Source: a phage
Direction: 5' to 3' (one strand)
DNA length: 64,000 nucleotides
Sequence record: OZ346219.1
Part shown: one piece after another, positions 1-64,000 of the stretch
Layout: the number at the start of each line of letters is the position of its first letter
Position numbering within the stretch: the stretch's first letter is position 1
Made by a program: the position numbers and the translations under genes
Notes under the pieces: generated by a model
The model's database searches: none
Told to the model about the DNA's origin: nothing
Seen by the model: only the letters and a program-made list of their open reading frames with translations

Positions 1-32
1 CACCCAACACCCGCCATTATACACACTTTATC

Positions 33-2711
33 TTAAATGTCAAACAGGTCTGTAAGAGATGCCACTTTTTCATATTGCAGCTTTGCAGCCGTGGTAATGT
101 TCTCCAGTGGTTTGACGAAAGTCTTATTAAACAACAAAGGCCAGTCCAACCACTTCAACACCTCTGATTCAATTTCTGGAGGAATACGAGTACCAGACAA
201 CCAACCAAAACAGATTTCTCCAAACGGATTTCGATCTTTCAGCGGTACAATCATAACCTTCTCGCCTTCACGAATCGGATCTAGTCCGAATTTTCGAGCA
301 TTACGATTATAACACAATACACTCTTAACCGCATATGGACAACCCTTAATCGGATACCCGTTTGAATCGCTGTATTTCTGTAGGTTGTTTGCAGATGATA
401 CCGCAGCAACCTCAAGATAATCAAGTTTTCTAAATTCTTGCTCAAAAATACCGTAGTATTCCTGCAATGACTCTTCACCTTCCTGCAACATACGGCGAAT
501 ACATTCTTTCAGTGATTTCTGACATGCTTTAGGGGTGGAGCTACGTTGCGTTTCCAAGCCCATGATTTTTAGCTTAGGTTCAGCAAAGCGCGTTCCTTCC
601 ATATCCCAAACATTAAGAGCATAACGCTTTTTACCAGTCCAGAATCCACCGATACCCGCAGATTTCAATGGAGGACCAGCAATTGCCTCACGGTCCATAA
701 ACATCAAGTGCTCATAGTTGTTCATGTACTCGCATAACTCGCGATATCCCTTGTCGATAATAGGTTCCATTCGATGTTTACCGAAATTATCAAGGAAGTC
801 AACAAGTTTTTCGGTATCGTCGAAACGGTCTTCCCCGCCAACCTTATCAACAACATTGTTAACCAGCACATAAACGGAGTCAGTATCACAATAACGAACA
901 TATGCAAAATCGGTTGTTCCACAAAGCTCGTTTAAGTATTCGTTAATCTTACGCTCAATCCACTGAATTGCAAGCTGACCAAACAAGGTGATCGCACTAG
1001 CGTTACGGAGATCATAAAAACGGAATTTAGGATTCCCCAACGCACCATAAAGGGAGTTGATCAAAACTTTACGAGAAAGCTGGTTTGTATTGCACAAGAT
1101 CGACTCGTCTTTACATTCTTCCAGCAATTTCTCTAAGGCATCTTTACTTAATTCAGAAAGCATCGATTTAAACGCTTCATCAAAGTCGTGACGCACTTCA
1201 ACGCTATAGTTAATGGTTCCTCCATAAACATGATTTTCATCGTGTAGAATCGCTTTACAGAGTTCAGCATTGCGATCACATGCCAACATCATGTTTTTGT
1301 ACTGCTTACGCTGATCGAATACCTTTTTAATCTCAATCGGTACGATACCGTGAATATCTTTTCTATACATCCATCCGTTAGGCGAGCAAGAATACTCATC
1401 ACTCGGACGTGGTGCAGTTTTATTGATATACTCGTGCATCGGTGCAGCATCAAAAGATCCAGCGATTGTTTCAGGCGAAATATTAACCTGTCGAATAATA
1501 GATGGGTACAGACTTGTTAAGTCAAAGCTCATCATCCAACGGTAAGCATTCGGCACAGGTTCTTTTACGAATGCGCCTGGATACGTCTGCTTAGGCTGTA
1601 TCTTATTTTCCGGTACTACTTTACCCTCAGCTTTCAGAGATCCGAAGATAATAGCATCCCATACTTTCATCGGGTTATAAACATGGTTAAATTTAATCTT
1701 TGCATAGAAACATAGACTATACACAAGATCGATAAATCCACGCTTTTTATCAATCGCCAGCACACGATCAACGTCGCCGATGTTATAATCGATGTAAAGT
1801 TGATGGTTGTCATCACGCAATTTCTTTAACGGACCATCATAATCAACCTTACCGATTCCTGTCTCATATTCAGCAACATAATCTAATGCATATGTTGGTT
1901 GAGTCGTAAAGCTAAATTTCTTGTACAGGTCAATATAATCAAGGCTTTCGATCCCCATGATCGTAAATGCTTCACGCTCGTTGCCAAAATCATCCTGTGA
2001 GATTCGGGATTTAATCTTACCGCACGGGCTTAGACGGTTAGCGGTTCTACTTCCGAACTTATTACTGATACGTTTAATGATATATGGAATATCGAATGTT
2101 TCTGTGTTCCAGCCAGTGAAACCAACGGGTCGGTTTTCCTCAAAGAATCGGATGTATTCTAACAGCAATTCATCTTCTGTGTCATAGACGTTATAAACAA
2201 CGCGCTCTACAATATCAGGTCGAAGAATAGACTTGCTTGCTTCCCAGATTTCACCGTTTTTTCCTTTCAAATCAAATACAAAGAAACGATCATGTACGGA
2301 ATCATAATGCGTAATTGCATCGATAGGATATTTCGCTTCTTCTGGTTTAGGAAATTCCGGTGCAGTGACCTCGATATCAACCCATGCTACACGGATTTTA
2401 TTTCGGTCATATCGAATCTCGCCTTTATATGTATCGGACAGATAGGAGATGATAAAATCATCCATCCCTAGTGCCTCCTGCCCCATTTCTCCCATCTTTT
2501 TACGCCATTTGTTGGCCTCGTTCATAGAGGGGAATTTTTTAGCAATGCAAGGCTTGCCATAGATATCTTTATAATTCGTAACCATACCAGGCGCGGCATG
2601 ATGAAATAAAGTTGGCGTATATTCAACGTAACGCTCTTGTTCTTGTCCAGCATCATCAATATAACGCTCGTAGATCTTATCACCTACTCGCTCACATGAC
2701 AGAAAATACAT
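33..2711 (-). CDS. 43: DNA polymerase, family B (T4 gp43-like)
   Basis: 892 aa; N-terminus MYFLSCERVGDKIYERYIDD and blocks SLYPSIIRQVNISPETI, YCDTDSVYV match recalled T4/RB69 gp43; AGGAG 8 nt upstream of ATG at 2711 (track start 2741 is GTG); tail ...SLTDLFDI resembles the clamp-binding peptide. Confidence 0.95.
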   Translation of the reverse strand: MYFLSCERVGDKIYERYIDDAGQEQERYVEYTPTLFHHAAPGMVTNYKDIYGKPCIAKKFPSMNEANKWRKKMGEMGQEALGMDDFIISYLSDTYKGEIRYDRNKIRVAWVDIEVTAPEFPKPEEAKYPIDAITHYDSVHDRFFVFDLKGKNGEIWEASKSILRPDIVERVVYNVYDTEDELLLEYIRFFEENRPVGFTGWNTETFDIPYIIKRISNKFGSRTANRLSPCGKIKSRISQDDFGNEREAFTIMGIESLDYIDLYKKFSFTTQPTYALDYVAEYETGIGKVDYDGPLKKLRDDNHQLYIDYNIGDVDRVLAIDKKRGFIDLVYSLCFYAKIKFNHVYNPMKVWDAIIFGSLKAEGKVVPENKIQPKQTYPGAFVKEPVPNAYRWMMSFDLTSLYPSIIRQVNISPETIAGSFDAAPMHEYINKTAPRPSDEYSCSPNGWMYRKDIHGIVPIEIKKVFDQRKQYKNMMLACDRNAELCKAILHDENHVYGGTINYSVEVRHDFDEAFKSMLSELSKDALEKLLEECKDESILCNTNQLSRKVLINSLYGALGNPKFRFYDLRNASAITLFGQLAIQWIERKINEYLNELCGTTDFAYVRYCDTDSVYVLVNNVVDKVGGEDRFDDTEKLVDFLDNFGKHRMEPIIDKGYRELCEYMNNYEHLMFMDREAIAGPPLKSAGIGGFWTGKKRYALNVWDMEGTRFAEPKLKIMGLETQRSSTPKACQKSLKECIRRMLQEGEESLQEYYGIFEQEFRKLDYLEVAAVSSANNLQKYSDSNGYPIKGCPYAVKSVLCYNRNARKFGLDPIREGEKVMIVPLKDRNPFGEICFGWLSGTRIPPEIESEVLKWLDWPLLFNKTFVKPLENITTAAKLQYEKVASLTDLFDI

Positions 2712-2793
2712 AATATAAACTCCTTCACTTACGAAAGACACTCATTATAGGGGAATCGACTTAGTTTGTCAATACCCCTATCCCATCAGTATC

Positions 2794-3156
2794 TTATCGC
2801 CCGATCTGATATTTCTCGATCAGCGTCCACTCTTCTTTCTGTTTGAAAGACAGTACACGGAAATTATTAACTTCGGTAGTTTCAAAATCACTATCAATCA
2901 GGGTACACAGATTCCACTGCGCCAGAAGTTTTGCAATGTTATTACGGCGTAATTCATCTTCCCACGTCATTTTAACACTACGACCATCTAATTTCAACAA
3001 CTCCTTGAAATGAACGATGTAATAGCGCCCCTTCTTCTGGAGAATATGACAAGACTGATACAGTGTCTTGTCTCGATTGTTGGCAATGCCGCAGCGGGTT
3101 AAAGTCTCCTTAATTTTAAGGAAGTTTTCAGGACTAATCAAATTAATTTCAATCAT
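2794..3156 (-). CDS. regA: RegA translational repressor
   Basis: 120 aa; KETLTRCGIANNRDKTLYQSCHILQKKGRYYIVHFKE matches recalled T4 RegA; sits between 62 and 43 as in T4. Confidence 0.85.
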   Translation of the reverse strand: MIEINLISPENFLKIKETLTRCGIANNRDKTLYQSCHILQKKGRYYIVHFKELLKLDGRSVKMTWEDELRRNNIAKLLAQWNLCTLIDSDFETTEVNNFRVLSFKQKEEWTLIEKYQIGR

Positions 3157-3157
3157 T

Positions 3158-3736
3158 TTACCACCTTTCTATAATCTTTTTAAGTCGTTTCCTTTCTGTC
3201 TGATTCTTAGTAACACCCGCCAAAAGTTCATCGGTCGCATACGGTTTAATGTGCTTCAATAACTTGTCCATATATCCCTTTTCATTAGCCAAATCGAGAT
3301 AAAACCGGGCGTCATCCATATTTACACAATATGCTTTCGCCACTGCCATTAAAACCAATTTTTGGTCCAATTCTTCTGTTAGTTTAGCCCATTTACCGTA
3401 TCGTTTCCCCTTAGAAATACTCTGTAAGAGATAATCAAAATGCATTTGATCTGGGAGGCCATGACCGATTAAATTCATCACATACGCGCTATATAGGCAA
3501 TCTGCGTGCTGGGAAAGAGCGGTGTTAATCCATCTCTGGTTATATGCAGAATTGTTTCCCACATTAACGCGCTGTTTATCTAAGGTGATATGATCCATCA
3601 GAGCAAATAATGCATTGTCGGTTTTCTCGGTGAATGTATCCGCTAATTCAGACACCTTTTCCCAATCACGAGAGCGCCATGCAATTTCATGCTCGTTTAA
3701 TTGTGTATCATCTTCACCGAAAAATTGACCTAACAT
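3158..3736 (-). CDS. 62: Clamp-loader small subunit (gp62-like)
   Basis: 192 aa; KRYGKWAKL and C-terminal KRLKKIIERW match recalled T4 gp62; start overlaps gene 44 stop. Confidence 0.8.
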   Translation of the reverse strand: MLGQFFGEDDTQLNEHEIAWRSRDWEKVSELADTFTEKTDNALFALMDHITLDKQRVNVGNNSAYNQRWINTALSQHADCLYSAYVMNLIGHGLPDQMHFDYLLQSISKGKRYGKWAKLTEELDQKLVLMAVAKAYCVNMDDARFYLDLANEKGYMDKLLKHIKPYATDELLAGVTKNQTERKRLKKIIERW

Positions 3737-4710
3737 TATACGAACTCCAATTCAACCATTAATTGCATTAACAAAAAGACAATGTGAATCTCTTTATCAG
3801 CCGCGTGTGCAAACATCTGATTATTTTCACCGATAATCTCGGTCAGACGGATAATCGACGCTGGCTTAACTTGAGTATACAACTCATTATAAAGTTTCTT
3901 GACAAATTGAGCGTATGTATTGGTATATCGCGGTGCAAGTTTACGCACATTAGCAAACTGTTTAGTTTTAAGTGCTTCCACCACATCTGTTACTTCGGTA
4001 TTGCTACTTTCGATAACCATGCTCAATACGCCAGCATCAATTTTGCCATGTTTAGCGTAGCGATCCAAAAGTTTCATTACGCGCCGGAAGTCTGGGAAGT
4101 TCTGCTTAACCAGTTCCGCTAATACGCGCATTTCTTCTACTGGCACACCTTCTTTATCAAGAATTGCTTTACACCGGACGATCATTTCTTTCATCATGCG
4201 AAGCTGATCATCTTTAGTCGGAGATCCAAACGTGATGGGGTCAAATCGAGATCGTAACGCTGGGATAATACCTTCTAGATCGTTTGCTGTGATAATGAAT
4301 GTCACGTTGTTTGAGTATGCCTCAGAGAAACTACGCAAGTGTCTTTGAGCATCAGCTAGCCCCGCTCGGTCATACTCATCGATAATAACAACTTTGCCTT
4401 TTTCTCTTTTTTCTTCATCGAGTGATACACTCTGCGCAAAGCGTGTAATCTCATCGCGGATAAAATCAATCTTACAATCTGCGCCGTTAACAAACAGATA
4501 ATCAACACCCACATCTTCGCAAAGCGCCTTAGCAACGGTTGTTTTACCAGTACCTGGCGATGGGCTATGCAGGATCATAGAAGGGATTCGGCCTTGCTTA
4601 ACAATCTGCGCGAAGATCTTTTTATCTGCTTCCGGCAGAATACATTCAGAAATTGATTTCGGACGGTATTTCTGTTCCCACTGAAACTCATTTTCATTAA
4701 CACTCAGCAT
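3736..4710 (-). CDS. 44: Clamp-loader ATPase (gp44-like, RFC family)
   Basis: Walker A SPSPGTGKTT, Walker B VIIDEYD; aligns to recalled T4 gp44; ATG 4710 with GAGGTGA SD (track start 4725 is GTG). Confidence 0.9.
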   Translation of the reverse strand: MLSVNENEFQWEQKYRPKSISECILPEADKKIFAQIVKQGRIPSMILHSPSPGTGKTTVAKALCEDVGVDYLFVNGADCKIDFIRDEITRFAQSVSLDEEKREKGKVVIIDEYDRAGLADAQRHLRSFSEAYSNNVTFIITANDLEGIIPALRSRFDPITFGSPTKDDQLRMMKEMIVRCKAILDKEGVPVEEMRVLAELVKQNFPDFRRVMKLLDRYAKHGKIDAGVLSMVIESSNTEVTDVVEALKTKQFANVRKLAPRYTNTYAQFVKKLYNELYTQVKPASIIRLTEIIGENNQMFAHAADKEIHIVFLLMQLMVELEFV

Positions 4711-4776
4711 ATAATCACCTCTCACAAATTACATCATTAAAACGGGGAGTATTTTATACTCCCCACAAACATTATA

Positions 4777-5463
4777 TTAGTCGGTGTAGCTGGAGTCAAG
4801 GTCACACGCGATCATATAAGATACGGTTTCACTTGCCAGCCATACAGCCTTACGGCGAGTGAAGCTCAGTTTGTAATCGCCGAAGTCAGTAGCAACCAGT
4901 TTCATGTTATCTTTACGAATAAAGAAATGGAAGTCTGCGGTTCCGGTATATTCGCCCATGTCAAGACAAAACATCTCATTAGGATTATTTTTGTCAATCT
5001 CTTCCCAACCTTTGATCATCAGACGACCATCAATCGGAAGAAATTCAAGGCGGTCCACTTTAAGCTGATTGCTCATTTTCATAAGCTGTTTCAGATCGTC
5101 GTTGCTCAGTTCGTAATCTACATCGCTTGCAGGTGGAGTAACTCGGCCTTTCGGTGATACGATAGCAGCAGCACTAGCACCAGGATAATTAATTTTCAGA
5201 CGATCATTAGACACACGAATGTTTCCGGTGCGGTCATCAACCGTAATATCTGCTTCATCGCCTACCAGATTCAGAATACCCAAGAAAGAGTTAAGATCAT
5301 AGATCCCAATTTCGTGTTCCAGTTCTTGATTCAGAGTCGCTTCACCATATACAACGTTTGTCATGTTTTTGGTGATCAGGACGTTTCCTTTTTTCAGGAT
5401 GATACCTGGGTTAATAGCGGAAAAGTTTTTCAGGGTAGCAATGGTTTCTTTAGTCAGTTTCAT
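4777..5463 (-). CDS. 45: Sliding clamp (gp45-like)
   Basis: 228 aa, same length as T4 gp45; MKLTKETIATLKNF aligns to T4 MKLSKDTTALLKNF; ATG 5463 with AGGTGA SD (track start TTG). Confidence 0.9.
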   Translation of the reverse strand: MKLTKETIATLKNFSAINPGIILKKGNVLITKNMTNVVYGEATLNQELEHEIGIYDLNSFLGILNLVGDEADITVDDRTGNIRVSNDRLKINYPGASAAAIVSPKGRVTPPASDVDYELSNDDLKQLMKMSNQLKVDRLEFLPIDGRLMIKGWEEIDKNNPNEMFCLDMGEYTGTADFHFFIRKDNMKLVATDFGDYKLSFTRRKAVWLASETVSYMIACDLDSSYTD

Positions 5464-5493
5464 CAAATCACCTTTATCATGTTAATCAATTAA

Positions 5494-5871
5494 TTACGGG
5501 TTTACTTCGTGCTCATTTTGAATCTTTAGCATTCTTTCGATAAATTTTTTCTCGGCTTCCTTGTCGGATGAGTGAGTATACTTCAATCCAATGTAAGCTG
5601 TCAAGTATTGTTGCAGAGCATAGACAGTAACAGGATTCTTTGCGGTCTTTTTGCCGTCGAGATATACCAGATCACCACGAACATCAAACGCAAGTTTACG
5701 ACGAATCACATCATCAACAAATTTATCTAGGACAAAATACCACTCAATACATTCTATCCCGTGACGGTAGTTCATTACATCATTATCTTTGATATAGTCA
5801 AACGGAATATGACATAATTTACGATTTTGTAGGATGAATAGCATTTGTTCTTTTAAGCTCATACGTTTCAT
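5494..5871 (-). CDS. Hypothetical protein
   Basis: Track ORF; ATG 5871 follows stop of upstream gene; no motif recognised. Confidence 0.4.
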   Translation of the reverse strand: MKRMSLKEQMLFILQNRKLCHIPFDYIKDNDVMNYRHGIECIEWYFVLDKFVDDVIRRKLAFDVRGDLVYLDGKKTAKNPVTVYALQQYLTAYIGLKYTHSSDKEAEKKFIERMLKIQNEHEVNP

Positions 5872-5875
5872 TCCA

Positions 5876-6253
5876 TCACTTCCCATCAGCAATTGCGATC
5901 AGACGAGTTACTACTACGCTAGCGGCTTCAATCAGCAGTTCATCAGTGTCAATCTGATAACCCTTTTCGAGAATATCTTTACCTCGAATAGTTTTAGCAC
6001 CTTTAGCAATTGAATCATCGTAATACTTGCGCATTGCCGCGATCCATTCTTTTTGCACCATATCATCAATATGCGCGTACAGTTCAAAGCGTGCTTGCTG
6101 CGGGATAACCTTCATTTTAGCTTTCTCGCTTTCTGGCATTTGTAGTACCCACGCTTTACGGATCTTGTTCATTGCTCGGTCAAATTCGAGACTGGTTTTC
6201 TTGTTCTGAATGTCTGCTACAGTAATTTTAGCCAGGTTTGCGGAAGTAGTCAT
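5876..6253 (-). CDS. Hypothetical protein at the position of T4 rpbA
   Basis: 125 aa from ATG 6253 with GGAG SD; lies between 45 and 46 where T4 has rpbA; assignment positional only. Confidence 0.4.
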   Translation of the reverse strand: MTTSANLAKITVADIQNKKTSLEFDRAMNKIRKAWVLQMPESEKAKMKVIPQQARFELYAHIDDMVQKEWIAAMRKYYDDSIAKGAKTIRGKDILEKGYQIDTDELLIEAASVVVTRLIAIADGK

Positions 6254-6283
6254 AATATTAATCTCCAAAATAAAATCAGTATA

Positions 6284-6514
6284 TCACGTTCTAAAGTTTG
6301 TTGCAACCCCAGCATCAGGGTAATCAAGTTTATCAAAGTTGGGGACCAGCATAAACTCATGATGACGGCAAGACAACATTTTTGTTATGTCTTCATCGCT
6401 GTATATGCTGTTTTTCATATCCCCCATACTAACTACATATTCTTCACCGGAATATAGATTGATTAATGTATACAATTCTAACTCCGGCTGCGTTACTCTG
6501 TCAAATGTTAACAT
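6284..6514 (-). CDS. Hypothetical small protein
   Basis: 76-aa track ORF; ATG overlaps last codons of gene 46; weak SD. Confidence 0.3.
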   Translation of the reverse strand: MLTFDRVTQPELELYTLINLYSGEEYVVSMGDMKNSIYSDEDITKMLSCRHHEFMLVPNFDKLDYPDAGVATNFRT

Positions 6515-8183
6515 TCATTTCAGTGAATCGCCCACGTTTAACCATCTTGAGATGACGGCTAAAATCATCAGGGTTATGGTCACGATGGCTGATAATATAC
6601 ACGTTATCATCTAACTTGTCAATGATGGAATCAAGTGCTTTTACGCCCTGAACGTCCGTAGCCCCATCATAAATTTCGTCGAGTACCAACAAAGAAATAT
6701 TAGTACCAGATACTTTACCAGCAACATCACGCCATGTAAAGAGCATCGCAAGGTCAATACGTGCTTTTTCGCCTTGACTGAATGATGTATACGAAAACGA
6801 TTCACGCCCCCGTGATTTGATTGTTTCGTTAAACTCTTCATCTAGCGTAAAGATATAATCCGCTTCCATGATATCTAGATAATACGCAATCCGATCATTG
6901 AAATATGGAATATATTTCTTGACGATAGACGCCTTAACACCGGAATCTTTCAACATTTCTGTTACAAATCCACGGTGATATTTTTCAAGAACTAGCTTTG
7001 ATTTTTCATTAGTGATCTCTACCAGTTCGTGTTCCAGTTTAGCAAGTTCTTCGGAATTGTCAACCCTTTCTTTTTGCAATTCTTGCATTGCTTTCTGGAT
7101 CTGTTTAGCCCGACCTACAGATGCCGTTAAATTCGCTCTCTGTGACTCTATAGCGCGTTTAATTTCCAAGACCTTAGTTTGTGCTGTCTGGAAAGAATTG
7201 GCTTTCTCTGCGTATTCTACGCGTTTCTCGTCAATAAGAGACAGTTTATGTTCGGCTTGTGCTTTTTGTTCGCGTACAGCCTGATCATTACCCTGAATGA
7301 TCGGTTGTGTGCACGTAGGACAGATCCCGCCTTTCTCGTGCATATGGATAACACGGTCAAAGTTCTGGATCTGCGCACCAATCTGTGCGATAGCAGTATT
7401 AATTTTAGCCAATGCTGCGCTAGGATCTTCCGGCATAACAACAGCCAATAGCTCATCGGTCAAGCGCGTTTCTTCGGCTTTAAACGCTTTAGCTGATTCT
7501 ACTTCTTTCTCGTACATATTCTGCAAACGCTGTAGATTCTCGGCACTCGCCTTGCTAGCGTCTTCTATGTACTTTTTATGAGTGTTGATTTGTTGCTGAA
7601 CGTGATTAGCTTTCATTTCCTGCATTTGGATATTCTGGGTAATCTCGCGCACATACGCTTTATTCAGTTTATCCATTTCGCCTAGCGTAGCAATATCAAG
7701 CAAATCCTCGACCAGTTTACGGCGACCCGCTGCCGGAAGACTCATAAACGGAACATAACCAGCAGTGCCTAAAACAACGATCTGTTTAAAGCTGGCTAGG
7801 TTCATTCCTATGATACCTTCAAAATATTCCTGAAAGTCTTTGGTGCTTGCGCTCTCGTCGATCTTTTGACCGTCGCGATGCACTTCGAAGACTTCCGGTT
7901 TTTGACCACGTTTGATATAAAACTCTTTTCCGTCCAGTTCAAACCAGACTTCGACTAACAGTTTCTTTTTGTTGACGCTGTTAATCAATTGGCCTTTCTT
8001 GATACTACGAAACGGTTTACCGAACAACACAAAGCAAAGCGCCTCGATCATTGTTGATTTACCAGCACCGTTAACACCAGTGATTAGTGTCTTTTTGAAT
8101 CCGTCTAGCTGAATCTCAACAGGTTCAGCACCCACGCTCATTATATTTTGATAGCGCAAGGTTTTAAAATTTAACTTTGCCAT
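6501..8183 (-). CDS. 46: Recombination/repair ATPase (gp46-like, SbcC/Rad50 family)
   Basis: 560 aa, same as T4 gp46; N-terminal Walker A TGVNGAGKST, C-terminal LLVLDEIYDG; long aligned blocks to recalled T4 gp46; ATG 8183 with GGAGTGGA SD. Confidence 0.9.
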   Translation of the reverse strand: MAKLNFKTLRYQNIMSVGAEPVEIQLDGFKKTLITGVNGAGKSTMIEALCFVLFGKPFRSIKKGQLINSVNKKKLLVEVWFELDGKEFYIKRGQKPEVFEVHRDGQKIDESASTKDFQEYFEGIIGMNLASFKQIVVLGTAGYVPFMSLPAAGRRKLVEDLLDIATLGEMDKLNKAYVREITQNIQMQEMKANHVQQQINTHKKYIEDASKASAENLQRLQNMYEKEVESAKAFKAEETRLTDELLAVVMPEDPSAALAKINTAIAQIGAQIQNFDRVIHMHEKGGICPTCTQPIIQGNDQAVREQKAQAEHKLSLIDEKRVEYAEKANSFQTAQTKVLEIKRAIESQRANLTASVGRAKQIQKAMQELQKERVDNSEELAKLEHELVEITNEKSKLVLEKYHRGFVTEMLKDSGVKASIVKKYIPYFNDRIAYYLDIMEADYIFTLDEEFNETIKSRGRESFSYTSFSQGEKARIDLAMLFTWRDVAGKVSGTNISLLVLDEIYDGATDVQGVKALDSIIDKLDDNVYIISHRDHNPDDFSRHLKMVKRGRFTEMNVNI

Positions 8184-8427
8184 TAATCCACTCCGCAATC
8201 ACACATTCCATAATATTAAATGCTAACACATCTTCATCAATATTGTAAACACTTGCCGCCTTCACTTTAACTAGTGTGTCTCTGCGATCTGGCAACATGA
8301 TCACATAATCCAGTGTCGCCGGATCATATGTCATAAAGGGATCAACATAAATCCCTTTATTCAATGCCAGATATTCGCGAAGACCTTCTATAACCCTGTG
8401 TCTAAGGTAGGTCATCGATAGAATCAT
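8164..8427 (-). CDS. Hypothetical protein
   Basis: 87-aa track ORF; ATG overlaps upstream stop (ATGA). Confidence 0.4.
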   Translation of the reverse strand: MILSMTYLRHRVIEGLREYLALNKGIYVDPFMTYDPATLDYVIMLPDRRDTLVKVKAASVYNIDEDVLAFNIMECVIAEWINGKVKF

Positions 8428-8984
8428 TTTAGTTTATGTTCCTCTAAAAATTCTTCAATTTCACCTTGCAGGTCTTCCGCTTGCTGTTCCAGAATATCGC
8501 GAAATTCACCTACAGTCAAGCGGTAATCGCATTTCACCAGTCGATGCGGGAGAATATACCCTTTATACATTGTCTCTGACGCTTCCAGGAATACCCCACT
8601 ATGCATGACAGAGATCCAACCTGTTAACGTCAATGGAGTATTCGGAAAATAATACTTGCCGGATTGTTTCCACTGTACGAAAGCACCATATACAATCGGA
8701 TTATATTCACCAACCACACTCTTAATAATGGATTCTACTTTGTCTTTTACAAAGTCGCCAATGTCCATAGTTATCATCAACTCTTTTGGATTAATGATTT
8801 TAAGGTAACGACGGTAGCCGTCATCATACCACATCTTAACAACTGACCGATCAATATTCGCTTTCAGATAGCCATAGATCGGATTCTTGTAATATGATTG
8901 TTTTAGTGTGTATGTGTGCACCAATTTAATAAAATGTTCCATTACCAACAAATCAGAATCAGCCGCGACCATAGTCGTATTCAT
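8424..8984 (-). CDS. Hypothetical protein
   Basis: ATG 8984 with GAGGAA SD; track start 9008 lacks SD. Confidence 0.45.
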   Translation of the reverse strand: MNTTMVAADSDLLVMEHFIKLVHTYTLKQSYYKNPIYGYLKANIDRSVVKMWYDDGYRRYLKIINPKELMITMDIGDFVKDKVESIIKSVVGEYNPIVYGAFVQWKQSGKYYFPNTPLTLTGWISVMHSGVFLEASETMYKGYILPHRLVKCDYRLTVGEFRDILEQQAEDLQGEIEEFLEEHKLK

Positions 8985-9276
8985 AATATGTTCCTCGTTC
9001 AATCTCATATTGTTTCAGGTCTTCTAAAAGTTCATCCACTGCTTGTTTCAGCACATGACGCAGCGTAAAGTAATAGCTTTCATCAAATTCTATTTCCGCG
9101 CGAGGAATAGAACGAAACTTACACTTAACCGTAGTATCGGTGAGTCGCTTTTCGACCATCATCCGAACTTCTTCATGCTCTTTGGAATACCATACATCAA
9201 CGGAGATCCCCTTGCGTCGAGCAAACATAGGCAATGCCGCATTAAATTCCATTACCTTTTGTGCAAGTGTTTTCAT
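8959..9276 (-). CDS. Hypothetical protein
   Basis: 105-aa track ORF; TGGAGT SD; ATGA overlap with upstream stop. Confidence 0.45.
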   Translation of the reverse strand: MKTLAQKVMEFNAALPMFARRKGISVDVWYSKEHEEVRMMVEKRLTDTTVKCKFRSIPRAEIEFDESYYFTLRHVLKQAVDELLEDLKQYEIERGTYYEYDYGRG

Positions 9277-9524
9277 CGTACAGACTCCATAGATCCACGC
9301 GCAATAACATTCTGGGTAATATCAGCAACCTTACGGGATACGATGTTTGTTAGCCCATCTTTGGTGATATTTTCACGATCAAATGGGATTTCGTCATGAG
9401 TCCACAAACCATAGTTAGATCGAAATGATAGCATATACTGACCATCTCGCACAACCTCAAATACATGGATCTTAGTGAATTTCGATAAACCTTCGTTGAT
9501 TTCTTTCAATGCATTAGTAATCAT
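9273..9524 (-). CDS. Hypothetical protein
   Basis: ATG 9524 with TGGAGG SD (track start TTG). Confidence 0.4.
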   Translation of the reverse strand: MITNALKEINEGLSKFTKIHVFEVVRDGQYMLSFRSNYGLWTHDEIPFDRENITKDGLTNIVSRKVADITQNVIARGSMESVR

Positions 9525-9578
9525 AACAACCTCCAATCAATTTTTAGAGAGTATAACGGGGATTTCTCCCCGCGTCAA

Positions 9579-10604
9579 CTAACTTTTTGCGCTATTTACC
9601 TCGGCTAAAAGTTCATCAGAAATACGCTTGACCGCCGCAAGTTCTTCCGGTTCTAGGTTTTGTTCTTCCAGATATTCATAGACCATCTGAATAGTGCTTT
9701 TAACTTCAATAACACCTGTTTCCTGTGATGCGCTACTCTCCAGCTTATGGACCACTTTTAGCTTGTGTACAACGGCCTCTAAAGCGCTTTCTAACTTAGT
9801 TAACCCATTATCAGCGACCGTTGCGATAAGACGCACACTAAGCCCCTTAAAGCGTTCTACATCGATTTTATCATCTGACGGGTAAGTGATACGCACATGA
9901 TAAGTTTTGTCATTCTGGATAAACTCCTTTTTGTGTGTATCGGTATCGAATACCCAAAAACCACGCGGATCGTTTTCGTCACCAGCCGTTAGTGTGTATG
10001 GTGTACCAATATACGTTACGTTACCGCCATCACTGATAGTATGAAAGTGACCAGAAAACACTTCACGGTATTTCTTGAGGAAGTCCGCGCTATAACCTTC
10101 TGATTTTAGACCTTTATAGAAATAGTAACCGGACAATTCCCAATGGCCTACACAATATTCGCTGAATGAGTTTTGAATAAACTCTAAAATCTCTGATTTA
10201 TTGTCATCACAAAACCACGGGAACAGATCAAATGATACACCATCAAAGGTGACTGTTTCCGGTTTATCGATAACCTTAATGCAATCATACTGGCTTAACA
10301 CTTCACGCGGTGCGTTAGGCTGGATCTTGTTTCGTTTAAACATATCATGGTTCCCGACCGTGATATAACAAGTAATTCCAGCCTCTTCCAGTAATGGGAT
10401 GACCTTAGTACGGTTAAATTTCATGGTTTCATGGGTAATTGCTTTTCGGCAATCAAACCAATCCCCTGTTTGAATCCATGTCTTAATATTATGCTCTTTG
10501 GAGTATTCAACCGCCTTCTTGATGGTATCAAGAATATACTCATGCACCCACGGATCATCGCCACCGATACCAGTATGCAGATCACCTAAAAGCAAAATTT
10601 TCAT
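9579..10604 (-). CDS. 47: Recombination nuclease (gp47-like, Mre11/SbcD family)
   Basis: 341 aa; calcineurin-like phosphoesterase motifs LLLGDLH and VGNHD; size and position as T4 gp47; GAGGAAGAG SD. Confidence 0.9.
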   Translation of the reverse strand: MKILLLGDLHTGIGGDDPWVHEYILDTIKKAVEYSKEHNIKTWIQTGDWFDCRKAITHETMKFNRTKVIPLLEEAGITCYITVGNHDMFKRNKIQPNAPREVLSQYDCIKVIDKPETVTFDGVSFDLFPWFCDDNKSEILEFIQNSFSEYCVGHWELSGYYFYKGLKSEGYSADFLKKYREVFSGHFHTISDGGNVTYIGTPYTLTAGDENDPRGFWVFDTDTHKKEFIQNDKTYHVRITYPSDDKIDVERFKGLSVRLIATVADNGLTKLESALEAVVHKLKVVHKLESSASQETGVIEVKSTIQMVYEYLEEQNLEPEELAAVKRISDELLAEVNSAKS

Positions 10605-10694
10605 AGTCTCTTCCTCTCTTCGTTTTCGATGCTCTCACTATATCACAGAAAAATAAAAAGGGAAACCCCTTTCAGAGTCTCCCCTATAAAGCCA

Positions 10695-10982
10695 TTACAG
10701 CATACTTAATACCGTTTGCCGTGTACTAATCCACATAGCAGAAAGCAGTTCTGGCGTGTGTGGCTGTTTGTAGATATCACGTAACTTTCCGATAGCGTAG
10801 ATATACGCATCACGGTTATCATCGATGATAGCTTGTTCAGCCCACCGCTTAAGGCGTGCAATCTCTCGCGAGTTCTTACGCAAGATCTTTTCCGCTTTCT
10901 TAGCGGCTTTAGCCTCTAGTTCTGCTTGTACTTTGTCTACTTCATTCACTGCAATCTGGTCATGCTGTTCATCGTAAGTCAT
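10695..10982 (-). CDS. Hypothetical protein
   Basis: 95-aa ORF with AAGGA SD; occupies the 47-55 interval where T4 has a-gt. Confidence 0.4.
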   Translation of the reverse strand: MTYDEQHDQIAVNEVDKVQAELEAKAAKKAEKILRKNSREIARLKRWAEQAIIDDNRDAYIYAIGKLRDIYKQPHTPELLSAMWISTRQTVLSML

Positions 10983-10983
10983 G

Positions 10984-11217
10984 TTATTTTCCTTCTGGGA
11001 TATAGTCGATGATTAAAGAAAATTCATCTTCTGATACATTATAGCTATGTGAGATTGTACCCGTAAAGACCTCAAGATCCGGTGATTTGATATTGCACGG
11101 ATCGATAATCACCGGAACGCCGCAATCTCTCAAAAATAATTTGGCGAAATACGGCACAAGGTCAGTTTCAAACTCTGCTTCTTCCAGCAAACGGGAAATG
11201 TTAATTTTCAATCTCAT
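10984..11217 (-). CDS. Hypothetical protein
   Basis: 77-aa ORF; start overlaps 3' end of gene 55; weak SD. Confidence 0.35.
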
Positions 11218-11734
11218 AAAATTGGTCCAAGCTAGGCAATTCCTCGGTCAATACATCTTCAACCTTTGGCGCTTTCGGTTTATTGACCGATTCCTCGTAG
11301 TTGTTGATTTTATCGTAAATGTCCTGTATGAATGCCTCATCAGCAATCTGGCACATATCAGCGTCGCGTTCGTCATATACATGATGCACAAAATATTTGT
11401 ATTTTGCGGCTGTCGCTGTTCTCTCTTTTTTAATGCGCTGTACAAAAGCATTAAAGCACGCTTGCGTGATGTAAGCATGAGGATTTTTATACTTTGTCTC
11501 GTCAAAATTAATCAAACCCTTGACCGCCGCTTCGATTCCGTCGTCGATCATTTCTTCGCGCCACGTTTGACTATAACCAGAAAAGTTAAAACGACGTGAT
11601 AGATTTTTAGAGATTTGCATAATTGCTAGGCCGATTTGATCGCTCATTGGAACTTGCCGACCTTCTGCTGCAATTTGTTGTTTCCAACGGCAAATTTCTT
11701 CGTAAAGCTCTTTATTGTTTACATAATCAGACAC
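11201..11734 (-). CDS. 55: Late-transcription sigma factor (gp55-like)
   Basis: 177 aa; [42 protein letters not shown] and tail [11 protein letters not shown] match recalled T4 gp55; apparent GTG start with GAGGGTG SD. Confidence 0.9.
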
Positions 11735-11774
11735 TTCGCACCCTCGCTATTATTTAGGAAATAACCCTTTCGGG

Positions 11775-13244
11775 CTATTCCCCATTACCATTATACTTTC
11801 TTTGCTTAGTTATCCACACTCTAACCATCTCTACAGATTCGCCGTCAGACGGATCAAGAGTTTTTCCTTTTTTCTTCATGCGGTACTTAAATCCGTTAAA
11901 TCTTGCATTCTCTTGCTCGTTAAAGTCGAACATCTTTTTAAATGATTTTCGCCCTTTACGTTCACCACATTCTAGCGGAATCATTCGATCTGTTATTACA
12001 TTGGCATTAGGCAGAAACGTTTTTAGATAATCCACCAACGCCCAATCAGGAACATATAGATTAACATTCTCCTTGCTCTCGTTGTCTCTCAGGTTACAAC
12101 GCAAACATAATTGAAATGCTGGTTCCAGATAATCAGACACATGACGCGCTTTCAAAAACTCGTTTGTCGGGAGATCACAACTATTAGCAAGACCTTTTAA
12201 AATATCAATCTCCCATCGTTGAGGGTTAAAGCTGAACATCACAGCAACATTTTTATGATGAATGTAAGAGTTAAGACCATAAGACCCGTAAGGTATCCGC
12301 TCACCAATACCATTTGTACACGCTTCACGGTCCCGATTCACGGTATAAATGAAGTCATCGCCACATTCATTTTTAACCATATCAACAAGACGTTCAAAGG
12401 TATTGTTTGTTTCTGACTGGTGACGCGACCATCGTTCAGAGTCCGTCATAAGGATGATATTAACTCTATCTGTATTTTTATACTCTTTGAAATATAGTCT
12501 GGATTCTAGCGCACTCGGAACAAAATCGCAATTTGCATAGTATCGTAGATACTTCCCACTATATGTATCAAAGAGATTTGCACATGCTATCGTAACCTTT
12601 TTAAAGTCTCCCCACGTACCGTGTTTGTTATCGTTCAAGAAAACAATTTTCGACCCATTCTTCCGGTGTCCTTCGTTATGTTTTACCATAACGTTGATTT
12701 TCTTCTCTAATAACGCCTCATAAAGCCCTCTAAGAGAAGAATCGATCATATCAGTACCATCCTTCGCACTTTCTATCTTTTCTTTGATAGCGGCCTTCTC
12801 AGAGTCTTTTAGAACTAAGTTCTGTAGGCATTCCGATTCGTCGGCGATTGGTTCGCAATGCTTAGTGATAAGTTCAAGATTAGACTTAAACGGATACTCA
12901 TTAAATTCAACCAGTTGAGGAACTTCATCAATGTAAAGAGCATAATCACCAAACATTTTTGAACGTTCCATATTAGATAACGCTGTATGTGTAATGAATA
13001 TCACATCAGCACCATCTTTAACTGATTGCATTATCGACGCTTGCACTGTCTTAAGGCTTCTTAGTCTTGTGCTATCAATCAAGACAGCACGACCGCCCAT
13101 TCTTTTAAACTTATTGTAAGATTGTTCACTTAAAACACGAGATGGCGAAGCAATAACCGCTTTTTCTTTTGTCTCTAGGACGTGGGAAAGTATAGCATCA
13201 GTTTTCCCCGCCGCTGGCAATGCGATTAATGTTTCAATCTTCAT
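11775..13244 (-). CDS. P-loop NTPase of unknown function
   Basis: 489 aa; N-terminal LPAAGKTDA (Walker A-like) and ALYIDEVPQ (Walker B/DExx-like); AAGGG SD; I recall no T4 counterpart at this position. Confidence 0.6.
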   Translation of the reverse strand: MKIETLIALPAAGKTDAILSHVLETKEKAVIASPSRVLSEQSYNKFKRMGGRAVLIDSTRLRSLKTVQASIMQSVKDGADVIFITHTALSNMERSKMFGDYALYIDEVPQLVEFNEYPFKSNLELITKHCEPIADESECLQNLVLKDSEKAAIKEKIESAKDGTDMIDSSLRGLYEALLEKKINVMVKHNEGHRKNGSKIVFLNDNKHGTWGDFKKVTIACANLFDTYSGKYLRYYANCDFVPSALESRLYFKEYKNTDRVNIILMTDSERWSRHQSETNNTFERLVDMVKNECGDDFIYTVNRDREACTNGIGERIPYGSYGLNSYIHHKNVAVMFSFNPQRWEIDILKGLANSCDLPTNEFLKARHVSDYLEPAFQLCLRCNLRDNESKENVNLYVPDWALVDYLKTFLPNANVITDRMIPLECGERKGRKSFKKMFDFNEQENARFNGFKYRMKKKGKTLDPSDGESVEMVRVWITKQRKYNGNGE

Positions 13245-13531
13245 TAGAAACCCTTACGTCGTTCTTTCTGGCATTTCTTGATCATTTTATCAGAAATTTC
13301 GCGCTTAGGTGCAATCTCTTTCACACCGAAAGCACTAATGCCAAATTCAGAGAGAATATATTCAACCAACAATTCACGCACACGCGCTTTACCGATATTC
13401 ACGCCGTTATTTTTCAGATATGTCTGGCCTTCGACTTGCATCAGATCTAAATCTGCGTCGGTAATATTGATTTCTTCCATGCGCCCAAATCGAGAATAAA
13501 CCATGTGTGCGATTGCATTGTGTACTAACAT
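13244..13531 (-). CDS. Hypothetical protein
   Basis: ATG 13531 with GAGGAA SD (track start TTG). Confidence 0.4.
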   Translation of the reverse strand: MLVHNAIAHMVYSRFGRMEEINITDADLDLMQVEGQTYLKNNGVNIGKARVRELLVEYILSEFGISAFGVKEIAPKREISDKMIKKCQKERRKGF

Positions 13532-13552
13532 AATATATTCCTCACTCAAGAA

Positions 13553-13660
13553 TTACTTAATGATACTTACTTTACCAGATCCATGACAATGAGCGCAACA
13601 CCCATCACCACGCAATCCTGTTCCGTTACAGTGTTTACACTTCTTCAACGGTAAAGCCAT
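13553..13660 (-). CDS. 35-aa microprotein with two CxxCxGxG zinc-finger motifs
   Basis: Read by hand, below track cut-off: MALPLKKCKHCNGTGLRGDGCCAHCHGSGKVSIIK; DnaJ-type periodicity; no clear SD. Confidence 0.35.
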   Translation of the reverse strand: MALPLKKCKHCNGTGLRGDGCCAHCHGSGKVSIIK

Positions 13661-13700
13661 TATAGCAAATAAAGCAATAATGAATACCGAAACTAAATTC

Positions 13701-13970
13701 TCAATAATCATAAATCGCCCTCAGTTCTTTATAGCCTCCAATGTGCTCGTTGTCAATGAATATCTGGGGGTATACAAACCGGAGGCTCTTTGAGTTCAGC
13801 CTCCCCGCCAGTTCTTCAATCATATCACGGTCGGGAATAATGTCAACCCCGACCTGCTTGAATACTGGTTTAAGTGTATATGGAATACCCAGATCATCCA
13901 GTAGCTTCATTGCACTAATACAACCATAACAATGATAAGCCTCTTTCGGTATACCGTATATCTCGATCAT
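13701..13970 (-). CDS. Glutaredoxin/thioredoxin-like protein (NrdC/NrdH-like)
   Basis: 89 aa; active-site CYGC near N-terminus, C-terminal IGGYKELRAIY; AAGG SD. Confidence 0.7.
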   Translation of the reverse strand: MIEIYGIPKEAYHCYGCISAMKLLDDLGIPYTLKPVFKQVGVDIIPDRDMIEELAGRLNSKSLRFVYPQIFIDNEHIGGYKELRAIYDY

Positions 13971-14443
13971 TTCTCAGCCTTTAATCTTTCTAGTTCTTCT
14001 TCCAGTTCCTTGATCCGTTGGTCACGTTCAAAGTCACGCTGCAACTTAGTGGCGAATACTCGTTTAAACTGATTGTAATCATCGATTTTAAACACTTCTT
14101 CTTCGCCATAGCGACGCACAGAAACTTCGTAGTTATTGAAGAATTGTTGCATCATTGCTTCGGATGATAGTTCTGCTGATACTACTTTAAAATATTGATC
14201 TTCGGTAGGTGAAAACCAATTACAAGCATAAAGATAAACCTTTTCATTGTCTGGACACTGGTAAGCCTTACCATCGATTTCAATCACAGAAACATATTCA
14301 GGTATAGTAGATGAATCAATAGCTAAGACTTTAAACTGACGGTCCCCGATAAACTCGGAGATCACACGATTCGCATCACTGGTTGCAAAGGCTTTACGCG
14401 CTTGTTCGTTTTTCCACTGATAGGTCATGCCAACAACAAACAT
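13967..14443 (-). CDS. WEVGKTY-family paralogue (coiled-coil C-terminus)
   Basis: ATG 14443 with GAGG SD; MTYQWKNEQARKAF module; C-terminal KELEEELERLKAEK. Confidence 0.5.
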   Translation of the reverse strand: MFVVGMTYQWKNEQARKAFATSDANRVISEFIGDRQFKVLAIDSSTIPEYVSVIEIDGKAYQCPDNEKVYLYACNWFSPTEDQYFKVVSAELSSEAMMQQFFNNYEVSVRRYGEEEVFKIDDYNQFKRVFATKLQRDFERDQRIKELEEELERLKAEK

Positions 14444-14444
14444 A

Positions 14445-15269
14445 TTACCAACCTCGCTCTTTACCAATCAAAAATTCAACTTCACGACGTTTAATGTCTT
14501 CTTGAAGGTCTTTAATCTTCTGGCGATCTTGCATTATTTCGTCCATCTTGTCAAGTGCTGCGATGAAATCATCGAAACGTTCAAAGGTTTTACCTTCATT
14601 TGCTTCGCTAAATTTAACCATTGTCAGGCCATAACGACTACTAAACAGACGTTTCAACTGTCCAACGATCTTAGAATCAGTGGTTATAACTTCCAATTCT
14701 TCTACTTCACGAAAGAATTTTCTATCAGAATCAATAAACCAGCTAGTTCCTTTATGGTCGCTATCTTCGGTTGCACTCATTAGAGTATGGTCTTTACCAT
14801 CAATTTCAATTACATTAACTTGCCCACATAGACTAACATTTTTAACAGTAAAAGGTCTATAATTTATTGCTCGTGCAATAACATAATTAAGGTTAGATAC
14901 GTTTTCAGCATAATGACAGAAGTCGGTCATAGCATTCGCATCTTTCCAAGTATAAGTTTTACCAACTTCCCATTTCTGGGGAACTTCTTCAACTTCACGA
15001 AAGAATTTTCGATCGAATGGACTAAAGAAATATGTTGCAGTCCAAATGTCTTTTCCTGTAGCAGTTTTCGCCGTATGATAAACACCGTCTAGCTCTATTG
15101 CATTAATCCAACCGTTACCCTCGATCTCGATGATGGTAAATGGCTTGTCACCAATAGCTGCACTAATATCGCTGTTAAGTGGAGAAAGAACACCTTCTCC
15201 GTTAGTAATAAACTCAGTTTTAGAGTTTTCATCTTTCCAAGTGTAAGTTTTACCAATTTCCCATTTCAT
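14445..15269 (-). CDS. WEVGKTY-family paralogue, internally duplicated
   Basis: 274 aa; two copies of the ~95-aa module (MKWEIGKTYTWKD and QKWEVGKTYTWKD, each followed by DRKFFREVEE); AAGGGG SD. Confidence 0.55.
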   Translation of the reverse strand: MKWEIGKTYTWKDENSKTEFITNGEGVLSPLNSDISAAIGDKPFTIIEIEGNGWINAIELDGVYHTAKTATGKDIWTATYFFSPFDRKFFREVEEVPQKWEVGKTYTWKDANAMTDFCHYAENVSNLNYVIARAINYRPFTVKNVSLCGQVNVIEIDGKDHTLMSATEDSDHKGTSWFIDSDRKFFREVEELEVITTDSKIVGQLKRLFSSRYGLTMVKFSEANEGKTFERFDDFIAALDKMDEIMQDRQKIKDLQEDIKRREVEFLIGKERGW

Positions 15270-15281
15270 AATATATTCCCC

Positions 15282-15746
15282 TTAACCGATTTTATCAAGT
15301 TCGTTTAATGCTTTCTCTGCTTCCGGTATAGCTTGCACCCTTTCCGGCATTTTGTCAAGAAAATCTTTCAACTCTTCAAAACTGGAGATATGACGCAAGG
15401 CATTAGCACCGATAGCCGCATGTGATTTGCATTCAAAGCGAATTTTATAATTATCCATAGCCAATTTGAGAAGATCAATTAGTTTAGATTCTTCTGGAAT
15501 AATAATTTCTTCAAATCTGCTACGGTCGTGACACAGAAACCAACAATATAGACCTACATCGGTTGAACTCATATAAGTTCCATCATGAAGATATACAGAT
15601 CGCACGTATCCTTTTTTCGCATCAACCGACGCAACTTTAAACGGTAATCTCAGATATTTCAAATAATCAACATCATACCATTTAAAAAATTGTTTTGCAT
15701 CTTTTACATCTTTCCACGCATAGGTCTTACCAACTTCCCATTTCAT
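15282..15746 (-). CDS. WEVGKTY-family paralogue
   Basis: ATG 15746 (MKWEVGKTYAWKD) 7 nt after upstream stop. Confidence 0.5.
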   Translation of the reverse strand: MKWEVGKTYAWKDVKDAKQFFKWYDVDYLKYLRLPFKVASVDAKKGYVRSVYLHDGTYMSSTDVGLYCWFLCHDRSRFEEIIIPEESKLIDLLKLAMDNYKIRFECKSHAAIGANALRHISSFEELKDFLDKMPERVQAIPEAEKALNELDKIG

Positions 15747-15750
15747 AATA

Positions 15751-16278
15751 TCATCTCTCATTTTTGATACGTGATTCTAATTGGATCATACGGTCGCGCG
15801 TTTGCTTATATTCTCGGATAGCACCGATCCGGCTAGGCATACCATCCAGTACGCTCTTAATACCTTCTAGGGTAGTGATTTTAGCAATGCTATTATGTAA
15901 CCCCATCTTATCGATCAACTGAATGTCGTAGGCTTCCATAAGCAGACCCAGGAGTTCTAAAGTTAGGTCTTCTTCTTTTTCTTCCGATTCTGGAATCTTA
16001 GGTTCAATAGTAACTTCGGTAAAGAAACGACGCTCACCAGACCAAAACCACACACCGGAACAGCCAATAGGGGATTCTTTTAACGTCATAGAGTCGTAAC
16101 CACTTCCGATAATAGTAATTTCTCTAACATCACCATCATCGTCAATGTCTTCTACCATAAACGGGCGACCAGCCAACAGGTCCACAATACATCTGTTAAT
16201 AGACGACGAAAATTTAGTCAGTTCGGCTTTCGACGCTTCACATTCAATCTTGTAAGTTTTACCAACTTCCCATTCCAT
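15751..16278 (-). CDS. WEVGKTY-family paralogue
   Basis: ATG 16278 (MEWEVGKTYKIE) with GAGGTGA SD overlapping nrdG stop. Confidence 0.5.
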   Translation of the reverse strand: MEWEVGKTYKIECEASKAELTKFSSSINRCIVDLLAGRPFMVEDIDDDGDVREITIIGSGYDSMTLKESPIGCSGVWFWSGERRFFTEVTIEPKIPESEEKEEDLTLELLGLLMEAYDIQLIDKMGLHNSIAKITTLEGIKSVLDGMPSRIGAIREYKQTRDRMIQLESRIKNER

Positions 16279-16288
16279 AATAATCACC

Positions 16289-16792
16289 TCAAATAATTTT
16301 CACTGGAATACTATTAACAATCTTGTATTGTACTTGATTGTCAGACCCCCGCCACGGCTTCTTCGTTGGCATATCTTTAATATAACGCCCATCGATGAAC
16401 ATGTCAACAGATTCTACAATTTTTCTTTGCTCATCATTCAATTGGTCAAGGGTATAACCAGACCATAGCCAAATATCTTTATTTGGCATCCATGATTTTA
16501 CTTCATCGATGATCCGCTGTACACCCTTTAAATTGCGTTTATACAATGGATCGCCACCTAAGAATGTTAGTCCCTGAATAAAATCAGGTCTAAGCAGATC
16601 CAGAATCAATCCCATTGTATCATCGGTGAATGGTTCCCCGTTCTTAGGATTGAGTAGGCTAGCATTAAAGCAACCATCACATGCGTGTGAACATCCGGTA
16701 ACGTAAAGGGAGACTCTCACTCCCTCACCGTTAACCATATCACAATCTTTAATATCGGCATAGCGTAGTTTGCCGTATGTATCAGAACTCAT
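16289..16792 (-). CDS. nrdG: Anaerobic ribonucleotide reductase activating protein (radical SAM)
   Basis: CSHACDGC cluster near N-terminus typical of NrdG; adjacent to nrdD as in T4; ATG 16792. Confidence 0.85.
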   Translation of the reverse strand: MSSDTYGKLRYADIKDCDMVNGEGVRVSLYVTGCSHACDGCFNASLLNPKNGEPFTDDTMGLILDLLRPDFIQGLTFLGGDPLYKRNLKGVQRIIDEVKSWMPNKDIWLWSGYTLDQLNDEQRKIVESVDMFIDGRYIKDMPTKKPWRGSDNQVQYKIVNSIPVKII

Positions 16793-16934
16793 ATTCAATT
16801 ACCCCGAACTCGTTTACAATCTGCGCTTTATAGTAACCACCGCGAGATGCTAATAGATAAGCTGGGCTTAGGTATTCGTATTCACGGATTTCTACTTGTG
16901 CGTTTTCAGTTTCCCAAATCAGTAAAGTCCACAT
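16782..16934 (-). CDS. Hypothetical small protein (50 aa)
   Basis: ATG 16934 with AGGAGAATCAAAT leader, directly downstream of promoter 16977-17005. Confidence 0.35.
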   Translation of the reverse strand: MWTLLIWETENAQVEIREYEYLSPAYLLASRGGYYKAQIVNEFGVIEYEF

Positions 16935-16976
16935 ATTTGATTCTCCTGTAAAGTTGTATCTCGTCTTGATGAATAT

Positions 16977-17005
16977 AGTATAGGGGATCTCGCGATCCCC
17001 GTCAA
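16977..17005 (-). promoter_or_regulatory. Sigma70-like early promoter with stem-loop spacer
   Basis: Minus strand TTGACG-GGGATCGCGAGATCCCC-TATACT; 17-nt palindromic spacer. Confidence 0.55.
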
Positions 17006-17009
17006 GCAT

Positions 17010-17537
17010 TTATTTTAAATTTTTTCGAATGTAGTCAGACCATTCCTTCCCTGTCAGTTCGGTCCCATTCTGGAAACTGAAATATTCATACGGCATCGAG
17101 TCAAGATAAAACAGGATCATACATCGCGCCATATAATACCAATCACGATTAAAGTAAACTACGTTATCGCCAGTACCATCAGCACCTTTATCATAACCAT
17201 CGCGGGTACGGGCGACCCATTGAATAGTATCATTTTTCTCACGGATCGTAACAGGTTCCCAATATCCAGCACATCCAGCATGACCACACGAACAAGTAAG
17301 GAAATATTGTCCTTTTGCTTTGTTGTCGTCCCATTCACGATGGATTGGTTCGATCTCGTGAAACAGTGCTAAGCAATCATGATTATGCAACACTGGCTTA
17401 CCATCAATCAATGCATGGAATGTATACAAACGACCCGTAGACAAATAGCTATCCTCACGCTCAACCAGTTCAATAGCAATCTTTTTAGCTCGTTCTTTGT
17501 GTCGTTGTGCTTTACGCTTACGGTTTAATGATTTCAT
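17010..17537 (-). CDS. Hypothetical protein
   Basis: ATG 17537 with GAGGTGA SD; basic N-terminus, Cys/His-rich middle. Confidence 0.45.
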   Translation of the reverse strand: MKSLNRKRKAQRHKERAKKIAIELVEREDSYLSTGRLYTFHALIDGKPVLHNHDCLALFHEIEPIHREWDDNKAKGQYFLTCSCGHAGCAGYWEPVTIREKNDTIQWVARTRDGYDKGADGTGDNVVYFNRDWYYMARCMILFYLDSMPYEYFSFQNGTELTGKEWSDYIRKNLK

Positions 17538-17554
17538 ATTCACCTCACACATTA

Positions 17555-18094
17555 TCAAAGGTCGCGATATAGTACATTATGAAAATGAGAACTTGCATTA
17601 CCAATATTGTAGATAATAAATTCTTCATCCGGCGCTTGCGCTACAAATTGAGTATGAGCAACCGCCACAACCTTAAAAATACGATCCGTGATCTTGTGTT
17701 TAATTTCTGCCCCTACTTCCATAGGAACATATTCATTTGTTTCTGTTTCAGTCGCAAAACAGCCATCTTCTTCATAAGCACGAACAAATCGATCGCAATC
17801 AGTACGCTTAACAAATTCAAGAGTATACAATTCTCGTGAATTGTCGGTATAGACCAATACAGAATTATTATGATAGCGAATCACATACAGGTTATTATCA
17901 TCGTCAATTACGCAAAAGCTACGGATTCCTTCGCCTTTACTCCAGCAGATATTAACCACCGTTCCTCTAATAAAAAAACTTTCCTTTAAATTAAAACTAG
18001 TCAATGTGCTAGCGTGCATTTTAACAACAACACCATCGCCAATTTCCAGTTTACGAAGTTTAACTTCTTTGTTCAGTACACAAAACATCATCAT
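17555..18094 (-). CDS. Hypothetical protein
   Basis: 179-aa ORF; GAGAGGA SD; first gene after promoter 18124-18151. Confidence 0.45.
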   Translation of the reverse strand: MMMFCVLNKEVKLRKLEIGDGVVVKMHASTLTSFNLKESFFIRGTVVNICWSKGEGIRSFCVIDDDNNLYVIRYHNNSVLVYTDNSRELYTLEFVKRTDCDRFVRAYEEDGCFATETETNEYVPMEVGAEIKHKITDRIFKVVAVAHTQFVAQAPDEEFIIYNIGNASSHFHNVLYRDL

Positions 18095-18123
18095 GTTGTC
18101 CTCTCGTTGTTTTCGATGTGAGC

Positions 18124-18151
18124 ATTATACATTAGCTAATCATGTTGTCAA
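18124..18151 (-). promoter_or_regulatory. Sigma70-like early promoter
   Basis: Minus strand TTGACA-N16-TATAAT immediately after the nrdD terminator. Confidence 0.6.
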
Positions 18152-18159
18152 CACCCCAA

Positions 18160-18190
18160 AACGAAAAAGCCGACCCTTTCGGATCGGCTG
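18160..18190 (-). terminator. Rho-independent terminator after nrdD
   Basis: Minus strand GCCGATCCGAAAGGGTCGGC then TTTTTCGTTTT. Confidence 0.65.
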
Positions 18191-18194
18191 AAAT

Positions 18195-20057
18195 TTACAT
18201 GTGCTTAACGCGGTTTACCATCTCGGAGTGTTTCCCGTGGTTGAATGGACGCAGATCAACAGATCCAAGATATCCACTAACGCGACGGATAACATTCATC
18301 TTTTCCAGATTGTCATTACCGCAATCAGGACAAACAAAACCAGACTCGGTCGCTCTCATTTCCTTAGTAGATCCGCATACATGACATACATCAGAAGGAG
18401 TATTAACACCGAAGTAGTGCAATTTATCCATTGCATAGTCTACTACAGTTTCAAGACCTTTCAGGTTGTTTTTCATGTCTGGGAACTCAACATAAGAGAT
18501 CATGCCACCGGACGCCAGCCAGTGATAATCTTTCTCAAAGTCAATTTTCTCAAATGGAGTGACTTTCCGGTCTACGTCAAGGTGGAATGAGTTGGTGTAC
18601 CAGTCTTTATCGGTAGCACCCTTAACAATACCAAATTGCTCTCGGTCCAGTCGATTAAATCGATAGCAAAGGCTCTCGGCTGGAGTGCCGTAAAGACTAA
18701 ACCCAAGTCCGGTTTCGTCCTTCCATTTTTCAGTATAATGACGCAAGATCTTAAGAATATGTTTACCGTATCGCTGCGCATCTTCCGAATCAAACGGATG
18801 AACACCAAACAGGACGCTCAATACCTCATGTAAACCAATATATCCAAGAGAGATACTAGCGCGACCATCTTTCAACACTTCCAAAATTTCATCGTTTTGA
18901 TGAATACGGAAAAACGCACCTTCGGTATACAGCACCGGAGCAACATTGGCTTTAGCCCCTTTTAAAGCGTCTACGCGACTCATGAGCGCATCAAAGCAAA
19001 TAGGCATACGATTGGCTAGCTCTTGTTCGAATAGCTCAATTCTGCGCATTACAGACGCTTTACCAGCACGACGCGCGGCAATAAGGGCAATACGCGGAAG
19101 ATTCAGGGTCACAACACCCAAGTTATTACGTCCGTCTAATACTTCTTCGCCTTTCTCATTATGCCACACACCCAGGAAGCTACGACAACCCATCGGGCTA
19201 ACCGGAACACTAGATCCGGTGATACTACGGTTATTCTTCGCAGAGATATAATCAGGGTAAAGACGCTTACTAGAACATTCCAATGCAAGTTGCTTAATGT
19301 CGTAGTTCGGATCTTCCGGTTTAAGGTTTAATCCTTCTTCTAAGAACATCACCAGCTTAGGAAACACCGGAGTGATACCATCTTTACCTAAACCTTTAGT
19401 TCGAACGTTCAGGATCGCTTTCTGAATCAGTTTTTCTTCCCAGCTAGTACCCATACCAAAGGTTAAAGTCACAAAAGGCGTTTGACCGTTGGTGGAGAAC
19501 AAAGTGTTGATTTCATATTCCAACGCTTGATACCCGTCTAAAGTTTCTTTTTCTGTCTTCTCTTGTGCATAGAGAGTATCAGCTTTGATTCCGTAGGTTT
19601 CGGCATCAGCAAGGTGTTTATGATATGTTTTCTCAACATACGGTGCTAACACCTGATCGATGTTTGCGATTGTGGTCCCGCCATATTGATGACTTGCCAC
19701 CTGTGCGATAATTTGAGCGGTTACAGCACAAGCAACGCCGATTGATTTCGGACTTTCGATTTGTGCGCTACCCAATTTAAAACCATTCTCTAACATGTCT
19801 TTGAGATTAACAAGACAGCAGTTAGTAAACGGCATAGCGGGTGCATAATCCATATCATGATAATGAATGTCACCGTCTACATGCGCTTTATAGATGTGCT
19901 CAGGTAACACGGTTTTAGCAATCTGTTTAGACACAGCACCAGCAATCAGATCTCGACGTGTCGGGAATGTTCGCGCGTCTTTGTTCGCGTTCTCTTTGCT
20001 TACTTCGTTTTCTTTACCCGTTGCGATCTCTGTAATGTCTTTGATTAGTTTTTCCAT
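18195..20057 (-). CDS. nrdD: Anaerobic ribonucleoside-triphosphate reductase (class III)
   Basis: 620 aa; C-terminal CPDCG zinc site and glycyl-radical region (RVSGYLG); uninterrupted; AGGTGA SD. Confidence 0.95.
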   Translation of the reverse strand: MEKLIKDITEIATGKENEVSKENANKDARTFPTRRDLIAGAVSKQIAKTVLPEHIYKAHVDGDIHYHDMDYAPAMPFTNCCLVNLKDMLENGFKLGSAQIESPKSIGVACAVTAQIIAQVASHQYGGTTIANIDQVLAPYVEKTYHKHLADAETYGIKADTLYAQEKTEKETLDGYQALEYEINTLFSTNGQTPFVTLTFGMGTSWEEKLIQKAILNVRTKGLGKDGITPVFPKLVMFLEEGLNLKPEDPNYDIKQLALECSSKRLYPDYISAKNNRSITGSSVPVSPMGCRSFLGVWHNEKGEEVLDGRNNLGVVTLNLPRIALIAARRAGKASVMRRIELFEQELANRMPICFDALMSRVDALKGAKANVAPVLYTEGAFFRIHQNDEILEVLKDGRASISLGYIGLHEVLSVLFGVHPFDSEDAQRYGKHILKILRHYTEKWKDETGLGFSLYGTPAESLCYRFNRLDREQFGIVKGATDKDWYTNSFHLDVDRKVTPFEKIDFEKDYHWLASGGMISYVEFPDMKNNLKGLETVVDYAMDKLHYFGVNTPSDVCHVCGSTKEMRATESGFVCPDCGNDNLEKMNVIRRVSGYLGSVDLRPFNHGKHSEMVNRVKHM

Positions 20058-20070
20058 TGTATCACCTATG

Positions 20071-20092
20071 AAAAAGCGGGATTTCTCCCGCT
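20071..20092 (-). terminator. Rho-independent terminator upstream of nrdD
   Basis: Minus strand GCGGGAGAAATCCCGC then TTTTT. Confidence 0.55.
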
Positions 20093-20101
20093 CGTTGATA
20101 G

Positions 20102-20596
20102 TTATTTTACCAGTTCTGCTAATTCTTTTTCTTTAGCTTCTAGTTCAGCTTTAAGCTGTTTAATCTCTTGTCGCTTCTTATTAGCGGCTTCCTGCTTACT
20201 ATTTCGGATAACCTGATCTAGATACAACTCCCAATCCTGAATATTTTTGATAATGTATCCGTCAACATTAATTGGTCGGAGATTCAGTACAGCTTCCAGT
20301 TTAGTCGCAAAAACTTTAATTGCTGGCGTGAAGTATTCATATTCGTTATCTTCAAACCAATAACCTAGACTTGCATTATCAATACGAAGACGAAGTTCAA
20401 GATCAAGGTCTTTATCTTCGGTGTAAAGATCTTTCACCTGACCCAGCGAACTAACAACAACTTTAAAACGAATTTTATCTACACCACCAAACACATCAGT
20501 AAGTATACCAGCAATTGAGCTATTAGCGCAAGATTGGTCGCTGAATGCGTCAAGGTTTTCTTTAGTTACAGTATACCAAACATCTTGTACCCACAT
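20102..20596 (-). CDS. WEVGKTY-family paralogue (coiled-coil C-terminus)
   Basis: 164 aa; resembles 13967-14443 (FATKLEAV / FATKLQRD; KQLKAELEAKEKELAELVK); driven by promoter 20628-20656. Confidence 0.5.
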   Translation of the reverse strand: MWVQDVWYTVTKENLDAFSDQSCANSSIAGILTDVFGGVDKIRFKVVVSSLGQVKDLYTEDKDLDLELRLRIDNASLGYWFEDNEYEYFTPAIKVFATKLEAVLNLRPINVDGYIIKNIQDWELYLDQVIRNSKQEAANKKRQEIKQLKAELEAKEKELAELVK

Positions 20597-20627
20597 AATA
20601 TAATCCTCTCGTTGTTTAGATGGGAGT

Positions 20628-20656
20628 ATCTTACTACTCCCGTTTCATCATGTCAA
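20628..20656 (-). promoter_or_regulatory. Sigma70-like early promoter with stem-loop over -10
   Basis: TTGACA-N17-TAAGAT; GGGAGTA/TACTCCC inverted repeat spans the -10. Confidence 0.5.
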
Positions 20657-21219
20657 GCGTTAAATGACTTTTGGATCTCTTTCAGTTCAGCTACTTTATC
20701 GGCGCTGAATTTAGCGTAGGTATCATGTCGAATAATTTCACTTTCAAGAAAGGTTTCCAGCCGAGATCTATTTTCAATAAGGAACTCTTTCAGGTCTTCC
20801 GCGTTCTTGATAAAGATTTTATTGTCGGTAATGTCATCTTCAATCGCAAAGGAGATAGAGCGAACTTTACCAAACAAGTTAATCAGATCTTCCAGAGATT
20901 CTTCTTTCTTAACTGGTTTCATTTCTTCAAACTGCTTTTTAGTGATGCGTTTAAAGTATTTGCGCTCGCTTGCATCAATCATGATTGACGCACCCTCATA
21001 ATCATGAGTTTCTACCAAATACACTTTACCCATAACATTAACCGTAAGAACTTTAAAGCCCCTGTGAAGCACACCATACAGGAACTTGTTATGTTGTGGG
21101 TAGCGTTTAACAAATTCCTCTGCGGACTCAGCATTACGGAAAGTGTAATAACGACCTCGTTCAAAAACAGCATCAGTTGAAGACTTAACCGGATACAATT
21201 TATACGTTTTCTGTACCAT
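20653..21219 (-). CDS. WEVGKTY-family paralogue (divergent)
   Basis: ATG 21219 with GAGGATTATATT leader; same three-part architecture as 15751-16278. Confidence 0.45.
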   Translation of the reverse strand: MVQKTYKLYPVKSSTDAVFERGRYYTFRNAESAEEFVKRYPQHNKFLYGVLHRGFKVLTVNVMGKVYLVETHDYEGASIMIDASERKYFKRITKKQFEEMKPVKKEESLEDLINLFGKVRSISFAIEDDITDNKIFIKNAEDLKEFLIENRSRLETFLESEIIRHDTYAKFSADKVAELKEIQKSFNA

Positions 21220-21233
21220 AATATAATCCTCTA

Positions 21234-21506
21234 TCATTTCACTAATTGAACAGCACGGAACAGAATGCGCTCACACGGAAGCAGCATAAATTCCCAACGC
21301 GGATCAAAGTCTTTAGCGGTGTATGTTTTCCCATCAACCGAGATTTCACTTACATAACCAACAGGTGACACTTTAAGAACAGTAAACCCATTCTTGATGA
21401 CTTCGTAGGTATCTTTCACCCCTTCGTATTCATCATCTAAGAAGTCTTTATGTGCTTGCTCAGATTTAAAAACATAGGCAACACCGGATTTAAACATCTT
21501 ACGCAT
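21234..21506 (-). CDS. WEVGKTY-family N-domain-only paralogue
   Basis: ATG 21506 with AAGGAGAATCAACA leader; VDGKTYTAKDFDPRWEF. Confidence 0.4.
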   Translation of the reverse strand: MRKMFKSGVAYVFKSEQAHKDFLDDEYEGVKDTYEVIKNGFTVLKVSPVGYVSEISVDGKTYTAKDFDPRWEFMLLPCERILFRAVQLVK

Positions 21507-21537
21507 TGTTGATTCTCCTTCTTGATTAGATGGGAGT

Positions 21538-21566
21538 ATTTTACTACTCCCATTTCTTATTGTCAA
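21538..21566 (-). promoter_or_regulatory. Sigma70-like early promoter with stem-loop over -10
   Basis: TTGACA-N17-TAAAAT; same GGGAGTA/TACTCCC hairpin as 20628-20656. Confidence 0.5.
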
Positions 21567-21569
21567 CTA

Positions 21570-22043
21570 CTATCTTAATCTTTGTATGAATTGTTTCTTA
21601 TACTTCTTCGTGATCTCTTCTCTTGTATCAGCGTCACAATAATCGAAACCTTCTGCGTCCATAATAGCAACCATCTCCGCGCGTGTCAAGCGTGAAAATC
21701 GTTTTACTTTATCAACAGCATATTGAGGATGTAAATGATTGTTGGTGTAGTCTCCTTTGATGTAATTAACATAGTTTGTAGCCCAAACAACGAAATCAGC
21801 ACCTAAAGCACCAACACCAAACCGTTTAAAGTCTCCGGTCAACGATCCTTCTAGGCGGTTGCAACACGAATGAAGCAATCCCCTTACGCGGCCTTGCCCT
21901 TTCCCATCTAGATCGTGGTCGTGGTCAAGATGGTTTTTGCTCATATCCTCAAAAAGTGGCAATTGACAAAGGGGGCAAATGCCCCCCTGTTTTTCGAATA
22001 GTTCTTGTTTGTACTCTTTAGCACTCTTAGCAGTCAGTAACAT
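21570..22043 (-). CDS. 49: Endonuclease VII (Holliday-junction resolvase)
   Basis: 157 aa from ATG 22043, same length as T4 endo VII; CPLCQ...HLDHDHDL...KVRGLL and C-terminal KKQ..R.L match recalled T4 gp49; GGAGGGTGA SD. Confidence 0.85.
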   Translation of the reverse strand: MLLTAKSAKEYKQELFEKQGGICPLCQLPLFEDMSKNHLDHDHDLDGKGQGRVRGLLHSCCNRLEGSLTGDFKRFGVGALGADFVVWATNYVNYIKGDYTNNHLHPQYAVDKVKRFSRLTRAEMVAIMDAEGFDYCDADTREEITKKYKKQFIQRLR

Positions 22044-22067
22044 AAATTCACCCTCCAAAGAAGGTAT

Positions 22068-22349
22068 TTAACCATTAATCTTGTTTTTGACTACAAAGGA
22101 TCGGAACTCATCAAAACCACCGATATAATCACCATCATAGAAAATCTGCGGCATGGTGGCAATAACTTCTACCCCTGCGCGATCCTGAATATCGGCAATG
22201 ATAGAATCAATCTTTACCGGACGACCGTTTTCGTCCACACCATCATTAACCGGAATGTAGATGTAAGGGATCTTACGCGATTCACAAAGGCGCTTTGCAT
22301 TCTGGCAATACTTACAGTTGTAACCTTCAAAACCAAAAATTTCTACCAT
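22068..22349 (-). CDS. Glutaredoxin-like protein
   Basis: CKYC active site, C-terminal GDYIGGFDEF; ATG 22349 with GAGGTAT SD. Confidence 0.7.
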   Translation of the reverse strand: MVEIFGFEGYNCKYCQNAKRLCESRKIPYIYIPVNDGVDENGRPVKIDSIIADIQDRAGVEVIATMPQIFYDGDYIGGFDEFRSFVVKNKING

Positions 22350-22357
22350 GTTATACC

Positions 22358-23170
22358 TCAATCTACGTTAGTTACATAAACTTCTTGTGTATCAGAAGAC
22401 TTGCCACCTGAACGATCTAGGCAATAGGTCTTATTCAACAGGACGCAGTTTAAATCATTCCGCTTGATAAAGTCAAGAAGATGATCATTTACCTTTCCCT
22501 TATGATGTGTGACATTACTTATACCAAACTGAAAACCACGCGCCATAATAGATTCTACCCACTGATAGAATTTAATCTCTTCCTCGTCACTCCAGAACTT
22601 ATTATATTCCGCAGAAGTGATAAGGTACGGCGGGTCCAAATAAACGAAATCACCTGGCAAGATCTCGATCTCGTCATAACGACCAGACGTAAAACTGATT
22701 CGACCGTCTTTGTTTTCTTCCTTAAAATTCAGGACACGCTCTACCGCGTTTTCGTTAAAAGTCCGGCGACCAAAATTAGCATTAAATTCGCCCTTCCTGT
22801 TATGACGGTTAATGTTGCTAAAACTGTGCTGAATCAGAACAAACAGAGATAGCGGATCTGGATTCTCATTATACTTCTTACGGAATGCCATGTAAGCATC
22901 TTTATCATCACGAGACAAACCATTTTCGGCAATAATCCTCTTGATCATAAAAACCGGATCAGGACACTCATCAATGACCTTGTAAGCGTCAATTAAGCGG
23001 TGATCATAGTCATTAGCCAGCACATCCCCTTCGACGTACAGAGACACGCTCAAGCCACCACAAAAGGCATCGACAAAGCGGTTATAGTGCTTAGGGAAAT
23101 ACTTACTAACACCAGGCAATAACTTTTCCTTATTGCCCGTATAGGGAATTAAACCTAATGCTTTCTTCAT
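22358..23170 (-). CDS. dam: DNA adenine methyltransferase (Dam-like)
   Basis: 270 aa; FVDAFCGGLSVSL (motif I) and DFVYLDPPY (motif IV); aligns to recalled T4 Dam. Confidence 0.9.
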   Translation of the reverse strand: MKKALGLIPYTGNKEKLLPGVSKYFPKHYNRFVDAFCGGLSVSLYVEGDVLANDYDHRLIDAYKVIDECPDPVFMIKRIIAENGLSRDDKDAYMAFRKKYNENPDPLSLFVLIQHSFSNINRHNRKGEFNANFGRRTFNENAVERVLNFKEENKDGRISFTSGRYDEIEILPGDFVYLDPPYLITSAEYNKFWSDEEEIKFYQWVESIMARGFQFGISNVTHHKGKVNDHLLDFIKRNDLNCVLLNKTYCLDRSGGKSSDTQEVYVTNVD

Positions 23171-23604
23171 TATCCCTTCCTCAAATAAGTTCTTTCAATT
23201 TCTACCAGTTCGAAAAATTCTTCCCAATCACACGGAAAATTGCAGTTTCCAAAATGGTCTTCATTGTAAAGTTCTTTACCGGATGGCAACTTAATATCTG
23301 TTACAGTATACCAACCGCAACAATCGCAATCACCCTCAGCAACAGAAACTTTCGTAGGAATTTGCATCATTGCAAGATACAAAGGCACGTCGGACTGTTC
23401 AAAGATCATGTAACCTTCATGGTCAAACGAAACAAAATTATCATCACCCAAAAAAGGGATATAGTGGTCATAGTCAGTAACAGGTTGACCGTGTAATTCC
23501 CATTCTACAATATTAATCTTACCGCTAAAAGTGATACCCATCATATCAACCATAAAATGGGTATCATCGATGTAAATCTTACTAGGAGTTGGATAAACCA
23601 TCAT
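23170..23604 (-). CDS. Hypothetical protein (Cys-rich)
   Basis: 144-aa ORF; GAGGATTATATT leader; CDCCGW and CNFPC. Confidence 0.45.
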   Translation of the reverse strand: MMVYPTPSKIYIDDTHFMVDMMGITFSGKINIVEWELHGQPVTDYDHYIPFLGDDNFVSFDHEGYMIFEQSDVPLYLAMMQIPTKVSVAEGDCDCCGWYTVTDIKLPSGKELYNEDHFGNCNFPCDWEEFFELVEIERTYLRKG

Positions 23605-23611
23605 ATAATCC

Positions 23612-23905
23612 TCATATCTCAGAGAATAGAATCTCTGTTAATCGTACTGACTGCTCTCTGAATGTTAGCGTATACTCGAAAGGAAAGTCAACACCTAATT
23701 TCATAAGAGAATAGCCTACCGCCTCTTTATGCTTGTCTGTTAGGGCAATCCTAACCAATTCCCGTTGAATCTCTTTAGGCGGTGAATGGATAGTAACACG
23801 GGTATCATGTAATGTCCAGTCACCATTTCGAATTAAGATTAACGGTTTATCATCATTGAAGATCACCGACCCCTTTCCGGTCGGTGAGTGTTTTATACTA
23901 ATCAT
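23612..23905 (-). CDS. Hypothetical protein
   Basis: ATG 23905; overlaps upstream stop; no SD. Confidence 0.35.
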   Translation of the reverse strand: MISIKHSPTGKGSVIFNDDKPLILIRNGDWTLHDTRVTIHSPPKEIQRELVRIALTDKHKEAVGYSLMKLGVDFPFEYTLTFREQSVRLTEILFSEI

Positions 23906-24119
23906 CAAATTCTAAGAAATATTCTGGAACGATATAACCGTTAAAGTCATTACACTTATAAAAATGTGGTGCATTTAATGCTGGATGAGCATTAGTAAAG
24001 AGTTTACCCTCTAGAAACAGAATGTAATTAATAGGTCTAATACCTACAGAATCAGGGTCTAAACCTTTTTCTTTCAGTTCAGCCAGCGTTAAAACTCGTC
24101 CAGATCGTAACTTAGCCAT
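23898..24119 (-). CDS. Hypothetical protein
   Basis: 73-aa ORF; AGGGGT SD. Confidence 0.35.
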   Translation of the reverse strand: MAKLRSGRVLTLAELKEKGLDPDSVGIRPINYILFLEGKLFTNAHPALNAPHFYKCNDFNGYIVPEYFLEFDD

Positions 24120-24405
24120 GATTTACCCCTAATTCATCAAGATTATGTCGCAGCATTTCAGAGTATTTTTCTACTTCCTTGATCTTAGTGTGGATCTCCA
24201 CGATCTCATCTTCACTATCAGATAGTTTAATGGCAATAGCGAGCGTGCTTTTACCAGCTTTCATAGTCTCTTTCCGTTCAACCAATAGATCCGCGTGTTT
24301 CAATAGCAATTCTTCACGTCGAACATAAGCGACGGTCAAAGCCTCATCAGCGATTTCTAAAGCATTTTCAGCGACACCAACAACCATTTTACGAGTAGAC
24401 AGCAT
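24112..24405 (-). CDS. Hypothetical protein
   Basis: 97-aa ORF; GAGGTGA SD. Confidence 0.4.
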   Translation of the reverse strand: MLSTRKMVVGVAENALEIADEALTVAYVRREELLLKHADLLVERKETMKAGKSTLAIAIKLSDSEDEIVEIHTKIKEVEKYSEMLRHNLDELGVNHG

Positions 24406-24419
24406 AAATTCACCTCACA

Positions 24420-24728
24420 TTATTTCACGTTAACGCCGTTATCAATCCAGCCGACGCTATTTGGTTTAACAGTTTTACCATAGGATGCATACTTAATCAA
24501 GCATGGTTTAACATCATTATCAAATCTTCCTAAACGTACTCCCAAATCAGGAATATCCATGTATGCGGCTTTATATCCCCATGTGCCATATTCAGAATCA
24601 ATCTCAACCGGACGGCCTTTAAAAGCATACACTACACCGTGACGGTCAACGATAACATAGCAATAACCAGCCGGAAGATACACAGTTTAGCCGTAAACTT
24701 TAACTGGAGTAGCAGAAGAGATAAACAT
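24420..24728 (-). pseudogene. Small gene interrupted by an in-frame TAA at codon 14
   Basis: ATG 24728 with GAGGATTATATT leader; reads MFISSATPVKVYG-TAA-TVYLPAGYCYVIVDRHG... in one frame; track ORF 24420-24683 starts at GTG 3 nt after the TAA. Confidence 0.4.
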
Positions 24729-24798
24729 AATATAATCCTCACATCGTTCATTTGATGCGGTCATTATATGATAACCGCATTTTCATGTCAACAGTTTT

Positions 24799-25137
24799 TT
24801 AAAAATCTTCTTCCGGTTTATATCGACCGTCATCGACTGGTTTTGGACTGAATCCTTTATGCGTGCGCGGCTTCGCTTCCGGTTTACCAGCAATCATCAA
24901 ACCAAAACATTTCAGCCCCTTATAACACATAACAATATCAACCACGGTCCACGTTATAGGCCAGACGATTGCAGCAATACAAAATGCTCCTGTATCGACC
25001 TCTTTGGTGTCCTTGTCGAATCTGGCATACAAGCAGAATACTAGATACGAGATCATTGCACCAGTAATCCAGATATAAAGTACATTAACAATATCTTGTG
25101 TTGTCAAATTGTCCTCCTTACATGTCTTGCAGTGCAT
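24799..25137 (-). CDS. Hypothetical membrane protein
   Basis: Hydrophobic helices (IVNVLYIWITGAMISYLVFCLY, AFCIAAIVWPITWTVV); start uncertain (track 25173 is TTG; ATG at 25161 or 25137). Confidence 0.35.
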   Translation of the reverse strand: MHCKTCKEDNLTTQDIVNVLYIWITGAMISYLVFCLYARFDKDTKEVDTGAFCIAAIVWPITWTVVDIVMCYKGLKCFGLMIAGKPEAKPRTHKGFSPKPVDDGRYKPEEDF

Positions 25138-25396
25138 AAAAGCATTTTTCTTCGTAGTCATAGAAAATGTCAAAGTATGCTTTTTCTACATACTCGCCAT
25201 TGATCCAAGCGGCAGTAACAATCAGAGTGGTCCAGGTAGATCCGCTCTCAACGGTAAAGGTTTTAATACCCAGCTTCGCTGCCAAGTCGAACGCAAACCG
25301 GACGCAACCACGACAGGAAGTGATGTTGGAAGTTTTGATTTTAAAGCCACCGCGAGTTTTAGAAATTTCTACTTTAGCGAAAGACAGGTTGCTCAT
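25118..25396 (-). CDS. Hypothetical protein
   Basis: ATG 25396 with AAGGAGAATCAAA leader downstream of promoter 25439-25467. Confidence 0.4.
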   Translation of the reverse strand: MSNLSFAKVEISKTRGGFKIKTSNITSCRGCVRFAFDLAAKLGIKTFTVESGSTWTTLIVTAAWINGEYVEKAYFDIFYDYEEKCFYALQDM

Positions 25397-25438
25397 TTTG
25401 ATTCTCCTTAAGAAAGTGTGTTTCGTTTTGATGTGTGT

Positions 25439-25467
25439 AGTATAGGGGATCACCGATCCCCTGTCAA
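25439..25467 (-). promoter_or_regulatory. Sigma70-like early promoter with stem-loop spacer
   Basis: TTGACA-GGGGATCGGTGATCCCC-TATACT. Confidence 0.55.
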
Positions 25468-25483
25468 CAACTTTTTTATGATT

Positions 25484-25738
25484 TTAGTGAATTAACTCTA
25501 CACCAAAATGAGGCACAGAGAACGCCTTACAAAACACATATTCATCATGTTTAGGAATCGCCCCTAACCGCTCTATTTCGCTCGCTAACACTATAAACTG
25601 TTTATCTGGTGCATATGCCTTGCGTGCTTCAACAACGCACGGAAAACGCGTTTTAGAGAGTTCTGGATAGTTTTCCGAATCCAGCAGGACAATGAATACC
25701 CTGTTACATTGATTGTAGAATCCTGTTTTTGATTTCAT
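25484..25738 (-). CDS. Hypothetical protein
   Basis: ATG 25738 with GAGGAA SD inside upstream gene end. Confidence 0.4.
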   Translation of the reverse strand: MKSKTGFYNQCNRVFIVLLDSENYPELSKTRFPCVVEARKAYAPDKQFIVLASEIERLGAIPKHDEYVFCKAFSVPHFGVELIH

Positions 25739-26042
25739 CAAGTTTTCCTCTCAGTACAATTCGTGAAATCTTCCCTTCATGATTTCGTTGGTTCTTGTCT
25801 TCACAGTTTACCCATTCAACAAGGTCTTTACCTAACTCGAAAGCCCATTCTCGGTCCTGCTTTACGTTTTGTAGGTATGGACTTTCTGACACTCTACGAA
25901 GTGATGTTGTCGTAACAAGAATGATCTCAGGAATGGTCGGATGTTCTTTTCCATATACAATAGGACGCGAGTCACTATCAATACCTTGTAAGAAGGTGTA
26001 TCCTGAATCACTTAGAATCATATACTTTTTCATTTCACACAT
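25704..26042 (-). CDS. Hypothetical protein
   Basis: ATG 26042 with GAGGAA SD; overlaps upstream stop by 1 nt. Confidence 0.4.
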   Translation of the reverse strand: MCEMKKYMILSDSGYTFLQGIDSDSRPIVYGKEHPTIPEIILVTTTSLRRVSESPYLQNVKQDREWAFELGKDLVEWVNCEDKNQRNHEGKISRIVLRGKLDEIKNRILQSM

Positions 26043-26299
26043 CACAGTTTCCTCAACCAGTTATTAAAGCTAGCAAACCATGATGCTTTTCGTGCTTCTT
26101 TTACTTTATGTGCACGTAAACCACTGAAACACCATTCATAATCATCACTGAAACATGATTCAACAGGAACACCCGCATTTCGTAGTTCTCTGGTCTTTAT
26201 CATGAATCCTTGACATAATGGGCGACCTTCAACAATGATAGGAAGTTTAACTTTTTCCATGAAAGTATACCCAGCACGGTCAATAATTTCAATCTTCAT
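26042..26299 (-). CDS. MKIEIID-family small protein
   Basis: MKIEIIDRAGYTFMEKVKLPIIVEGR; GAGGATTATATT leader; paralogue of 26318-26515 and 28632-28853. Confidence 0.45.
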   Translation of the reverse strand: MKIEIIDRAGYTFMEKVKLPIIVEGRPLCQGFMIKTRELRNAGVPVESCFSDDYEWCFSGLRAHKVKEARKASWFASFNNWLRKL

Positions 26300-26317
26300 A
26301 ATATAATCCTCAATTAG

Positions 26318-26515
26318 TTATACCGCCCAGGCTTCATTTGCACGAAAACACCATTCATATTCAGGAAAATAACCTTTAATTGGTACGCCAGCTTTTTGTA
26401 GTTCCTGCGTTTCTACAAGATAATCAAGCCCATAACGACGACCTTCCACGATGATAGGAAGTTTAACGCCATTCATGAAAGAAAATCCACCGTCATCAAT
26501 AATTTCAATTTTCAT
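26318..26515 (-). CDS. MKIEIID-family small protein
   Basis: MKIEIIDDGGFSFMNGVKLPIIVEGR; GGAG SD. Confidence 0.45.
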   Translation of the reverse strand: MKIEIIDDGGFSFMNGVKLPIIVEGRRYGLDYLVETQELQKAGVPIKGYFPEYEWCFRANEAWAV

Positions 26516-26759
26516 TTACATTGTCTCCATAGATCTTTCCAGCAATATCAATTTCACCAGCGCGAACATCTAGGATAAGATGCGGTAGGTGTATGCAGTT
26601 TTCCCACCCTACGCGCTTCATTTCTGAAACAGTGACGTAAGCCCATCCGTTCGCTGTAATAAAGTCTACTTCAACCTTGAGAGGAAAGCAAGACTTTTCT
26701 ATGTCTTCGAATCCGATAATGTGTTTTGTCGTTGAATATGGAATATATCCGGTGATCAT
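26505..26759 (-). CDS. Hypothetical protein
   Basis: 84-aa ORF; GGAG SD; ATGA overlap with upstream stop. Confidence 0.4.
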   Translation of the reverse strand: MITGYIPYSTTKHIIGFEDIEKSCFPLKVEVDFITANGWAYVTVSEMKRVGWENCIHLPHLILDVRAGEIDIAGKIYGDNVNEN

Positions 26760-27217
26760 TTTGTGATCTCCTTATACTCAACACACCATAAGCGGGTAGC
26801 CCATGATAAACGCTCATAACGCTGGCAGAAATCGGACCATAGATATTGTGCACCGTTCGGCATAGTTGAAATATGCGTTTTCTCTCCAACTTTCACGAAA
26901 GAAGTATTCGATTTTGTGATCTCGACCGGAGTATATCCGAAAGCGGGTTCCAAGCCAACATCTGAACTAAATGCCAATTTAACAGAATTTGTTTTTCTGA
27001 CCGCTGTCCGGTTTCCTTCTGGGTATAGTACAGCAGGTTTAGCGCCTAAGCGGATAAACTCAGTGTTTTTAATAAACAGAATATCATGATAACCGTCATA
27101 TTCCGACACTTCCATAGTAACAGGAAAATCGACATGTGCTAAACCTGGTAGATCTCGCATATCATGAAAGGTCGCCATCAACTTTTTCATTCTATATTCC
27201 TCACTCTTCTGTTTCAT
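26756..27217 (-). CDS. Hypothetical protein
   Basis: 153-aa track ORF. Confidence 0.4.
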   Translation of the reverse strand: MKQKSEEYRMKKLMATFHDMRDLPGLAHVDFPVTMEVSEYDGYHDILFIKNTEFIRLGAKPAVLYPEGNRTAVRKTNSVKLAFSSDVGLEPAFGYTPVEITKSNTSFVKVGEKTHISTMPNGAQYLWSDFCQRYERLSWATRLWCVEYKEITK

Positions 27218-27398
27218 TTCTTTTATATGGTACTATAACAGGATTAATACAGCAAGCACCAATTACGTTATGAGCACCACAATTTAAGCATTTATAATCA
27301 TGGAACTTATTAAGGAATCGCCCGAACTCATAACCGACTAGCGCCGCATGTACTTGAGTCTCGATCTCATCCATATCAGCCAATGTTTTAACCTTCAT
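27201..27398 (-). CDS. Hypothetical small Cys-containing protein
   Basis: ATG 27398 with GAGGATTATATT leader; CLNCG...ACC. Confidence 0.4.
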   Translation of the reverse strand: MKVKTLADMDEIETQVHAALVGYEFGRFLNKFHDYKCLNCGAHNVIGACCINPVIVPYKRNETEE

Positions 27399-27408
27399 AA
27401 TATAATCC

Positions 27409-27699
27409 TCAAATTGTAGTTTTGCGAAGATGGTCATTACATGCTTTTAATGCATCGGTCGCGGTGTCATAGCGAGTATTATCATAGCACCAATAACCAT
27501 CTGTCAACTGATAAATTAATCCATCCTTTTTAGCTTCGATGAAAGATAACTCTTTGAAAGTTTCTACTTTCTTTGCTGATAATCCACGGTCACGGCGCTT
27601 ATAGAGTTTAGCCAAAATGCGTTCAGCTTGTTCCTCTTTATCACCAGACAGATCCCAGATGATGTTTCGGATATGCTTGATTAATTGTTCAGTGGTCAT
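27409..27699 (-). CDS. Hypothetical protein
   Basis: ATG 27699 with AAGGAGAATCAAAG leader downstream of promoter 27729-27756. Confidence 0.45.
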   Translation of the reverse strand: MTTEQLIKHIRNIIWDLSGDKEEQAERILAKLYKRRDRGLSAKKVETFKELSFIEAKKDGLIYQLTDGYWCYDNTRYDTATDALKACNDHLRKTTI

Positions 27700-27728
27700 C
27701 TTTGATTCTCCTTAGTTGGTATGCGTGC

Positions 27729-27756
27729 ATTATAGCATTGTGATTATCTTTGTCAA
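27729..27756 (-). promoter_or_regulatory. Sigma70-like early promoter
   Basis: TTGACA-N16-TATAAT after terminator 27771-27795. Confidence 0.6.
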
Positions 27757-27770
27757 CACCCAAAAACAAA

Positions 27771-27795
27771 AAAGGCTACCCCGAAGGATAGCCCA
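27771..27795 (-). terminator. Rho-independent terminator after the Gly-rich gene
   Basis: Minus strand GGGCTATCCTTCGGGGTAGCC then TTTTTTGTTTTT. Confidence 0.6.
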
Positions 27796-27800
27796 TAAAA

Positions 27801-28577
27801 TTACACGCGAGCACCGTAGATCGTGCCTACTTTATCCCAGCGAGGGGCATTACCAGTAACAGCTTTACCCGCAGCACCACCGTTATATTCTGTACCGTTC
27901 CCCTGAGTATTACATCTTCCTCCAGCAGCACCAACGTTACCGCCCGCACCACCTGTATATGCACTAAGAGACCCCTTACCAACAGATCCTTTACCCGGAG
28001 CGGAAATGGAGCCAGCGGTTGCACCAGAACCCATATTAGAGGAAGACCCGGCAGCACCGAATGGGCGACCACCGCCGCCACCAAATACTAGTCGACCCCT
28101 GTTACCGCCGCCACCGCCACCACCGCCGCCAGCGATAGCACCGTTATTTGTAATTCGTAGACGTGTACCGATAGCGTTATTGATTGCGTTTCCACCAGCA
28201 GCGCCAGCAGCGTTACTACCACCATTACCCCCACGTCCGTAGACAGTCACACCGGAGTTAATGATCAATGTTACATATTCGTTTGTTAACGAGCTAGGGA
28301 AGTCAAGACAAGGAACGCCAGTAGATTGGGAAACAATATTACCTGTGATAGTAATTACTACCGGAGTAGATCCTTGTGCTTTCATCCAGTTAATAAGAGT
28401 GTCTTTATTGTAAGAGTTACTAGCACCAATGCTATAATGAATCTCTTTAGAACGTCCGACCATTGCTGACATATACGCCGGACGACCTAAGCGAACAGCT
28501 TGCATTGCGGCGCTCATCCACCGTTGACCAGTCTCGGACACAGCAGATGATCCTACCCATCCAGAAGATATTGCCAT
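27801..28577 (-). CDS. Glycine-rich protein of unknown function
   Basis: 258 aa; ~120-aa N-domain then ~140 aa of Gly-rich low complexity (GGGGGGGGGNRGRLVFGGGGG); GAGGAA SD; locally GC-rich. Confidence 0.55.
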   Translation of the reverse strand: MAISSGWVGSSAVSETGQRWMSAAMQAVRLGRPAYMSAMVGRSKEIHYSIGASNSYNKDTLINWMKAQGSTPVVITITGNIVSQSTGVPCLDFPSSLTNEYVTLIINSGVTVYGRGGNGGSNAAGAAGGNAINNAIGTRLRITNNGAIAGGGGGGGGGNRGRLVFGGGGGRPFGAAGSSSNMGSGATAGSISAPGKGSVGKGSLSAYTGGAGGNVGAAGGRCNTQGNGTEYNGGAAGKAVTGNAPRWDKVGTIYGARV

Positions 28578-28631
28578 AAAATTTCCTCACAAGAAAAGCC
28601 CCAATTAAGGGGCATTGATTGATAATATTAC

Positions 28632-28853
28632 TTAGATGACCTCTGCTTCACCATCCAGGAAGAAAGACCATGTTTTGTTAGGATAGCGAAGCGCCCATGA
28701 TTCAGCAGTTTTAACACCCGCTTCGAACAATTGACGGCTGGTTACTTTAGCCATACCATCTTCGATGGCAACGTTTTCAATAATCATCGGGTACTTAGCG
28801 CCACGCATGAAACCGAAACCAGCGGAAGATTTGATAATTTTAACAGTTGCCAT
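28632..28853 (-). CDS. MKIEIID-family small protein (divergent)
   Basis: MATVKIIKSSAGFGFMRGAKYPMIIENV; TAGGAGAATCAAAA leader downstream of promoter 28895-28923. Confidence 0.45.
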   Translation of the reverse strand: MATVKIIKSSAGFGFMRGAKYPMIIENVAIEDGMAKVTSRQLFEAGVKTAESWALRYPNKTWSFFLDGEAEVI

Positions 28854-28894
28854 TTTTGATTCTCCTAGAAAGTGTATCTCGTTTCGATGGGTGT

Positions 28895-28923
28895 ATTATG
28901 CAATAACACCGGATCGCTGTCAA
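28895..28923 (-). promoter_or_regulatory. Sigma70-like early promoter
   Basis: TTGACA-N17-CATAAT followed by conserved leader ACACCCATCGAAAC. Confidence 0.55.
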
Positions 28924-28940
28924 CACTTTCTAAGAAATTT

Positions 28941-29225
28941 TTAAACTAATCGAATATAGCCCAGAATTTCAGCACTTTTAGCCAGATCTAAAACTTCCCA
29001 TTCAAGGTCTCCATAGTCATAATTTGCAACCATCAACTGACCATTTTTCATGCAGCAATCATGAGAGAAAATTTGCCCCGCATAAACTACGATAGTGATA
29101 AACTTTCCTGATTCTGGCGGTGTGGAAGACAAAGCGACCATATGACCATTCAGCTTAGTCACCAGTGATGGAACAATAAAATTCGGGCTTACCTTAATAC
29201 CGTTAAATTCGTTTGTGTCTTTCAT
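28941..29225 (-). CDS. Hypothetical protein
   Basis: 94-aa track ORF. Confidence 0.4.
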   Translation of the reverse strand: MKDTNEFNGIKVSPNFIVPSLVTKLNGHMVALSSTPPESGKFITIVVYAGQIFSHDCCMKNGQLMVANYDYGDLEWEVLDLAKSAEILGYIRLV

Positions 29226-29572
29226 GCCAGACCTCGCAAAATACTAATAGCATAATCATGCTGGTTATTCATAATATCAATTGCATTGTGATAACGAGCT
29301 AAACCATCAAGGATAAATTCTTGTTTATCCTGTTTCAGTTTGGTATCACGCGCAGCCATAAGAGCATCAAGAACAGGTCCAAAGTGATTATCTAATTCAT
29401 CTTCGGTTGCAATATTTCCTATTGCCTCGTCGATCCGTGATTCTAATGCTTGCTTTTCGTTGATCACTTGCTGGGTATATTCCAACACATCAAGAATATC
29501 GCGGGTAACGTCGCCATGATAAGGTATTCCCGCATGAAGGTGATCAATTAGTCGTTGAATGTCAATGTTCAT
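29222..29572 (-). CDS. Hypothetical protein
   Basis: 116-aa track ORF. Confidence 0.4.
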   Translation of the reverse strand: MNIDIQRLIDHLHAGIPYHGDVTRDILDVLEYTQQVINEKQALESRIDEAIGNIATEDELDNHFGPVLDALMAARDTKLKQDKQEFILDGLARYHNAIDIMNNQHDYAISILRGLA

Positions 29573-29907
29573 TTGTAACCCTCCTCTGAAAGCACATCCC
29601 AGATCGTTGAGTCAAGGTGCATTAAATTCCACATAATAGAGTCATAACTAACGAAGCCAGAAGTAAAAATTACATCACACTGGCGATAGGTCTTATGAAA
29701 ATCGGTGGCTGTCTCTGCATCAATAGGCATATCGTCACCGGAAAGCACCAGACATTTAAGAATCATAACTCTGTTAGCCGTTGGCGCTTGCTTAGTCTTT
29801 TCAGCATATTTTTCGATGATCCGTTTTGCCTTTTCTTCTTTGATACGTCCAGACCAAATCCGGTTTCGGTATTGATTCATAATAATTTCAATCACATCAT
29901 TTTGCAT
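29569..29907 (-). CDS. Hypothetical protein
   Basis: 112-aa track ORF. Confidence 0.4.
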   Translation of the reverse strand: MQNDVIEIIMNQYRNRIWSGRIKEEKAKRIIEKYAEKTKQAPTANRVMILKCLVLSGDDMPIDAETATDFHKTYRQCDVIFTSGFVSYDSIMWNLMHLDSTIWDVLSEEGYK

Positions 29908-30106
29908 TCTTCACGGTCTCCATAATGGTTTTGTAAGCCAGTTTAAGATGATCACCGAAAAACTTTGCGGTGTTACCCTTCGGATCGCGGAGCATGGTTT
30001 CTACGATCTCATCGGCAGCAACAATTTCTCCTTTCTTTGCTGCATGTTCTACCATATACTTCAAAGTTTCTTCGGAAGCAAGTGCTGCGGCTACTGGATT
30101 AATCAT
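29897..30106 (-). CDS. Hypothetical small protein
   Basis: AAAGGAGAATCAAAA leader downstream of promoter 30136-30164. Confidence 0.4.
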   Translation of the reverse strand: MINPVAAALASEETLKYMVEHAAKKGEIVAADEIVETMLRDPKGNTAKFFGDHLKLAYKTIMETVKNAK

Positions 30107-30135
30107 TTTGATTCTCCTTTGTTGTCGATGTGTGC

Positions 30136-30164
30136 ATTATGATATACCCTATTCCGGTTGTCAA
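30136..30164 (-). promoter_or_regulatory. Sigma70-like early promoter
   Basis: TTGACA-N17-CATAAT after terminator 30172-30200. Confidence 0.55.
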
Positions 30165-30171
30165 CACCTAA

Positions 30172-30200
30172 AAACGAAAAAGCCACCCTTTCGGATGGCT
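30172..30200 (-). terminator. Rho-independent terminator
   Basis: Minus strand GCCATCCGAAAGGGTGGC then TTTTTCGTTTTT. Confidence 0.65.
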
Positions 30201-30433
30201 TTTGATTATATTTTATTCACGTCCATTTGTATAGTAGTGTTTGAATCGACCTTTGCTAAACTAGTTAAACATAGTAACCAATTCACCATCCCTTTCCAAT
30301 GATAACCCTTCCTCGTCTTAGACGGGTCTTCCGATTCGGCAGTAATTGAACACGCGAAAGTATGAGGAAGCCAAATAGTTGTGTTAATGCTAGTATTCTT
30401 TTACTTCTGGTATGCATCCCACGGTGACTAACA

Positions 30434-30832
30434 TTAAGACAGTCGAGTGAGTTTATAAATTGTTTTAAAACATAGAGCTTTGATATCGTCTAAAACGCTC
30501 TGTAACGAGCTATCAACATCATTATAAATCTCACTAGCCATTTGCGTTAACTCTTGCAAATAGGCAATTTCGCTAATCTCCTTGCGGACGACCAACGTTG
30601 GCTGATAACGACCAGTGATCCCAATATTGGTTTCAGTGAAATCATCAACCAATTCTTGCATTTCAAGATAGAACTCTTCTAGAGCCTTATGTTTTGCATA
30701 AGATCCAGGACCAGTTACCCCAAAATGCGCAGAATGCATATAAGTAACACTCATCAGACATTCACCGATAAAGCGGTCAACTTTATTAGCTTTCCCCTCT
30801 TCGGACGTCTTTAGAAAATCAATGAATTTCAT
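30434..30832 (-). CDS. Possible Dps/ferritin-like protein
   Basis: 132 aa from ATG 30832 (GGAGAA SD); YMHSAHFGVTGPGSYAKHKALEEFYLEMQELVDDF resembles the Dps helix-A/B signature (AHWNMRG..F..HE....); call is motif-level only. Confidence 0.35.
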   Translation of the reverse strand: MKFIDFLKTSEEGKANKVDRFIGECLMSVTYMHSAHFGVTGPGSYAKHKALEEFYLEMQELVDDFTETNIGITGRYQPTLVVRKEISEIAYLQELTQMASEIYNDVDSSLQSVLDDIKALCFKTIYKLTRLS

Positions 30833-31121
30833 GTTCTCTATTCTCCATATTATGCAACATAACAAACTGTTGTGCGGCATATTCCCCCATAATAAAACAC
30901 TGCTTAGAATCCATACATTTACTACGAGCATACATCTTCATAATATGGGCATGAAATTTCTGGCTGGTTTCAATGGAAGGAGATATTTTGTTTACATATA
31001 CTATCATTGCACCGTCGAAATAATCAGTAAAGTCACCAGTTGGATCATATTGATCAGCACTGACACTTCCGACCGCAGTCAAGCATATTGCCGCTGTTAG
31101 AGTTTTACGAATAAATGACAT
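30819..31121 (-). CDS. Secreted/periplasmic small protein
   Basis: 100 aa; N-terminal signal-peptide-like MSFIRKTLTAAICLTAVGSVSA; overlaps next gene start by 14 nt. Confidence 0.4.
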   Translation of the reverse strand: MSFIRKTLTAAICLTAVGSVSADQYDPTGDFTDYFDGAMIVYVNKISPSIETSQKFHAHIMKMYARSKCMDSKQCFIMGEYAAQQFVMLHNMENREHEIH

Positions 31122-31189
31122 AAGTCATTCCCCCAGATTTAAAATATTCAGTTATATTTATAATCTGGGGCTTTATTTATGATTAACTC

Positions 31190-31786
31190 TTAGTTGGTAG
31201 TGCCATCAATAAAATGTTTACGGCACACAGAAACATATTTATCCTCTGCACCAACTTCGATTTGAGCACCATCGCGAATAACATTACCCTCTTTATCTAC
31301 ACGAAGGACCATTGTTGCTTTCTTGCCACAATGACAAATACCCTTCATTTCGACCAGTTTATCAGCAAATGCCATCAATGCCGCAGATCCTTCAAATAGA
31401 TTGCCCTGAAAGTCAGTGCGAAGGCCATAGCACAGTACAGGGATATTTGCATCATCAACAAGCGCACACAAGCCTAAAACATGCTCTTTAGTCATAAATT
31501 GGGCTTCATCTACAAATACAGCATCAGGACGCCAGAGATCTGGTCTACGCTTACCTAACGATTCACGATAAACCAAGTCGAAAAGATCATCCGATTCCGT
31601 GAAGGTGATTGCGGGAGCACTTAGACCAATTCGTGAAACAACTTCACTTTCTGAATCTCGATTATCAATCGCTGGCTTAAGAATTAATACTCGCATATCA
31701 CGTTCGGTATAGTTATAAGCACTTTGTAACAGAGAAGTTGATTTGCCAGCGTTCATAGATGCATAGTAGAAATATAGTTGCGCCAT
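31190..31786 (-). CDS. tk: Thymidine kinase
   Basis: 198 aa; P-loop MNAGKSTSLL, VDEAQF, CHCGKKA zinc site; aligns to recalled T4 Tk; GGAG SD. Confidence 0.9.
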   Translation of the reverse strand: MAQLYFYYASMNAGKSTSLLQSAYNYTERDMRVLILKPAIDNRDSESEVVSRIGLSAPAITFTESDDLFDLVYRESLGKRRPDLWRPDAVFVDEAQFMTKEHVLGLCALVDDANIPVLCYGLRTDFQGNLFEGSAALMAFADKLVEMKGICHCGKKATMVLRVDKEGNVIRDGAQIEVGAEDKYVSVCRKHFIDGTTN

Positions 31787-32079
31787 TAATTAATCTCCAA
31801 AAATCCAGCAAGACCTAAACCGATATAAGTCCAGATACAAAGGAAAAAGAAGCAAACACCCATAGCAAAGATAAATCCGCGTAGTGTCTTTGGATAACCT
31901 ACCCAATATTCCCGACCATCTTCTAACCGGATCAACTTATTGCCTTGCGAGTCCATATCAACTACAACATGTTTATTTCGAGATTGCAATAGATATTGTT
32001 TTACAATCTCTACACCCGACATAATAACAATAACGAAAATAAAAATCCACACAACAAGATTAATGATAGTCTCAAGCAT
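31786..32079 (-). CDS. Hypothetical membrane protein
   Basis: 97 aa with two hydrophobic helices. Confidence 0.4.
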   Translation of the reverse strand: MLETIINLVVWIFIFVIVIMSGVEIVKQYLLQSRNKHVVVDMDSQGNKLIRLEDGREYWVGYPKTLRGFIFAMGVCFFFLCIWTYIGLGLAGFLEIN

Positions 32080-32314
32080 TTTCTATCACCTCCACCCAAT
32101 CAGGCGTTTCCTGAAAGACTCCTTCGCCTTCATGATGGTCGCAACCTTTATTGCTGCAATACATCCACCAATCCCACATTCCCCACGGTAAACGCTGCAT
32201 ATCGTCGTTACAGCAAGTGAAGATGATAGGCCAACCACATCTAACACATCGGCAGTTTTCTTTCATGTGAGCGGTATTAGGCTTCTTCATAGATGACTCC
32301 AATATAATCGACAT
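32072..32314 (-). CDS. Hypothetical Cys/Trp-rich protein
   Basis: 80-aa track ORF; CRCVRCGW...CCND...CSNKGCDHH. Confidence 0.35.
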   Translation of the reverse strand: MSIILESSMKKPNTAHMKENCRCVRCGWPIIFTCCNDDMQRLPWGMWDWWMYCSNKGCDHHEGEGVFQETPDWVEVIENA

Positions 32315-32517
32315 TTACATTTAGGGCAATGCGGTTCTTTAATATAATACCCGTCTGTCTTTGGAACACTAACAGGAGCGGTTTTTATATTGTATTCGGT
32401 GAAACAACGAAAACAAGTTACGTTTTCTACAGACTGACGTTTCACCCAATCACCGGAATATAGATCATTTTTATTTGTCATATTCAACCACCACAATGTT
32501 AATGTCTGGAGTAGCAA
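32287..32517 (-). CDS. Hypothetical zinc-ribbon-like protein
   Basis: 76-aa track ORF; CFRCF...CPKCKC. Confidence 0.35.
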   Translation of the reverse strand: MLLQTLTLWWLNMTNKNDLYSGDWVKRQSVENVTCFRCFTEYNIKTAPVSVPKTDGYYIKEPHCPKCKCRLYWSHL

Positions 32518-32926
32518 TATTAATGATCTCTTCTACACATTCCCACTCAAGGCCACCGATACCGCAACCGATTTTAGGAATATAGAAAGGCTGTATAGCA
32601 CCCTCAAAAACATCATTGAGAGACTCAAATCCTTTCAGGATAGCACCATATTCAGCATTTGGACCCGGTCGGAATTGGGTATAGAGATTCACCCCGCACC
32701 AGTTATAACCATTAACTTGATGCGTCCAGACACTAAACCCACCCAGCTTTTCGACCTTACCGCGAGAAGTTTGCTTGTCAATCTCTAACGCTTGCGGGAA
32801 CTCTTTCGCGATCTTCGCAGCAATACCAGCACCCATAGTATGAAAACAATTACAACCATGAATTAAATGACCGTTTCCTTGTTTAAACAGGGCGATGAGA
32901 TCGCCCTTTACAGTATCAATAATCAT
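32471..32926 (-). CDS. Macro-domain protein (ADP-ribose binding/hydrolase fold)
   Basis: 151 aa; IIDTVKGDLIALFKQGNGHLIHGCNCFHTMGAGIAAKI parallels the macro N-terminal signature (V.GDIT...VNAAN...GGGVDGAI); C-terminal PKIGCGIGGL parallels the P-loop-like IGTGVYG; GAGAGG SD. Confidence 0.55.
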   Translation of the reverse strand: MIIDTVKGDLIALFKQGNGHLIHGCNCFHTMGAGIAAKIAKEFPQALEIDKQTSRGKVEKLGGFSVWTHQVNGYNWCGVNLYTQFRPGPNAEYGAILKGFESLNDVFEGAIQPFYIPKIGCGIGGLEWECVEEIINIATPDINIVVVEYDK

Positions 32927-32941
32927 AATATAAACCTCTCA

Positions 32942-33301
32942 TTAGTCACGGGAAGACAACCCAGCCATAAAACGGCTTAACAGTGTGTCGCGATAAGCAA
33001 AGCATAATTGCTTATCAGGGGCAGTATCACACAGGTTACGTTTTGTTTTAGCAAAGCTGGCAATACTCAGATCCCACGCTCGATTTTTTCGTTTTTCGTC
33101 TCGACCTTGTTTGTATGCTTCATCAAGTTCGAGCGCGATAAAATCACTACACATGTTATCATCATCACAGAAAGTTTTAATGATCTTTTTGTTGATCTCA
33201 AATCCTTTGTATTCAAACTTTGGATAAGGGCGCTCATTACTAGCAAGCGCACCAGCAGAGAACATCATAGCAATCATAGCAATTATTGTCAACTTTTTCA
33301 T
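32942..33301 (-). CDS. Secreted/periplasmic protein
   Basis: 119 aa; signal-peptide-like MKKLTIIAMIAMMFSAGALAS; GAGGAA SD. Confidence 0.45.
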   Translation of the reverse strand: MKKLTIIAMIAMMFSAGALASNERPYPKFEYKGFEINKKIIKTFCDDDNMCSDFIALELDEAYKQGRDEKRKNRAWDLSIASFAKTKRNLCDTAPDKQLCFAYRDTLLSRFMAGLSSRD

Positions 33302-33308
33302 ATATTCC

Positions 33309-33899
33309 TCAATAGCGTTTAGTCTTAAGAATGCCTTTACTCTTTAGATGGTTAGCCTTTTTTAGTACGTCATCAGCATAACCTAATCCGGCTTTATAGT
33401 TCCATCCAGCATTGTAAGAAGCTAGCGCGAGTCGGATATTACCGTTTCGAACATCCAGCCAGTATGCTAACTCATCCATCGCGTAGAATGCAGAAACCTC
33501 GCGATTCATGATAAAGTTGATAGTCTGGCGATCACTCATTTTAACACCGCGCTTTGCATTTTTCGCTTTCACCGTTTTAAGGTAATTTTGAAATAATCCA
33601 TAAGCATGATGATTTTTCTTTGGTGCTAAGTTTGCACCCGCGCTTGATTCTTGCCATGCGATACCCGCCAGGATGTGACCTAAACCCTTTCCGTTATAGC
33701 GAATATTCGGATGGTCCTTTTTCAACTTACCGCTTTTCTCGAATTGTTCGCCGTATTGATAGGCGAAATGTAAATTATCTAGTTGGTGTGCTGTAAAGTT
33801 GTCTATCGGCGCTTTTTTGATCGGTGCGCTAGTCGATGCGTGTGTAGCACCAACGGCTAGTGACAGACTCAATACTATCGCTTTTAGAACTTTTAACAT
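33309..33899 (-). CDS. Lytic transglycosylase (SLT domain) with signal peptide
   Basis: 196 aa; signal-like N-terminus; SLT motifs IAWQESS, YGLFQ, SYNAGWN; AGGAGA SD. Confidence 0.65.
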   Translation of the reverse strand: MLKVLKAIVLSLSLAVGATHASTSAPIKKAPIDNFTAHQLDNLHFAYQYGEQFEKSGKLKKDHPNIRYNGKGLGHILAGIAWQESSAGANLAPKKNHHAYGLFQNYLKTVKAKNAKRGVKMSDRQTINFIMNREVSAFYAMDELAYWLDVRNGNIRLALASYNAGWNYKAGLGYADDVLKKANHLKSKGILKTKRY

Positions 33900-33984
33900 T
33901 AATTTCTCCTGTTTGGCTTAACTTTCTGATTCCATAATATAGCCATATCACCAGAAAGTCAAGCATTATTTTAACCAATCTCCA

Positions 33985-34407
33985 TTATTGGTCTACCTTC
34001 AAAACAACAGCCGACATTTTACCCGCCAGTCGTTTTGGATTCTCTATAATCATTCGGCAGCATAGACCGTGATATGGCTTACCCTCTTCGATTAGATCTA
34101 CTGTCATCCCGATCCACATGTTACCGTCAGTAATTTCTAATCGATTCGGTCGGTCTTCCATTTTCAGGAAGTCGAAGATCTCCGGCAAACGAGTTTCTAT
34201 CTTATTGAATAGTTCCATTGTCTTATGTTCATCGATATGACGATCGGTTAGACGGTCGATCATATGCGGACTAAAGCGAATGAAAATATACTCACCATAA
34301 CCATCATTCAAGCACTTTTCTTTGATCTTCGCATTGGTTTTGCGCATTTCGGTTTCGAAGAATCTACGCAGCTTACTACGGCGAACATGTACGTTAATTG
34401 TTTCCAT
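33985..34407 (-). CDS. Hypothetical protein
   Basis: ATG 34407 with AAGGA SD. Confidence 0.4.
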   Translation of the reverse strand: METINVHVRRSKLRRFFETEMRKTNAKIKEKCLNDGYGEYIFIRFSPHMIDRLTDRHIDEHKTMELFNKIETRLPEIFDFLKMEDRPNRLEITDGNMWIGMTVDLIEEGKPYHGLCCRMIIENPKRLAGKMSAVVLKVDQ

Positions 34408-34411
34408 TTTA

Positions 34412-34747
34412 TTATCCTTTCTTAAACAAATTGCGAATCCAGTATACAAACGGGATTTCTTTAAACTTGAATTTCTCTATAGTTAATTCTTTAGTAGCAA
34501 GATGAATACCATAAGCATCATGTGTCACGATATGCCATTTTCTATAGTCCAAATGTGAACAACCGTCTGGATCTAGGTTAATAAGAGTTTCTCGCTCACT
34601 AGGATTATTTTTCCACAATTTTGTAATAGGATCGCACATAATTCGACCTAGCGTACCATGAATAATCTCACAACGGTAAAGTTTTCCAGCAGTGAGATAG
34701 GCGCACCCGTCATAGTCGGTATAAACAAACACTTCTTTAACACTCAT
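34412..34747 (-). CDS. CSHL-family protein (long form)
   Basis: ATG 34747 with AAGGAG SD downstream of promoter 34776-34804; DPDGCSHLDYRKWHIV. Confidence 0.4.
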   Translation of the reverse strand: MSVKEVFVYTDYDGCAYLTAGKLYRCEIIHGTLGRIMCDPITKLWKNNPSERETLINLDPDGCSHLDYRKWHIVTHDAYGIHLATKELTIEKFKFKEIPFVYWIRNLFKKG

Positions 34748-34775
34748 TTTAATACTCCTTTGTTTCGATGGGGGT

Positions 34776-34804
34776 ATATTACTACCCCCGTTTTGTTGTG
34801 TCAA
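34776..34804 (-). promoter_or_regulatory. Sigma70-like early promoter with stem-loop over -10
   Basis: TTGACA-N17-TAATAT; GGGGGTA/TACCCCC hairpin. Confidence 0.5.
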
Positions 34805-35065
34805 CTACTTTTTCAAGATTTTTTTAATTGCGTTCCAAAGACCTTTATTCTCAGGTTGTTTTGGTTCTTCGATCAGTGTCCAGGTTCGACCGTCTAAGTG
34901 TGCGCAATTTTTAAGACAAATAAAAATCTGGTGTCCTTTATCATCACGGATATAACCACTATTCGCAAATCTTTCATGTGGTGTATATTCATACAGTGTA
35001 TTTGGTGTAATATACTTGCGGTTACTATAAGGTGTCATCACATACATCATGGTACTAACTCCCAA
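34805..35065 (-). CDS. CSHL-family small protein
   Basis: 86-aa track ORF; KNCAHLDGRTWTLI. Confidence 0.4.
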   Translation of the reverse strand: MGVSTMMYVMTPYSNRKYITPNTLYEYTPHERFANSGYIRDDKGHQIFICLKNCAHLDGRTWTLIEEPKQPENKGLWNAIKKILKK

Positions 35066-35241
35066 CGATCACCGCGAAGATGAGAACATCCACCATCAAG
35101 AAGGATCGTAATACGATAACCTATATCATCTTTGATGTAACCGATTGTCGGTGGATTTTCGTAGTCTCGTGTCGGGGTAAAATCATACATCTTTCCTGGC
35201 GTAATATCTTGTCCTTTATTGCTATTGGTATAAACTTTCAT
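35047..35241 (-). CDS. CSHL-family small protein
   Basis: 64-aa track ORF; DGGCSHLRGDRWELV. Confidence 0.4.
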   Translation of the reverse strand: MKVYTNSNKGQDITPGKMYDFTPTRDYENPPTIGYIKDDIGYRITILLDGGCSHLRGDRWELVP

Positions 35242-35262
35242 TTTCTTAATCTCCTATATTAA

Positions 35263-35709
35263 CTAACCACGGGTATAGTGTTCCAGAACAACGGTCAGAT
35301 GAATATATTCTAATAAATCTTTCCAAAAGTCAACATCTGGTTCTTCCGGCATACCGTTTTTCTTTGCCTCTTCACGAGCGAGTTTAACCCGCTCGTAGAG
35401 ATCTTTCAATTCTTCCCGCACATTATCAAAGGTTCTTTCTCCTAACTTACACGCTAAAATAGAAGAACGTCGCGCGAGCGGGAATTGTAGATCACCTGTC
35501 TGATAGATTTCAAGTAGCTGATAACCAACACGCAGAGCATGAGAAAGATCTTTCCAGTTACTGAAATACTTTTCAGATTTGGCTACCTGCTTTTTGAGAT
35601 AGCCAGACAAACCCCACATACCAACATGATAGAATTTATCTCGATGTGTTCGGATGTATTCCCATTCTCTGGAGGATTCAATCAACATGTTACTAGGAGC
35701 GTGCACCAT
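35263..35709 (-). CDS. Hypothetical protein
   Basis: 148-aa track ORF; no SD at either candidate ATG; 5' end overlapped by HNH gene. Confidence 0.35.
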   Translation of the reverse strand: MVHAPSNMLIESSREWEYIRTHRDKFYHVGMWGLSGYLKKQVAKSEKYFSNWKDLSHALRVGYQLLEIYQTGDLQFPLARRSSILACKLGERTFDNVREELKDLYERVKLAREEAKKNGMPEEPDVDFWKDLLEYIHLTVVLEHYTRG

Positions 35710-36140
35710 GTCAATTTAGCCATGTGATGCATTTCACCCCAACATTTATTAAGACCTGTCTCTTTAGCATGAATGAGATTTTCAGATTTGCTAGTCCATT
35801 CCAAATTATACAGGTCAAAATTTCTTTTGTTTCCATCCTTATGATTCACTTCCGGCAAATTATAAGGATTCGGTATAAACGCAACAGCAAGAACTCTATG
35901 CATATTTAAAGTTTGCTTTATTCCTAACGGTCGGTTACGAACAGTAAACTTTGCATAGTTGTTAGTCTCAGGAATCCATATAGAAATAAGATTACCGCTT
36001 TTCTTATTCCTGATTTTACCATAAGAACTAACTTCAAACAAGTCTATCGGGTGAAAATAATCAATAACTTTCCACTCTTCATCATGGTCATCACAATATC
36101 GTTTCACATCATACCCTCTTCTATAAAAACTTAAAAACAT
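35682..36140 (-). CDS. HNH homing endonuclease
   Basis: VNHKDGNKRNFDLYNLEWTSKSEN HNH core; ATG 36140 without SD, directly after terminator 36151-36183. Confidence 0.75.
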   Translation of the reverse strand: MFLSFYRRGYDVKRYCDDHDEEWKVIDYFHPIDLFEVSSYGKIRNKKSGNLISIWIPETNNYAKFTVRNRPLGIKQTLNMHRVLAVAFIPNPYNLPEVNHKDGNKRNFDLYNLEWTSKSENLIHAKETGLNKCWGEMHHMAKLTWCTLLVTC

Positions 36141-36150
36141 AATATCAGAT

Positions 36151-36183
36151 TTTATAGAAAAGGGCAACCCCTAAAGGTTGCCA
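36151..36183 (-). terminator. Terminator after the peptidase gene
   Basis: Minus strand GGCAACCTTTAGGGGTTGCC then CTTTTCT. Confidence 0.5.
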
Positions 36184-36189
36184 CATAGT

Positions 36190-36579
36190 TTATTTTGGAT
36201 CTTGGTATTTGCTGTGTGGTAGCTGAAAATGAACACCGTCTTTAAACGATACCCAATCCCCACCCCATTCAACAGGAACACCCAATTCTCGACCAGCTTG
36301 TTTAAATGCATCAGCGATCATGCGGTAGTATTTCATGTTCCATGTATCCTTATCTTTCGGATACGCCACAACGTCAACCGCGAAACCGTGAAGATGACGA
36401 GATTTCATAGTCTTAGATTTACCTTCCGCAACATATTTCTTTTGCGTTTCTAGACTACGCACACCTTCCGTAATACCAAAATCGACCGGAGTCAGTTCTA
36501 ATGCACGATGAACGACTTTTACCAGGTCTGGATGTACACCAACAAGCCGATCTTTGCTTCTTTGAGATAATTTAAACAT
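36190..36579 (-). CDS. L-alanyl-D-glutamate peptidase (M15-type endolysin candidate)
   Basis: 129 aa; SKDRLVGVHPDLV and HLHGFAVDV typical of zinc D-Ala-D-Ala carboxypeptidase/VanY-like phage endolysins; AGGGGGTGA SD. Confidence 0.7.
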   Translation of the reverse strand: MFKLSQRSKDRLVGVHPDLVKVVHRALELTPVDFGITEGVRSLETQKKYVAEGKSKTMKSRHLHGFAVDVVAYPKDKDTWNMKYYRMIADAFKQAGRELGVPVEWGGDWVSFKDGVHFQLPHSKYQDPK

Positions 36580-36607
36580 TATTCACCCCCTTTGTGAGTG
36601 ATAATAT

Positions 36608-36799
36608 TTAGATTCCGGCGATCCTGCATAGAGTTCTTGTATTAGCACCAATAAGGATAGCATTAACGACAACCATTCCCCAATCAACCCACTGATTATT
36701 ATAAATGCTAAACCCGTTTGCAAGACCAAATACAAGCATTCCGGTACACATACTCAGAGCAATAATCAACATCACGGTAAAACCAAATGCAAATCTCAT
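36608..36799 (-). CDS. Small membrane protein
   Basis: 63 aa, two predicted TM helices; AAGGA SD. Confidence 0.4.
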   Translation of the reverse strand: MRFAFGFTVMLIIALSMCTGMLVFGLANGFSIYNNQWVDWGMVVVNAILIGANTRTLCRIAGI

Positions 36800-36800
36800 A

Positions 36801-37016
36801 TTATTTTCCTTTTCTCTGTTTACGTTTATAAAAGTAATACATTACCTCATCGCGTCCAGTGACCCAACATGCTATGGCAGTAAACAGGTTTACAATTCCC
36901 AACACACCTACGGATGCGGCGCTGTCAACAGACATAGGAACAGTAAAGGCCATAGCTAACATAGCAACACCACAAATGACATTAAGCACCATTATAATAA
37001 GACCGAAGAAAACCAT
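36801..37016 (-). CDS. Small membrane protein
   Basis: ATG 37016 with GGAGG SD; hydrophobic core, basic C-terminus. Confidence 0.4.
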   Translation of the reverse strand: MVFFGLIIMVLNVICGVAMLAMAFTVPMSVDSAASVGVLGIVNLFTAIACWVTGRDEVMYYFYKRKQRKGK

Positions 37017-37018
37017 TG

Positions 37019-37210
37019 TCAATCCTCCGACACAAGAAAACCAACAATCACGCCAGTGATAATACATGATGCGCCGCTAATAAGACAACCCGCGCCAAGT
37101 GATTCCCACCAGATCAGAGAAGCGACAATAACACAGAATCCCCAGACTACCGCAATCACAACATAGGCAAGGGTCGCCCAAAACATATATTTGTTCATAA
37201 TAAATCCCAT
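37019..37210 (-). CDS. Small membrane protein
   Basis: 63-aa track ORF; start uncertain (37210 or 37198). Confidence 0.35.
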   Translation of the reverse strand: MGFIMNKYMFWATLAYVVIAVVWGFCVIVASLIWWESLGAGCLISGASCIITGVIVGFLVSED

Positions 37211-37383
37211 TCACCAAACAAATAAGAAAAAAGCCATATCAACAGAAACGAGGCAATTGATCCGGCAAGCAAAATGATATTAGAGAATCCGCCGTCTATC
37301 CAGGCGACAAAACAGAATACGCCAGTATAGAAGCATAAACCCAGTACAAAGCATACTATAAGCAACCATAGACAAAACGCCAT
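37195..37383 (-). CDS. Small membrane protein
   Basis: 62-aa track ORF, hydrophobic. Confidence 0.35.
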   Translation of the reverse strand: MAFCLWLLIVCFVLGLCFYTGVFCFVAWIDGGFSNIILLAGSIASFLLIWLFSYLFGEWDLL

Positions 37384-37605
37384 AGAAAGCCCTCCAGTGA
37401 GCTAATTTAGTGCGGGTAGTACATTACCCTACCCGTATTGTTAATCAACGCAGAGCTTCTTCTAGCGCGATCCCAAACCATCCACAAACAACGCCCATAC
37501 AGACAGCTACAAGAAGATTCATTCTCTCTTTAGGGATCATTGCAATCATAACAACAACCATACAGAAAGCCATTACCATTGAAGTTAACATTTGTTCAAC
37601 CATTA

Positions 37606-37944
37606 TCACACCTTTAAAGTCATAGACGCATAAACATTAATGCCAGGCCAGTTAGGATCGCAATTATACTCAACATCCCACAAATAAAGCGGTTTAGATG
37701 TATCAGCCAAGTTTTTAAAATCTTCCACCCACATTTCAAGGCTATATGATGGATAAACTAGGCTATCATATCCGCCGTAACGTTGGCCTACTGGTCGGTC
37801 AGTAAAAACTACCTCAAGATCCGGTAATTCTTTTTCAAGGATAACCGCCAGCGCATAAATCAGACGGTCTTCCTTGTTACGCTGCCGAAGGACCGTTGTC
37901 AGTTGGTTTTTCTGGTTCACTAGCAAGCACCTCCACATTTTCAC
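37606..37944 (-). CDS. Hypothetical protein
   Basis: 112-aa track ORF; overlaps upstream ORF by 68 nt, start uncertain. Confidence 0.3.
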   Translation of the reverse strand: MKMWRCLLVNQKNQLTTVLRQRNKEDRLIYALAVILEKELPDLEVVFTDRPVGQRYGGYDSLVYPSYSLEMWVEDFKNLADTSKPLYLWDVEYNCDPNWPGINVYASMTLKV

Positions 37945-38197
37945 AGAATGAAATTTTCACAGACACAATTTTACCATAAGTGAAGAATGAATATACATTA
38001 TCGAGATATTCAACGTCGCCTACAATCACATCAAACTGCGGATCAGCAACCGCCGCAACATATTCTACCAGTTCATCAAGAGAATGCAACTTAATTTCAT
38101 CAATTCGGCTGTATTTGGTTGCATCTTTAATTTTAAAACCACGTTCTTTCAGTTTGTCAATCAGAATTTCACGCGGAGTTTCAAACAGTTTGCTCAT
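37877..38197 (-). CDS. Hypothetical protein
   Basis: 106-aa track ORF. Confidence 0.35.
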   Translation of the reverse strand: MSKLFETPREILIDKLKERGFKIKDATKYSRIDEIKLHSLDELVEYVAAVADPQFDVIVGDVEYLDNVYSFFTYGKIVSVKISFCENVEVLASEPEKPTDNGPSAA

Positions 38198-38218
38198 AAT
38201 ATAATCCTCACATTAAAT

Positions 38219-38419
38219 CTAAAATTTGTTAACGACGAATTGCATAATTAGACTAATCACAAACATTGCAAACCAAGTATAAATGCAACAGATAAAAGCT
38301 ACATACAATTCAATCTGGTCAGAGAATACACCGGGTAAAAGCATTAGCAAAATAACAACAGTAAAGACGCTAGCGATACCCGCAACAAAACCAATATCAT
38401 TTTTACTAATCGTCATCAA
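38219..38419 (-). CDS. Small membrane protein
   Basis: 66-aa track ORF, hydrophobic. Confidence 0.35.
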   Translation of the reverse strand: MMTISKNDIGFVAGIASVFTVVILLMLLPGVFSDQIELYVAFICCIYTWFAMFVISLIMQFVVNKF

Positions 38420-38625
38420 GTCACCGTTTTGTAAAGAAACACAATAAAATCCAAGACAAGAAAGACAGTGTAAATGATCATCGTCAAGACAGTAAACACT
38501 GTCAAATTTTCATCGTTAGTTAATTCATAGTCGCCCATCCATACAATCACAAGATATAGCATTGAAAGAATGGAAGCACCTACGAAGTTAAAAAACATAT
38601 TCTTGAGCGTCATATTAACAACCAT
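38416..38625 (-). CDS. Small membrane protein
   Basis: 69-aa track ORF, hydrophobic. Confidence 0.35.
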   Translation of the reverse strand: MVVNMTLKNMFFNFVGASILSMLYLVIVWMGDYELTNDENLTVFTVLTMIIYTVFLVLDFIVFLYKTVT

Positions 38626-38797
38626 CGCGGCTTAAGTCAACAGCAATTGCATACAGCATAATGAATATGCTAGCAGATCCGAGAATCAATACACCCTCAC
38701 ATTTTGAAACTCGCTCATCAAAATGTAACATTATCCATCCGAGGATGTTAAAGGCGCAGACCGCGCCTATGTTCGCTAACCAATTAATCTTTTTCAT
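38615..38797 (-). CDS. Small membrane protein
   Basis: 60-aa track ORF, hydrophobic. Confidence 0.35.
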   Translation of the reverse strand: MKKINWLANIGAVCAFNILGWIMLHFDERVSKCEGVLILGSASIFIMLYAIAVDLSRDGC

Positions 38798-38805
38798 AAT
38801 ATACC

Positions 38806-39132
38806 TTAGAAAGAAACAGTTTTCAAGAAATCCAGATTTTCAGTGCCGAAAACAGAAAAGTAGTGTTTTCCTTTTTCGGTTTTAGAGAAAGCGATTGTCT
38901 TCTCTACATGGTGACGGAAGCCAGACAGACGATCACCCAGGTCAAGGCGGCAAGCGTAAGTAGTGCCGTTTTCGAAAGTAACCTCGATTTGAGTTTTGTC
39001 ATATTCGCTTTCATAGGCTTTTGCTGCCGCGTCCTGTGCTTTACGCTCGAAGTCTTCGAAGTGGAATACTTCGTTTGCGTTAGCGAATACAGAAGATTCA
39101 GAGAAGATAACTTTAACAGATACTGGTTTCAT
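38806..39132 (-). CDS. Hypothetical protein
   Basis: 108-aa ORF; AAGGAGTATCAAA leader downstream of promoter 39175-39203. Confidence 0.45.
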   Translation of the reverse strand: MKPVSVKVIFSESSVFANANEVFHFEDFERKAQDAAAKAYESEYDKTQIEVTFENGTTYACRLDLGDRLSGFRHHVEKTIAFSKTEKGKHYFSVFGTENLDFLKTVSF

Positions 39133-39174
39133 TTTGATACTCCTTAGTAGTTCGTGTTTCGTTTCGATGGGTGT

Positions 39175-39203
39175 ATTATGCTATACACCCTATCGCGTGT
39201 CAA
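39175..39203 (-). promoter_or_regulatory. Sigma70-like early promoter
   Basis: TTGACA-N17-CATAAT plus conserved leader. Confidence 0.55.
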
Positions 39204-39211
39204 CAACTTTT

Positions 39212-39400
39212 TTAGTCTTTTTTCAAAATTTTTAAGGCAGTTTCTACAGCACCTTTCCAACCCTCCCACATAATGGACATAGTAATGAAGTTAAAGCACC
39301 CGCAGGAATCAACCTTTTTAGAGATAAACCATTCAACAAATCCTTCGCTCATACCATGCTCTTTAGCGGATTCGCGTAATTGTTCAATTTGGTCTTCCAT
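39212..39400 (-). CDS. Hypothetical small protein
   Basis: 62-aa track ORF. Confidence 0.35.
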   Translation of the reverse strand: MEDQIEQLRESAKEHGMSEGFVEWFISKKVDSCGCFNFITMSIMWEGWKGAVETALKILKKD

Positions 39401-39409
39401 AGTATCACC

Positions 39410-39610
39410 TCAACACTTAACATTATTCAAACGATTTTGAAAGTACATATAGCAAGCATAATTTTGTTTTGGCTGTACCGTATCAGATAGACACGCTTTT
39501 GCAGCCTCGCGGTCCGATGGATCTACACCCTCAGCTTTAAGTAATGCTAAAATCTGGTTATAGCGTACTCTTAGCTGTACTAATGGTTTCTCTCCCATAA
39601 AACCCTCCAA
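39410..39610 (-). CDS. Hypothetical small protein
   Basis: 66-aa track ORF. Confidence 0.35.
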   Translation of the reverse strand: MEGFMGEKPLVQLRVRYNQILALLKAEGVDPSDREAAKACLSDTVQPKQNYACYMYFQNRLNNVKC

Positions 39611-39838
39611 TTAAAGTTGTTCTGCAATGTATGCGGTGCATTTGCGGAGTTTAGCCATAGCACCACCTTTCATGTCGCTTGCACCTACAAGGTTCATGAT
39701 CTCTAAGCGATCAGCCGGATTCAGTCTAGTAGCCCAGATCTGGTTAGCCAGTTCCATTTTACCCATCTGCGGTTCCATCTCAAACAGTTCGCGCTCAAAG
39801 TCGATAATTTCTTTTGCTGCGTCTTTAAAGTTAATCAT
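39611..39838 (-). CDS. Hypothetical small protein
   Basis: GGGAGAATCAAA leader downstream of promoter 39868-39896. Confidence 0.4.
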   Translation of the reverse strand: MINFKDAAKEIIDFERELFEMEPQMGKMELANQIWATRLNPADRLEIMNLVGASDMKGGAMAKLRKCTAYIAEQL

Positions 39839-39867
39839 TTTGATTCTCCCGTTTCGTTGATGGTTGT

Positions 39868-39896
39868 ATTGTAGGGGAGTTATCCTCCCCTGTCAA
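39868..39896 (-). promoter_or_regulatory. Sigma70-like early promoter with stem-loop spacer
   Basis: TTGACA-GGGGAGGATAACTCCCC-TACAAT. Confidence 0.55.
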
Positions 39897-39904
39897 CACT
39901 TTTA

Positions 39905-40090
39905 TCAGAAATATGCAATATAGTTTGCCAGTCCTACAGAGTCATCATTCGGCATTGCTTTTACTGCCAGTTCAAACCCTGCTTCAACTTTCTGTTTAGC
40001 GGATTCTTCGTTATAACCCCAGATTACCAGAATAGCTACTACGTTTTCTTTGCTTACTGCTTTCAGTGCTTTAGTGATGCGACGTGCCAT
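39905..40090 (-). CDS. Hypothetical small protein
   Basis: ACGGAGAATCAAATT leader downstream of promoter 40137-40165; begins MARR. Confidence 0.4.
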   Translation of the reverse strand: MARRITKALKAVSKENVVAILVIWGYNEESAKQKVEAGFELAVKAMPNDDSVGLANYIAYF

Positions 40091-40136
40091 AATTTGATTC
40101 TCCGTTTAAGAAAGTGTGTTTCGTTTCGATGGGTGT

Positions 40137-40165
40137 ATTATGCTATAGGCCGGATCTGGTGTCAA
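40137..40165 (-). promoter_or_regulatory. Sigma70-like early promoter
   Basis: TTGACA-N17-CATAAT after terminator 40187-40218. Confidence 0.55.
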
Positions 40166-40186
40166 CAACTTTTTTAAAAAAATTTT

Positions 40187-40218
40187 AGGCAATAAAAAAG
40201 CCACTCCGAAGAGTGGCT
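40187..40218 (-). terminator. Rho-independent terminator
   Basis: Minus strand GCCACTCTTCGGAGTGGC then TTTTTTATT. Confidence 0.65.
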
Positions 40219-40366
40219 TATAGGGAAGGTAGCGAATCTTCCTTGTCTCCAACCTGCTAGCGGCCTAGCAAGTTAATGCTTTAGCGTACCGGATCGCCCA
40301 TACGCCGCAATAAATGCGGCTAGGTGACGTCCAAATCATTCTAACCGCGCTGTCTTTAGTTCACTA

Positions 40367-40585
40367 TTATTTATATCGCTTTCTATCGCGACGTTTTTGG
40401 TCTTCTTCCTTGATAGAGTTAAATGCATCAAAAAGACACATGACACTAATAATAAACATAACCGTATTTTCTACGATATCCCACGGCTTCGCATCAGTAC
40501 AGATCCCCCAAACGGTAAGAAATGCAAATAAGGCAGAAGAGATCACAAGAATGATACTTGCTAAGATATAAAAAGTCATTTTCAT
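40367..40585 (-). CDS. Small membrane protein
   Basis: 72-aa track ORF, hydrophobic, basic C-terminus. Confidence 0.35.
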   Translation of the reverse strand: MKMTFYILASIILVISSALFAFLTVWGICTDAKPWDIVENTVMFIISVMCLFDAFNSIKEEDQKRRDRKRYK

Positions 40586-40776
40586 GGTTTTACCTCAATT
40601 CTTCGATATTCATCACACATCCACGCAGTAAGCAAGAATCCCAGCACATAAGAAACAAAATACGTTAATGCTTCTTCTGGTTTCGTGCTATGTATCATCA
40701 GTAAACCAGCGAGAACGGTCTTAACAATTACATTTAAAATAATTAGCCACGCAAATAATTTCATCGTTTGCCCCAT
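40582..40776 (-). CDS. Small membrane protein
   Basis: 64-aa track ORF, hydrophobic. Confidence 0.35.
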   Translation of the reverse strand: MGQTMKLFAWLIILNVIVKTVLAGLLMIHSTKPEEALTYFVSYVLGFLLTAWMCDEYRRIEVKP

Positions 40777-41000
40777 TTCGGTCGAGTCTTTTCAAACTTA
40801 TACATTCCGTAACAATCTCGAATCATCCACGTAACAAGAGCACCAGTCAACACAGACAATACACAGAAGAAGTAAAACGGTCCGGTTGCATTATCAACAT
40901 GAGCAAGCCAGGTAAAGAAAACACATGCTAAGAATGTAAAGAACATCATAAAACACAAGAAAGCAAAATATTTTATGCTACTCATAGCGCCACCATACAA
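40761..41000 (-). CDS. Small membrane protein
   Basis: 79-aa track ORF, hydrophobic. Confidence 0.35.
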   Translation of the reverse strand: MYGGAMSSIKYFAFLCFMMFFTFLACVFFTWLAHVDNATGPFYFFCVLSVLTGALVTWMIRDCYGMYKFEKTRPKWGKR

Positions 41001-41088
41001 CAGATCATAAGAAAACCAAACGCAATAAGAATTGCATCAAATTTAGTGAACTCAGGTCCACCTATCAACATCATTCGTTCTATTTCGT

Positions 41089-41286
41089 TCATAGCGTACA
41101 AAGCCATTTAAAAGCACCACATAAAGCGATCAAAAGACTAGGTATAAACGAGATTACAACAAGACCAAAAAAATCATCTAAGGTAACACCGGAATAGCTA
41201 CCTACTGTAACAACACCGATCATCAGACACAGAAAGAAAACAAATGCAAGCATAAACAAAGTATTGCTAAACAGTTTAGTGATCAT
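41089..41286 (-). CDS. Small membrane protein
   Basis: ATG 41286 with GTGGGGTG SD (track start 41331 overlaps upstream gene by 56 nt). Confidence 0.35.
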   Translation of the reverse strand: MITKLFSNTLFMLAFVFFLCLMIGVVTVGSYSGVTLDDFFGLVVISFIPSLLIALCGAFKWLCTL

Positions 41287-41479
41287 TAGACACCCCACGA
41301 CGATCAATTTCAAAAACTTTTTTATCATCAACGAAGCATGTCACAACTGCCTCGTTGACTTCCGCAAATTGTTGTGTTACCCACTTAAGGTCAGAGCGAA
41401 ACAATGTTCTATTAATAACAAATGTTTTACCGCTCTTATCCTTACCCATAAATTTTGCTTTAACCATATCAAATTCCAT
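41276..41479 (-). CDS. Hypothetical small protein
   Basis: 67-aa ORF; AAGGTGATA SD overlapping upstream stop. Confidence 0.4.
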   Translation of the reverse strand: MEFDMVKAKFMGKDKSGKTFVINRTLFRSDLKWVTQQFAEVNEAVVTCFVDDKKVFEIDRRGVSNDH

Positions 41480-41488
41480 ATTATCACC

Positions 41489-41647
41489 TTATTTGCTAAT
41501 CGCTAAACCCAATCCGAAGAGAGCACCCGATGCTACAGTATACCCGAAAGTTTCAAAGGCAGTAAAGATATCTAAGCCACCAGCTAACAGAGTTGCAGTA
41601 AACAGAGTACCAGCTACGAACATAAAAGTTTTACCGATAAATTTCAT
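41489..41647 (-). CDS. 52-aa membrane microprotein
   Basis: Read by hand, below track cut-off: MKFIGKTFMFVAGTLFTATLLAGGLDIFTAFETFGYTVASGALFGLGLAISK; AAAGGAGAATCAAA leader downstream of promoter 41679-41707. Confidence 0.4.
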   Translation of the reverse strand: MKFIGKTFMFVAGTLFTATLLAGGLDIFTAFETFGYTVASGALFGLGLAISK

Positions 41648-41678
41648 TTTGATTCTCCTTTCGTTTGTTTGTTGGGGT

Positions 41679-41707
41679 ATCTTACTACCCCCGTTTCATG
41701 TTGTCAA
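41679..41707 (-). promoter_or_regulatory. Sigma70-like early promoter with stem-loop over -10
   Basis: TTGACA-N17-TAAGAT; GGGGGTA/TACCCC hairpin. Confidence 0.5.
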
Positions 41708-41713
41708 CTATTT

Positions 41714-42088
41714 TTAAGAATATTTTACTTCGTCTACAATGTCTTTCATGACATTGATTTCCATTCCGGTCAGAACACGTTGGAACATGTGCTGAACATA
41801 CGCTTTCAGATATTCATTTGATGGCTTGCTATCAAAAGTCTTTTTAGTGTAGTAGTCATCACCGAAAGCTACTGTAATTACATTTTCGTCGTCGTTCCAA
41901 GCGATATAAGCAAATTTGCCGTTATCCCAGAAGCGAGCACTAATTGCTACTTTTGTTGAATCGAATCCTACTTCGCTGTGAGATTCAAGAACTACTTGCG
42001 TGCCAGTTTCTTTATGAATGTAGTAGCGGGATACTAAGTCAAAGTTACGGGTGTAGTGACATTCGAATTTATCTTTAAACAACATCAT
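41714..42088 (-). CDS. Hypothetical protein
   Basis: 124-aa ORF downstream of promoter 42127-42155. Confidence 0.45.
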   Translation of the reverse strand: MMLFKDKFECHYTRNFDLVSRYYIHKETGTQVVLESHSEVGFDSTKVAISARFWDNGKFAYIAWNDDENVITVAFGDDYYTKKTFDSKPSNEYLKAYVQHMFQRVLTGMEINVMKDIVDEVKYS

Positions 42089-42126
42089 TTTTGATTCTCC
42101 TAAGTGTGTTTCGTTTCGATATGTGC

Positions 42127-42155
42127 ATTATGCTATAGTCGTTTATGGTTGTCAA
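42127..42155 (-). promoter_or_regulatory. Sigma70-like early promoter
   Basis: TTGACA-N17-CATAAT after terminator 42166-42195. Confidence 0.55.
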
Positions 42156-42165
42156 CACCTAAAAA

Positions 42166-42195
42166 CAAAAAACCCCGAAAAATTTTTCGGGGTAT
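42166..42195 (-). terminator. Rho-independent terminator
   Basis: Minus strand ACCCCGAAAAATTTTTCGGGGT then TTTTTGTTTTT. Confidence 0.65.
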
Positions 42196-42199
42196 AGAA

Positions 42200-42664
42200 T
42201 TACAGTTTGGTCGTCCACTCCAGGTCTAGATCTTCGACATACTCATGAGATCGGACAATCTCTAAATCGAACTCTAGGTCAGTACCAAATTTACGCGCAC
42301 CAACATCATAAGAAAGCGTGATATGCGGTACATATTCAGGATAATCCCACGTCGCACCTAAAGCAGTGCCTATATCGTGTCTGAATTGCATGTAGTCGCT
42401 TTCAAATGCCAACACAAGCGCATTAGTACCGGATTGAGTTTCAAACACTTTAAGATGGCATAGAGAGCCTAAAAACTTTTCACCCTCTTCTGGTATAAAC
42501 GGAACATAGACACGAGAATATAAGATAGTGCTATGCAGTTTATCACGAGGAACGGCATTAGGCAGATCGTAGAACTCCTGCAATTTTTCAATGCGGTCTA
42601 GTGTATCCTCAGTGAATTTAACCGCCGCATATGTACCTTTAACGGATTCTCTAAACGGGGTCAT
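42200..42664 (-). CDS. 2H-phosphoesterase-like protein at the position of T4 57B (Acb1-like candidate)
   Basis: 154 aa from ATG 42664 (GGAGG SD); two H-x-T/S-x motifs (LHSTIL, PHITLS) ~70 aa apart; sits 57B-57A-1 as in T4. Confidence 0.55.
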   Translation of the reverse strand: MTPFRESVKGTYAAVKFTEDTLDRIEKLQEFYDLPNAVPRDKLHSTILYSRVYVPFIPEEGEKFLGSLCHLKVFETQSGTNALVLAFESDYMQFRHDIGTALGATWDYPEYVPHITLSYDVGARKFGTDLEFDLEIVRSHEYVEDLDLEWTTKL

Positions 42665-42666
42665 AA

Positions 42667-42918
42667 TCAAGCCTCCGTGATCAGTTCTACTTCCTCTTCC
42701 GCTGCGTCGTCTTTAGGGAGAAGTGCTTTCACTTCTTCGACAATAGCATCAAGGGAAACAGTCCCGTTTTCGTCTGGCTGAATACCCAGAATGCGTACCA
42801 GTTCCATCAATACACACTCACGATCTTTCAGTTGGCCTTCTAAGAATGCGGCCTTTTCTTGAGTGTCAAACAGACGTACTTTCAGGACATTAATCATTTG
42901 TTCATGCTGATTGGACAT
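42667..42918 (-). CDS. Small acidic coiled-coil protein at the position of T4 57A
   Basis: 83 aa from ATG 42918 (AGGAG SD); heptad-like N-terminus, acidic tail DDAAEEEVELITEA; positional assignment. Confidence 0.5.
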   Translation of the reverse strand: MSNQHEQMINVLKVRLFDTQEKAAFLEGQLKDRECVLMELVRILGIQPDENGTVSLDAIVEEVKALLPKDDAAEEEVELITEA

Positions 42919-42950
42919 ATTCACATCTCCTACTTGTTGATAACTTTTTA

Positions 42951-43607
42951 TTAAATGTTCGCGAGAATCGCGCTTTCAAATTCTTCTAATGTACCATTAT
43001 TTATGATAATGGTTTCACCGTCAATAGGCAAAATTCCTTTTTCGGTGGAGTGAGTAGATACAATACCAGTATCACGCTGAATATGCAACACCTTAGCACC
43101 CATAGCACGCATGAGAGCAATTTCAATAGGCTGACGCACATCAACCACTACAAAATACCCTTCTTCATTTTTGCGCTTCATAAACTCATCCACAAAGAGA
43201 TTACACCAATAAAGCGGATTGATCAAGTTAACCATTATATCAGTACCGAGAGTGGTTAACATGAGACGAATAGACCAGACGTTATTATGTTTTTCTCCGA
43301 TCTCATTAACAACCTTGTAAATCTCAGCCAGACGATCACAAGTAAAGGAACTACCGCCATACTTCGAATCTAGCATAAGCAGACACTGAATAAACCACTT
43401 ATGCGCGGTATATGTATCAATACCTAGATCGGCTTCTCTGTCACGCCCTAACCCATCAAAGTCAAGATAAGTCAGACCTAAGTCTGGTTGACATTCGCAT
43501 AAGATTTCTTTGATCGGTGCTGCCAGTTGATAACTATGTCCATCAATTATTAACGCGGCAGTGTCTTTTCCTACTCGCTTTTTACCACAAAGTGCAATCA
43601 GTTTCAT
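42951..43607 (-). CDS. 1: Deoxynucleoside monophosphate kinase (gp1-like)
   Basis: 218 aa; P-loop MKLIALCGKKRVGKDTAA aligns to T4 gp1 MKLIFLSGVKRSGKDTTA; also LMRAMGAKVLHIQR and C-terminal NNGTLEEFESAI; AAGAGG SD. Confidence 0.85.
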   Translation of the reverse strand: MKLIALCGKKRVGKDTAALIIDGHSYQLAAPIKEILCECQPDLGLTYLDFDGLGRDREADLGIDTYTAHKWFIQCLLMLDSKYGGSSFTCDRLAEIYKVVNEIGEKHNNVWSIRLMLTTLGTDIMVNLINPLYWCNLFVDEFMKRKNEEGYFVVVDVRQPIEIALMRAMGAKVLHIQRDTGIVSTHSTEKGILPIDGETIIINNGTLEEFESAILANI

Positions 43608-43622
43608 TATATAAGCCTCTTA

Positions 43623-44213
43623 TTACTTTCTAAAAGCAGGGTGCATAGCTTTAATACCTTCCACCCGCTGACGATCCGCCGCCTGAATTGCTGGGCGAGG
43701 AACGATCAGTTGACCATCACGTTCAATGCTCATTGTTTTAAAGGGAAGAATTGCAGTACACACCAGAGATTCATGCATATCATCGGTGTATGTTAACTCA
43801 AGTTCCCCCAATTGTGAACACCAACAACCATAAAAGTTAAAAGTGCACACAATGTTACGTCGTTCGTTGTCCATCATGTGAACTTGAACGGCTTCCGGCA
43901 TTGAATCCTTCCACGCAGTGGAGTTACCGTTATTGTAGTCTACTATAGAAAGCATCCATGTGTAAAGGTTTAGATAGCTTTCCAAATGCTCATCGACAAT
44001 AAACCGGACTACCAACGGGTCAAACTCCACATGACTAGACGGATAATCAGCGACCGCCAAACCATATTGACCAGCAACTTGCTTAGTCGGTGGAATGGTT
44101 ATAGCAGGAAGTGTAACACCTTGAGCATTTAAAGTAAAGCCTTTTGTTAGCTGTCCATCTGGAATATTGATCTGCCAGTTGCTAGGGTTAGCATAGTTAA
44201 AGAGATTAGACAT
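43623..44213 (-). CDS. Putative tail completion/sheath stabiliser (gp3-like by synteny)
   Basis: 196 aa; GAGGAA SD; lies between gene 1 and the gene-2 candidate as in T4; late-promoter-like AATAAATA upstream; no sequence-level confirmation. Confidence 0.45.
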   Translation of the reverse strand: MSNLFNYANPSNWQINIPDGQLTKGFTLNAQGVTLPAITIPPTKQVAGQYGLAVADYPSSHVEFDPLVVRFIVDEHLESYLNLYTWMLSIVDYNNGNSTAWKDSMPEAVQVHMMDNERRNIVCTFNFYGCWCSQLGELELTYTDDMHESLVCTAILPFKTMSIERDGQLIVPRPAIQAADRQRVEGIKAMHPAFRK

Positions 44214-44234
44214 TACTGATTCCTCAAATGAAAA

Positions 44235-44242
44235 TATTTATT
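44235..44242 (-). promoter_or_regulatory. Possible late promoter for the gene 3 candidate
   Basis: Minus-strand AATAAATA, one mismatch to TATAAATA, ~20 nt upstream of ATG 44213. Confidence 0.3.
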
Positions 44243-44250
44243 AACAATTG

Positions 44251-44275
44251 TCGCTTTGCGACGTGCCGTAGGCAC
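44251..44275. promoter_or_regulatory. Two adjacent short palindromes in a divergent intergenic region
   Basis: TCGCtttGCGA and GTGCCgtaGGCAC between divergent genes 43623-44213 and 44403-44657. Confidence 0.3.
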
Positions 44276-44402
44276 TGACTACTTTTTAACCGAAACAAAT
44301 TTTTATTATTCTAAAGATCTTTCTTCGTTTTGGTTATGTTTTAACCAATAACTATATTTTTATACAGTAATAAATAAAACGGGTACTATACGAGGACTTC
44401 TT

Positions 44403-44657
44403 ATGACAGAAGACATTTTGTTAAAACTCTATGATCGTCTGGATAACGAATTAGCAACATTGCGGGGTGAAGTTCTCTATTTGTCTAAATGCAATACAGA
44501 TCTGCTTAAGCAGATTGCAGAAAGGGATGATCAAATAAAATCCCTTTCAGGTGCATTACGTGATCGCGACAAGGCATTAGAGATTTTACAGCGTGTTACC
44601 AATAAGGAAGAATTAAAAGACTTCTTACATGGTTATGCTCATGCTATCGATCTATAA
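44403..44657 (+). CDS. Hypothetical coiled-coil protein
   Basis: 84 aa; only plus-strand gene inside the minus block; GAGGA SD; ends at bidirectional terminator 44657-44690. Confidence 0.4.
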   Translation: MTEDILLKLYDRLDNELATLRGEVLYLSKCNTDLLKQIAERDDQIKSLSGALRDRDKALEILQRVTNKEELKDFLHGYAHAIDL

Positions 44658-44690
44658 TAAAAAAGCCCGTCAATGACGGGCTTAATTTTT
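44657..44690. terminator. Bidirectional rho-independent terminator
   Basis: AAAAAAGCCCGTCAATGACGGGCTTAATTTTT; serves plus gene 44403-44657 and minus gene 44689-45741. Confidence 0.65.
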
Positions 44691-45741
44691 AATATGTATC
44701 AGCTAATTTAATTATGTTATCAAGTTCCGTGATTGGTAAAGTTTCTGTGTATCCATCTTTCAACATGGATTTATCAACAACGCCACAATGATAAGTTCTC
44801 TTTATTTCCTTTTCAAGTTCCCACGGAATCCAGCCATCAACACTTTGTTTGACGTAAACAAGTTTGTGAACAAACTTAGATTTCTGCATATGTTGTTTCA
44901 TTCTGGTTTCCGGTAATTCATTGGTTACACCAAACTTTATAAATTTATCATCTAACGTCTGGATATAAAAATATCCCATCTCAGATGGACGATAGCCAGA
45001 AGAACTACATTTCGGACACCCTTTAGCATTTCTGTTGAACGTACAATATCTTACGGAAAATTCTGCATCATGTTTTGTACATTTAAGTTTTATCCATGAA
45101 TTTGCAGTACCTATCCATTCACCATCGACACCTATATATTCATACCCTAACTTTTTACATTTATCTTCTATTCTAGATAGTGCATCTTCCACGGGAACGA
45201 CATATTCCATCTTAAATTGTTCAGCCGCGCATTTCTTACAACCACATGTACCATGATTTTTAAAATCAAAGAACTTTGTATTCTTCCAAATATGGTCATG
45301 TTTCTTGCATCTAAGAATCATCTTAGTAATTTGTGATTTCCACCCACCAACAAATCCCAAAAATTCATAATCAAGATCTTTACATTTTTCTTCAATGAAT
45401 TTGGTTGCTTCCTCTTCTGTCATAACTCCCCTACATTGAGGGCAACCAACAATAACCTTTTTAGCATAGAAACTATTACTGGAAACATCATAGACAGATC
45501 CATGCTTATTGCATTGGATAACAGATCTAGTCAATTTTCCTTTCCATTCTCCAGAAAATCCTAAAAATGTATGGTCGACAAGTTTACACCTCTCAATAAC
45601 TTTGTCCGCAAATTCTCTAGGAGATTTTGTTACTTTGTTTACTCTGTATTCTATTTCTTCCGGTTGACGAAGATCATAAACGTGGGGATTGCTCCCCACG
45701 GAATTAATATTAAGCATCCTTCCACACCTTCCTTGCATCAT
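44689..45741 (-). CDS. GIY-YIG/T5orf172-like nuclease-domain protein with three tandem Cys-rich repeats
   Basis: ATG 45741 (AAAGG SD; track start 45819 overlaps upstream gene); three ~60-aa repeats F.EKC..L.YEFLGF.GEWKG...C.KH...GCP.C then C-terminal GYFYIQTLDDKFIKFGVTNELPETR; sits between the gene 3 and gene 2 candidates. Confidence 0.5.
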   Translation of the reverse strand: MMQGRCGRMLNINSVGSNPHVYDLRQPEEIEYRVNKVTKSPREFADKVIERCKLVDHTFLGFSGEWKGKLTRSVIQCNKHGSVYDVSSNSFYAKKVIVGCPQCRGVMTEEEATKFIEEKCKDLDYEFLGFVGGWKSQITKMILRCKKHDHIWKNTKFFDFKNHGTCGCKKCAAEQFKMEYVVPVEDALSRIEDKCKKLGYEYIGVDGEWIGTANSWIKLKCTKHDAEFSVRYCTFNRNAKGCPKCSSSGYRPSEMGYFYIQTLDDKFIKFGVTNELPETRMKQHMQKSKFVHKLVYVKQSVDGWIPWELEKEIKRTYHCGVVDKSMLKDGYTETLPITELDNIIKLADTY

Positions 45742-46531
45742 AGTTTTTACCTTTAGAAACAAATTTATATGTGTTAAGGTAGATAATATTGCTCCAGTCT
45801 TTCGGGCTAATCTCAACAAGTTTTGTTTTAATGTGTCCAGGTAGATATGCTTTGATCATGTGATCACTTCCACGCATACCTTTTACATCGCTCCATTTGA
45901 TTTTTAAGCGTGTTTTATTGCTCAAGGTAGGAGTAGATGCATATTGCTTTAAAAGTGCCTCTAAAAACTGCTGACGGGCTTTAGGCGTTACATAGTGTAA
46001 GTTAAGACCCAGCATTACAGTATTACCCGCCTTTGTCTTAGAATCACCCAGACAAATGATCAGCGGGAAAACATCCCAATATGGCAAAGTGTCTTTATAC
46101 TTCGCATCATACATAAAGGTATAGATTCGCCCTACTTGCGGTTTTACAATCTGGTGTCCCTTTATTCCCGCTTTTATTGTTTTAGTAAACCACTCCTGTG
46201 ATTTTTCTTTAGGACGACTCTTTGATACAGCACGCATAGACGCACGAAAATCATTAATCATCATCATTGCGCGTTGCTGCTTATTGAGACCCTTTGCTCC
46301 TTTCCCTTTTAGTTTTTCAACTTCTATTGCTGTTTTAATTTCGCTGGCATAACGAGACATACTTTTAGTGAAAGTCGCATAGGCTATTCCCTTAGAATCT
46401 GCAAATGCTTTAGCTGTCATACCTTTGGCTTTTGCTTTCGCAAATTCTACACCCAATTCGACCCACTGTTTAGACTTTCGTTTTTGGGGAGACGGCTTTT
46501 CGTCTTCTGTGATTATTTCAAATACGCTCAT
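45710..46531 (-). CDS. Putative DNA end-protector (gp2-like by synteny and size)
   Basis: 273 aa (T4 gp2 is 274 aa), strongly basic; GAGGATAATATT leader; position between gene 4 and gene 3 candidates. Confidence 0.5.
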   Translation of the reverse strand: MSVFEIITEDEKPSPQKRKSKQWVELGVEFAKAKAKGMTAKAFADSKGIAYATFTKSMSRYASEIKTAIEVEKLKGKGAKGLNKQQRAMMMINDFRASMRAVSKSRPKEKSQEWFTKTIKAGIKGHQIVKPQVGRIYTFMYDAKYKDTLPYWDVFPLIICLGDSKTKAGNTVMLGLNLHYVTPKARQQFLEALLKQYASTPTLSNKTRLKIKWSDVKGMRGSDHMIKAYLPGHIKTKLVEISPKDWSNIIYLNTYKFVSKGKNYDARKVWKDA

Positions 46532-46542
46532 AATATTATCCT

Positions 46543-47016
46543 CTATTTGTTAAGACCTTTAAAGCCAAACACTTTCTTTAATGCATGTTCGGTGATGATC
46601 TTAAACTCCATGTTATGCTTTTGGCATAATTTCACGGCAGCTAACCATTTTTCAGTATTTTTTGTGTATGTCCATACTTCATGCATATATCGTTGCTTTG
46701 TCTTCGCGGTCATTCTTTTTGGCTTTTCCGGTGGCCTTGTCTCTTTAGCTGGTTTAACTTCCCATAAATGCTCCTTGCCATCATCAAACTTAACGTAAAA
46801 ATCCATAAAGTATCTGTGTCTTTTCCCGTCTGTTGATGACTCATAAGGAATTACTACGGTCTCAGATCCCCATTTTGCAACTCTAGGATTGCGGTCTAAA
46901 AATTTCATTATATGTAATTCCCAACTTGACCTGTAGACGATTTTTTTCAGGTCGCCTTTATACTTCTCCGGGTTTTCAGGTCTATATTTACCCTTATATG
47001 TGTTGCAATTACCCAT
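46543..47016 (-). CDS. Putative head completion protein (gp4-like by synteny); PD-(D/E)xK-like motif
   Basis: 157 aa (T4 gp4 ~150 aa); AAGGTGG SD; FMDFYVKF...HLWEVKP resembles a D...E.K nuclease motif. Confidence 0.45.
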   Translation of the reverse strand: MGNCNTYKGKYRPENPEKYKGDLKKIVYRSSWELHIMKFLDRNPRVAKWGSETVVIPYESSTDGKRHRYFMDFYVKFDDGKEHLWEVKPAKETRPPEKPKRMTAKTKQRYMHEVWTYTKNTEKWLAAVKLCQKHNMEFKIITEHALKKVFGFKGLNK

Positions 47017-47711
47017 TATACCACCTTCTTCTTGCAGTTGTCACCATGCCATCTAACATAATTTCCCTGATTGGCTGTTTTTCCACAATGAGGACAGGTG
47101 AAATACGGACGAGACTTTGACAATTCACTATATTTTTGTTTCATTTCTGGCGTGTTATGAATACGTTTCCATTTCTCTACGTTTTCTTGTGACAACTTTC
47201 TACCCTTACCCGCTTTAGAGATGTTGTCTCTCCATTCTTGTGTAATTTCTCTTGACGCAATATTTCTTTTATGTTCTTCTGTAAACACTCTACCTTTTAA
47301 TGAAGCAGATAATTTCTGTCGATGTTCCTCAGATAATTTAATTCCTTTTCTCTTTCCTTTAGTTGCTTCTGATATTCTGCGTCTAGTCTCTTCGGATCTT
47401 TTTCTTCCTGTATGAAATTTTCTTGAAGTCTCGACCGCAAGTTTTCTTACCCACTCAAATTGTTTATTGTTATAGTTGGTAGACCCCATCAATATTTTCG
47501 CCGCATGTACAATTCCGTGATGTGTTGGATGCATTTTTGCTAAAAGTTGATGAGCAACAAAATGTTCAGACCCCGTTAACTCAACTATATTTTCTGGACT
47601 ATCATCACCTCCCATACAACGAGGAATAATATGATGTTTTTCTTTATATCCTTCAAGCGTTCTATGCTTTGCGCGTTCAATTAATCGATCATAATGTTTT
47701 TGATAGTCCAT
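47016..47711 (-). CDS. HNH homing endonuclease (Mob-like) with basic repeat region and zinc finger
   Basis: 231 aa; HHIIPRCMGGDDSPENIVELTGSEHFVAH HNH core; repeated basic G[KR]..SEEH[KR] motifs; C-terminal CPHCG; divergent from gene 53 and shares its leader through a 14-bp inverted repeat. Confidence 0.75.
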   Translation of the reverse strand: MDYQKHYDRLIERAKHRTLEGYKEKHHIIPRCMGGDDSPENIVELTGSEHFVAHQLLAKMHPTHHGIVHAAKILMGSTNYNNKQFEWVRKLAVETSRKFHTGRKRSEETRRRISEATKGKRKGIKLSEEHRQKLSASLKGRVFTEEHKRNIASREITQEWRDNISKAGKGRKLSQENVEKWKRIHNTPEMKQKYSELSKSRPYFTCPHCGKTANQGNYVRWHGDNCKKKVV

Positions 47712-47769
47712 TTTAGCACCCTTTATTATAAATACATAATACTATTTATCAATTGAGGGTGCTAAAATG
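47709..47769. repeat. Perfect 14-bp inverted repeat containing both divergent start codons
   Basis: 47709-47722 CATTTTAGCACCCT and 47756-47769 AGGGTGCTAAAATG; includes HNH ATG (47711, minus) and gene 53 ATG (47767, plus); flanks late promoter. Confidence 0.7.
47727..47734 (+). promoter_or_regulatory. T4-type late promoter (TATAAATA) for gene 53
   Basis: Exact TATAAATA ~33 nt upstream of gene 53 ATG. Confidence 0.55.
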
Positions 47770-48321
47770 CTCTTTTCTTTCTTCCCTGCCATTGAATACA
47801 ACGGCAAGATGATTACTGACATTGTGCGCAATTACCGCGCATATTTCAACGCAATAATTTCTGATTATAACATACAAACATATTACATTCAAGGGAGTCC
47901 ACGACCGGAACAAGTTGCATATGAAGTATACGGAAACCAACAACTTTATTGGATCTTGCTGATGCTTAATGACGTATACGATCCGTTCCATGACTGGATC
48001 ACCGATCAAGAGACAGCATATGAATCAGCCGAACAGCGATATGCAAATGTAGGAGGAAATCAAGTATTATACCACGTTGATATTGACGGAAACAAGTATT
48101 GGAATCTTACCGAATATCCGAAAGGATCAAGCAATTGGTATGATAAAGGGGATATTCATCATCGTCATTTGCAGTTTCAAGGTGCACTATCGGCAGTAGA
48201 CACACTGGAAGATGCGATTCTCCGCAATGAGGAACGACGCAAGATCAAGATCATAGATCCTACACAAATTAAACAATTTATTAACGCATTCATTCGAGAA
48301 ATGGAAAAGGCTGATGTGTAA
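47767..48321 (+). CDS. 53: Baseplate wedge protein gp53
   Basis: 184 aa; MLFSFFPAIEY, YYIQGSPRPE, QLYWILLMLND, VDTLEDAIL align to recalled T4 gp53; late promoter TATAAATA at 47727-47734. Confidence 0.9.
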   Translation: MLFSFFPAIEYNGKMITDIVRNYRAYFNAIISDYNIQTYYIQGSPRPEQVAYEVYGNQQLYWILLMLNDVYDPFHDWITDQETAYESAEQRYANVGGNQVLYHVDIDGNKYWNLTEYPKGSSNWYDKGDIHHRHLQFQGALSAVDTLEDAILRNEERRKIKIIDPTQIKQFINAFIREMEKADV

Positions 48322-48332
48322 GGTGATTAATT

Positions 48333-50132
48333 ATGCTAATGTTTAATAACTCCGTTAAATGGTTTACCGGAATTGTAGAAAACAGGGAAGACCCGTTAAT
48401 GCTGGGGCGTGTTCAGGTTAGGATTCATGGTATACATCCCTCGCTATCCGCGCACGGTGACATTCAAGGTCTTCCAACAGAAGATCTATTATGGATTACG
48501 CCAATACAAGATATTACAAGCGCGGCGATCTCCGGTATAGGTCAAAGCCCTACTGGTATTGTTGAAGGTTCAATGGTATTTGGTTTGGCTTTAGATGAAC
48601 GTTATTTAAACTGCGTTATTCTGGGTACTATTGCCGGACAATATACAGAGAAACCACTCACTACAGAAGGTTTTTGCGACCCTTCTGGTGCATATCCTCG
48701 TTATATTGGTAATGATGTTAATATTCTTGCTCGTGGCGGTATTAACCCAGAAACCGGACAAACAACAAAACCTGATAGTGTCTATATTCGAGATGAAAAC
48801 ACTGGAGTTGCAGTAAATCCAGACGACGAGCCATTAGACCAAATTCCGGTTGATGATAATCCTGATTTTACAATAGAAAAAATGCTGCGGGGCGATGAGG
48901 GATATCGCGAGAAATGGTATCTTGATTCAGAAGGATATCCGACAATAGGCATCGGGCATTTGATCATTTATAAGAAAACCAGTGATCTTGGTATTATCAA
49001 TAATGAACTTTCTAAGCTGGTAGGGCGTGAAGTTACAAACGGAAGACTTACCGCCGAAGAAGTTAGTAAAGTATTTGCTGACGATATAGAAAAGACTCGT
49101 CGTGATATGCGCAAACATCCACGAATTGCACCTGTCTATAATAAATGTAATGCCTCACGTCGTATGGCATTAGAAAATATGGCGTTTCAAATGGGTGTTG
49201 GAGGATTGGGTAAATTTAAGAATAGTCTTGCTGCGATGTTAGCGGAAGAATGGAAACAAGCCTATGATGGATTACGTCAATCGGTATGGGCTAACCAAAC
49301 TCCAGGACGCTCCAGCCGTGTTTCTAAAATTATTTTAACTGGTAACTTAGAATCATATGGCGTAATTGCTCCAAAGAAAGAGGAATCAATTTCGGATGAT
49401 CCGCGAGCACGTTTGAGAAATGCCCGTATTGCTGCCTATAAGACGCAGAGAGCAGAAGAAGACCCAGAAGCACCGTTTACCCCACAAGACACACGAATCA
49501 TGTTTAAAGAGCCTAAGAGTTCGTATTCTGCGAGGTATCCTTATAACCATGTGTACGAGTCAGAGAGCGGTCATATTATCGAGATTGATGATACTCCTTC
49601 TCATGAGCGATATCATCGCAAACATCCTTCTGGTACATTTGAAGAAACCAGACCGGACGGAACGAGGGTAGAAAAGATTGAAGGCGATGATTATCTGATC
49701 GTTAAACAAGGCCGGAAAGTAAACGTTAAGGGTAATTTGCAAGTTGTTGTTGAAGGTGACGCGCAAGTTTATTATATGGGTAATGTGATGCAAACCGTTG
49801 ATGGTAACGTCACGGAATTTATTCGTGGTAATGTTAATCAGACCGTTGAGGGTACAGCTAATATGCATGTTGTAGGTGATGTTACCGCTCAACTTGACGC
49901 TAATTTAACGGCTAATGTCAAGGGTAATGCTGAATTAATGATCGAGGGCAACACTACCGAAACAATTAAAGGTAACTATGATTTAACCGTTGAGGGTAAT
50001 TTTAATATGACCGTCAATGGCACTAAATCAGATCAGGTTAATGGTGACTGGTCCCGTAATTGTGGTGCAAGCGTTAAAGATATTGCATCTGGTACAGTTA
50101 AAATTGATGGTAGCCGTATTGATCTTGGGTGA
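48333..50132 (+). CDS. 5: Baseplate hub/tail lysozyme gp5
   Basis: 599 aa; OB-fold N-terminus, lysozyme motif EGYPTIGIGHL, C-terminal beta-helix repeats; AAGGTGA SD. Confidence 0.9.
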   Translation: MLMFNNSVKWFTGIVENREDPLMLGRVQVRIHGIHPSLSAHGDIQGLPTEDLLWITPIQDITSAAISGIGQSPTGIVEGSMVFGLALDERYLNCVILGTIAGQYTEKPLTTEGFCDPSGAYPRYIGNDVNILARGGINPETGQTTKPDSVYIRDENTGVAVNPDDEPLDQIPVDDNPDFTIEKMLRGDEGYREKWYLDSEGYPTIGIGHLIIYKKTSDLGIINNELSKLVGREVTNGRLTAEEVSKVFADDIEKTRRDMRKHPRIAPVYNKCNASRRMALENMAFQMGVGGLGKFKNSLAAMLAEEWKQAYDGLRQSVWANQTPGRSSRVSKIILTGNLESYGVIAPKKEESISDDPRARLRNARIAAYKTQRAEEDPEAPFTPQDTRIMFKEPKSSYSARYPYNHVYESESGHIIEIDDTPSHERYHRKHPSGTFEETRPDGTRVEKIEGDDYLIVKQGRKVNVKGNLQVVVEGDAQVYYMGNVMQTVDGNVTEFIRGNVNQTVEGTANMHVVGDVTAQLDANLTANVKGNAELMIEGNTTETIKGNYDLTVEGNFNMTVNGTKSDQVNGDWSRNCGASVKDIASGTVKIDGSRIDLG

Positions 50133-50140
50133 GGTAACTA

Positions 50141-50707
50141 ATGGTTGAAATTCTTCCGATGAGTTCAAAATTGGAGGATATCAGCGAGCGAGAAATCTTT
50201 GAGGTGGTGTTCTCTTATAAAGCAACGCCACCGGATGCAAATACCACATACACGATTAAAGAGTTTAAGATCAGCGAGTATCGCCCTAATAAGGGCGTTA
50301 CCGTTGAAGAAACTAAAATATCTGGTGAGTATCGGGATAGTTTTTCGCTTGGCGCGGATTCTCTTAAATATATAACGAAAGATCGAATTAAAAAATCTGC
50401 CGGAAGTTTTGATGATTTACCAGATCCAACTACCGCAGATCTATATTATTTTAACGCTCCTACACGTCTACAGGAGGTTTATACTTATAAAGTCACCCTA
50501 ACCTATATCCAATCTGTTTCAGAGTCTTCTGGTGGTTCTGGTGAAGGAAATAGTGGTGGTTCCAATAGCCGAGAGGGTGCTGGTGAAACTAATCCGCCTC
50601 CGGTAGTAACCGAACACACAATAGAGAAAGTTTATACTCAAACCGTTTTTGGAAATTGGGATGAGTGGGCGCAGCAACTAAGAGATTATGTACATAGGGG
50701 TGTTTAA
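50141..50707 (+). CDS. Hypothetical protein at the position of T4 5.1
   Basis: 188 aa; GAGGT SD; Ser/Gly-rich linker; positional only. Confidence 0.45.
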
Positions 50708-51000
50708 TGGCTGGATTATCCTACGATAAAGCTAAAACTACAGGGCACGGAAACTACCCACCTACGGTAATTAATGCAACTCAATCTAAGGTATTTGTTG
50801 AGGGTATCCCTGTATTAGTCGAAGGAGACCCAATTACACCACATACAAAAACAACAAAGCCTTATGATACACACGGGGGAACTACGGTCGCCAGTACCCC
50901 GAAAGTATTTGTTACCGGAAAGAAAGCAATTCAAATGGCAGATCGTATTAGCTGTGGCGATACCGTCGCTATGGCATCACCGAAGGTATTCATAAAATGA
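50707..51000 (+). CDS. 5.4: PAAR-like baseplate spike tip (gp5.4-like)
   Basis: 97 aa, size of T4 gp5.4; [18 protein letters not shown] and [19 protein letters not shown] are PAAR-like; immediately after gene 5. Confidence 0.7.
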
Positions 51001-52901
51001 CAAAGCAAAAGATTACACAAATTCCTGATATTTTTAATGCTGCTACATTCGATGAAATTAAAAGCGCATTAACAGACTGGATGAGAAACCAGGAAGAATT
51101 TAAAGATTTTGATTTTAATGGTGCTGGTATTAACGTATTGATGGACTTGCTCGCATATAACACTCTGTATATTCAGCAATTCGCTAACGCCGCGCTATAT
51201 GAATCTTTTATCAGAACGGCAATTAAGCGTAGTTCAGTTGTTCAAGCCGCGCAAGATTTAGGATATTTGCCAGCAAGTAAAACTAGTGCATCGACTACAA
51301 TTATGTTGCACGTAACACATCCGCGAAATCCGGCAAGTATTCGAATCCCACGAGGAACTAAATTTATTGCAAGTGTGGATCGCCAGACTTCTTACCCGTT
51401 TGTGACTACAGAAGACGTTGTGAGCGTTTTAGGTTCAAATGGTTTATATACGCCTATGCTTAAAGTCGCACAAGGTCGTATTGTTCGTACAGAAATGTTA
51501 TTTGATCCGAAGAAACAAATTCTGATCCGCGATCCTGATATTGACCGCGCTCAGGTTAAGTTGTGGGTAGATGGTGCTGAATGGAAAGACTGGACGCGAG
51601 AAAGTATTGTTAATGCAACTGGCGCTAGTAATATTTTCTATATGCGTGAAACCGTAGACGGACATACTGAAATTTTCTTTGGTGAGGGTGAATCAACTTT
51701 ATCTGCCGCTGGCGGTGCACTGGAAGCAAATTATATTGGTGGACTTAAGCCGTCAACTGGTGCTAATATTGTTATCGAATATATCAGCACTAAAGGCGCG
51801 GAAGCAAACGGTTCAGTTAATTTCACATACGCGGATACATTGGCATCAATTTCTATTGTTAAAATTATTGAGAATCCGACAAATGATCGTGATTATGTCG
51901 GTGCAGATGGTGGTGGTGATCCTGAATCAATCGAACGTATCCGTGAACTTGCTCCGGTAATGCGTGAATCTCAGCGTCGTTGTGTGACTGCTTCCGACTA
52001 TGAGGCTTTTGTGTCTAGCCGTTTTGGTAGTATTGTTCAGGCGGTACAATGTTTCACCGACCGAGAAAAACCGGGTTATGCTTTTGTTGCTGTTAAGCCT
52101 AAATCTGGCTTGCGCTTGACAACCGTTCAAAAAGAAGATATGCGGGATTATCTGGCAAAATATAACCTTGCCCCTATCACGCCGAGCATCATTGACCCTA
52201 ACTATCTGTATATTAAACAGAATATTAAAGTTTCCTATTCAATCAACGACTTGTCAGAATCAGAGCAGTGGTTGCGCGGTGCGGTTATTGATCAGATTGA
52301 TGCATATTATACCGACGAAGTGGAAATTTTTAACCAGACCTTTAGTAAGTCTAAAATGCTTGCGCGTATTGACAAAGCTGATGTATCTGTGATAGGTTCT
52401 AGTGCAGAAATCGAGATGGTGCGAGAGATCGACAACTTCTATAAAGCACCGATGGCTGGAATCAAGTTTTTAAACCAGTATAAGAGCGGAATCAAGTCTA
52501 GTTCATTCAACTTCGAAAAGGACGACAAGCAATATCCAATCCATTATGTAAGTACAGAAATGAACAAAGAATCCGGTTTAGCTAAATTGCTGGTTGGACC
52601 TTTCCCTGTTGATTCTACAATCGCTTTACCGCACTATTCCGGCACTGATTTTGATAAAGAGGTTATTGACGGGGCGGACCTATACTTTGAGGTTGGAGAG
52701 GTTCAGCATTATGACGACCTTATTTCATGGGATCTGGGTAAACTGAATATCAATAGCGATCGCTTTACTGGTTCATATATTGAGTTGACAGCTAAACCGA
52801 TTGCTGATAACATCTTTACTAAAGACGGTTCTTTGATCGTGTTTGAAAACGATCTCCGTCCTCAGTACACAACTATTAGTCTGGAGGCAATTGCTCAATG
52901 A
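50997..52901 (+). CDS. 6: Baseplate wedge protein gp6
   Basis: 634 aa (T4 gp6 ~660); position between 5.4 and 7; start overlaps upstream stop. Confidence 0.8.
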
Positions 52902-55900
52902 TTAAAGCGCCTAGTGTAACTAGCTTGACAATAGAAAAATTGTCTGCTAATCAGGCGTATATCACATGGGATGACGTAGGCGAAAACTTCTTTTATTTTG
53001 TGGAGTTAGCCGAAACCAGAACACGAGACGGGGAGATCATCCCCGTCGATGAGTTAAGCTGGGTAAACCTGGGATATACTGCCGAACAAAACTGGTTTGA
53101 GGATAAAAACCTTTTTCCAGAATATTATTACAAGTTTCGTGTAGCAGTAGCCGCAGAAGGATTTGAACAAAGTAAATGGGTTGAGACAGAAGAGTTTCAG
53201 ACATTTAAAACAAACGCATATAATTTTTCTATGATGCGAGAGTTCAACCTTGCAAACGAGTTTATAAAGGAAAAATTTACATACGATAATCGAGAGTATG
53301 TCAAGTTTAATACTGACCTGATTCAAGCATCATTGATGAAGGAAGATTTTGTCTTTAGTCCTGAATATGCAAACATGACAAATATCTCAAACTACATTGT
53401 AGTTGATGAGAACTTTCATGAAATACAGGACCACATAGAAAAAGTTTGTACTGATATAAACCGCACTATGTTAGCGGAAATGAACGGTGTTTTGTACCTT
53501 TTCGAACGGTTCCAGCCGATCGTGAAAGTGTCAAATGATAAAGGCCAATCATGGAAAGCATACAAGGCTTTTAATGACCGTGTAGGCAATCCAGTTTCCC
53601 GTACATGCGTTTATCAGTCTAAAACCACTACTTACGTTTTAGGATATGATCGAATCTTTTACGGACGACAAGCGAGCGATACTCGATGGAGAGCGGACGA
53701 TGTTCGATTTAGTGATGATACGATCACTTTTGCAAAGGTCGGTGACGAAAACGATTTAGGCTTTGACGTTGAGGTCTTTGGTGTATTTTCCAGATTAACA
53801 GGTGATACCACAAAATACGCCGAAGCTATGGCGTGTAGTGATGACTATTTGTGGGTTGGTGCTAAAGATGTTATTCGCAGGATTCGTCTTAAGAATACTC
53901 CTGTTGATACCGTACAGGGTTCGCCTACGTTTGGAGAAAAAATATTCGATCCTGATGTTATCCGAGTAACAGGAAATGATAAAGCTGTCATTCAGAAAAT
54001 GGATGTGATCGACGGTAAATTGCTTGTATTTGTTACGGGTGAAGTTAAACAGCGTTATCAAGATCCAACTAAACCAGAAAACGTTGTTCCGTCAGATGAT
54101 GCTGGTGTATACTTAATAGGGAGTGATGGTCTGTCTTTTCAGAGAGTATTTGGCAACACTCCGCAGGAAAGGGAATATATTCAGCATGGGTTCAGTAATA
54201 TGTCAACCAATGGTGATGAGGTGTTCATAAGCCATTATAATCATCACTTCGAAAGCATTTTACCTGATCCAGAAACTGCCGAGAAATATGAATTGGGCGA
54301 AGCTGTAAAATATTCTCAGGAGCCAACTTATCTAACTGATAAGAAAATACATCAAACTACTTTCAGAGCAAGTTATGATGATTTGCGTATTTGGGAGTTA
54401 GGACCGCAAGCGTATTATAACGAGGCTGATTATACATGGATGCGTCGAAACGGTGTCCGTGTGTGGATCACAAATGATAATCGCCCGTTGGTTGTTTATC
54501 CAGAGGTTATCTATACTCAAGAAGTTGATACGTCTGGCATTCTTGACCAAAATAGGGTCAACCGAGAAGTTTATGATAAAGGGACCGTGACCTGTTATCT
54601 TAACAATGTTAAATTTGAAGGATTCAAACAATATGCATCCGGTGTAATGTTCCATAAAAACACAGGAGAGATCATAGGATTCTATCAATTTAATTATCGT
54701 GTTCGTGATCAGGTTGGTGTATATTGGAAACCTACAAATGTAGCATTTGTTGCTGAATTGCAAAATCAGGTTCGAGAGGTTCCCTGGGTTCCGGTTCACT
54801 ACGATCGAGAGCAAGATCCAGATTTGCGGCCTTTACTGAATAAGATGACGCCGGATAGCTTTTTACTTGAGAACGAAAATTTCAGAAAATTCTCTGAATA
54901 TTATCTGCAATTCTTAAGCGATGGTTCAGGAACATATTATAATAAACTAAAAAATCTGATTAAAAACAAATATCCACGCGAGAAAGATGCATATGAGTAT
55001 CTTTGGTCAGAGATGAACAAACGAAACATATATGCAGATAAAAACAAGCGAGATGCGGTAGTAAGATTCTTTGAATCCCGCAAATCAGATTTTTATTCCA
55101 CTAAGGGTGTGGAGGCTTCTTATAAGTTCTTGTTTAAGTTACTTTATAATGAAGATGTGGAAATTGAGGTTGAATCACAAGCCGGACTAGAGTATGATAT
55201 TGTTGTTAGTTCAACGAACATTGACGAGGATATCGTAGGTCGCACGATTTATACTCCGACCGGACGGGCTAACGTGACTTACCTTGAAAGGGAATATGAA
55301 GGTGGTCGCCTACGCTGGCGAGTAACCATTCATAACCTGATCGGGCGGTTCGAAGAAGGTCAAGTGATCAAATCAGAGAAAACAGCGTTTGAAGGGATGA
55401 TCCTTGTTGGTGTTCGTGGTAAAGAGTTGTTGAGTAGTTCAATCGACTATATCAACCGCTCACGAAGCCAATACACCATGAAGATTAAAAGTGCATTGCC
55501 AGTTTCGCGCTATGCAAATGATGTAATGCGATTCGTTCATCCTGTCGGCTTTGGGTTTATCGGTGTTACCCTGCTTACAATGTTCATTAACAGCGGGTTA
55601 AGCATGAAGCACACCGAGACTATAATTCAATCTCTGAAAAATTATAAGTTTGACAGCGGATTGCCTAGCGTGTATCCTGATCGGGTGGCAGACCTTGACG
55701 TTGACGGAAACATTAAGAAAGACCCGCTTACCGGAAAAGCATTATATTTGACTTCACCTTTAATTGGTGAAGAATTTCCGGTTCCCCCTGAATATGATCA
55801 GGAGAACAGCGAATTGTTCCACGGACTTAAAGCAAGCGAACGAAGATTTGCAATGAGTCCACTGTTTGACCAGTCGGCGGTAACATTCTCTATGTTCCGT

Positions 55901-55984
55901 GAACTTGTGGATAAACGGTTGAAGGATAATATAGGGAATCCACGCGATCCGAAGAATCCGACACAGAGGAAAATTAATGGCTAA
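52898..55984 (+). CDS. 7: Baseplate wedge protein gp7
   Basis: 1028 aa (T4 gp7 ~1032); position between 6 and 8. Confidence 0.8.
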   Translation: MIKAPSVTSLTIEKLSANQAYITWDDVGENFFYFVELAETRTRDGEIIPVDELSWVNLGYTAEQNWFEDKNLFPEYYYKFRVAVAAEGFEQSKWVETEEFQTFKTNAYNFSMMREFNLANEFIKEKFTYDNREYVKFNTDLIQASLMKEDFVFSPEYANMTNISNYIVVDENFHEIQDHIEKVCTDINRTMLAEMNGVLYLFERFQPIVKVSNDKGQSWKAYKAFNDRVGNPVSRTCVYQSKTTTYVLGYDRIFYGRQASDTRWRADDVRFSDDTITFAKVGDENDLGFDVEVFGVFSRLTGDTTKYAEAMACSDDYLWVGAKDVIRRIRLKNTPVDTVQGSPTFGEKIFDPDVIRVTGNDKAVIQKMDVIDGKLLVFVTGEVKQRYQDPTKPENVVPSDDAGVYLIGSDGLSFQRVFGNTPQEREYIQHGFSNMSTNGDEVFISHYNHHFESILPDPETAEKYELGEAVKYSQEPTYLTDKKIHQTTFRASYDDLRIWELGPQAYYNEADYTWMRRNGVRVWITNDNRPLVVYPEVIYTQEVDTSGILDQNRVNREVYDKGTVTCYLNNVKFEGFKQYASGVMFHKNTGEIIGFYQFNYRVRDQVGVYWKPTNVAFVAELQNQVREVPWVPVHYDREQDPDLRPLLNKMTPDSFLLENENFRKFSEYYLQFLSDGSGTYYNKLKNLIKNKYPREKDAYEYLWSEMNKRNIYADKNKRDAVVRFFESRKSDFYSTKGVEASYKFLFKLLYNEDVEIEVESQAGLEYDIVVSSTNIDEDIVGRTIYTPTGRANVTYLEREYEGGRLRWRVTIHNLIGRFEEGQVIKSEKTAFEGMILVGVRGKELLSSSIDYINRSRSQYTMKIKSALPVSRYANDVMRFVHPVGFGFIGVTLLTMFINSGLSMKHTETIIQSLKNYKFDSGLPSVYPDRVADLDVDGNIKKDPLTGKALYLTSPLIGEEFPVPPEYDQENSELFHGLKASERRFAMSPLFDQSAVTFSMFRELVDKRLKDNIGNPRDPKNPTQRKING

Positions 55985-56972
55985 TGAAAATAGTGTGATC
56001 TATCGCTCAATCATTACTAGTAAATTCAGAACGGAAAAACTTCTGAATTTCTATAATTCTGTAGGCGATGGGGCAAATCAAATTACAATTTATGGAACGT
56101 TTGGACGTTCGGAGCCGTGGTCAGAAAACGAAAAAGAGGTGGGCTTTGCCCCACCTTATCCGACCGATTCAACGGCTGGTGTTGTTGACATGTGGACCCA
56201 TATGATGGGGGCGGTTAAGATTAACAAATCACTTCTTGATGCGGTTATCCCTCGTAAAGATTGGGGTGATACCGGACAGGATAACCCGCGCACATTCTTT
56301 ATCAATGACATTGTTGTTGTCAACTCAGCACCATATAACCGAACTGATGTTGGTAGCGGCTGGATGGTGTATCGCGTAACCGATGTTCCTGATCGCGGTT
56401 ACTGCTCGATTTCAAGCATTGACGCTAAAGTAGAGTGTTTGAAGTTGGGCGGAAAGTGGACACCAACTCATGAATCAATCGCGCCACCAGTCGGGAAAGG
56501 CGATTCTATTGATATGGGTGACGGATATCGTTGGGAATATCTGTACACAATTCCACCTGATGCGGCGATCAACCGTTGCACCAATGAACATATTGTTGTA
56601 CCGTTCCCCGATGAACTGCGACAAGATCCGGCGCGTTGGGGCTATGACAATGTGATCACCTGGTATAATGACTATAATCTGCTTTATCGGCTGAAAGTAG
56701 TAACTTTGCGTTTTCAGGCTTATATGGACTCTGCGCAATTCCCAACTACCGCGTTAGTGGGTAATACTGGTTTCCGTCAGTTAAGCATTATCCTTAACCC
56801 ATTGGAAAAGAAAGCACGCCCTAGCGATCCAGACGTTAAAGCGGTCAAAGATAAGTACCGACCGCAAGACTTAGAGCCACACTCAGGCGAAATGATCTAC
56901 ATGGAAAACCGACAACCTATCGTTCGGTCATTAGATCAAACAGAACTTGTTTCTGTATTGTTTGAGTTCTAA
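55977..56972 (+). CDS. 8: Baseplate wedge protein gp8
   Basis: 331 aa; VIYRSIITSKFRTEKLLNFYNS, GFAPPYPTDS, CLKLGGKWTP, HSGEMIYMENR align to recalled T4 gp8. Confidence 0.9.
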   Translation: MANENSVIYRSIITSKFRTEKLLNFYNSVGDGANQITIYGTFGRSEPWSENEKEVGFAPPYPTDSTAGVVDMWTHMMGAVKINKSLLDAVIPRKDWGDTGQDNPRTFFINDIVVVNSAPYNRTDVGSGWMVYRVTDVPDRGYCSISSIDAKVECLKLGGKWTPTHESIAPPVGKGDSIDMGDGYRWEYLYTIPPDAAINRCTNEHIVVPFPDELRQDPARWGYDNVITWYNDYNLLYRLKVVTLRFQAYMDSAQFPTTALVGNTGFRQLSIILNPLEKKARPSDPDVKAVKDKYRPQDLEPHSGEMIYMENRQPIVRSLDQTELVSVLFEF

Positions 56973-56985
56973 GTGTATGATTTAA

Positions 56986-57016
56986 AAGCCAATTCTAGAG
57001 AGTTGGCTTTTTCTAT
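56986..57016 (+). terminator. Terminator after gene 8
   Basis: AAGCCAATTCTAGAGAGTTGGCTTTTTCTATTTT. Confidence 0.55.
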
Positions 57017-57024
57017 TTTGGGTG

Positions 57025-57052
57025 TTGACAATCTTGTCTGATAAGGTATAAT
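57025..57052 (+). promoter_or_regulatory. Sigma70-like early promoter inside the late baseplate operon
   Basis: Plus strand TTGACA-N16-TATAAT then leader GCTCACATCTAAACAACGGAGGA, same family as the leader at 18124-18151. Confidence 0.6.
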
Positions 57053-57081
57053 GCTCACATCTAAACAACGGAGGATAAATT

Positions 57082-57339
57082 ATGGCACGTCGTAAATTTA
57101 CAGATAATTGTGAAGCAATTCAGGTATCCCCTTGCGGTTGGGATGTGATCGCGAACGGTGAAAAGATCGGAGAGATCATCGATCATACTCATTCATCACT
57201 AGCCGATTACACCGATGAACTATGGGAGGGTATCAACTTCATGAATGACACTAAACGATTCAAGACTATCGACGAAGCTATCTATTTTGTGTATAATCCA
57301 ACTTTCGGTATGTGGGGAACTAGAAAATGGCACGCGTAA
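57082..57339 (+). CDS. Hypothetical protein (cassette ORF 1)
   Basis: 85 aa; GGAGGATAAATT SD; begins MARR. Confidence 0.45.
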   Translation: MARRKFTDNCEAIQVSPCGWDVIANGEKIGEIIDHTHSSLADYTDELWEGINFMNDTKRFKTIDEAIYFVYNPTFGMWGTRKWHA

Positions 57340-57659
57340 ACATTAAACTACACTACACAATGGGTAAAGCTAAGTTCCCAATGCAAAAGCATTACTATGG
57401 TCTACGTGCACAAGATCCAAAACTCTATGGTACTCATTGGTTTTGTAAACATGATAACCAATGGCACACATACGAAGAAATGCACGAGATGATGAAACAG
57501 GGTATTGAATTGAGTTATTCTAATTATGACCATCGTATAACTTGCATTCGAAAATTGAAACGATGGATTCGTAAGAATCCGCAATTTAAAAACTTTGTGT
57601 TCTTTATGTCTCATGTTTATTTGGGACATAGCGTTACCGTCACAGCAAAGGTTAAATAA
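57327..57659 (+). CDS. Hypothetical protein (cassette ORF 2)
   Basis: 110 aa; basic, His/Trp-rich; overlaps ORF 1 by 13 nt. Confidence 0.45.
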   Translation: MARVNIKLHYTMGKAKFPMQKHYYGLRAQDPKLYGTHWFCKHDNQWHTYEEMHEMMKQGIELSYSNYDHRITCIRKLKRWIRKNPQFKNFVFFMSHVYLGHSVTVTAKVK

Positions 57660-58498
57660 TGGCACGACTTTCTAAACAAGAACAAAAATTACACGATCGG
57701 GTGATGGAGTTGATTAATTCAGATCGCCCATTGACATATGAAGAAAAAGAATTTTGCTATAATAACTATCATGGCGATGGTCTAGGCGGTTCAGGTGCAT
57801 TCTTTACCCCAGAAGGGCTTGCACGGGATTTTACCATCGATGCACATTGCACAGGAAAAGTATTAGATCTTTGTGCTGGGATCGGTCGCTTATCTTTTTG
57901 TATGTTACATCGTTGTAAGCCAGAAAAGATCGTATGCATCGAACTCAATCCAGAATTTGCGCGGATTGGCAAGCGACTATTACCGGAGGCAGAATGGATC
58001 ACCAGCGATGTATTCGAATTTGAGTCAAACGAAAAATTCGATGTGGTGATCAGCAATCCACCCTTCGGGAAAATCAATACAACCGACACAAAGGATGTAT
58101 TTGAGTACACTGGCGGTGAGTTTGAATTTAAGGTTATGACGCTAGGGCAAAAGTTTGCTGATGTTGGCTATTTTATTGTTCCTGTGGGTTCCGCTGGTTT
58201 TGCTTATTCCGGCAGACCTTATTATGACGGGACCATGAAGTCTAATAAATATCTAAAATGGAGCAAACAAACTGGTTTGGTGACTTATGCCGGATGTGGG
58301 ATCGATACATCAATCTATCGCGATGAATGGCACAGTACCAACGTTTTAACAGAAGTGGTTGAGGTTCGGTATTACGAGAAAGAAGCCGTAGAAGCGCCTA
58401 AATCACGCCCTAACGAACAAATAGAAGAAAGTAAGGAGATTACCTTACCGAAACAGGAAAGCGAGTCTGGGACGCTCTCAGATTTGTTTGACATTTAA
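57659..58498 (+). CDS. N6-adenine methyltransferase-like protein (gamma-class motif order) with clamp-binding-like tail
   Basis: 279 aa; motif X GAFFTPEGLARDF, motif I VLDLCAGIGRL, motif IV ISNPPFG; tail ...TLSDLFDI nearly identical to gp43 tail ...SLTDLFDI. Confidence 0.7.
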   Translation: MARLSKQEQKLHDRVMELINSDRPLTYEEKEFCYNNYHGDGLGGSGAFFTPEGLARDFTIDAHCTGKVLDLCAGIGRLSFCMLHRCKPEKIVCIELNPEFARIGKRLLPEAEWITSDVFEFESNEKFDVVISNPPFGKINTTDTKDVFEYTGGEFEFKVMTLGQKFADVGYFIVPVGSAGFAYSGRPYYDGTMKSNKYLKWSKQTGLVTYAGCGIDTSIYRDEWHSTNVLTEVVEVRYYEKEAVEAPKSRPNEQIEESKEITLPKQESESGTLSDLFDI

Positions 58499-58501
58499 TT
58501 A

Positions 58502-58529
58502 TAAGCCGTCCTTGTGGGCGGCTTTTTTG
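58502..58529 (+). terminator. Terminator closing the methyltransferase cassette
   Basis: AAGCCGTCCTTGTGGGCGGCTTTTTTG. Confidence 0.6.
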
Positions 58530-58538
58530 TATGTATTT

Positions 58539-58546
58539 TATAAATA
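58539..58546 (+). promoter_or_regulatory. T4-type late promoter (TATAAATA) for gene 9
   Basis: Exact TATAAATA ~28 nt upstream of gene 9 ATG, just after cassette terminator. Confidence 0.55.
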
Positions 58547-58573
58547 ATACATCATAACATGAGGAATTAAACA

Positions 58574-59428
58574 ATGGCACAAGTTCCAAAGAAAAGAATA
58601 GACACAGGTACTGTCGGCAATCCATCGACTGGCGATATCTTATATGATGGTGGTAATAAAATTAACGATAACTTTGATTCAATATATGACGCATTTGCTG
58701 ATCAGCGGTTTAAAGACGTAGACCACGGAGTGGGAAGAATGGTTATTCATGCAACCGGATACTATCAGAAGCATCCACGTCAAAGCTACGCGGGTTCCGC
58801 TGTTGAGATTGGGAGTCTACACGATATCGATACAACTCAAGGCGCACTTATTGCTATTCTACCTAAAGCAAAGGTCGGCGAGGGTGTTGTATTCATAAAT
58901 AGTAACGGTAGCCTTTCAACGACGACACCGCTCAATATTCGAACTCAAGCAGGTGATTCTATTAGCGGTTATTCCGGTGATGCTACAATAACACAACCAT
59001 TTTCAAAAGTCACTGTTTGGTGTACTGCCGTTGAAGGTAGTCGCGTAACATGGCGATTGGGTATCGAAAGTATGTTTACCGATACAACAACGCCATTAGA
59101 TAAAACAGTTAACGTAACTGGAGTAGCAACAAACGTTGCTATTGCCGCAAAAACAGAATATGTTTCCATCAAATTATTAACTACCGCTAGCAATACATCC
59201 GGTTCAAAAATGCGTTCAAGTGAAACGCTACTGATGATTGATTCTAAAGCCGGAAAAGTTTATGCGACGGAATATGCAGTTTTGCAGAAGACAGAAGATG
59301 AACTATACACGGTTCGTTATTTCATCGGTTCCGGCGATAAAGTATATGCAGAGTATAAGGCTACTGGCGAAAATATTCGTTTAGCAGTTAAAGCCGTAGA
59401 CACTATTAAAATCGGGGTTGCTACATGA
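58574..59428 (+). CDS. 9: Baseplate wedge / long-fibre attachment protein gp9
   Basis: 284 aa; KKRIDTGTVGNPSTGDILYDGGNKIN, HATGYYQKH, FINSNGS, KIGVA align to recalled T4 gp9; late promoter TATAAATA at 58539-58546. Confidence 0.85.
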   Translation: MAQVPKKRIDTGTVGNPSTGDILYDGGNKINDNFDSIYDAFADQRFKDVDHGVGRMVIHATGYYQKHPRQSYAGSAVEIGSLHDIDTTQGALIAILPKAKVGEGVVFINSNGSLSTTTPLNIRTQAGDSISGYSGDATITQPFSKVTVWCTAVEGSRVTWRLGIESMFTDTTTPLDKTVNVTGVATNVAIAAKTEYVSIKLLTTASNTSGSKMRSSETLLMIDSKAGKVYATEYAVLQKTEDELYTVRYFIGSGDKVYAEYKATGENIRLAVKAVDTIKIGVAT

Positions 59429-61227
59429 AACAATTAATTAATATCGGTAACGTTGTTGATGACGGTACAGGTGATTATCTAAGAAAAGGCGGTCAAAAGA
59501 TTAATGACAACTTTTCTGAACTTTATACTAAGCTGGGGGATGGTGATATCCCTCATGCATCCGGCGCGTGGAAAACTCACACACAACCAGTATTAAAACC
59601 AAATTTTGGTGATGCATGGGCGATTAATACAACGAACAACGCTGTTTCTGTTGAATTGCCTAAAGGAAGCGCGAGCGATTATAATAAAACAATTAAACTT
59701 CGTGATGTTTGGCGCTCATGGGCTGCACATAACGTAACGTTGAAGCCAGCACAAGGTGATACCATTAAGGGATCTCCAATCGACCGTGAGTTGTATAAAG
59801 ATTTCATGGATGTTGAATTGGTTTATTGTGCGCCTGGACGTTGGGAATATGTCGAAAATAAACGAGTAGATACTATCACCACTTCCGATTTAAGCACAGT
59901 CGCTAAGGAAGTTTATATTGCAACCGAAGGACAAACAGACTTCCCTAATGTGTTTGGTTCCAATACTTACAATATTCGAAATGTTGAAGTGTATTATCGC
60001 GGTAACTTGCTTTATTATGGCAAGGATTTAACCGATGATTCTAACTATGGTTCAATCGGTGAAAACGGTGATATTGTTCCTCTGGACGGTAAAAGCATTA
60101 AATTACGCTTCCCTTGTTCGGCGGGTGATACCATTCAAATCATCACTTATATGGACGGTATCGCATCCTTCCGGTCAAGCTATATTACTCATACAATCCG
60201 CGTTTATGAAACAGGAATGACCACTTTGGAATCCATCCCTGGTGAAGTTTGGGTCGGTGAACTTGCTAATAAGAAAGAGTTTACTAATGCTGAATTAGGC
60301 GTAAGTAAGCGAGATCTTATTAATCCAAATTCATTTGAATTGCTGATCAACGGCACACAAATGATTAAAGCGGGTGATGCGGATTTACCTTCCTTTATTT
60401 GTGAAGGTGCTGACGGTGAAACGGAAGAAAGCTGCGTACTTGCTGGCGGTCAATGGGTGGAATCTGGTGAAGATTATTCATTAATGTTTGACGAAAACAG
60501 CGTGGTGACTGGTATTAAATTATCTAAAGCACTAGATAACCGAGACACTATCACAATTCGCTGGTTTAATAATGATATCGGAACATTAATGGAATGGGAC
60601 GGTGTAGGCGGTATTAAAGAAAAAGCAGATAAAATCTATCTTAATAACGAAGATGAAGTTACTCTGACAAATCGAATTGAATATACCGATTTCCAGAATC
60701 CAAGCCAAGCAACTAAACGCCCAATGGAAGATTATACAGGTCGTGTGATGGATATCTATTCCATCTTTGATATTTTCCATCCTATAGGCACAATTTATGA
60801 AAACGCGCATAACCCAGCTAACCCGGCGACATATATGGGAATTGGTACATGGGTACGTTATGCGGAAGGAGAATTTCTGGCTGGTTGGTCTTCTGACGCA
60901 AGCGATCAAAACTTCGCACTAAACAACAACGATCTTGATACACATGGTCAACCTACACACACCGCAGGTGGTAACGGTGGTGATGTTGCATACCAGATCA
61001 AGAAAAATATGATTCCTGAATTACAGAGCAACGATCGAGTTCTTGTAAAAGATGATAACGGAAATATTATTATCGGTGGTTGTCAGGTAGACCCTGATGC
61101 AGTAGGTCCAGCGTTTACCAAATATCGAGAAGATAATGTTAAGGTTAATCAGGGAAATACCGATCCATCAATGATGGGTATTCTTCCTCCATACAGAACT
61201 GTCTATCGTTGGCTAAGGGTAGGTTAA
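59425..61227 (+). CDS. 10: Baseplate wedge protein gp10
   Basis: 600 aa (T4 gp10 ~602); position between 9 and 11. Confidence 0.8.
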   Translation: MKQLINIGNVVDDGTGDYLRKGGQKINDNFSELYTKLGDGDIPHASGAWKTHTQPVLKPNFGDAWAINTTNNAVSVELPKGSASDYNKTIKLRDVWRSWAAHNVTLKPAQGDTIKGSPIDRELYKDFMDVELVYCAPGRWEYVENKRVDTITTSDLSTVAKEVYIATEGQTDFPNVFGSNTYNIRNVEVYYRGNLLYYGKDLTDDSNYGSIGENGDIVPLDGKSIKLRFPCSAGDTIQIITYMDGIASFRSSYITHTIRVYETGMTTLESIPGEVWVGELANKKEFTNAELGVSKRDLINPNSFELLINGTQMIKAGDADLPSFICEGADGETEESCVLAGGQWVESGEDYSLMFDENSVVTGIKLSKALDNRDTITIRWFNNDIGTLMEWDGVGGIKEKADKIYLNNEDEVTLTNRIEYTDFQNPSQATKRPMEDYTGRVMDIYSIFDIFHPIGTIYENAHNPANPATYMGIGTWVRYAEGEFLAGWSSDASDQNFALNNNDLDTHGQPTHTAGGNGGDVAYQIKKNMIPELQSNDRVLVKDDNGNIIIGGCQVDPDAVGPAFTKYREDNVKVNQGNTDPSMMGILPPYRTVYRWLRVG

Positions 61228-61228
61228 T

Positions 61229-61873
61229 ATGATTTCTAAAACACGTTCAAAAGCTAGTGTATTTTCCAGCGATGCGGCGTTTATTTCATACGATCCAGGA
61301 TCGAAAGATCCTGTTATCGGTGGTTCTCGTCCAATTGGTGGCGTTAATGTCGATCAATCAAGAAAAGGTTCCTATGTAAACAACGTTCAATCTGCAATTG
61401 ATGACCTTTATTCATTGTCAATGATCCGAATTGGTGATGTGTTGGTTACAACCAACTCAACTCCACCACAAGCCGCAGGACAGATTGAAACTCTGTCATT
61501 TTCTGGTTCTGTTAACAATCAGCATAATCCAGACGCAAACAAAGTATTAATTGATGTTTTGGGTTATCCATTTATTGTTGATGTTGGGTCTTCCGGCGTT
61601 TCTCTATGTGAGAAAGTAACGGAAAAATTTACCGAACTAATGAATAAAAACATTATGTTCAAAGAAGTAAAAAGAAAAGGAAGTAGCAACGACCAATTAG
61701 AAATTCATTATATCGATTCTCTTGAACACCCACCAACCGATATTAACAAGTACGGAATTACAATCACAGGAAATGTTGATTCTCCTGCTCGTGTTGGTTA
61801 TGGTTCATGGTCTCGAATGGGTACAGAAGAGAAATTTGGAACTACCCTATATTATTTCAAACGTATTGCATAA
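61229..61873 (+). CDS. 11: Baseplate wedge / short-fibre attachment protein gp11
   Basis: 214 aa (T4 gp11 ~219); position. Confidence 0.8.
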   Translation: MISKTRSKASVFSSDAAFISYDPGSKDPVIGGSRPIGGVNVDQSRKGSYVNNVQSAIDDLYSLSMIRIGDVLVTTNSTPPQAAGQIETLSFSGSVNNQHNPDANKVLIDVLGYPFIVDVGSSGVSLCEKVTEKFTELMNKNIMFKEVKRKGSSNDQLEIHYIDSLEHPPTDINKYGITITGNVDSPARVGYGSWSRMGTEEKFGTTLYYFKRIA

Positions 61874-61884
61874 GGTGATGTATA

Positions 61885-63285
61885 ATGGCAAACAATACTA
61901 TTAACCATGTAAAAGACGATGCTCAATACGTCAAGTTTAACCCTGTAAATGATTGGCCTCAAAGCATTACCAACGTACAAGCGGCTTTAGCCGCTATTAA
62001 TGGCTTTGCCGTAAATGGATTACCGGACGCTACGGAAGATACAGCCGGGATCGCTGCAATCGCAACTCAGGAAGAAGTAAACGACGGCACTGTAGACAAT
62101 AAGATCGTGACTCCAAAAACACTAGCTGTTAAAATGTCACGTCCAGATGCTACAAAAGAAGTAAAAGGCATTACCCGATTTGCCACGATGGAAGAATCGC
62201 TGCAAGAGAGCAACGAGAACATGGCAATCGGTCCAGACACACTAAACCATTACTTCACCACTAAAAAGGCGTCAGAGAGCGTTCAGGGGACTATTAAGAT
62301 ATGTTCTCTTGAGGCGGCAAAGATTGGCAGTGATGACACAATGGCAGTAACACCGAAAAAGATGCACACTGCCATTGCACAGATTGTGCCGGGATTAATT
62401 CCAGATCAAAACACAGCAACCGAAAGCGCACAGGGTTTAGTTCAGTTAGCAACTAATGCGCAGGTTTTACAAGGCCAGATTCGAGAAGGTTTTGCAATTA
62501 GCCCTTATGCATTTGCAAATGCTCGCGCCAATGAGAATCAGGCGGGTACTGTTAAGATCGCCAGCCAGTCACAGATGAATGCTGGTTCAGATGATACTGT
62601 AGTTGTTTCTGCTAAGAAGTTTGCAAGCACTAAGGCAACAACGTCTCAATACGGCATTGTTAAACTACGAGACACCGTAGGAAGTGAGGCTAACGCTGCA
62701 CTATCAGCAAATGCTAAGGTTCTTCCTAGCACTGGCGGTACGGTAAGCGGAAACGTCTATAAAGGTTCAAACTCAGACGGCAACCAGTTTGTTACTAAAA
62801 ATGAATTAGCGAATCACGCAATGCCAATTGGTGGTATTATCCTTTCTGGATTCAATGCCGATCGAGGTGACTTTCTGATCTGTAATGGTCGTTCACTGAA
62901 TAAAAATCAATATCCGCAATTATTTTCTGCGATTGGTTATACCTTTGGTGGTTCAGGTGACAATTTTAATCTTCCTGATATGCGCGGTTTAGTTGCTCGT
63001 GGTTGCGATCATGGAAGAAACCTTGATCCAGGTCGTCGATTTGGTTCTTATCAAGAAGACGCAATGCAGAGAATTACTGGTAAATTCCCTGTAGCTGACC
63101 GCTGGCGCGGTTGGTATGGTGGAGCATTTACCGCACAGCGCGGTCAATGGAGCACGAACTATAAAAACGGTGGTGGTGATGATTGGGGCTCTACTGTTAA
63201 CTTTGATTCAGGAAGATCCGTAAGAACGGCTAACGAGACTCGCGTCAAGAGTCTGGCATTAAACTATATCATAAGGGTGCGCTAA
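61885..63285 (+). CDS. 12: Short tail fibre protein gp12
   Basis: 466 aa (shorter than T4 gp12); position between 11 and wac; Gly-rich C-terminal region. Confidence 0.75.
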   Translation: MANNTINHVKDDAQYVKFNPVNDWPQSITNVQAALAAINGFAVNGLPDATEDTAGIAAIATQEEVNDGTVDNKIVTPKTLAVKMSRPDATKEVKGITRFATMEESLQESNENMAIGPDTLNHYFTTKKASESVQGTIKICSLEAAKIGSDDTMAVTPKKMHTAIAQIVPGLIPDQNTATESAQGLVQLATNAQVLQGQIREGFAISPYAFANARANENQAGTVKIASQSQMNAGSDDTVVVSAKKFASTKATTSQYGIVKLRDTVGSEANAALSANAKVLPSTGGTVSGNVYKGSNSDGNQFVTKNELANHAMPIGGIILSGFNADRGDFLICNGRSLNKNQYPQLFSAIGYTFGGSGDNFNLPDMRGLVARGCDHGRNLDPGRRFGSYQEDAMQRITGKFPVADRWRGWYGGAFTAQRGQWSTNYKNGGGDDWGSTVNFDSGRSVRTANETRVKSLALNYIIRVR

Positions 63286-64000
63286 TGATTGAACAATTAA
63301 ACATCCACGAGATCCCACATGTTGACGGTGTACCAAGCGAAGGACAGCACCGTATTAACTGGATCAAGAATGGCGAATGTTTAAGCGCAGCAACGACACA
63401 GACTGGCAATGACGGGACGCTTAACCGCGCCCCTGTTGCAATTCAAGAAAACGTTGCACGCGTAAACGAAAACGCAAAATCAACCGTCGCTAAAGTTAAC
63501 GAGGTTGTAACGGCGGTTAACGATATTAAAACAACTTTAGGGGTAATTTCTGACGGAAGTATCATTGATGTGGTTAACCAGACTGTCGCAAAAGTTGAAT
63601 CCGTCGAAGATAACTTAGGAGAAACAGCAAGAACTCTACAAACAACGGTAGACGCTGTATCAGAACTTAACGTCAAGATTGGTGATCGCCCCGCTGCCGA
63701 TCCGAGCACAAGAACAATCTATGATGACATTTCTTTCATCAAACAAGAAATGGGTTCTTATCCTAACTTTAATATCAATGGTTCCCCTGATGCTGGCAGT
63801 TCCGGTTCTGGCATCAAATACCGAGTTATTCAGAATACCGCAGCATTAAATGACCACGGTCGCCGAATCGTTCAGCTTGAAAACGACTGGCAAGATTCTG
63901 ACGTAGGCGAGTTAACAAAACAAGTTAACAAAATGCGCAGTGAGATCGGCGACACGTCTCTTGCAACACAAGAAAATGTGTATGTTCGTCTCCGCACCAA
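63285..64000 (+). CDS. wac: Fibritin (wac), 5' part; continues beyond window
   Basis: ATG 63285 overlaps gene 12 stop (TAATG); HEIPHVDGVPSEGQHRINWIKNGE aligns to recalled T4 Wac N-terminus; no stop before window end. Confidence 0.75.
   Translation, partial: MIEQLNIHEIPHVDGVPSEGQHRINWIKNGECLSAATTQTGNDGTLNRAPVAIQENVARVNENAKSTVAKVNEVVTAVNDIKTTLGVISDGSIIDVVNQTVAKVESVEDNLGETARTLQTTVDAVSELNVKIGDRPAADPSTRTIYDDISFIKQEMGSYPNFNINGSPDAGSSGSGIKYRVIQNTAALNDHGRRIVQLENDWQDSDVGELTKQVNKMRSEIGDTSLATQENVYVRLRT

Follow-up and report, generated by a model that had tools for sequence, protein, structure and literature searches.

The minus-strand open reading frame at positions 32471–32926 of the phage sequence OZ346219.1 encodes a stand-alone macrodomain that is orthologous to T4 Tk.4, recently renamed AdfM, and that probably serves as an orphan, antitoxin-like DNA ADP-ribosylglycohydrolase, countering the host toxin DarT2 by a glutamine-type chemistry. 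We propose this role from orthology and residue conservation; the window referred to throughout is the whole 64,000-nucleotide stretch of phage DNA that was analyzed. The gene itself is already known: it is the tk.4 gene of the T4-type phages, has been annotated for two decades, and is ordinary for this phage group. The residue anatomy described below, in which a glutamine would occupy the catalytic position, is our own small addition to it, as read from alignments.

The reading frame given in the earlier note was recovered unchanged, with an ATG start on the minus strand and a single-domain product of 151 amino acids (the coordinates include the stop codon). Every test run identified this product as a macrodomain, and ADP-ribose binding is predicted. 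The Pfam Macro profile (PF01661) matched across its full length (profile positions 1–118 of 118) with 29.9 bits, above its gathering score of 22 (E = 6e-7), and the protein also matched PHROG 335 (E = 6e-63). All phmmer matches to PDB sequences were macrodomains, headed by that of M. tuberculosis DarG (5M3I, E = 7e-8), with Bt_1257, TARG1/OARD1, SCO6735, and Poa1p next in rank. An AlphaFold2 model built from a 50-sequence alignment (mean pLDDT 94.0, pTM 0.89) displays the α/β/α fold, in which five helices accompany a mixed sheet of six strands, and its best Foldseek match is TARG1 (E = 9e-11, TM 0.77–0.83, 28–30% identity). The macro-domain fold had been proposed from two signature strings, both of which are present (residues 8–39 and 117–126), and structure prediction, Pfam, and PHROG all bear that proposal out. 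The two Gly-rich loops of the macro-domain ADP-ribose cleft, G32-A-G34 and G120-C-G122-I-G-G, are in place and near-invariant; the GxG loop is a hallmark of macro domains (PMC9503650). Because Pfam, PHROG, phmmer, AlphaFold2, and Foldseek agree, the protein's fold and its placement in the TARG1/DarG/ALC1-like class are established.

The window belongs to a Krischvirus: the 1.4 kb surrounding the gene are 98.5–99.2% identical to the RB49, Phi1, and GEC-3S genomes, and the protein is 100% identical to its RB49 counterpart. In Krischvirus Phi1 the gene already carries the name tk.4, with the product given as 'phosphatase', and the local gene order reads regB - vs.1 - vs - tk.4 - three small ORFs - tk. 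The earlier note was aware of no macro-domain gene in T4; its implication that T4 lacks one is incorrect, because T4 tk.4 (NP_049723) is a syntenic ortholog, found in the same arrangement (tk...tk.4-vs-vs.1-regB) and annotated with the remark 'contains A1pp phosphatase motif'. The two proteins align over residues 1–150 of the query and 1–152 of T4 Tk.4 (44% identity, E = 3e-45), and the Phi1 and T4 tables place tk.4 at one conserved position on the same strand, with vs, vs.1, and regB before it and the tk cluster after it. Synteny is thereby observed directly and orthology is established at the sequence level, with both proteins in PHROG 335. Query and T4 Tk.4 are also alike in length (151 versus 155 aa) and in their NLYTQ, HGCNC, and Gly-loop motifs, with the gene in each case between the tk cluster and vs-vs.1-regB. 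They differ in that their identity is 44% and in that the anti-DarTG2 phenotype discussed below comes from T4 alone.

The family extends well beyond these phages. A tblastn search located homologs in 2,735 of 50,697 phage records, with one matching place per genome, in phages of Escherichia, Klebsiella, Salmonella, Pseudomonas, Vibrio, Acinetobacter, and Aeromonas hosts. A 2006 comparison of T4-like genomes had matched the Tk.4 orthologs to the A1pp domain, and a 2022 survey reported Macro domains in 41% of myoviruses (PMC9503650). Krischvirus Tk.4 is much nearer to proteins of Vequintavirus (rV5-like phages; 68% for phiWec189 and Bas59 EduardKellenberger) than to its syntenic Tequatrovirus/T4 orthologs (44–50%), a likeness that suggests that unrelated E. 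coli myoviruses have swapped alleles at this conserved locus. A further match, at 67.5%, bears the label 'Campylobacter phage A135' (143 kb), apparently a mislabelled record or an unexpected host assignment. Several RefSeq names, both in the 55000–66000 region of T4 (NC_000866) and in Phi1, look like artefacts of name matching: mobD.4 is called 'molybdopterin-guanine dinucleotide biosynthesis protein MobD', tk.3 'Tk.2 conserved hypothetical protein', and tk.4 'phosphatase'.

The neighbors of tk.4 are vs, vs.1 (SLT), regB, and two zinc-binding small ORFs, and its junctions with the adjoining genes are those of a tightly packed phage operon. Its Shine-Dalgarno sequence, read from the DNA as GAGAGG (32935–32940, minus strand), lies 8 nt 5′ of the ATG and directly past the TAA stop codon (32942–32944) of the upstream operon neighbor, the homolog of the valyl-tRNA synthetase modifier vs (32942–33301, minus strand). 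Pfam recognized the neighboring RegB and SLT (vs.1) and returned no match for vs, which was identified through Phi1 and T4 annotation and synteny; vs is genomic context and no part of the tk.4 mechanism. Downstream, the start of a small minus-strand ORF homologous to Phi1 ORF090 (32287–32482, or alternatively to 32517) overlaps the 3′ end of tk.4 by ~11 nt, a start/stop overlap that suggests translational coupling. It is followed by a second small minus-strand ORF (32072–32314), and the two consecutive ORFs match different Pfam 'Phage zinc binding domain' families (PF23895, E = 6e-34; PF23903, E = 2e-23).

A promoter and terminator scan covering 30.5–36.5 kb of the window found 24 sigma-70-like sites against 18.6 ± 4.0 expected, and since such sites are not enriched in this region, no dedicated tk.4 promoter was assigned. 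The top sigma-70-like match of the region (TTGACA-17-TATGAT, its -10 element extended by TG, 11/12; 33264–33292, minus strand) lies within the 5′-terminal part of vs, ~330 nt ahead of tk.4, and could be either an internal promoter for tk.4 and the genes downstream or a chance occurrence. A weak hairpin at 32963–32977, in the 3′ end of vs, was taken as chance. Elsewhere in the window, a minus-strand 57B homolog (42200–42670) matches the Pfam anti-CBASS Acb1 family (E = 1.5e-51) and goes by the name 'RNA ligase' in the RefSeq entry of Phi1; it is a second known counter-defence gene of the same window.

The functional evidence comes from orthologs and relatives. In the HIDEN-SEQ preprint (10.1101/2025.11.20.689424), a T4 transposon library was screened on a DarTG2-expressing host and tk.4 emerged as the single significant gene; a clean knockout sensitized T4 to DarTG2, and the gene was renamed adfM (anti-DarT factor macrodomain). 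The requirement for T4 tk.4 on DarTG2 hosts has thus been established by others, by genetic evidence, with the authors calling enzymatic removal of ADP-ribose from DNA 'likely'. On hosts without DarTG2, tk.4 was dispensable for T4, and vs was the T4 gene most strongly depleted in minimal medium (10.1101/2025.11.20.689424). Considered together, these results make vs and tk.4 a pair of conditionally essential genes whose conditions are unrelated. T2 and T4 remain resistant to DarTG2 in the absence of AdfN, a NADAR factor with specificity for guanine adducts (PMC11825919), and the T4 tk.4 result fits this AdfN-independent resistance. A literature search for any test of a Krischvirus or of RB49 against DarTG2 found none. 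Among the functions suggested in the earlier note, reversal of ADP-ribosylation-based defence, and of DarT-type toxins in particular, is the part that the T4 genetics back. For its Thoeris/CBASS suggestion, no relevant evidence was found.

We infer that the Krischvirus protein does the same as T4 Tk.4, with an enzymatic action on DNA and Q84 as a catalytic residue. In the proposed mechanism, tk.4, a stand-alone macrodomain of the TARG1/DarG/SCO6735 (ALC1-like) type, would be expressed from a vs-tk.4 early-region operon. Host DarT2 would ADP-ribosylate thymidines in single-stranded phage DNA, Tk.4 would bind the ADP-ribose in the cleft between the Gly-rich loops G32-A-G34 and G120-x-G122-x-G-G, and hydrolysis of the ribose–thymine bond would restore replicable DNA. 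N26 is the conserved asparagine whose counterpart is important in PhiKZ AdfM. The chemistry probably needs no lysine, because the family has a near-invariant Gln (Q84) at that position, as does SCO6735, whose Gln is essential and for which a water-mediated mechanism was proposed. Several points count against this role: the T4 evidence is genetic and comes from a preprint, the identity to T4 Tk.4 is 44%, the catalytic Lys of DarG and TARG1 is missing, there is no counterpart of the SCO6735 loop proposed to clamp DNA, and an IH(G/S)CNC motif is held in common with the small-molecule enzyme Poa1p.

To describe the active site, conservation was counted over 121 family members, and residue equivalences were taken from profile-to-sequence alignments, which were mutually consistent and represent sequence profiles as opposed to structural superposition. 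The distal-ribose/catalytic loop H23-G-C-N26-C27, placed by alignment and conservation, is encoded at 32846–32860 (minus strand, as for all codons given here). N26 and G24 are kept in 121/121 members and H23 in 117; N26 aligns to N23 of PhiKZ AdfM and H23 to H23 of Poa1p. The first Gly-rich (GxG) loop of the ADP-ribose cleft, G32-A-G34-I-A36 (32819–32833), was assigned by conservation, with G34 and A36 invariant among the 121 and G32 present in 115. The second, phosphate-binding Gly-rich loop, P117-K-I-G-C-G-I-G124-G125 (32552–32578), was placed by alignment to TARG1 PRIGCGLDRLQW; P117, G120, and G122 are each kept in 120/121.

The segment N80-L-Y82-T83-Q84 (32675–32689) is where the family would depart from the better-known enzymes. 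N80 and Y82 are found in all 121 members and T83 and Q84 in 119. Profile alignments set N80-x-Y82-T83-Q84 over the lysine motifs IINFPTK of DarG, YLITK of TARG1 (K84), and MMFPTK of PhiKZ gp104, so that Q84 replaces the catalytic lysine. Q84 aligns with TARG1 K84, DarG K80, and the PhiKZ gp104 Lys, as well as with the essential Gln85 of SCO6735, and the NLYTQ segment falls over ANMIGQ of Bt_1257 and SCO6735. The published SCO6735 numbering was checked against the structure's chain, in which removal of the 20-residue tag turns Q105 into Gln85 and V45 into Val25, the residue names used in print. Even the distant homolog of Pakpunavirus K5 retains the Gln, as NLYGQ. The loop that follows is 5–6 residues shorter than the 'mobile loop' of SCO6735 and Bt_1257; since the Gln is kept and the mobile loop is absent, the phage family is a short-loop, Gln-type member of the class. 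A MAFFT alignment of seven sequences (query, T4 Tk.4, PhiKZ gp104, Mtb DarG, TARG1, Bt_1257, and SCO6735) was rejected as unreliable because NMIGQ of Bt_1257 and SCO6735 came out as an insertion instead of over NLYTQ. A single-sequence phmmer alignment to Bt_1257 was also rejected, being shifted at the same loop.

Comparison with characterized macrodomains places the family closest, in its catalytic position, to SCO6735 of Streptomyces coelicolor (PDB 5E3B) and Bt_1257 of Bacteroides (2FG1/2AFC). These members of a subclass of ALC1-like macrodomains have ~23–24% identity to the query and share its Gln. Unlike the phage family, they possess an extended mobile loop, proposed in SCO6735 to clamp DNA, and they are cellular proteins with DNA-damage-type regulation, whereas the query is a putative phage counter-defence gene. 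The study of SCO6735 found that it is efficient at taking ADP-ribose off thymidine and can rescue E. coli from DarT, that Q85A is inactive, and that it was the most active T-ADPr hydrolase among the enzymes compared; a lysine-independent, water-mediated mechanism was proposed.

The sole PADLOC and NCBIfam matches of the query were DarG models, covering positions 3–141 of 329 and 2–141 of 338, respectively, and at 50.5 bits the NCBIfam match falls well short of the 250-bit cut-off. The query shares the N-terminal DarG-type macrodomain of this DarTG2 antitoxin (PDB 5M3I, 5M3E, 7OMU), but an identity as a DarG antitoxin was rejected: the C-terminal DarT-binding domain and an adjacent darT are both missing, and the catalytic Lys80 is a Gln here. 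Human TARG1/OARD1 (4J5R/4J5S), among the top Foldseek matches, has the IH-x-C motif and Gly loops of the query. However, its catalytic dyad K84/D125 corresponds to Q84/G124, and the query is not TARG1-type because this Lys/Asp dyad is absent.

The chimallivirus nuclear macrodomain of PhiKZ, gp104, is like the query a stand-alone protein, and it counters DarTG2, as the query is predicted to do. In vitro it removes DarT2-installed ADP-ribose from DNA, it rescues cells from DarT2, and its activity is reduced by N23A (PMC13309987), N23 being N26 here. It is nonetheless distant from the family, scoring 38 bits against the family profile, keeping the DarG-type Lys (FPTKDNW), and being imported into the phage nucleus. 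The name AdfM was given independently to these two phage macrodomains (PMC13309987; bioRxiv 10.1101/2025.11.20.689424), which by sequence belong to different macrodomain lineages.

The absence of the canonical catalytic Lys from the tk.4 family would also suit a protein that protects without catalysis, by binding and inhibiting DarT2 itself or by masking the ADP-ribosylated DNA. The catalytically dead variants SCO6735 Q85A, DarG K80A, and TARG1 K84A inhibit DarT in vitro by interaction, SCO6735 most strongly, and the enzymatic activity of T4 Tk.4 is called 'likely' by the authors of the T4 screen. Against this, the active site is near-invariant over 121 homologs (N26, N80, Y82, Q84, and both Gly loops), as an enzyme predicts, the protein carries no DarG-style C-terminal DarT-binding domain, and a Gln-type macrodomain, SCO6735, heads the T-ADPr hydrolases with which it was compared. 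We regard non-catalytic protection as improbable.

The 'phosphatase' label points instead to a small-molecule hydrolase, either an ADP-ribose-1''-phosphate phosphatase or an O-acetyl-ADP-ribose deacetylase. Such an enzyme could serve in metabolite clean-up, in freeing ADP-ribose for phage NAD+ reconstitution, or in destroying ADP-ribose-derived immune signals. The comparison here is to yeast Poa1p (6LFQ), a small-molecule ADP-ribose-1''-phosphate phosphatase with a longer chain than the query, which is among the top Foldseek matches and has the same IH-x-C motif and Gly loops. The label has some basis: the N-terminal LIHGCNC...GAGIA of the query aligns to LIHSCNC...GGGIA of Poa1p, with Poa1p H23 and S30 at family positions H23 and T30, an equivalence derived from mutant chains. 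Of the key Poa1p residues His23, Asn26, Ser30, and Gly33, the first two are kept, while Ser30 is Thr and Gly33 is Ala. SCO6735 and Bt_1257 also have this His and Asn, which therefore do not tell the two families apart. The label stems solely from the A1pp domain name, the phage Adele paper states that natural Poa1p substrates have not been found in bacteria, and the sole recorded genetic phenotype of an ortholog is DarTG2 sensitivity. We therefore consider a primarily small-molecule role unlikely, although small-molecule and DNA activities are not mutually exclusive in vitro.

Gene neighborhoods elsewhere in the family bear on the same question. In the Pakpunavirus Pseudomonas phage K5, the macrodomain gene lies directly downstream of ribose-phosphate-pyrophosphokinase-like (Prs-like) and nicotinamide-phosphoribosyltransferase-like (NamPT-like) genes of NARP1-type NAD+ reconstitution, and the homolog in Vibrio phage Cilsick adjoins a Prs-like gene. 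These neighbors hint at a link between the macrodomain family and NAD+/ADP-ribose recycling in some phages, a link also discussed by the authors of the phage Adele study, and at other substrates in parts of the family. No NARP genes lie beside tk.4 in this window or in T4. A broader reading holds that the Tk.4 family is a distinct lysine-independent, short-loop, Gln-type branch acting as a general eraser of 1''-linked ADP-ribose, on DNA thymidine and on soluble derivatives feeding NAD+ reconstitution. This would explain the occurrence of the family in thousands of unrelated phages and its NARP1 neighbors in Pakpunavirus and the Vibrio phage, and we hold it as a minor possibility beside the preferred role, in which Tk.4 would remove DarT2 marks from phage DNA.

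Finally, Tk.4 might reverse other kinds of ADP-ribosylation, either Alt/Mod-type marks that the phage itself places on protein or RNA, or those of RNA-targeting host defences such as CmdTAC. T4-type phages do encode ADP-ribosyltransferases. Substrates of TARG1-class macrodomains include protein ADP-ribose linked through Glu/Asp and nucleic-acid ADP-ribose linked through phosphate, and SCO6735 can remove the modification from proteins as well. However, the Alt and Mod enzymes of T4 modify arginine, and the TARG1/DarG macrodomain class is not known to act on arginine. No partner ADP-ribosyltransferase was found among the seven ORFs neighboring tk.4, and the dispensability of tk.4 for T4 on hosts lacking DarTG2 also speaks against such a role. 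CmdTAC is reported to protect robustly against T-even phages, which have tk.4, and this argues that Tk.4 does not neutralize CmdTAC and that RNA reversal is unlikely; in the CmdTAC paper, tk.4 and phage macrodomains are not mentioned, and only coronavirus macrodomains are cited. We judge this alternative very improbable.

The tk.4 family ranks with the most common accessory genes found in large lytic phages, and thousands of records currently carry the labels 'phosphatase' or 'hypothetical protein'. These would be better replaced by 'macrodomain, AdfM/Tk.4-like, probable DNA ADP-ribosylglycohydrolase'. The mechanistic interest of the family lies in the Gln at the catalytic position, which would tie it to the mechanism of SCO6735 and separate it from the AdfM of PhiKZ.

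Follow-up and report, generated by a model that had tools for sequence, protein, structure and literature searches.

The locus examined here raises the question of how a T4-type phage lyses its host when no copy of the T4 lysozyme gene e can be recognized, and whether the wall-degrading enzymes, small membrane proteins, and HNH gene found in the phage sequence OZ346219.1 form a substitute for it. The window, which is the whole 64,000-nt stretch of that record that was analyzed, matches 59 phage records at 95 to 98% identity, and by sequence its source is a Krischvirus, an RB49/JSE/ECD7-like T4-type coliphage. The complete genome of ECD7 (164.7 kb), which is 95 to 98% identical to the window over the aligned parts, served as a close-relative stand-in. 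The gene coordinates given in the original prediction were confirmed. We consider it very probable that the phage is a Krischvirus with the standard lysis set, including an M15C endolysin, that Vs.1, the SLT-like protein, is separate from this set, and that the HNH gene is a remnant left by a 1,560-bp deletion. Apart from this private 1.56-kb deletion, the locus is ordinary for the genus, and the endolysin, Vs.1, and the replacement of e were all already known.

Endolysin, holin, and the absence of T4 lysozyme e

36190 to 36579, minus strand: predicted endolysin, Zn-dependent L-alanyl-D-glutamate endopeptidase (M15C), ortholog of EndoRB49/LysECD7 (Pfam, PHROG, and PDB matches)
48873 to 49358, plus strand: lysozyme domain of the gp5 baseplate hub, the sole T4 e-like sequence in the window (tblastn)
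30819 to 31121, minus strand: rI antiholin, a lysis-inhibition regulator (PF24205 Antiholin, E value of 1.6e-23)

A tblastn search with T4 lysozyme, run on both the window and the complete ECD7 genome, detected no free-standing e homolog. The gp5 domain, which is 43% identical to T4 lysozyme over 162 aa (E value of 1.3e-37), was the only match in the window, and the same domain was the only match in ECD7, where the matching gene is annotated as gp5. Both searches agree with the original prediction that e is missing apart from the lysozyme domain inside gp5. That the Krischvirus lineage lacks a T4 e-type endolysin is supported by these comparisons, with the part of the genome outside the window represented by close relatives.

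The L-Ala-D-Glu peptidase-like protein that had been recognized from the DNA letters was borne out. This 129-aa ORF matches Peptidase_M15_4 (E value of 6.6e-12; 46.3 bits against a Pfam gathering cutoff of 25) and the endolysin family phrog_465 (E value of 9.6e-68), and its residues 1 to 129 align with PDB entries 8q2g and 23ri at approximately 97 to 98% identity, with 3 to 4 mismatches (E value of about 3e-84). It keeps H62, D69, and H117, which form the Zn-binding H-x6-D...H triad, as well as D114 and W109; the roles of such residues in M15C endolysins as Zn ligands, catalytic Asp, and conserved Trp have been described (PMC10487532). The SD sequence GGGGGTG precedes its ATG. EndoRB49 cleaves L-Ala-D-Glu, as demonstrated on a glycopeptide mimetic (PMC8140593), the structures of LysECD7 (PDB 8q2g; PMC11267749) and EndoRB49 (PDB 23ri) have been solved, and the RB49-type enzyme, unlike EndoT5, lacks Ca2+ regulation (PMC10487532). 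The replacement of e by an M15 peptidase in RB49 and ECD7 is documented by both biochemistry and structures (PMC10487532, PMC8140593, PMC11267749). As is already known, the M15 endolysin has taken the place of T4 lysozyme e without being its ortholog, and the peptidase encoded in the window is the endolysin of its lineage.

A hydrophobicity scan revealed no hydrophobic segment in the endolysin, which carries neither a signal peptide nor a transmembrane (TM) segment. Because there is no export signal, the cytoplasmic M15 endolysin would reach the murein only once a T4-type holin T has permeabilized the inner membrane. The rI gene, which is annotated as such in RB49 and ECD7, indicates T4-type lysis under T-holin control. 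The ECD7 annotation includes holin t, spanins, and rI, and holin t and the PseT.3/PseT.2 spanins of the relatives map outside the region covered by the window. A search for holin t homologs in the rest of the genome had been suggested originally; such a gene is annotated in these relatives, and the window phage itself would likewise be expected to encode holin T and the PseT.3/PseT.2 spanins.

Vs.1 and the small membrane proteins

33309 to 33899, minus strand: Vs.1 ortholog, predicted secreted GH23/SLT-like muramidase or lytic transglycosylase (Pfam, phrog_600, and synteny)
33837 to 33899, minus strand: residues 1 to 21 of Vs.1, MLKVLKAIVLSLSLAVGATHA, predicted to be a Sec signal peptide with cleavage before S (sequence and hydrophobicity)
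32942 to 33301, minus strand: vs, the "valyl-tRNA synthetase modifier" (phrog_1256 and RB49 annotation)
36608 to 37383, minus strand: four small ORFs of 63, 71, 59, and 62 aa, orthologs of RB49 ORF103c to ORF106c (sequence and hydrophobicity)

The 196-aa ORF that had been described as an SLT-domain protein with a signal peptide has both an N-terminal leader and a Pfam SLT match (E value of 6.6e-6), the latter at 26.1 bits against a cutoff of 21.3, approximately 5 bits over the threshold. The protein is 52% identical to T4 Vs.1 over residues 35 to 192 (E value of 5e-44), and the gene order regB-vs.1-vs-tk.4 is common to the window, RB49, JSE, and T4. Homologs occur in 2,086 phage records, including T4 and RB69, and the SLT similarity of Vs.1 was published as early as 2006 (PMC1524935). 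The proposal that this protein is present instead of e was not supported, as the protein is orthologous to T4 Vs.1, and T4 carries both e and Vs.1; therefore, Vs.1 is no stand-in for e. In T4, e mutants fail to lyse despite the presence of vs.1, and therefore Vs.1 is not sufficient as an endolysin.

Vs.1 possesses the motifs WQES, containing the putative catalytic Glu84, G101-L-F-Q104, and S161-Y-N-A-G165; across 20 to 21 homologs, there is no variation at E84, S86, G101, F103, Q104, S161, Y162, or G165 and almost none at N163. The top PDB matches of its AF2 model (pLDDT of 84) in Foldseek were MltD, Slt, g-type lysozyme, and GH23 chitinase, all belonging to GH23, with probabilities of 0.98 to 1.0 but weak E values (0.014 to 0.1) and TM scores of 0.4 to 0.5. 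The leader has no lipobox Cys, and its h-region (approximately 12 residues) is not long enough to act as a SAR or TM anchor; in the AF2 model, residues 2 to 17 form a helix and residues 21 to 28 are disordered. A hydrophobic leader is found in every Vs.1 homolog with its N terminus present, T4 included, and was seen in metagenomic, Felixounavirus, and Kuttervirus homologs, as judged by hydrophobicity. The signal peptide had been read as a sign of holin-independent export; as far as these sequences tell, it is a family-wide trait of Vs.1 and not an adaptation to losing e. The vs gene, which starts 7 nt downstream of vs.1, also has a signal-peptide-like N terminus by hydrophobicity. No TATAAATA late promoter was detected near vs.1 in a search with this motif, which may not fit Krischvirus promoters. 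Vs.1, which is conserved across T4-like phages, is predicted to be exported by Sec and to work in the periplasm as a soluble GH23 (SLT-like) glycosidase whose catalytic residue is Glu84, and it may provide an accessory periplasmic activity on murein; a periplasmic, non-lysis role is plausible.

The four small membrane proteins that had been placed upstream of the peptidase are indeed encoded there, and each has two hydrophobic segments, or predicted TMs. They belong to PHROGs 15016, 15232, 16151, and 19354, no paralogy was found among them, and they are genus restricted. Linkage was compared in two other genera, and no comparable small genes lie upstream of the homologous endolysin in either the Slopekvirus-like Klebsiella phage RCIP0006, which is unclassified in its own record, or a Bragavirus phage.

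Two readings would give these genes a larger part in lysis. Vs.1 might be a second, holin-independent endolysin, exported by Sec before lysis and, like a signal-peptide or SAR endolysin, adding materially to the lysis of the host so as to compensate for the lack of e, a proposal that draws on its predicted GH23 fold, its invariant catalytic Glu84, its conserved N-terminal signal sequence, and the annotation of Felixounavirus homologs as "lysin." We regard this as very unlikely, since T4 and RB69 carry a Vs.1 with a signal peptide and T4 also encodes e, the short h-region and AxA-type cleavage site speak against a SAR anchor, vs.1 sits in the regB/vs/tk block away from the lysis genes, and the M15 enzyme is an active lysin on its own (PMC10487532). 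Even less likely is that the four two-TM proteins are a holin/antiholin/pinholin set that, together with the M15 peptidase, would be a lysis cassette complete in itself. Their length of 59 to 71 aa, two-TM topology, and location on the endolysin strand, 28 nt before that gene, resemble those of class II holins, but none matches a known holin family, all four PHROGs are of no known function, and the relatives have a holin t of the T4 type together with the rI antiholin and spanins. The homologous endolysins of RCIP0006 and the Bragavirus phage do without such preceding genes, and similar small TM ORFs run 1.4 kb further upstream, to position 38797, which is usual in the early regions of T4-type phages. 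The preferred reading remains a standard, holin T-dependent lysis set with Vs.1 outside it.

HNH remnant and the deletion junction

36163 to 36182, minus strand: intrinsic-terminator-like hairpin, GGCAACC TTTAGG GGTTGCC followed by CTTTTCT, immediately past the stop codon of the endolysin
35716 to 36184, minus strand: surviving part of the HNH cassette, in which a terminator belonging to the cassette and a short leader precede the 5' three-quarters of the HNH gene (comparison with relatives)
35682 to 36107, minus strand: truncated free-standing HNH homing-endonuclease gene, NUMOD4 plus HNH_3 (Pfam and identity to P0053)
35706 to 35715, minus strand: deletion junction, at which only one copy of the 10-bp direct repeat ATTGACATGG is left (overlapping megablast blocks against L016 to L022)
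35263 to 35709, minus strand: nrdC.11 remnant (RlaP-family nucleotidyltransferase), codons 85 to 232 only (phrog_388 and homology break)

The HNH gene originally reported at 35682 to 36140 is an ORF with HNH_3 and NUMOD4 matches in Pfam (E values of 1.8e-7 and 1.3e-6), which upholds that part of the claim; it is not an intact gene, being truncated at its 3' end and joined to the nrdC.11 remnant. Its description as lacking an SD sequence arose from a misassigned start. No SD sequence precedes the ATG at 36140; the gene starts at GTG 36107, a codon that is in the same frame, follows GAGGG by 6 nt, and is also the start in the full-length, 175-aa homolog P0053. Codons 1 to 134 are identical to P0053 (100% identity over 95% of the query) and run on into seven out-of-frame residues, CTLLVTC, so that the C-terminal 41 residues (codons 135 to 175), which are thought likely to bind DNA, have been lost; each of the 14 proteins in the P0053 cluster has a length of 175 to 186 aa. 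The alignment with the JSE homing endonuclease (60% identity) ends at AKLT.

The terminator noted after the endolysin is present as the hairpin listed above, which is part of the HNH cassette and not the native endolysin terminator. Comparison of the locus with and without the HNH gene, as had been suggested, revealed that RB49, ECD7, and 57 further phage records lack the cassette, and that the metagenomic relatives L016 to L023 carry the 175-aa HNH cassette at one exact point, right after the endolysin stop codon and ahead of the native terminator. The cassette DNA is contiguous with L017 at 98% and without a counterpart in RB49 and G37-3; JSE and phiS carry an HNH gene to which it is approximately 69 to 71% identical.

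In the intact relatives, ATTGACATGG occurs in HNH codons 131 to 134 and in nrdC.11 codons 83 to 86, 1,560 bp apart (positions 4393 and 5953 in L017). A single 1,560-bp deletion between these 10-bp direct repeats would have fused HNH codon 134 to nrdC.11 codon 85, taking with it HNH codons 135 to 175, vs.8, a 41-aa ORF, vs.6 (a glycyl-radical cofactor gene), and the 84 N-terminal codons of nrdC.11. The homology of the nrdC.11 region to RB49, JSE, and G37-3 stops at position 35715, and the remnant, which lacks an SD sequence, covers only profile positions 239 to 339 of the phrog_388 nucleotidyltransferase. In the full-length, 232-aa protein, the RlaP match spans residues 7 to 191, and the nucleotidyltransferase active site would be expected in the lost N terminus. 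Both remnants are most likely inactive, although the truncated HNH domain could have kept a non-specific nicking activity. The HNH gene appears to be a decayed homing-endonuclease remnant and not a functional neighbor of the endolysin.

The junction was found in no other public sequence among INPHARED phages, IMG/VR, JGI metagenomes, and a 15-billion-protein collection, as would be the case if the fusion were an artifact of assembly, cloning, or propagation, or a minority variant of a phage with an intact endolysin-HNH-vs.8-vs.6-nrdC.11 order. This explanation is nevertheless highly improbable. For a modern assembly to collapse, a repeat would have to be far longer than 10 bp, a length that is typical of slippage or microhomology deletions, and the 939-bp Logan contig SRR17241629 begins 2 nt before the same ATG. 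In addition, Logan contig SRR9866666 carries an independent deletion of almost the same genes at a 5-bp microhomology, with its right end 6 codons away; therefore, the region is demonstrably dispensable and deletion prone. A genuine deletion in this phage is thus preferred.

Comparison with known systems

The free-standing HNH gene shares NUMOD4 and HNH_3 with JSE EpJSE_00101 and other I-HmuI-like genes, and, like those of T-even-type phages, it shows presence/absence polymorphism at a precise intergenic site between near-identical genomes. In JSE, the slot after the endolysin holds an unrelated AP2-HNH gene, and the homolog of the window HNH gene sits before nrdC.11.

EndoRB49 and LysECD7 (23ri and 8q2g), which are orthologs of the T5 L-alanyl-D-glutamate peptidase EndoT5 (M15C), likewise have 129 aa, no signal peptide, and an equal position in Krischvirus genomes. 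The window copy differs from them by 3 to 4 substitutions, such as Q126 for P126, and nothing in its sequence appears functionally distinguishing. T4 lysozyme e (GH24) shares with the M15 peptidase its role in the pathway, that of soluble, holin-dependent murein degradation, whereas the two are unrelated in sequence, the M15 enzyme cutting a peptide bond (L-Ala-D-Glu) and e a glycosidic one.

T4 Vs.1 has a signal-peptide-like N terminus and the E-S, G-x-F-Q, and S-Y-N-x-G motifs, as does the window protein, in which the linker between signal peptide and domain is approximately 15 residues longer. The catalytic Glu of Vs.1 lies in an E-S motif, as it does in the bacterial family-1 lytic transglycosylases Slt70/Slt and MltD and in goose-type lysozymes (GH23), whose fold Vs.1 may share according to its model; the best structural matches, Pseudomonas aeruginosa MltD and Slt, are weak (Foldseek E value of 0.014; 19 to 22% identity). 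Unlike Slt70 and MltD, Vs.1 is a single minimal domain of approximately 160 aa, without LysM, superhelical, or lipoprotein anchor modules.

The M15 endolysin and its neighbors

The region belongs to a Krischvirus genome: in a megablast search, positions 33000 to 38000 were matched at 90 to 99% identity by 59 phage records, all of them Krischvirus and including RB49, Phi1, JSE, GEC-3S, and ECD7. These phages and their kin are T4-type "pseudo-T-even" coliphages. Positions 16517 to 83190 of ECD7 align with the whole window at approximately 95 to 98% identity, and every gene in the region under study lies on the minus strand. The original prediction for this region was largely right, since the objects that it described are present (listed below); in their description, only the term "SD-less" for the HNH gene was wrong.

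30819-31121, minus strand: rI antiholin, inside the window (PF24205, E 1.6e-23)
33309-33899, minus strand: Vs.1, 196 amino acids (Pfam SLT, E 6.6e-6, 26.1 bits against a cut-off of 21.3)
35682-36140, minus strand: HNH ORF with NUMOD4 and HNH_3 domains
36190-36579, minus strand: M15 endolysin, 129 amino acids (Pfam Peptidase_M15_4, E 6.6e-12)
36608-37383, minus strand: four small ORFs of 63, 71, 59, and 62 amino acids, with two strongly hydrophobic segments each

The domain match at 36190-36579 bears out the claimed M15 peptidase, which is the endolysin already known for Krischvirus. It shares 97 to 98% identity with PDB entries 8q2g and 23ri across all 129 residues and lacks a hydrophobic segment. 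The 8q2g structure is that of LysECD7 (PMC11267749), and for EndoRB49, the RB49 ortholog, lytic activity has been measured and the zinc ligands and catalytic residues have been defined (PMC10487532). H62, D69, W109, D114, and H117 are retained in the window endolysin. In a tblastn search with T4 lysozyme as the query, the sole match in the window was the domain within gp5 (48873-49358, 43% identity, E 1e-37), as predicted, and gp5 was again the sole match in the complete genome of ECD7. That RB49-type phages have a T5-like L-Ala-D-Glu peptidase in place of T4 lysozyme has been published, with solved structures, and the enzyme is already used in engineered antimicrobials (LysECD7-SMAP), so the lysis enzyme itself has little discovery value.

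In the holin-endolysin-spanin model, an endolysin that has no export signal depends on a holin, and the lack of a hydrophobic segment therefore implies that a holin is needed here. The ECD7 genome has genes for holin t (annotated at 156630-157286), the PseT.3/PseT.2 spanins, and rI. From such relatives, we infer that the phage of OZ346219.1 also has holin t and the spanins, mapping outside the window, and release of its endolysin would be T-holin dependent.

The four small membrane proteins predicted upstream of the endolysin are indeed present and correspond to RB49 ORF103c to ORF106c. Four further ORFs of the same kind extend up to 38797, so that eight small ORFs (52 to 71 amino acids), with two predicted transmembrane segments each and no detectable paralogy among them, occupy a 2.2-kb stretch (36608-38797, minus strand) upstream of the endolysin. 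The five ORFs scanned against PHROGs (36608-37603) fell into families with no known function, which are small for the four ORFs nearest the endolysin. A holin cassette paired with the M15 endolysin was considered and is unsupported, because the genus has a T4-type holin, an antiholin, and spanins. The four ORFs nearest the endolysin show no paralogy (all E values above 0.01), and no equivalents were found upstream of the homologous endolysin in the other genera checked, namely, in a Bragavirus and in Klebsiella phage RCIP0006, which is unclassified in its record and probably Slopekvirus-like. The T4 late-promoter motif TATAAATA has no sites in 31162-40368 and four in the window, compared with about six expected by chance.

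A deletion between the HNH gene and nrdC.11

Homology to RB49, G37-3, JSE, and phiS ends at window position 35715 and restarts at 36185 (at 36236 for JSE and phiS), and 469 bp of the window stand in for 1,427 bp of RB49 that comprise the 5' 246 bp of nrdC.11, vs.6, ORF100c, and vs.8. The HNH ORF predicted in this interval was found, with both of its domains. It has 60% identity to a 176-amino-acid homing endonuclease of JSE and passes after "AKLT" into WCTLLVTC and a stop codon. A protein search identified a closer relative, a 175-amino-acid protein (P0053) whose first 134 residues are 100% identical to the window HNH protein. Genes for P0053 begin at GTG (VKRYCDDH...), and the corresponding GTG of the window (36107) is placed 6 nt after GAGGG; therefore, the gene is not SD-less. 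The terminator reported beside the endolysin was located as a terminator-like hairpin at 36182-36163 (minus strand).

In eight Krischvirus contigs from ENA/Logan (L016 to L023), the endolysin is followed in turn by P0053, vs.8, a small 36- to 41-amino-acid ORF, vs.6 (Gly_radical), and nrdC.11 (RlaP), with a second HNH gene ahead of nrdC.11 in L023. Comparison of the locus in relatives with and without the HNH gene showed that the cassette comprises a terminator of its own, a short leader, and the HNH gene. It is not in RB49; in the relatives that carry it, its insertion point is precisely behind the stop codon of the endolysin, and the terminator native to RB49 comes after the stop codon of the HNH gene. 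Against these contigs, the window aligns as two blocks overlapping by 10 bp. The 10-mer ATTGACATGG occurs twice in L017, at 4393 (HNH codons 131 to 134) and at 5953 (nrdC.11 codons 83 to 86), and once in the window, at 35706-35715, which indicates that 1,560 bp (between the two copies, which span 4393-5962 in L017) were deleted. HNH codons 135 to 175, vs.8, the 41-amino-acid ORF, vs.6, and nrdC.11 codons 1 to 84 were lost. A rival history, in which two deletions occurred relative to the JSE arrangement with the HNH gene in the vs.6/nrdC.11 slot, was dropped because the full-length, 100% identical P0053 adjoins the endolysin. Since P0053 directly follows the endolysin in the ENA/Logan contigs, a single 1,560-bp deletion explains the locus.

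The window HNH gene is thus a remnant of a P0053 gene, and a 148-amino-acid ORF with no SD sequence is a remnant of nrdC.11. The RlaP nucleotidyltransferase match covers residues 7 to 191 of intact nrdC.11, of which the remnant lacks codons 1 to 84, and both truncated products are probably inactive. For annotation, the appropriate start of the HNH ORF is GTG 36107, its truncation should be noted, and the 148-amino-acid ORF should be marked as the remains of nrdC.11. The fused HNH/nrdC.11 junction was found in no other sequence searched: exact searches of IMG/VR and JGI metagenomes gave 0 matches to the deletion junction, and exact look-ups of the truncated HNH protein, in its ATG-start and GTG-start versions alike, gave none in the protein collection. 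A 939-bp Logan contig (L011, SRR17241629) begins inside the 10-bp repeat, 2 nt ahead of the ATG of the nrdC.11 remnant; a branch in the assembly graph of another sample at the repeat would be consistent with this, which is uninformative alone.

An independent deletion is present in a JSE-like Logan contig (L010, SRR9866666; 3678-4473), where vs.8 codon ~111 is joined to nrdC.11 codon ~78 through 5 bp of microhomology (GGCGA), and its right end lies approximately 18 bp (6 codons) from the window junction. The vs.8-nrdC.11 block is dispensable and deletion-prone, and no fewer than two Krischvirus lineages can independently do without vs.6, vs.8, and nrdC.11. The nearly shared right end may reflect a deletion hot spot or selection that keeps the 3' part of nrdC.11 or downstream expression. 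The vs.6 product is a GrcA-like glycyl-radical cofactor, and nrdC.11 is an RlaP-family nucleotidyltransferase; in the comparison of six T4-like genomes by Nolan et al. 2006 (PMC1524935), vs.6 was present in every one.

Homing-endonuclease genes vary among these phages. Two slots lie approximately 1.1 kb apart (3326-3856 and 5004-5579 in the JSE locus, L003; about 4001-4528 in L016 to L023). The slot after the endolysin holds an AP2-type HNH gene in JSE and phiS or the NUMOD4-HNH gene of P0053 in the metagenomic relatives and the window, and the slot before nrdC.11 holds the 60%-identical NUMOD4-HNH gene in JSE and phiS; G37-3 has an unrelated HNH gene there, and both slots are filled with HNH genes in L023. 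In addition, a 231-amino-acid HNH endonuclease ORF (47016-47711, minus strand; HHIIPRCMGGDDSPENIVELTGSEHFVAH) is found directly upstream of the gp4 homolog (46543-47016) in an ~800-bp segment that is missing in ECD7, where the alignment skips from 66783 to 66898. Conversely, the ECD7 DNA polymerase gene is interrupted by an HNH endonuclease gene (18166-18990), and the window at ~1509-1518 is without this ~1.1-kb insertion (the alignment skips from ECD7 18025 to 19147).

Vs.1, Vs, and their counterparts in T4

The SLT-domain protein was identified as expected, with a signal-peptide-like leader, and is the ortholog of T4 Vs.1. Its ortholog is annotated as vs.1 in RB49 and JSE, between regB and vs, and the gene order matches in T4 (regB-vs.1-vs-macro domain [tk.4]-tk). 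By tblastn, homologs were found in 2,086 phage records, including T4 (52% identity), RB69, T4-like phages of Klebsiella and Aeromonas, Kuttervirus, and Felixounavirus. The leader combines the n-region MLKVLK with an approximately 12-residue h-region and a THA↓S cleavage site and lacks a lipobox Cys, which fits a cleavable Sec signal and not a SAR anchor. T4 Vs.1 also has a signal-peptide-like leader (MRKALLAGLLAISMMAHS↓SEH), as do the Vs.1-like proteins of Felixounavirus and Kuttervirus and all aligned homologs with the N terminus present. Among 20 to 21 homologs, E84 and S86 (WQES), G101, F103, Q104, S161, Y162, and G165 are invariant and N163 is nearly so; these motifs are the signature of family-1 lytic transglycosylases. 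The AlphaFold model, predicted from an alignment that left out the T4 row, has a pLDDT of 84 and a pTM of 0.77. Its best PDB fold matches are all GH23 (Pseudomonas aeruginosa MltD, Slt, goose-type lysozyme, and a GH23 chitinase), with a probability of ~1 yet weak E values (0.014 to 0.1) and TM scores of 0.4 to 0.5; sequence matches to the PDB were at chance level only. Vs.1 is probably exported by Sec and probably muralytic.

Vs.1 does not stand in place of e, as had been proposed, because T4 carries e and vs.1 together and T4 e mutants do not lyse; it is a predicted accessory periplasmic enzyme. The name "lysin" used in Felixounavirus was set aside as proof of an endolysin role, since the protein so named is another signal-peptide Vs.1-like protein, beside rIIB, and the annotation is no more than a label. 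The SLT similarity has been in the literature since 2003 to 2006, with vs.1 described in six T4-like genomes (Nolan et al. 2006, PMC1524935), and a literature search for functional work on Vs.1 turned up this comparative-genomics note alone.

Vs (32942-33301, minus strand), labeled "valyl-tRNA synthetase modifier," also has a signal-peptide-like N terminus (MKKLTIIAMIAMMFSAGALA↓S), as does T4 Vs (MTKILVLCIGLISFSALA↓D; 2973-3314 in the T4 locus, L009). In the window, 7 nt separate vs.1 from the downstream vs gene, and in T4 the two genes overlap by 8 nt. Export of Vs would be hard to reconcile with the modification of a cytoplasmic aminoacyl-tRNA synthetase. It is conceivable, though we think it unlikely, that Vs.1 and Vs, with their cleavable-looking signal peptides here and in T4, form a periplasmic murein-remodeling module that serves a purpose apart from lysis. 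Such a module could block superinfecting phages, modulate lysis inhibition, or confer resistance to lysis from without, and the label on the vs ORF would become questionable.

The >2,000 phage records with Vs.1 homologs span Straboviridae, Ackermannviridae, and Felixounavirus. The lysis genes of the window are the normal published Krischvirus set plus this conserved T4-family ORF, and the sole peculiarity of OZ346219.1 here is the microhomology deletion that truncated the homing endonuclease beside the endolysin.

Follow-up and report, generated by a model that had tools for sequence, protein, structure and literature searches.

Positions 42200-42664 of the 64,000-nucleotide phage DNA analyzed here (sequence record OZ346219.1, hereafter the window) almost certainly encode the Krischvirus (RB49/JSE-type) orthologue of T4 Acb1, a small, metal-independent 2H phosphoesterase. 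The protein belongs to the Acb1 family, has the Acb1 fold in its predicted structure, conserves the functional residues of the family, occupies the same place in the gene order as in T4, and is under purifying selection. By homology, its enzymatic activity, substrate range, and anti-CBASS effect are most likely those of the known Acb1 enzymes.

The origin of the window was established through a 2.8-kb stretch around acb1, which identified the source as a Krischvirus of the RB49/JSE type with 98-99% nucleotide identity to 59 phage records. All 59 records were RB49/JSE/Phi1-like, and those that were opened were classed as Krischvirus, Straboviridae. The closest match to this region was phage kaaroe, at 99.0% identity.

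The acb1 frame was read on the minus strand from the ATG at 42664-42662 to the TAA at 42202-42200, which yielded 154 codons. The first-pass annotation had placed the gene at 42200-42664, and this is exactly the CDS with the stop codon counted in. The list of open reading frames extended the frame up to a TTG at 42670, but this start was rejected on account of where the ribosome-binding site and the 57A stop codon lie and how JSE and RB49 are annotated. The ATG at 42664 was preferred, because GGAGG is found 7 nt upstream and the TGA of the 57A-like gene (42669-42667) sits 2 nt ahead of it. An identical 465-nt CDS is annotated in the JSE and RB49 records. The 2-nt spacing between the 57A stop and the acb1 ATG suggests translational coupling. 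The features of the locus are collected in Table 1.

Table 1. Coordinates of acb1, its sequence elements, and its neighbors in the window.
Feature	Position	Strand	Details and evidence
Gene 3, tail completion and sheath stabilizer protein	43623..44213	minus	phrog_45 E=4.9e-43; Pfam Phage_T4_gp19 E=1.9e-7; JSE annotation
Gene 1, deoxynucleoside monophosphate kinase	42951..43607	minus	Pfam DNMK E=4.5e-68; JSE annotation
57A-like tail-fiber assembly chaperone gene	42667..42924	minus	GP57 E=1.9e-6 (28 bits vs 27); phrog_1002 E=1e-25; JSE annotation
GGAGG Shine-Dalgarno/RBS of acb1	42672..42676	minus	Within the last 57A codons, 7 nt upstream of the ATG; sequence read
acb1 (57B orthologue) CDS	42200..42664	minus	154 aa + TAA stop; ORF, sequence, homology
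First catalytic motif, H44-S45-T46-I47	42524..42535	minus	CATAGCACTATC, read from the sequence; corresponds to T4 H44/T46
Second catalytic motif, H114-I115-T116-L117	42314..42325	minus	CATATCACGCTT, read from the sequence; corresponds to T4 H113/T115
C-terminal lid region, residues 144-154, including E144 and W150	42203..42235	minus	Alignment to T4
Intrinsic-terminator-like hairpin (ACCCCGAAAAATTTTTCGGGGT) followed by TTTTTTGTTTT	42162..42193	minus	Begins 7 nt past the acb1 stop; terminator scan
Promoter-like TTGACA-17-CATAAT	42155..42127	minus	Near-consensus, 11/12 matches; ahead of the 124-aa ORF
124-aa ORF in the slot of T4 ipI	41714-42088	minus	phrog_15253; Pfam Gp30.7 sub-threshold, E=0.004
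Dmd homologue, 67 aa	41276-41479	minus	Pfam Dmd E=1.5e-15; phrog_2102 E=2.3e-31
rI to regB region, including tk, tk.4, vs, and vs.1	about 30400-35300		

Family membership was evident from the profile search. The Pfam Acb1 model (PF23474) matched residues 9-152 over profile positions 1-143 of 144 (E=1.5e-51), and its score of 174.4 bits stood well above the curated cut-off of 27. All 64 homologues found carried the same domain. Among the PDB sequences, phmmer returned a sole match, Acb1 of Erwinia phage FBB1 (7T26/7T27), which covered residues 10-153 with E=1.8e-43. The first-pass annotation had named an alignment to T4 57B/Acb1 as a check of its proposal. This alignment gave 47.7% identity over 151 aligned residues with NP_049750.1 (tblastn E=5.6e-41). 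The proposal was to be dropped if the similarity stayed limited to the generic motifs; the match to Acb1 covered the whole protein. The accompanying statement that T4 gene 57B had been reported as Acb1 agrees with the literature (PMC9117128; NP_049750.1).

We then considered the fold. An AlphaFold2 model was built from an alignment of 62 sequences, from which the T4 sequence was left out, and it reached a pLDDT of 91.6 and a pTM of 0.84. The model was disordered at residues 1-5 and 151-154 only, and the pLDDT below 50 at residues 151-154 is in line with a mobile lid. The predicted structure is a compact 2H fold with a β-sheet pocket at its center and can be superposed on solved Acb1. A Foldseek search against the PDB ranked 7T26 first (target-normalized TM of 0.97, rmsd of 0.9 Å over 138 columns, E=2e-16) and 7T27 second. 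With the profile match, the PDB sequence match, the superposition, and the conserved functional residues in hand, the original assignment to the Acb1-type 2H phosphoesterases held.

The existing labels point to a different enzyme, a generic 2H phosphoesterase of RNA metabolism, which would be a LigT-like 2'-5' RNA ligase or a 2',3'-cyclic phosphodiesterase that works on the ends of RNA or tRNA. The group phrog_755 is termed 'RNA ligase', and RefSeq gives 57B of JSE and RB49 the same name. Weak Pfam matches to 2_5_RNA_ligase2 (E=0.0011) and LigT_PEase (E=0.057) were also obtained, and LigT structures appeared in the fold search at E ~4e-4. However, PF13563 scored 19.4 bits against a gathering score of 27 and PF02834 scored 14.1 against 23.3, as compared with 174 for Acb1. 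LigT- and CPDase-type enzymes from the PDB were superposed on the model by Foldseek with a TM of ~0.5, and for LigT the rmsd was 6-7 Å, far from the values obtained for Acb1. The sub-threshold Pfam scores and the TM of ~0.5 exclude a LigT/RNA-ligase identity at the family level. In addition, the Acb1-specific ligand contacts are present (Y12, the aromatic residue at 74, E144, and W150 of the lid), and T4 57B bears the 'RNA ligase' label, yet it was shown to be Acb1. An RNA-processing enzyme is therefore highly improbable, and the label used by RefSeq and PHROGs appears to be a name inherited from the 2H/LigT superfamily.

The Acb1 assignment was then followed to the level of single residues. 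H-x-[ST] motifs occur exactly twice in the protein, as HSTI (residues 44-47) and HITL (residues 114-117), and both had been pointed out in the first-pass annotation. As sufficient proof, this motif pair was rejected. It is weak alone, because 6 of the 45 comparable stop-to-stop segments of the window (120-200 aa) carry at least two such motifs, and the significance comes from the whole-protein matches. For T4 Acb1, the functional residues are described as an HxT/HxT tetrad (H44, T46, H113, and T115), the base-stacking aromatics Y12, W74, F107, and W147, and E141, which contacts the adenine N6 (PMC9117128). The alignment placed T4 Y12, H44, T46, W74, and F107 on window Y12, H44, T46, F74, and Y108, and T4 H113, T115, E141, and W147 on H114, T116, E144, and W150. 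The window protein has the complete tetrad (H44, T46, H114, and T116), an aromatic residue at each stacking position (Y12, F74, Y108, and W150), and a glutamate aligned with that contacting the adenine, and the lid residues 145-154 are present. Judged from this alignment, all residues named as functional in PMC9117128 are kept or conservatively replaced.

The same positions were inspected across the family. H44, T46, S50, H114, T116, L117, and Y119 were invariant in 63/63 Acb1 family members. Position 74 was occupied by F or W in all 63 (F in 41/63), and position 108 by F, Y, or W in 59/63 (Y in 15/63). Glutamate was found at position 144 in 57/63 members and tryptophan at position 150 in 48/63.

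The T4 and FBB1 Acb1 enzymes, as described in PMC9117128, offer a mechanism for the window protein. T4 Acb1 cleaves 3'3'-cGAMP, cUA, cAAA, and cAAG 3' of adenosine in a metal-independent manner; cGG and cA4 are left uncut (PMC9117128). T4 Acb1 and nine further homologues all cut 3'3'-cGAMP and cAAA in vitro (PMC9117128). Deletion of acb1 from T4 led to a plating loss of more than 300-fold on CBASS hosts, and the mutant grew normally without CBASS (PMC9117128). The window Acb1 would capture 3'-5'-linked cyclic di- and trinucleotide CBASS signals containing at least one adenosine (3'3'-cGAMP, cUA, cAAA, and cAAG). The ligand would be held in the U-shaped β-sheet pocket, and the C-terminal lid would shut over it. 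The bases would be stacked by the aromatic residues Y12, F74, Y108, and W150, and the adenine N6 would be read by E144. Strain imposed on the ligand would lead to attack of the adenosine 2'-OH on the neighboring 3'-5' bond, a step catalyzed by the tetrad of H44/T46 and H114/T116. The reaction would pass, without a metal, through a 2',3'-cyclic phosphate intermediate to a linear 3'-phosphate product. Removal of the signal would leave the CBASS effectors inactive, and the phage would escape abortive infection. In the window, acb1 forms the last cistron of the 3-1-57A-57B unit, with a ribosome-binding site of its own and an intrinsic terminator after it.

The lysate screen of PMC9117128 included the RB49-type phage vB_EcoM-G2494, the protein of which shares a 90% cluster with the window Acb1. 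In the literature, our search turned up no biochemical or genetic experiment made directly on the window orthologue itself. The protein gp156 of phage MM02, called Acb1 in PMC12657230, was set aside as evidence, because MM02 is absent from the Krischvirus nucleotide matches.

The same fold could also serve a main target other than CBASS, such as the cA3 of type III CRISPR or the Panoptes-type 2'3'-c-di-AMP, or act with a specificity shifted from that of T4. Cleavage of cAAA could indeed counter type III CRISPR as well (PMC9117128), and T4 Acb1 also degrades 2'3'-c-di-AMP, the product of mCpol, thereby triggering the Panoptes defense (PMC12657230). For the latter system, however, degradation of the signal sets off the defense and is not evasion (PMC12657230). 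This liability of T4 Acb1 probably applies to the window Acb1 too. As regards specificity, W and F are replaced by F74 and Y108 in the Krischvirus clade, and two residues are inserted before the lid. The replacements W74→F and F107→Y and the insertion at 131-132 could alter the fine substrate preference of the window Acb1 relative to T4. Against another main target or a shifted specificity, all nine further homologues tested cleaved 3'3'-cGAMP and cAAA (PMC9117128). A shifted substrate range is conceivable, but nothing speaks positively for it, since both variant residues are frequent among family members (F74 in 41/63 and Y108 in 15/63) and both occur in the FBB1 enzyme, which was solved with 3'3'-cGAMP. 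All in all, a non-CBASS main target or a shifted specificity is unlikely, and an Acb1 directed against CBASS signals is the preferred reading.

A more specific proposal is that the Krischvirus Acb1, through F74, Y108, and the 131-132 insertion, differs from T4 in range, e.g., by better cleavage of the 2'-5'-linked 3'2'-cGAMP and 2'3'-c-di-AMP, that it bears the whole anti-CBASS load, and that it is the sole Panoptes trigger. We consider this combination distinctly unlikely. The Acb2 sponge (T4 Vs.4) was sought in the 64-kb window by tblastn, and none was found (best E=1.7). The vs-regB region, which is the site of vs.4 in T4, is present in the window, and Pfam detected no Acb2-type domain in the ORFs adjoining regB. 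When T4 Vs.4, IpI, IpII, IpIII, Vs.3, Vs.5, and Trna.2-4 were compared with the window, no tblastn match was better than E=1.3.

The product of tk.4 is a 151-aa macro-domain protein (32471-32926, minus strand; Pfam Macro E=6e-7), equivalent to Tk.4 of T4 and JSE. The annotation of Tk.4 reads 'phosphatase' and mentions an A1pp motif. Since macro domains bind or remove ADP-ribose, a counter-defense role is conceivable for this protein.

We next examined the conservation of the gene. The window acb1 and the JSE copy show 7 nucleotide differences, and 7/7 are synonymous. A protein at least 99% identical to the window Acb1 is encoded in 56 of the 59 Krischvirus records (95.7-99.6% nucleotide identity), and the exact window sequence was found on 316 contigs in public collections. 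From these comparisons, the acb1 frame is judged to be under purifying selection. This pattern speaks against an inactive remnant or a protein retained for a non-catalytic role, as do the intact frame and the presence of every catalytic residue in the window. Frameshifts in phages Cognac and TB34 may mean that the gene is dispensable, and T4 Δacb1 is normal without CBASS. These frameshifts may themselves be sequencing errors, that of Cognac lying in a T5 homopolymer. A degenerate or non-catalytic protein is extremely improbable, and a functional acb1 remains the reading adopted here.

The frameshifted copies deserve a short description. In the GenBank record of phage Cognac (locus from MZ504877.1, 301-764), acb1 lacks 1 nt of a T5 run near codon 64, and the annotation splits it into ORFs of 64 and 82 aa. 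In that of phage TB34 (locus from OX001802.1, 301-767), acb1 contains two insertions of 1 nt each, near codons 22 and 147. Sequencing error and natural loss of function could each account for these two cases. Natural loss could resemble Bas43, an acb1 nonsense mutant that is naturally resistant to Panoptes (PMC12657230).

The surroundings of acb1 were compared with those in JSE and T4. The order 57B-57A-1, which the first-pass annotation had likened to that of T4, was recovered as 3-1-57A-57B on the minus strand of the window, an order shared by JSE and T4. T4 57A gave no tblastn match in the window, and the 57A-like gene was recognized by profile searches only. The terminator scan showed that the hairpin 3' of acb1 has a 9-bp stem with 5 G-C pairs and a T-run, and the record of phage TB34 has a terminator annotated at the corresponding place after acb1. 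As read from these sequence signals, the 3-1-57A-57B unit ends at a putative strong intrinsic terminator. The T4 late promoter motif TATAAATA was discarded; it occurred 4 times in the window vs ~6 expected by chance, and none of these sites was near acb1. Sigma-70-like matches inside gene 1, e.g., 43024..42996, are consensus matches only.

Downstream of the terminator, the 124-aa ORF yielded chance-level matches alone among the PDB sequences (E of at least 0.09). It is a candidate for an uncharacterized early or anti-defense protein. The Dmd homologue follows acb1 on the same strand, ~720 bp further downstream. Since the 124-aa ORF and a 52-aa ORF are all that separates the two, acb1 and a second known counter-defense gene are near neighbors. 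T4 Dmd is an antitoxin that counteracts the toxins RnlA and LsoA. In T4 itself, dmd is located elsewhere in the genome. In the window, acb1 heads a run of small early-type genes with at least one further counter-defense gene, the Dmd homologue.

Very small ORFs, overlapping or abutting each other, form a run at 40367-41331 and 41489-41647 on the minus strand (72, 64, 79, 41, 80, and 52 aa). Judged by eye, their translations look strongly hydrophobic and membrane-like. All but the 41-aa ORF were scanned, and each matched a group with no function assigned (phrog_15168, 15717, 15290, 17225, and 16462).

On the other side of the unit, a 376-aa ORF (44689-45819, minus strand) lies between genes 3 and 2. 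It contains repeated CapR-homology domains (PF21817, E=1.1e-14) and is annotated 'endonuclease' in JSE; an 84-aa ORF on the plus strand (44403-44657) adjoins it. Unlike the window, T4 has no genes between genes 3 and 2, which gives this region the appearance of a mobile or homing-endonuclease-type cassette that was inserted here. In JSE (NC_012740.1, 14510-17132), nrdD, encoding the anaerobic ribonucleotide reductase, is annotated in two pieces with a homing endonuclease gene between them. By offset, this JSE region would fall at approximately 14500-17100 of the window.

The identification is correct, but it is already known. UniRef lists the exact sequence under 'Anti-CBASS protein Acb1', Krischvirus (Q7Y455_BPRB4), so the finding concerns an already-known protein, and Hobbs et al. 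2022 (PMC9117128) had described the family with its mechanism and structure. In most GenBank/RefSeq Krischvirus records, acb1 is listed as 'hypothetical protein' or 'RNA ligase'. The practical value of the result is an annotation correction for the Krischvirus acb1, and the biology itself is not new. Acb1 is confirmed as intact and maintained by selection in RB49-type coliphages. This bears on predictions of how such phages, several of them candidates for therapy or biocontrol, perform on CBASS-positive and Panoptes-positive hosts.

Among the known systems compared, T4 Acb1 is the founding anti-CBASS nuclease. In both phages, acb1/57B is the final gene of 3-1-57A-57B. A potential stem-loop and an early promoter separate 57B from ipI in T4, and the window has a terminator and an early-type promoter at this place. 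The gene that follows is different, as the window carries the unrelated 124-aa ORF (phrog_15253) and not ipI. The proteins are of similar length (154 aa in the window vs 152 aa in T4), and the window protein retains the HxT/HxT tetrad, Y12, the Glu that reads the adenine, and the Trp of the lid. They differ in F74 for T4 W74 and Y108 for T4 F107, and the window protein has one additional residue after G79 and two at 131-132, in the strand preceding the lid.

FBB1 Acb1 provides the closest solved structure (7T26 apo and 7T27 with 3'3'-cGAMP), with 52% identity according to Foldseek. Like the window protein, it carries F at 74 and Y at 108, but it differs in host range and in the two-residue insertion (131-132) of the window protein. 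The next-best structural match was a phage 2H-type phosphodiesterase from Burkholderia phage BCSR5 (9Q2Y/9Q2G), known in open and closed lid states. Its TM was ~0.7 (E=2e-7), and its identity to the window protein was only 16-18%; our literature search found no paper on this enzyme. The LigT/2'-5' RNA ligase-type 2H enzymes (e.g., E. coli LigT 5LDI; PF13563 and PF02834) have the superfamily fold and the two HxT/S motifs in common with the window protein. They are larger (~170-185 aa) and share 11-12% identity with it, and the Acb1 model, with its lid region and base-stacking residues, fits the window protein far better (174 bits).

Follow-up and report, generated by a model that had tools for sequence, protein, structure and literature searches.

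The DNA analysed here, a window of 64,000 nucleotides, belongs to a coliphage of the T4 type, namely an RB49-like Krischvirus. On its minus strand, at positions 44689-45717 and next to late gene 2, it carries a gene for a 342-amino-acid protein that is probably, with a likelihood of roughly three in four, a free-standing homing endonuclease; within the GIY-YIG superfamily it would belong to the T5orf172 branch. A homing endonuclease gene is indicated since it is present or absent at one exact site, is accompanied by a recoded flank, is distributed independently of the flank phylogeny, has left partial tracts in phages that lack it, and shares its site with a second member of the family. A preliminary description had proposed a free-standing element of this kind with a zinc-finger array, and the domains of the protein, the exact-site polymorphism and the linked recoded flank all support that proposal. 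Nuclease activity and homing are what we infer for the protein from these sequence features.

The two late genes between which the preliminary description had placed the element were identified by profile matches and by the annotation of relatives, which agree. The gp3 gene (43623-44213, minus strand) matches the gp19-type tail tube family of Pfam and phrog_45, and the gp2 gene (45710-46531, minus strand) matches phrog_429, the DNA end protector; both are annotated under these names in related phages. Alignment of the gene 3-2 junction with RB49, MIZ6, ELT4, W115, Makalu_003, SSG23, kaaroe and JEP8 demonstrated that carriers and empty sites differ at one exact site. The carrier-specific segment spans 44687-45709, so that 1,023 nt stand in place of a single nucleotide between a terminator and the gp2 stop codon, and the junction is identical in all carriers. 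The insertion is therefore the endonuclease gene alone and not the longer interval first taken for it, as the 84-amino-acid gene, the terminator and the divergent intergenic region with its palindromes are near-identical in all relatives without the endonuclease gene, such as RB49. The 84-amino-acid gene and the palindromes were considered as parts of the element and were excluded as invariant backbone in these relatives.

The 84-amino-acid gene (44403-44657, plus strand), the equivalent of RB49 ORF130, matches phrog_17832 over its full length (2e-57) and was found in all endonuclease-less relatives examined; it belongs to the conserved backbone of Krischviruses and lies outside the mobile element. 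The gene itself had been correctly recognized, and the coiled coil ascribed to its product rests solely on weak matches to coiled-coil families (E 0.01-0.07). In the divergent intergenic region between gp3 and this gene lie two adjacent 13-nt hairpin palindromes, also backbone, which had been noticed before and whose span is corrected here to 44250-44275. By direct reading of the sequence the first (44250-44262) is GTCGC-TTT-GCGAC and the second (44263-44275) is GTGCC-GTA-GGCAC; they are conserved in 16 of the 16 Krischvirus loci compared, the loops alone carrying substitutions, and one arm pair also scored in the scan for terminator-like sites. The same scan, which returned five sites in the region against 0.9 expected, and an inverted-repeat search both recovered the bidirectional intrinsic terminator already described between the 84-amino-acid gene and the minus-strand gene. 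It occupies 44663-44683 with a 9-bp stem, six G-C pairs and T-runs on both strands, and is kept in all relatives; it belongs to the backbone and delimits the insertion on the left. From its sequence, the terminator is predicted to end both the transcript of the 84-amino-acid gene and that of the gp4-gp2 unit, with or without the endonuclease gene.

Among Krischviruses the endonuclease gene is the exception. Of 59 Krischvirus records, nine cover the region in full and most others lack about 1 kb of it; a protein of at least 80% identity is encoded in 11 phage records (about nine distinct phages), and about ten carriers stand against about 40 Krischviruses that lack exactly this 1,023-nt segment. 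Presence and absence thus alternate at one precise site among close relatives. Because the gene is missing from most relatives, it can have no fixed role in the virion; a defined role of that kind would have counted against the original proposal. The nearest relative of the window in both flanks is kaaroe, a phage without the gene, at 0.1% and 0.7% divergence, and carriers and non-carriers are intermingled in the flank phylogeny, which the distribution of the gene does not follow.

The recoded 3' end of gene 2, comprising its last 23 codons and the stop (45710-45779, minus strand), travels with the endonuclease gene. Within these 70 nt it differs from the phages lacking the gene by 19 fixed nucleotide differences and five amino-acid changes, so that carriers and non-carriers diverge by 20% in the tail against 0-3% across the rest of gene 2. 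Such a flank difference, confined to a short tract, is characteristic of homing genes, and we presume from the alignment that the tail is a co-conversion or immunity tract that marks where the target site should be expected. Partial tracts occur in phages lacking the gene, from position 16 or later in MIZ4 and from position 28 or later in kvi, and both phages are recombinants that do not carry the gene. The alleles of Phi1, of the metagenomic contig L019 and of PTE-Eco09 have their own distinct gp2 tracts. The mobile unit therefore reaches 70 nt into gene 2, an extension that the preliminary description had missed. With the last 23 codons of the essential gp2 rewritten by mobile-element traffic, the matter also bears on the use of gp2 as a phylogenetic or typing marker.

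The endonuclease reading frame ends at a TAA (44689-44691) and is the ortholog of Phi1 ORF130.1. It had been described as a 350-amino-acid gene; the reading frame stands, and its length is ambiguous. The ATG at 45717, which gives the 342-amino-acid reading, is annotated in most relatives and overlaps the gp2 stop as ATGCTTAA. In-frame alternatives are found at 45738 (349 amino acids) and 45741 (350 amino acids), the latter agreeing with the FL37 annotation and with database cluster P0001. We consider the start ambiguous because annotated starts differ and homologues from outside the Krischvirus group begin further in than the ATG at 45717. The product matches phrog_681, 'endonuclease' (1.2e-78), relatives annotate the gene as 'endonuclease' or 'putative GIY-YIG nuclease family protein', and homologues are present in 443 phage records. 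No NCBIfam family matched the protein, and tblastn within the window returned no paralogs.

The endonuclease gene is the last of the late gp4-gp2 transcription unit, and its expression is probably held low by a GC-rich hairpin just downstream of the start. This hairpin (45681-45700, minus strand), CGUGGGGAGCAAUCCCCACG followed by UUUAUGAUCUU, begins 17 nt past the ATG at 45717 and appeared both in the terminator-like scan and in the RNA fold, with a local energy of -16.3 kcal/mol. Its 7-bp core stem is the same in three alleles, and the loop and the outermost pair vary. The region around the start codon as a whole was marginally more stable than shuffled sequences (z -1.9), and the local hairpin is the sole robust RNA structure there; we regard it as a candidate attenuator of endonuclease transcription or translation. 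Late-promoter-like sequences lie before gp3, before the 84-amino-acid gene and inside the recoded gp2 tail. They are offered as suggestions only, because neither motif is enriched: TATAAATA occurs four times against six expected and TAATAAATA three times against 1.8 expected. Promoters of the sigma-70 type are equally close to expectation, with seven in the region against 6.9. An additional and rather doubtful possibility is that the recoded tail embeds the endonuclease's own late-promoter-like TATAAAT, its ribosome-binding site and its start codons within an essential gene. The sequence TATAAATT in the same tail is a candidate transcript start.

The N-terminal part of the protein belongs to the CapR family of Pfam (PF21817), which it matches in three stretches with 55.4 bits, the cut-off being 24.2 (E 7.1e-15); so do all of the 32 homologues aligned. 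Repeat 1 (residues ~31-96, 45430-45627) was delimited by the Pfam match together with the repeat alignment, repeat 2 (residues ~97-165, 45223-45429) contains the best Pfam stretch at residues 108-161, and repeat 3 (residues ~166-240, 44998-45222) was placed by the repeat alignment; all three are encoded on the minus strand. The candidate zinc ligands are C69, H72, C91 and C94 in the first repeat, C137, H140, C160 and C163 in the second, and C213, H216, C234 and C237 in the third. Each repeat has C-x2-H followed 18-22 residues on by C-x2-C, the first pair being Cys/His and not Cys/Cys, and the two ligand pairs have the arrangement of CapR, where CxxC and CxC stand about 20-26 residues apart; zinc binding is accordingly predicted. 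Within the family C160, C163 and C213 are invariant and C137 is nearly so. In CapR the zinc-finger cysteines are required for DNA binding (PMC8096241). The three tandem, zinc-ribbon-like Cys repeats of the preliminary description are thus present, but its view that such a DNA-binding array is unusual does not hold, as T5orf172 homing endonuclease genes have been described as being built, as a rule, with tandem zinc-finger repeats of the CapR/DUF723 type (Barth et al. 2023, PMC10448857). CapR was found in 95 of 229 such genes, and one of three related zinc-finger domains in 200 of the 229 (PMC10448857).

The C-terminal domain (residues 241-342, 44692-44997, minus strand) is of the T5orf172/GIY-YIG type. 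The GYFYIQ...KFIKFGVT...R segment that had suggested such a core is present, and the predicted domain has the alpha/beta fold of GIY-YIG nucleases. Strand 1 contains Y251, strand 2 contains K261-F262-G263, and R272 and E302 belong to helices 1 and 2, respectively; a DGYTET motif lies at residues 321-326. Y251, K261, G263, R272 and E302 are invariant across the 32 homologues, as is DGYTE. A tyrosine in strand 1, an arginine in helix 1 and a catalytic-type glutamate in the helix after strand 3 are therefore conserved where the fold needs them (Y251, R272, E302), and the catalytic residues whose absence would have spoken against a nuclease are in place. From their place in the fold, we take these three to correspond to Y6, R27 and E75 of I-TevI. 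In one tested case the activity of a T5orf172 nuclease depends on the conserved glutamate (PMC10448857).

In profile searches the window protein stayed below the thresholds of the Pfam T5orf172 and MUG113 families (PF10544/PF13455), with no match at E ≤ 0.1, and for the C-terminal domain alone the best match was GIY-YIG (PF01541), whose 14.5 bits fall short of the cut-off of 22.6. PF10544 and PF13455 were passed by 14 and 12, respectively, of the 32 full-length homologues (E ≤ 0.01), and NCBI gives full-length homologues with MUG113 or T5orf172 domains the name 'GIY-YIG nuclease family protein'. The homology to T5orf172/MUG113 is thus transitive, because some full-length homologues pass the Pfam models and all of them share the invariant residues. 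Comparison with known structures gave little: phmmer with the protein and a hidden Markov model of the C-terminal domain returned chance-level matches only from PDB sequences, so that no GIY-YIG protein of known structure was picked up by the domain profile at the sequence level; an hhalign comparison of that profile with the catalytic domain of I-TevI gave no match; and Foldseek of the full-length model against the PDB gave nothing meaningful, the best hits (E 0.019) being unrelated folds.

The window and FL37 encode the same protein (100% identity). Orthologs occupy the identical position in ECD7, FL37/FL38, G2248, ELT3, Cognac, pEJ01 and Skers, the ECD7-type copies being 98-100% identical. 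Phi1 ORF130.1 (YP_001469475, 'endonuclease'), also at this position, is 80.8% identical to the window protein and is a mosaic allele, with 100% identity in the nuclease domain, 95.5% in repeat 1, 64% in repeat 2 and 51% in repeat 3, and a gp2 tail that differs from that of the window. This second allele, with its own tract, is also found on L019. In the accessible part of the 2010 comparison of RB49 and Phi1, most phage-unique genes are ORFans and the text does not mention ORF130.1 (PMC2839356). The gene that PTE-Eco09 carries at this site has 27% identity and combines four CapR repeats with a T5orf172 domain, next to a gp2 tract diverged over about 500 nt. As the nuclease domain is identical in the two alleles, repeat 1 nearly so, repeats 2 and 3 exchanged and the gp2 tail different for each, one might tentatively view the CapR array as a naturally modular, swappable DNA-recognition code, such that the alleles would differ in target specificity and could home into one another, a reading of the alignments that we hold to be rather doubtful. 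If it were true, Krischvirus coliphages would be well suited to working out how a DNA sequence is recognized by CapR fingers in tandem.

As a homing endonuclease the protein would read a long DNA site with its three tandem CapR-type zinc fingers, and its C-terminal nuclease domain (Y251, R272, E302) would cut the gene-less allele during mixed infection, most likely in the final ~70 bp of gene 2 in phages of the RB49 type. The break would then be repaired by the recombination machinery of the phage with the carrier genome as template, which would copy the 1,023-nt gene and, along with it, a short donor gene 2 tail, and the 19 substitutions in that tail would render the carrier allele uncuttable.

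It is unlikely that the protein is instead a domesticated relative of such enzymes that no longer homes and serves either as a sequence-specific DNA-binding regulator of the CapR kind or, like the Odn of ICP1, as a nuclease for defence against competing phages or satellites or for their exclusion. Precedents exist for both roles, as CapR domains act as a transcriptional repressor in PLE (PMC8096241) and in Odn a T5orf172 nuclease has been turned against the origin of a satellite (PMC10448857). A nuclease domain that is 100% the same in two alleles, while their repeats 2 and 3 show differences of 36-49%, fits selection for changing DNA specificity, and Barth et al. state that bioinformatics alone cannot separate an active from a domesticated homing gene (PMC10448857). 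Yet CapR itself has no nuclease domain, whereas all conserved nuclease residues are kept here, and profile searches found no satellite-derived or RepA_N-type domain in the protein. Most close relatives live without the gene, and one exact site, a recoded flank and partial-tract recombinants are expected for homing and are not required for a regulator.

The polymorphism and the linked tract could also have arisen by ordinary recombination with a diverged donor, without present endonuclease activity, and the gene would then be passive cargo or a decayed homing gene, spread by general homologous recombination alone, for instance at hairpins or terminators, as suggested for PeSL cassettes in RB49 and Phi1; we consider this quite unlikely. 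The difference in gene content between RB49 and Phi1 has largely been put down to recombination of promoter and stem-loop cassettes, with stems that are often GGGG...CCCC (Arbiol et al., PMC2839356). Here, a terminator hairpin bounds the insert on one side, a GGGG...CCCC hairpin lies near its other end, and free recombination is seen in the flanks. However, no PeSL-type pair of promoter and stem-loop flanks the insert and the right junction falls inside the gp2 coding sequence, and PeSL-mediated shuffling (PMC2839356) was rejected as the main mechanism on these two grounds. The reading frame is moreover intact in every carrier (98-100% identity), with all catalytic-type residues kept, and three family members or alleles at one site, each with its own diverged gp2 tract, would be difficult to account for if the site were not specifically targeted. 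We give a negligible chance to a role in virion structure or packaging that is tied to gp2/gp4, whether for completing the head or for protecting DNA ends. The gene does lie in a late operon with its start overlapping the gp2 stop, but about 40 viable Krischviruses lack it entirely, which effectively refutes the idea, its domains are a zinc-finger array and a nuclease, and homologues occur in unrelated contexts such as T5.141, between tail chaperone and tape-measure genes.

The Krischvirus-type phage lineage is known to be full of selfish genes, and the endonuclease gene adds one more ordinary case, of a type described before, and gives a clean natural example of how genes of that type spread. 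As a homing endonuclease gene it would form part of a natural series in easily handled E. coli phages that comprises empty sites, two repeat-swapped alleles and a distant third family member, and the recombinants that lack the gene narrow where the determinants of cutting and resistance must lie. T5orf172/CapR homing endonucleases are widespread and their homing was experimentally unverified as of 2023, and the locus offers modest value as a model system.

In I-TevI and the T4 Seg proteins (e.g. SegG) the nuclease domain is N-terminal. Compared with these the window protein has the reversed domain order, with the nuclease at the C-terminus; its second motif is K-F-G in place of Y-I-G, and it is predicted to bind DNA by a zinc-finger array, unlike the NUMOD or helix-turn-helix modules of I-TevI and Seg. 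The closest likeness is to the putative T5orf172 homing genes of ICP1 and other phages, which have the same N-terminal CapR-type repeats, arranged like 'beads on a string', and a C-terminal T5orf172 domain (Barth, Dunham & Seed 2023, PMC10448857; Netter et al. 2021, PMC8096241). Like the window gene, those of the ICP1 type adjoin essential genes, vary in presence, undergo repeat shuffling and mark the boundaries of genetic exchange; the 2023 survey states that homing 'has not been experimentally verified' even for the relatives in ICP1, which are the best studied (PMC10448857). The accessible portions of that survey and its supplements do not mention RB49-like phages (PMC10448857). The window gene differs from the ICP1-type genes in its host, a T4-type coliphage of the Krischvirus group, in its site between gp2 and the terminator, in its zinc ligands (C-x2-H...C-x2-C against CxxC...CxC in CapR), and in being too diverged to pass the Pfam T5orf172 threshold. 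The satellite-encoded repressor CapR of PLE shares the zinc-finger domain family, is without a nuclease domain and represses a promoter, and the anti-satellite Odn of ICP1 shares the T5orf172 nuclease family and is targeted to the satellite origin by a RepA_N domain. Unlike CapR and Odn, the window protein keeps both modules together with homing-type population genetics.

The source phage of the window is a Krischvirus, an RB49-like T4-type coliphage, and in the 4.1-kb region around the minus-strand ORF at 44689-45717 it shares 99.4% identity with Escherichia phages FL37 and FL38, 98.4% with ECD7 and 94.3% with Phi1. Gene 1 (dNMP kinase, 42951-43607), gp3 (43623-44213), gp2 encoding the DNA end protector (45710-46531) and gp4 for head completion (46543-47016) are on the same strand, and a plus-strand 84-aa ORF (44403-44657) separates gp3 from the ORF under study. 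Its product is 342 aa long from ATG 45717, which is made of the last gp2 codons (GAT GCT TAA, read as ATG CTT AA). Starting at the in-frame ATG 45738 or 45741 would lengthen the product to 349 or 350 aa, and since public annotations vary (342, 343, 344 or 350 aa), the 350 aa of the preliminary description is one legitimate reading.

At a protein identity of at least 80% the gene was found in 11 phage records (about 9 distinct phages), all Krischviruses carrying it at exactly the same position. In about 40 other Krischviruses, including RB49, the gp2 stop codon lies 4 nt from a terminator stem; the insertion is 44687-45709, or 1,023 nt in place of one nucleotide. It was previously proposed that the insertion also includes the 84-aa gene, a bidirectional terminator and two palindromes. 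The terminator (44663-44683, 9-bp stem) and the palindromes (adjacent, 13 nt each, 44250-44275) are real, but these elements, like the 84-aa gene (ORF130 in RB49) and all of the gp3/ORF130 intergenic region, hardly vary in any of the relatives compared and therefore belong to the backbone. Identical copies of the TAATAAATA motif at 44235-44243 (minus) and 44368-44376 (plus), 21 nt upstream of the gp3 start and 26 nt upstream of the 84-aa gene start, each precede a GAGGA-type ribosome-binding site and are possibly divergent late promoters; the motif occurs 3 times in the window with 1.8 expected, which is not significant. Carriers and non-carriers intermingle in both flanks, and the closest relative of the window, kaaroe, lacks the gene (0.1% divergence over the left 1.4 kb, 0.7% over gp2 on the right).

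When six carriers were compared with eight non-carriers, 19 substitutions were found to be fixed in the 3'-terminal 70 nt of gene 2, adjoining the insertion (20% divergence, 5 amino acids changed), with an abrupt fall to a 0-3% background in the remainder of the gene and no diverged tract on the opposite side of the insertion. MIZ4 (L017, 701-786) and kvi (L018, 322-407) are recombinants inside this tract that have most of the carrier-type gp2 tail and the empty-site junction, and lack the endonuclease gene. Counted from the gp2 stop, the crossover is at positions 4-16 in MIZ4 (carrier-type from position 16 or later) and 19-28 in kvi (from position 28 or later). These natural recombinants could be used to map resistance determinants.

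Residues ~31-240 of the protein form three tandem Pfam CapR homology domains (55.4 bits, cut-off 24.2), each with candidate zinc ligands C-x2-H...C-x2-C. Residues 241-342 alone reached no Pfam threshold, the top match being GIY-YIG (PF01541, E 0.043, 14.5 bits). In an end-to-end alignment with 31 homologues, several of them named "GIY-YIG nuclease family protein" by NCBI, 14 of the 32 sequences matched MUG113 and 12 matched T5orf172, and Y251, K261, G263, R272, E302, D321, G322 and E325 were invariant. On these among other lines, the segment is placed in the T5orf172 branch of the GIY-YIG superfamily. PDB searches by sequence alone and Foldseek of the full model were uninformative; a phage-family library labels the whole protein "endonuclease" (phrog_681, 1e-78).

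Other alleles and family members occupy the same site. Phi1 carries a mosaic allele, identical to the window in the nuclease domain (100%) and progressively less so in repeats 1 (95.5%), 2 (64%) and 3 (51%), with a different gp2 tail of ~83 nt. A metagenome contig from a more diverged Krischvirus-like phage (SRR28822591_1771, 1684-3532) has a Phi1-type allele whose repeats 2 and 3 are 86-87% identical to those of Phi1, and a gp2 tail nearer to that of Phi1 than is the remainder of its gp2, suggesting that Phi1 obtained the gene along with the tail from a lineage of this kind. In PTE-Eco09 the identical site holds a different 380-aa gene of the family (L003, 2190-3332, minus; 27% identity) with four CapR repeats and a T5orf172-like domain, next to a diverged gp2 tract of ~500 nt.

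Taken together, the site-exact presence or absence, recoded gp2 tail, intermingled flanks and partial tracts favor the earlier suggestion of a free-standing homing endonuclease-like gene, and the locus fits the textbook life cycle of such genes (probability about 0.75). The zinc-finger array would bind the empty allele and the GIY-YIG-type domain would cut it, most likely within the final ~70 bp of gene 2. Repair by recombination with a co-infecting carrier would then bring in the gene with a variable length of donor gp2 tail, whose substitutions would shield the carrier from self-cleavage. Tracts without the gene, as in MIZ4 and kvi, would be the expected trace of repair resolved before reaching it, which argues for a cut inside gp2 and not at the insertion point. 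That the gene has been domesticated as a CapR-like regulator or an Odn-like defence nuclease is an unlikely reading, which does not predict a polymorphism at one specific site together with linked and partial tracts, although Barth et al. themselves caution that sequence cannot decide against it (PMC10448857). Slightly less probable still is passive shuffling by general recombination, as with PeSL-type cassettes (PMC2839356), as the flanking cassette pair is absent, one junction falls within gp2, the ORF is intact in every carrier and one site is targeted by three distinct alleles or family members. A role in the virion is excluded by the relatives lacking the gene.

The gene is probably expressed when late gp4-gp2 transcription reads through into it, with translation coupled to that of gp2. 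A GC-rich hairpin (45681-45700) lies 17 nt past ATG 45717, its core stem conserved in three alleles, and the unrelated PTE-Eco09 gene has its own analogous intergenic hairpin terminator with a T-run between gp2 and the start codon; both suggest attenuated expression, which is common among phage homing endonuclease genes, such as those of T4 and Aeh1. The carrier-type gp2 tail (45722-45765, minus) also creates, by a Gln-to-Lys replacement and synonymous changes in gp2, TATAAATT, followed by AAGG and by an ATGATG in frame with the endonuclease; the empty allele has none of the three and reads TATCAGTT and TACGACGCA there. Embedded in gp2, these could serve as late promoter, ribosome-binding site and start; the window shows no enrichment of TATAAATA-type motifs, and the Phi1 allele is without TATAAAT.

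An unrelated HNH and NUMOD3 gene (47016-47711, minus; phrog_655, 1e-64) directly follows gp4 and is a second homing endonuclease gene, so that such a gene lies on either side of gp2-gp4. None of 59 Krischvirus records covered at least 80% of 44600-47800; thus, none has both this gene and an ECD7-type T5orf172 gene. Phages with neither, with the T5orf172 gene only and with the HNH-NUMOD3 gene only were all found, and the window has both. In Cognac (L010, 3832-4146) the DNA downstream of gp2 is unlike the gp4 region of the window and a plus-strand gene is annotated instead, which may be another rearrangement at this hotspot.

Homologues of the endonuclease were found in 443 phage records, including an RB49 ORF (139420-140370) and T5.141 of T5 (L005, 292-1044; tblastn 1e-24, 92% coverage in two pieces). 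T5.141 sits between tail assembly chaperone and tape-measure genes, and unrelated phages therefore also have members of the family beside essential structural genes. The DNA-binding array, at first regarded as unusual, has the architecture of published T5orf172 homing endonuclease genes (PMC8096241, PMC10448857). Netter et al. (2021) connected CapR with a T5orf172 protein family of ICP1 and demonstrated that DNA binding depends on the conserved cysteines of CapR (PMC8096241). Barth et al. (2023) found CapR domains in 95 of 229 T5orf172 homing endonuclease genes and one of three related zinc-finger domains in 200, often repeated "like beads on a string" and undergoing domain shuffling, the genes being located at boundaries of genetic exchange (PMC10448857). 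Phi1 ORF130.1, the ortholog of our gene, entered GenBank with the Phi1 genome (RefSeq label "endonuclease"), and a 2024 paper lists it with the Phi1 genes that other Krischviruses lack (PMC11611945); our literature search found no paper on the homing site, alleles or tracts of this one gene. As of 2023, homing by T5orf172/CapR endonucleases was without experimental verification (PMC10448857), and the locus offers a convenient coliphage system for testing it. The gene is a well-behaved further example of the known T5orf172/CapR type, and would not surprise a specialist.
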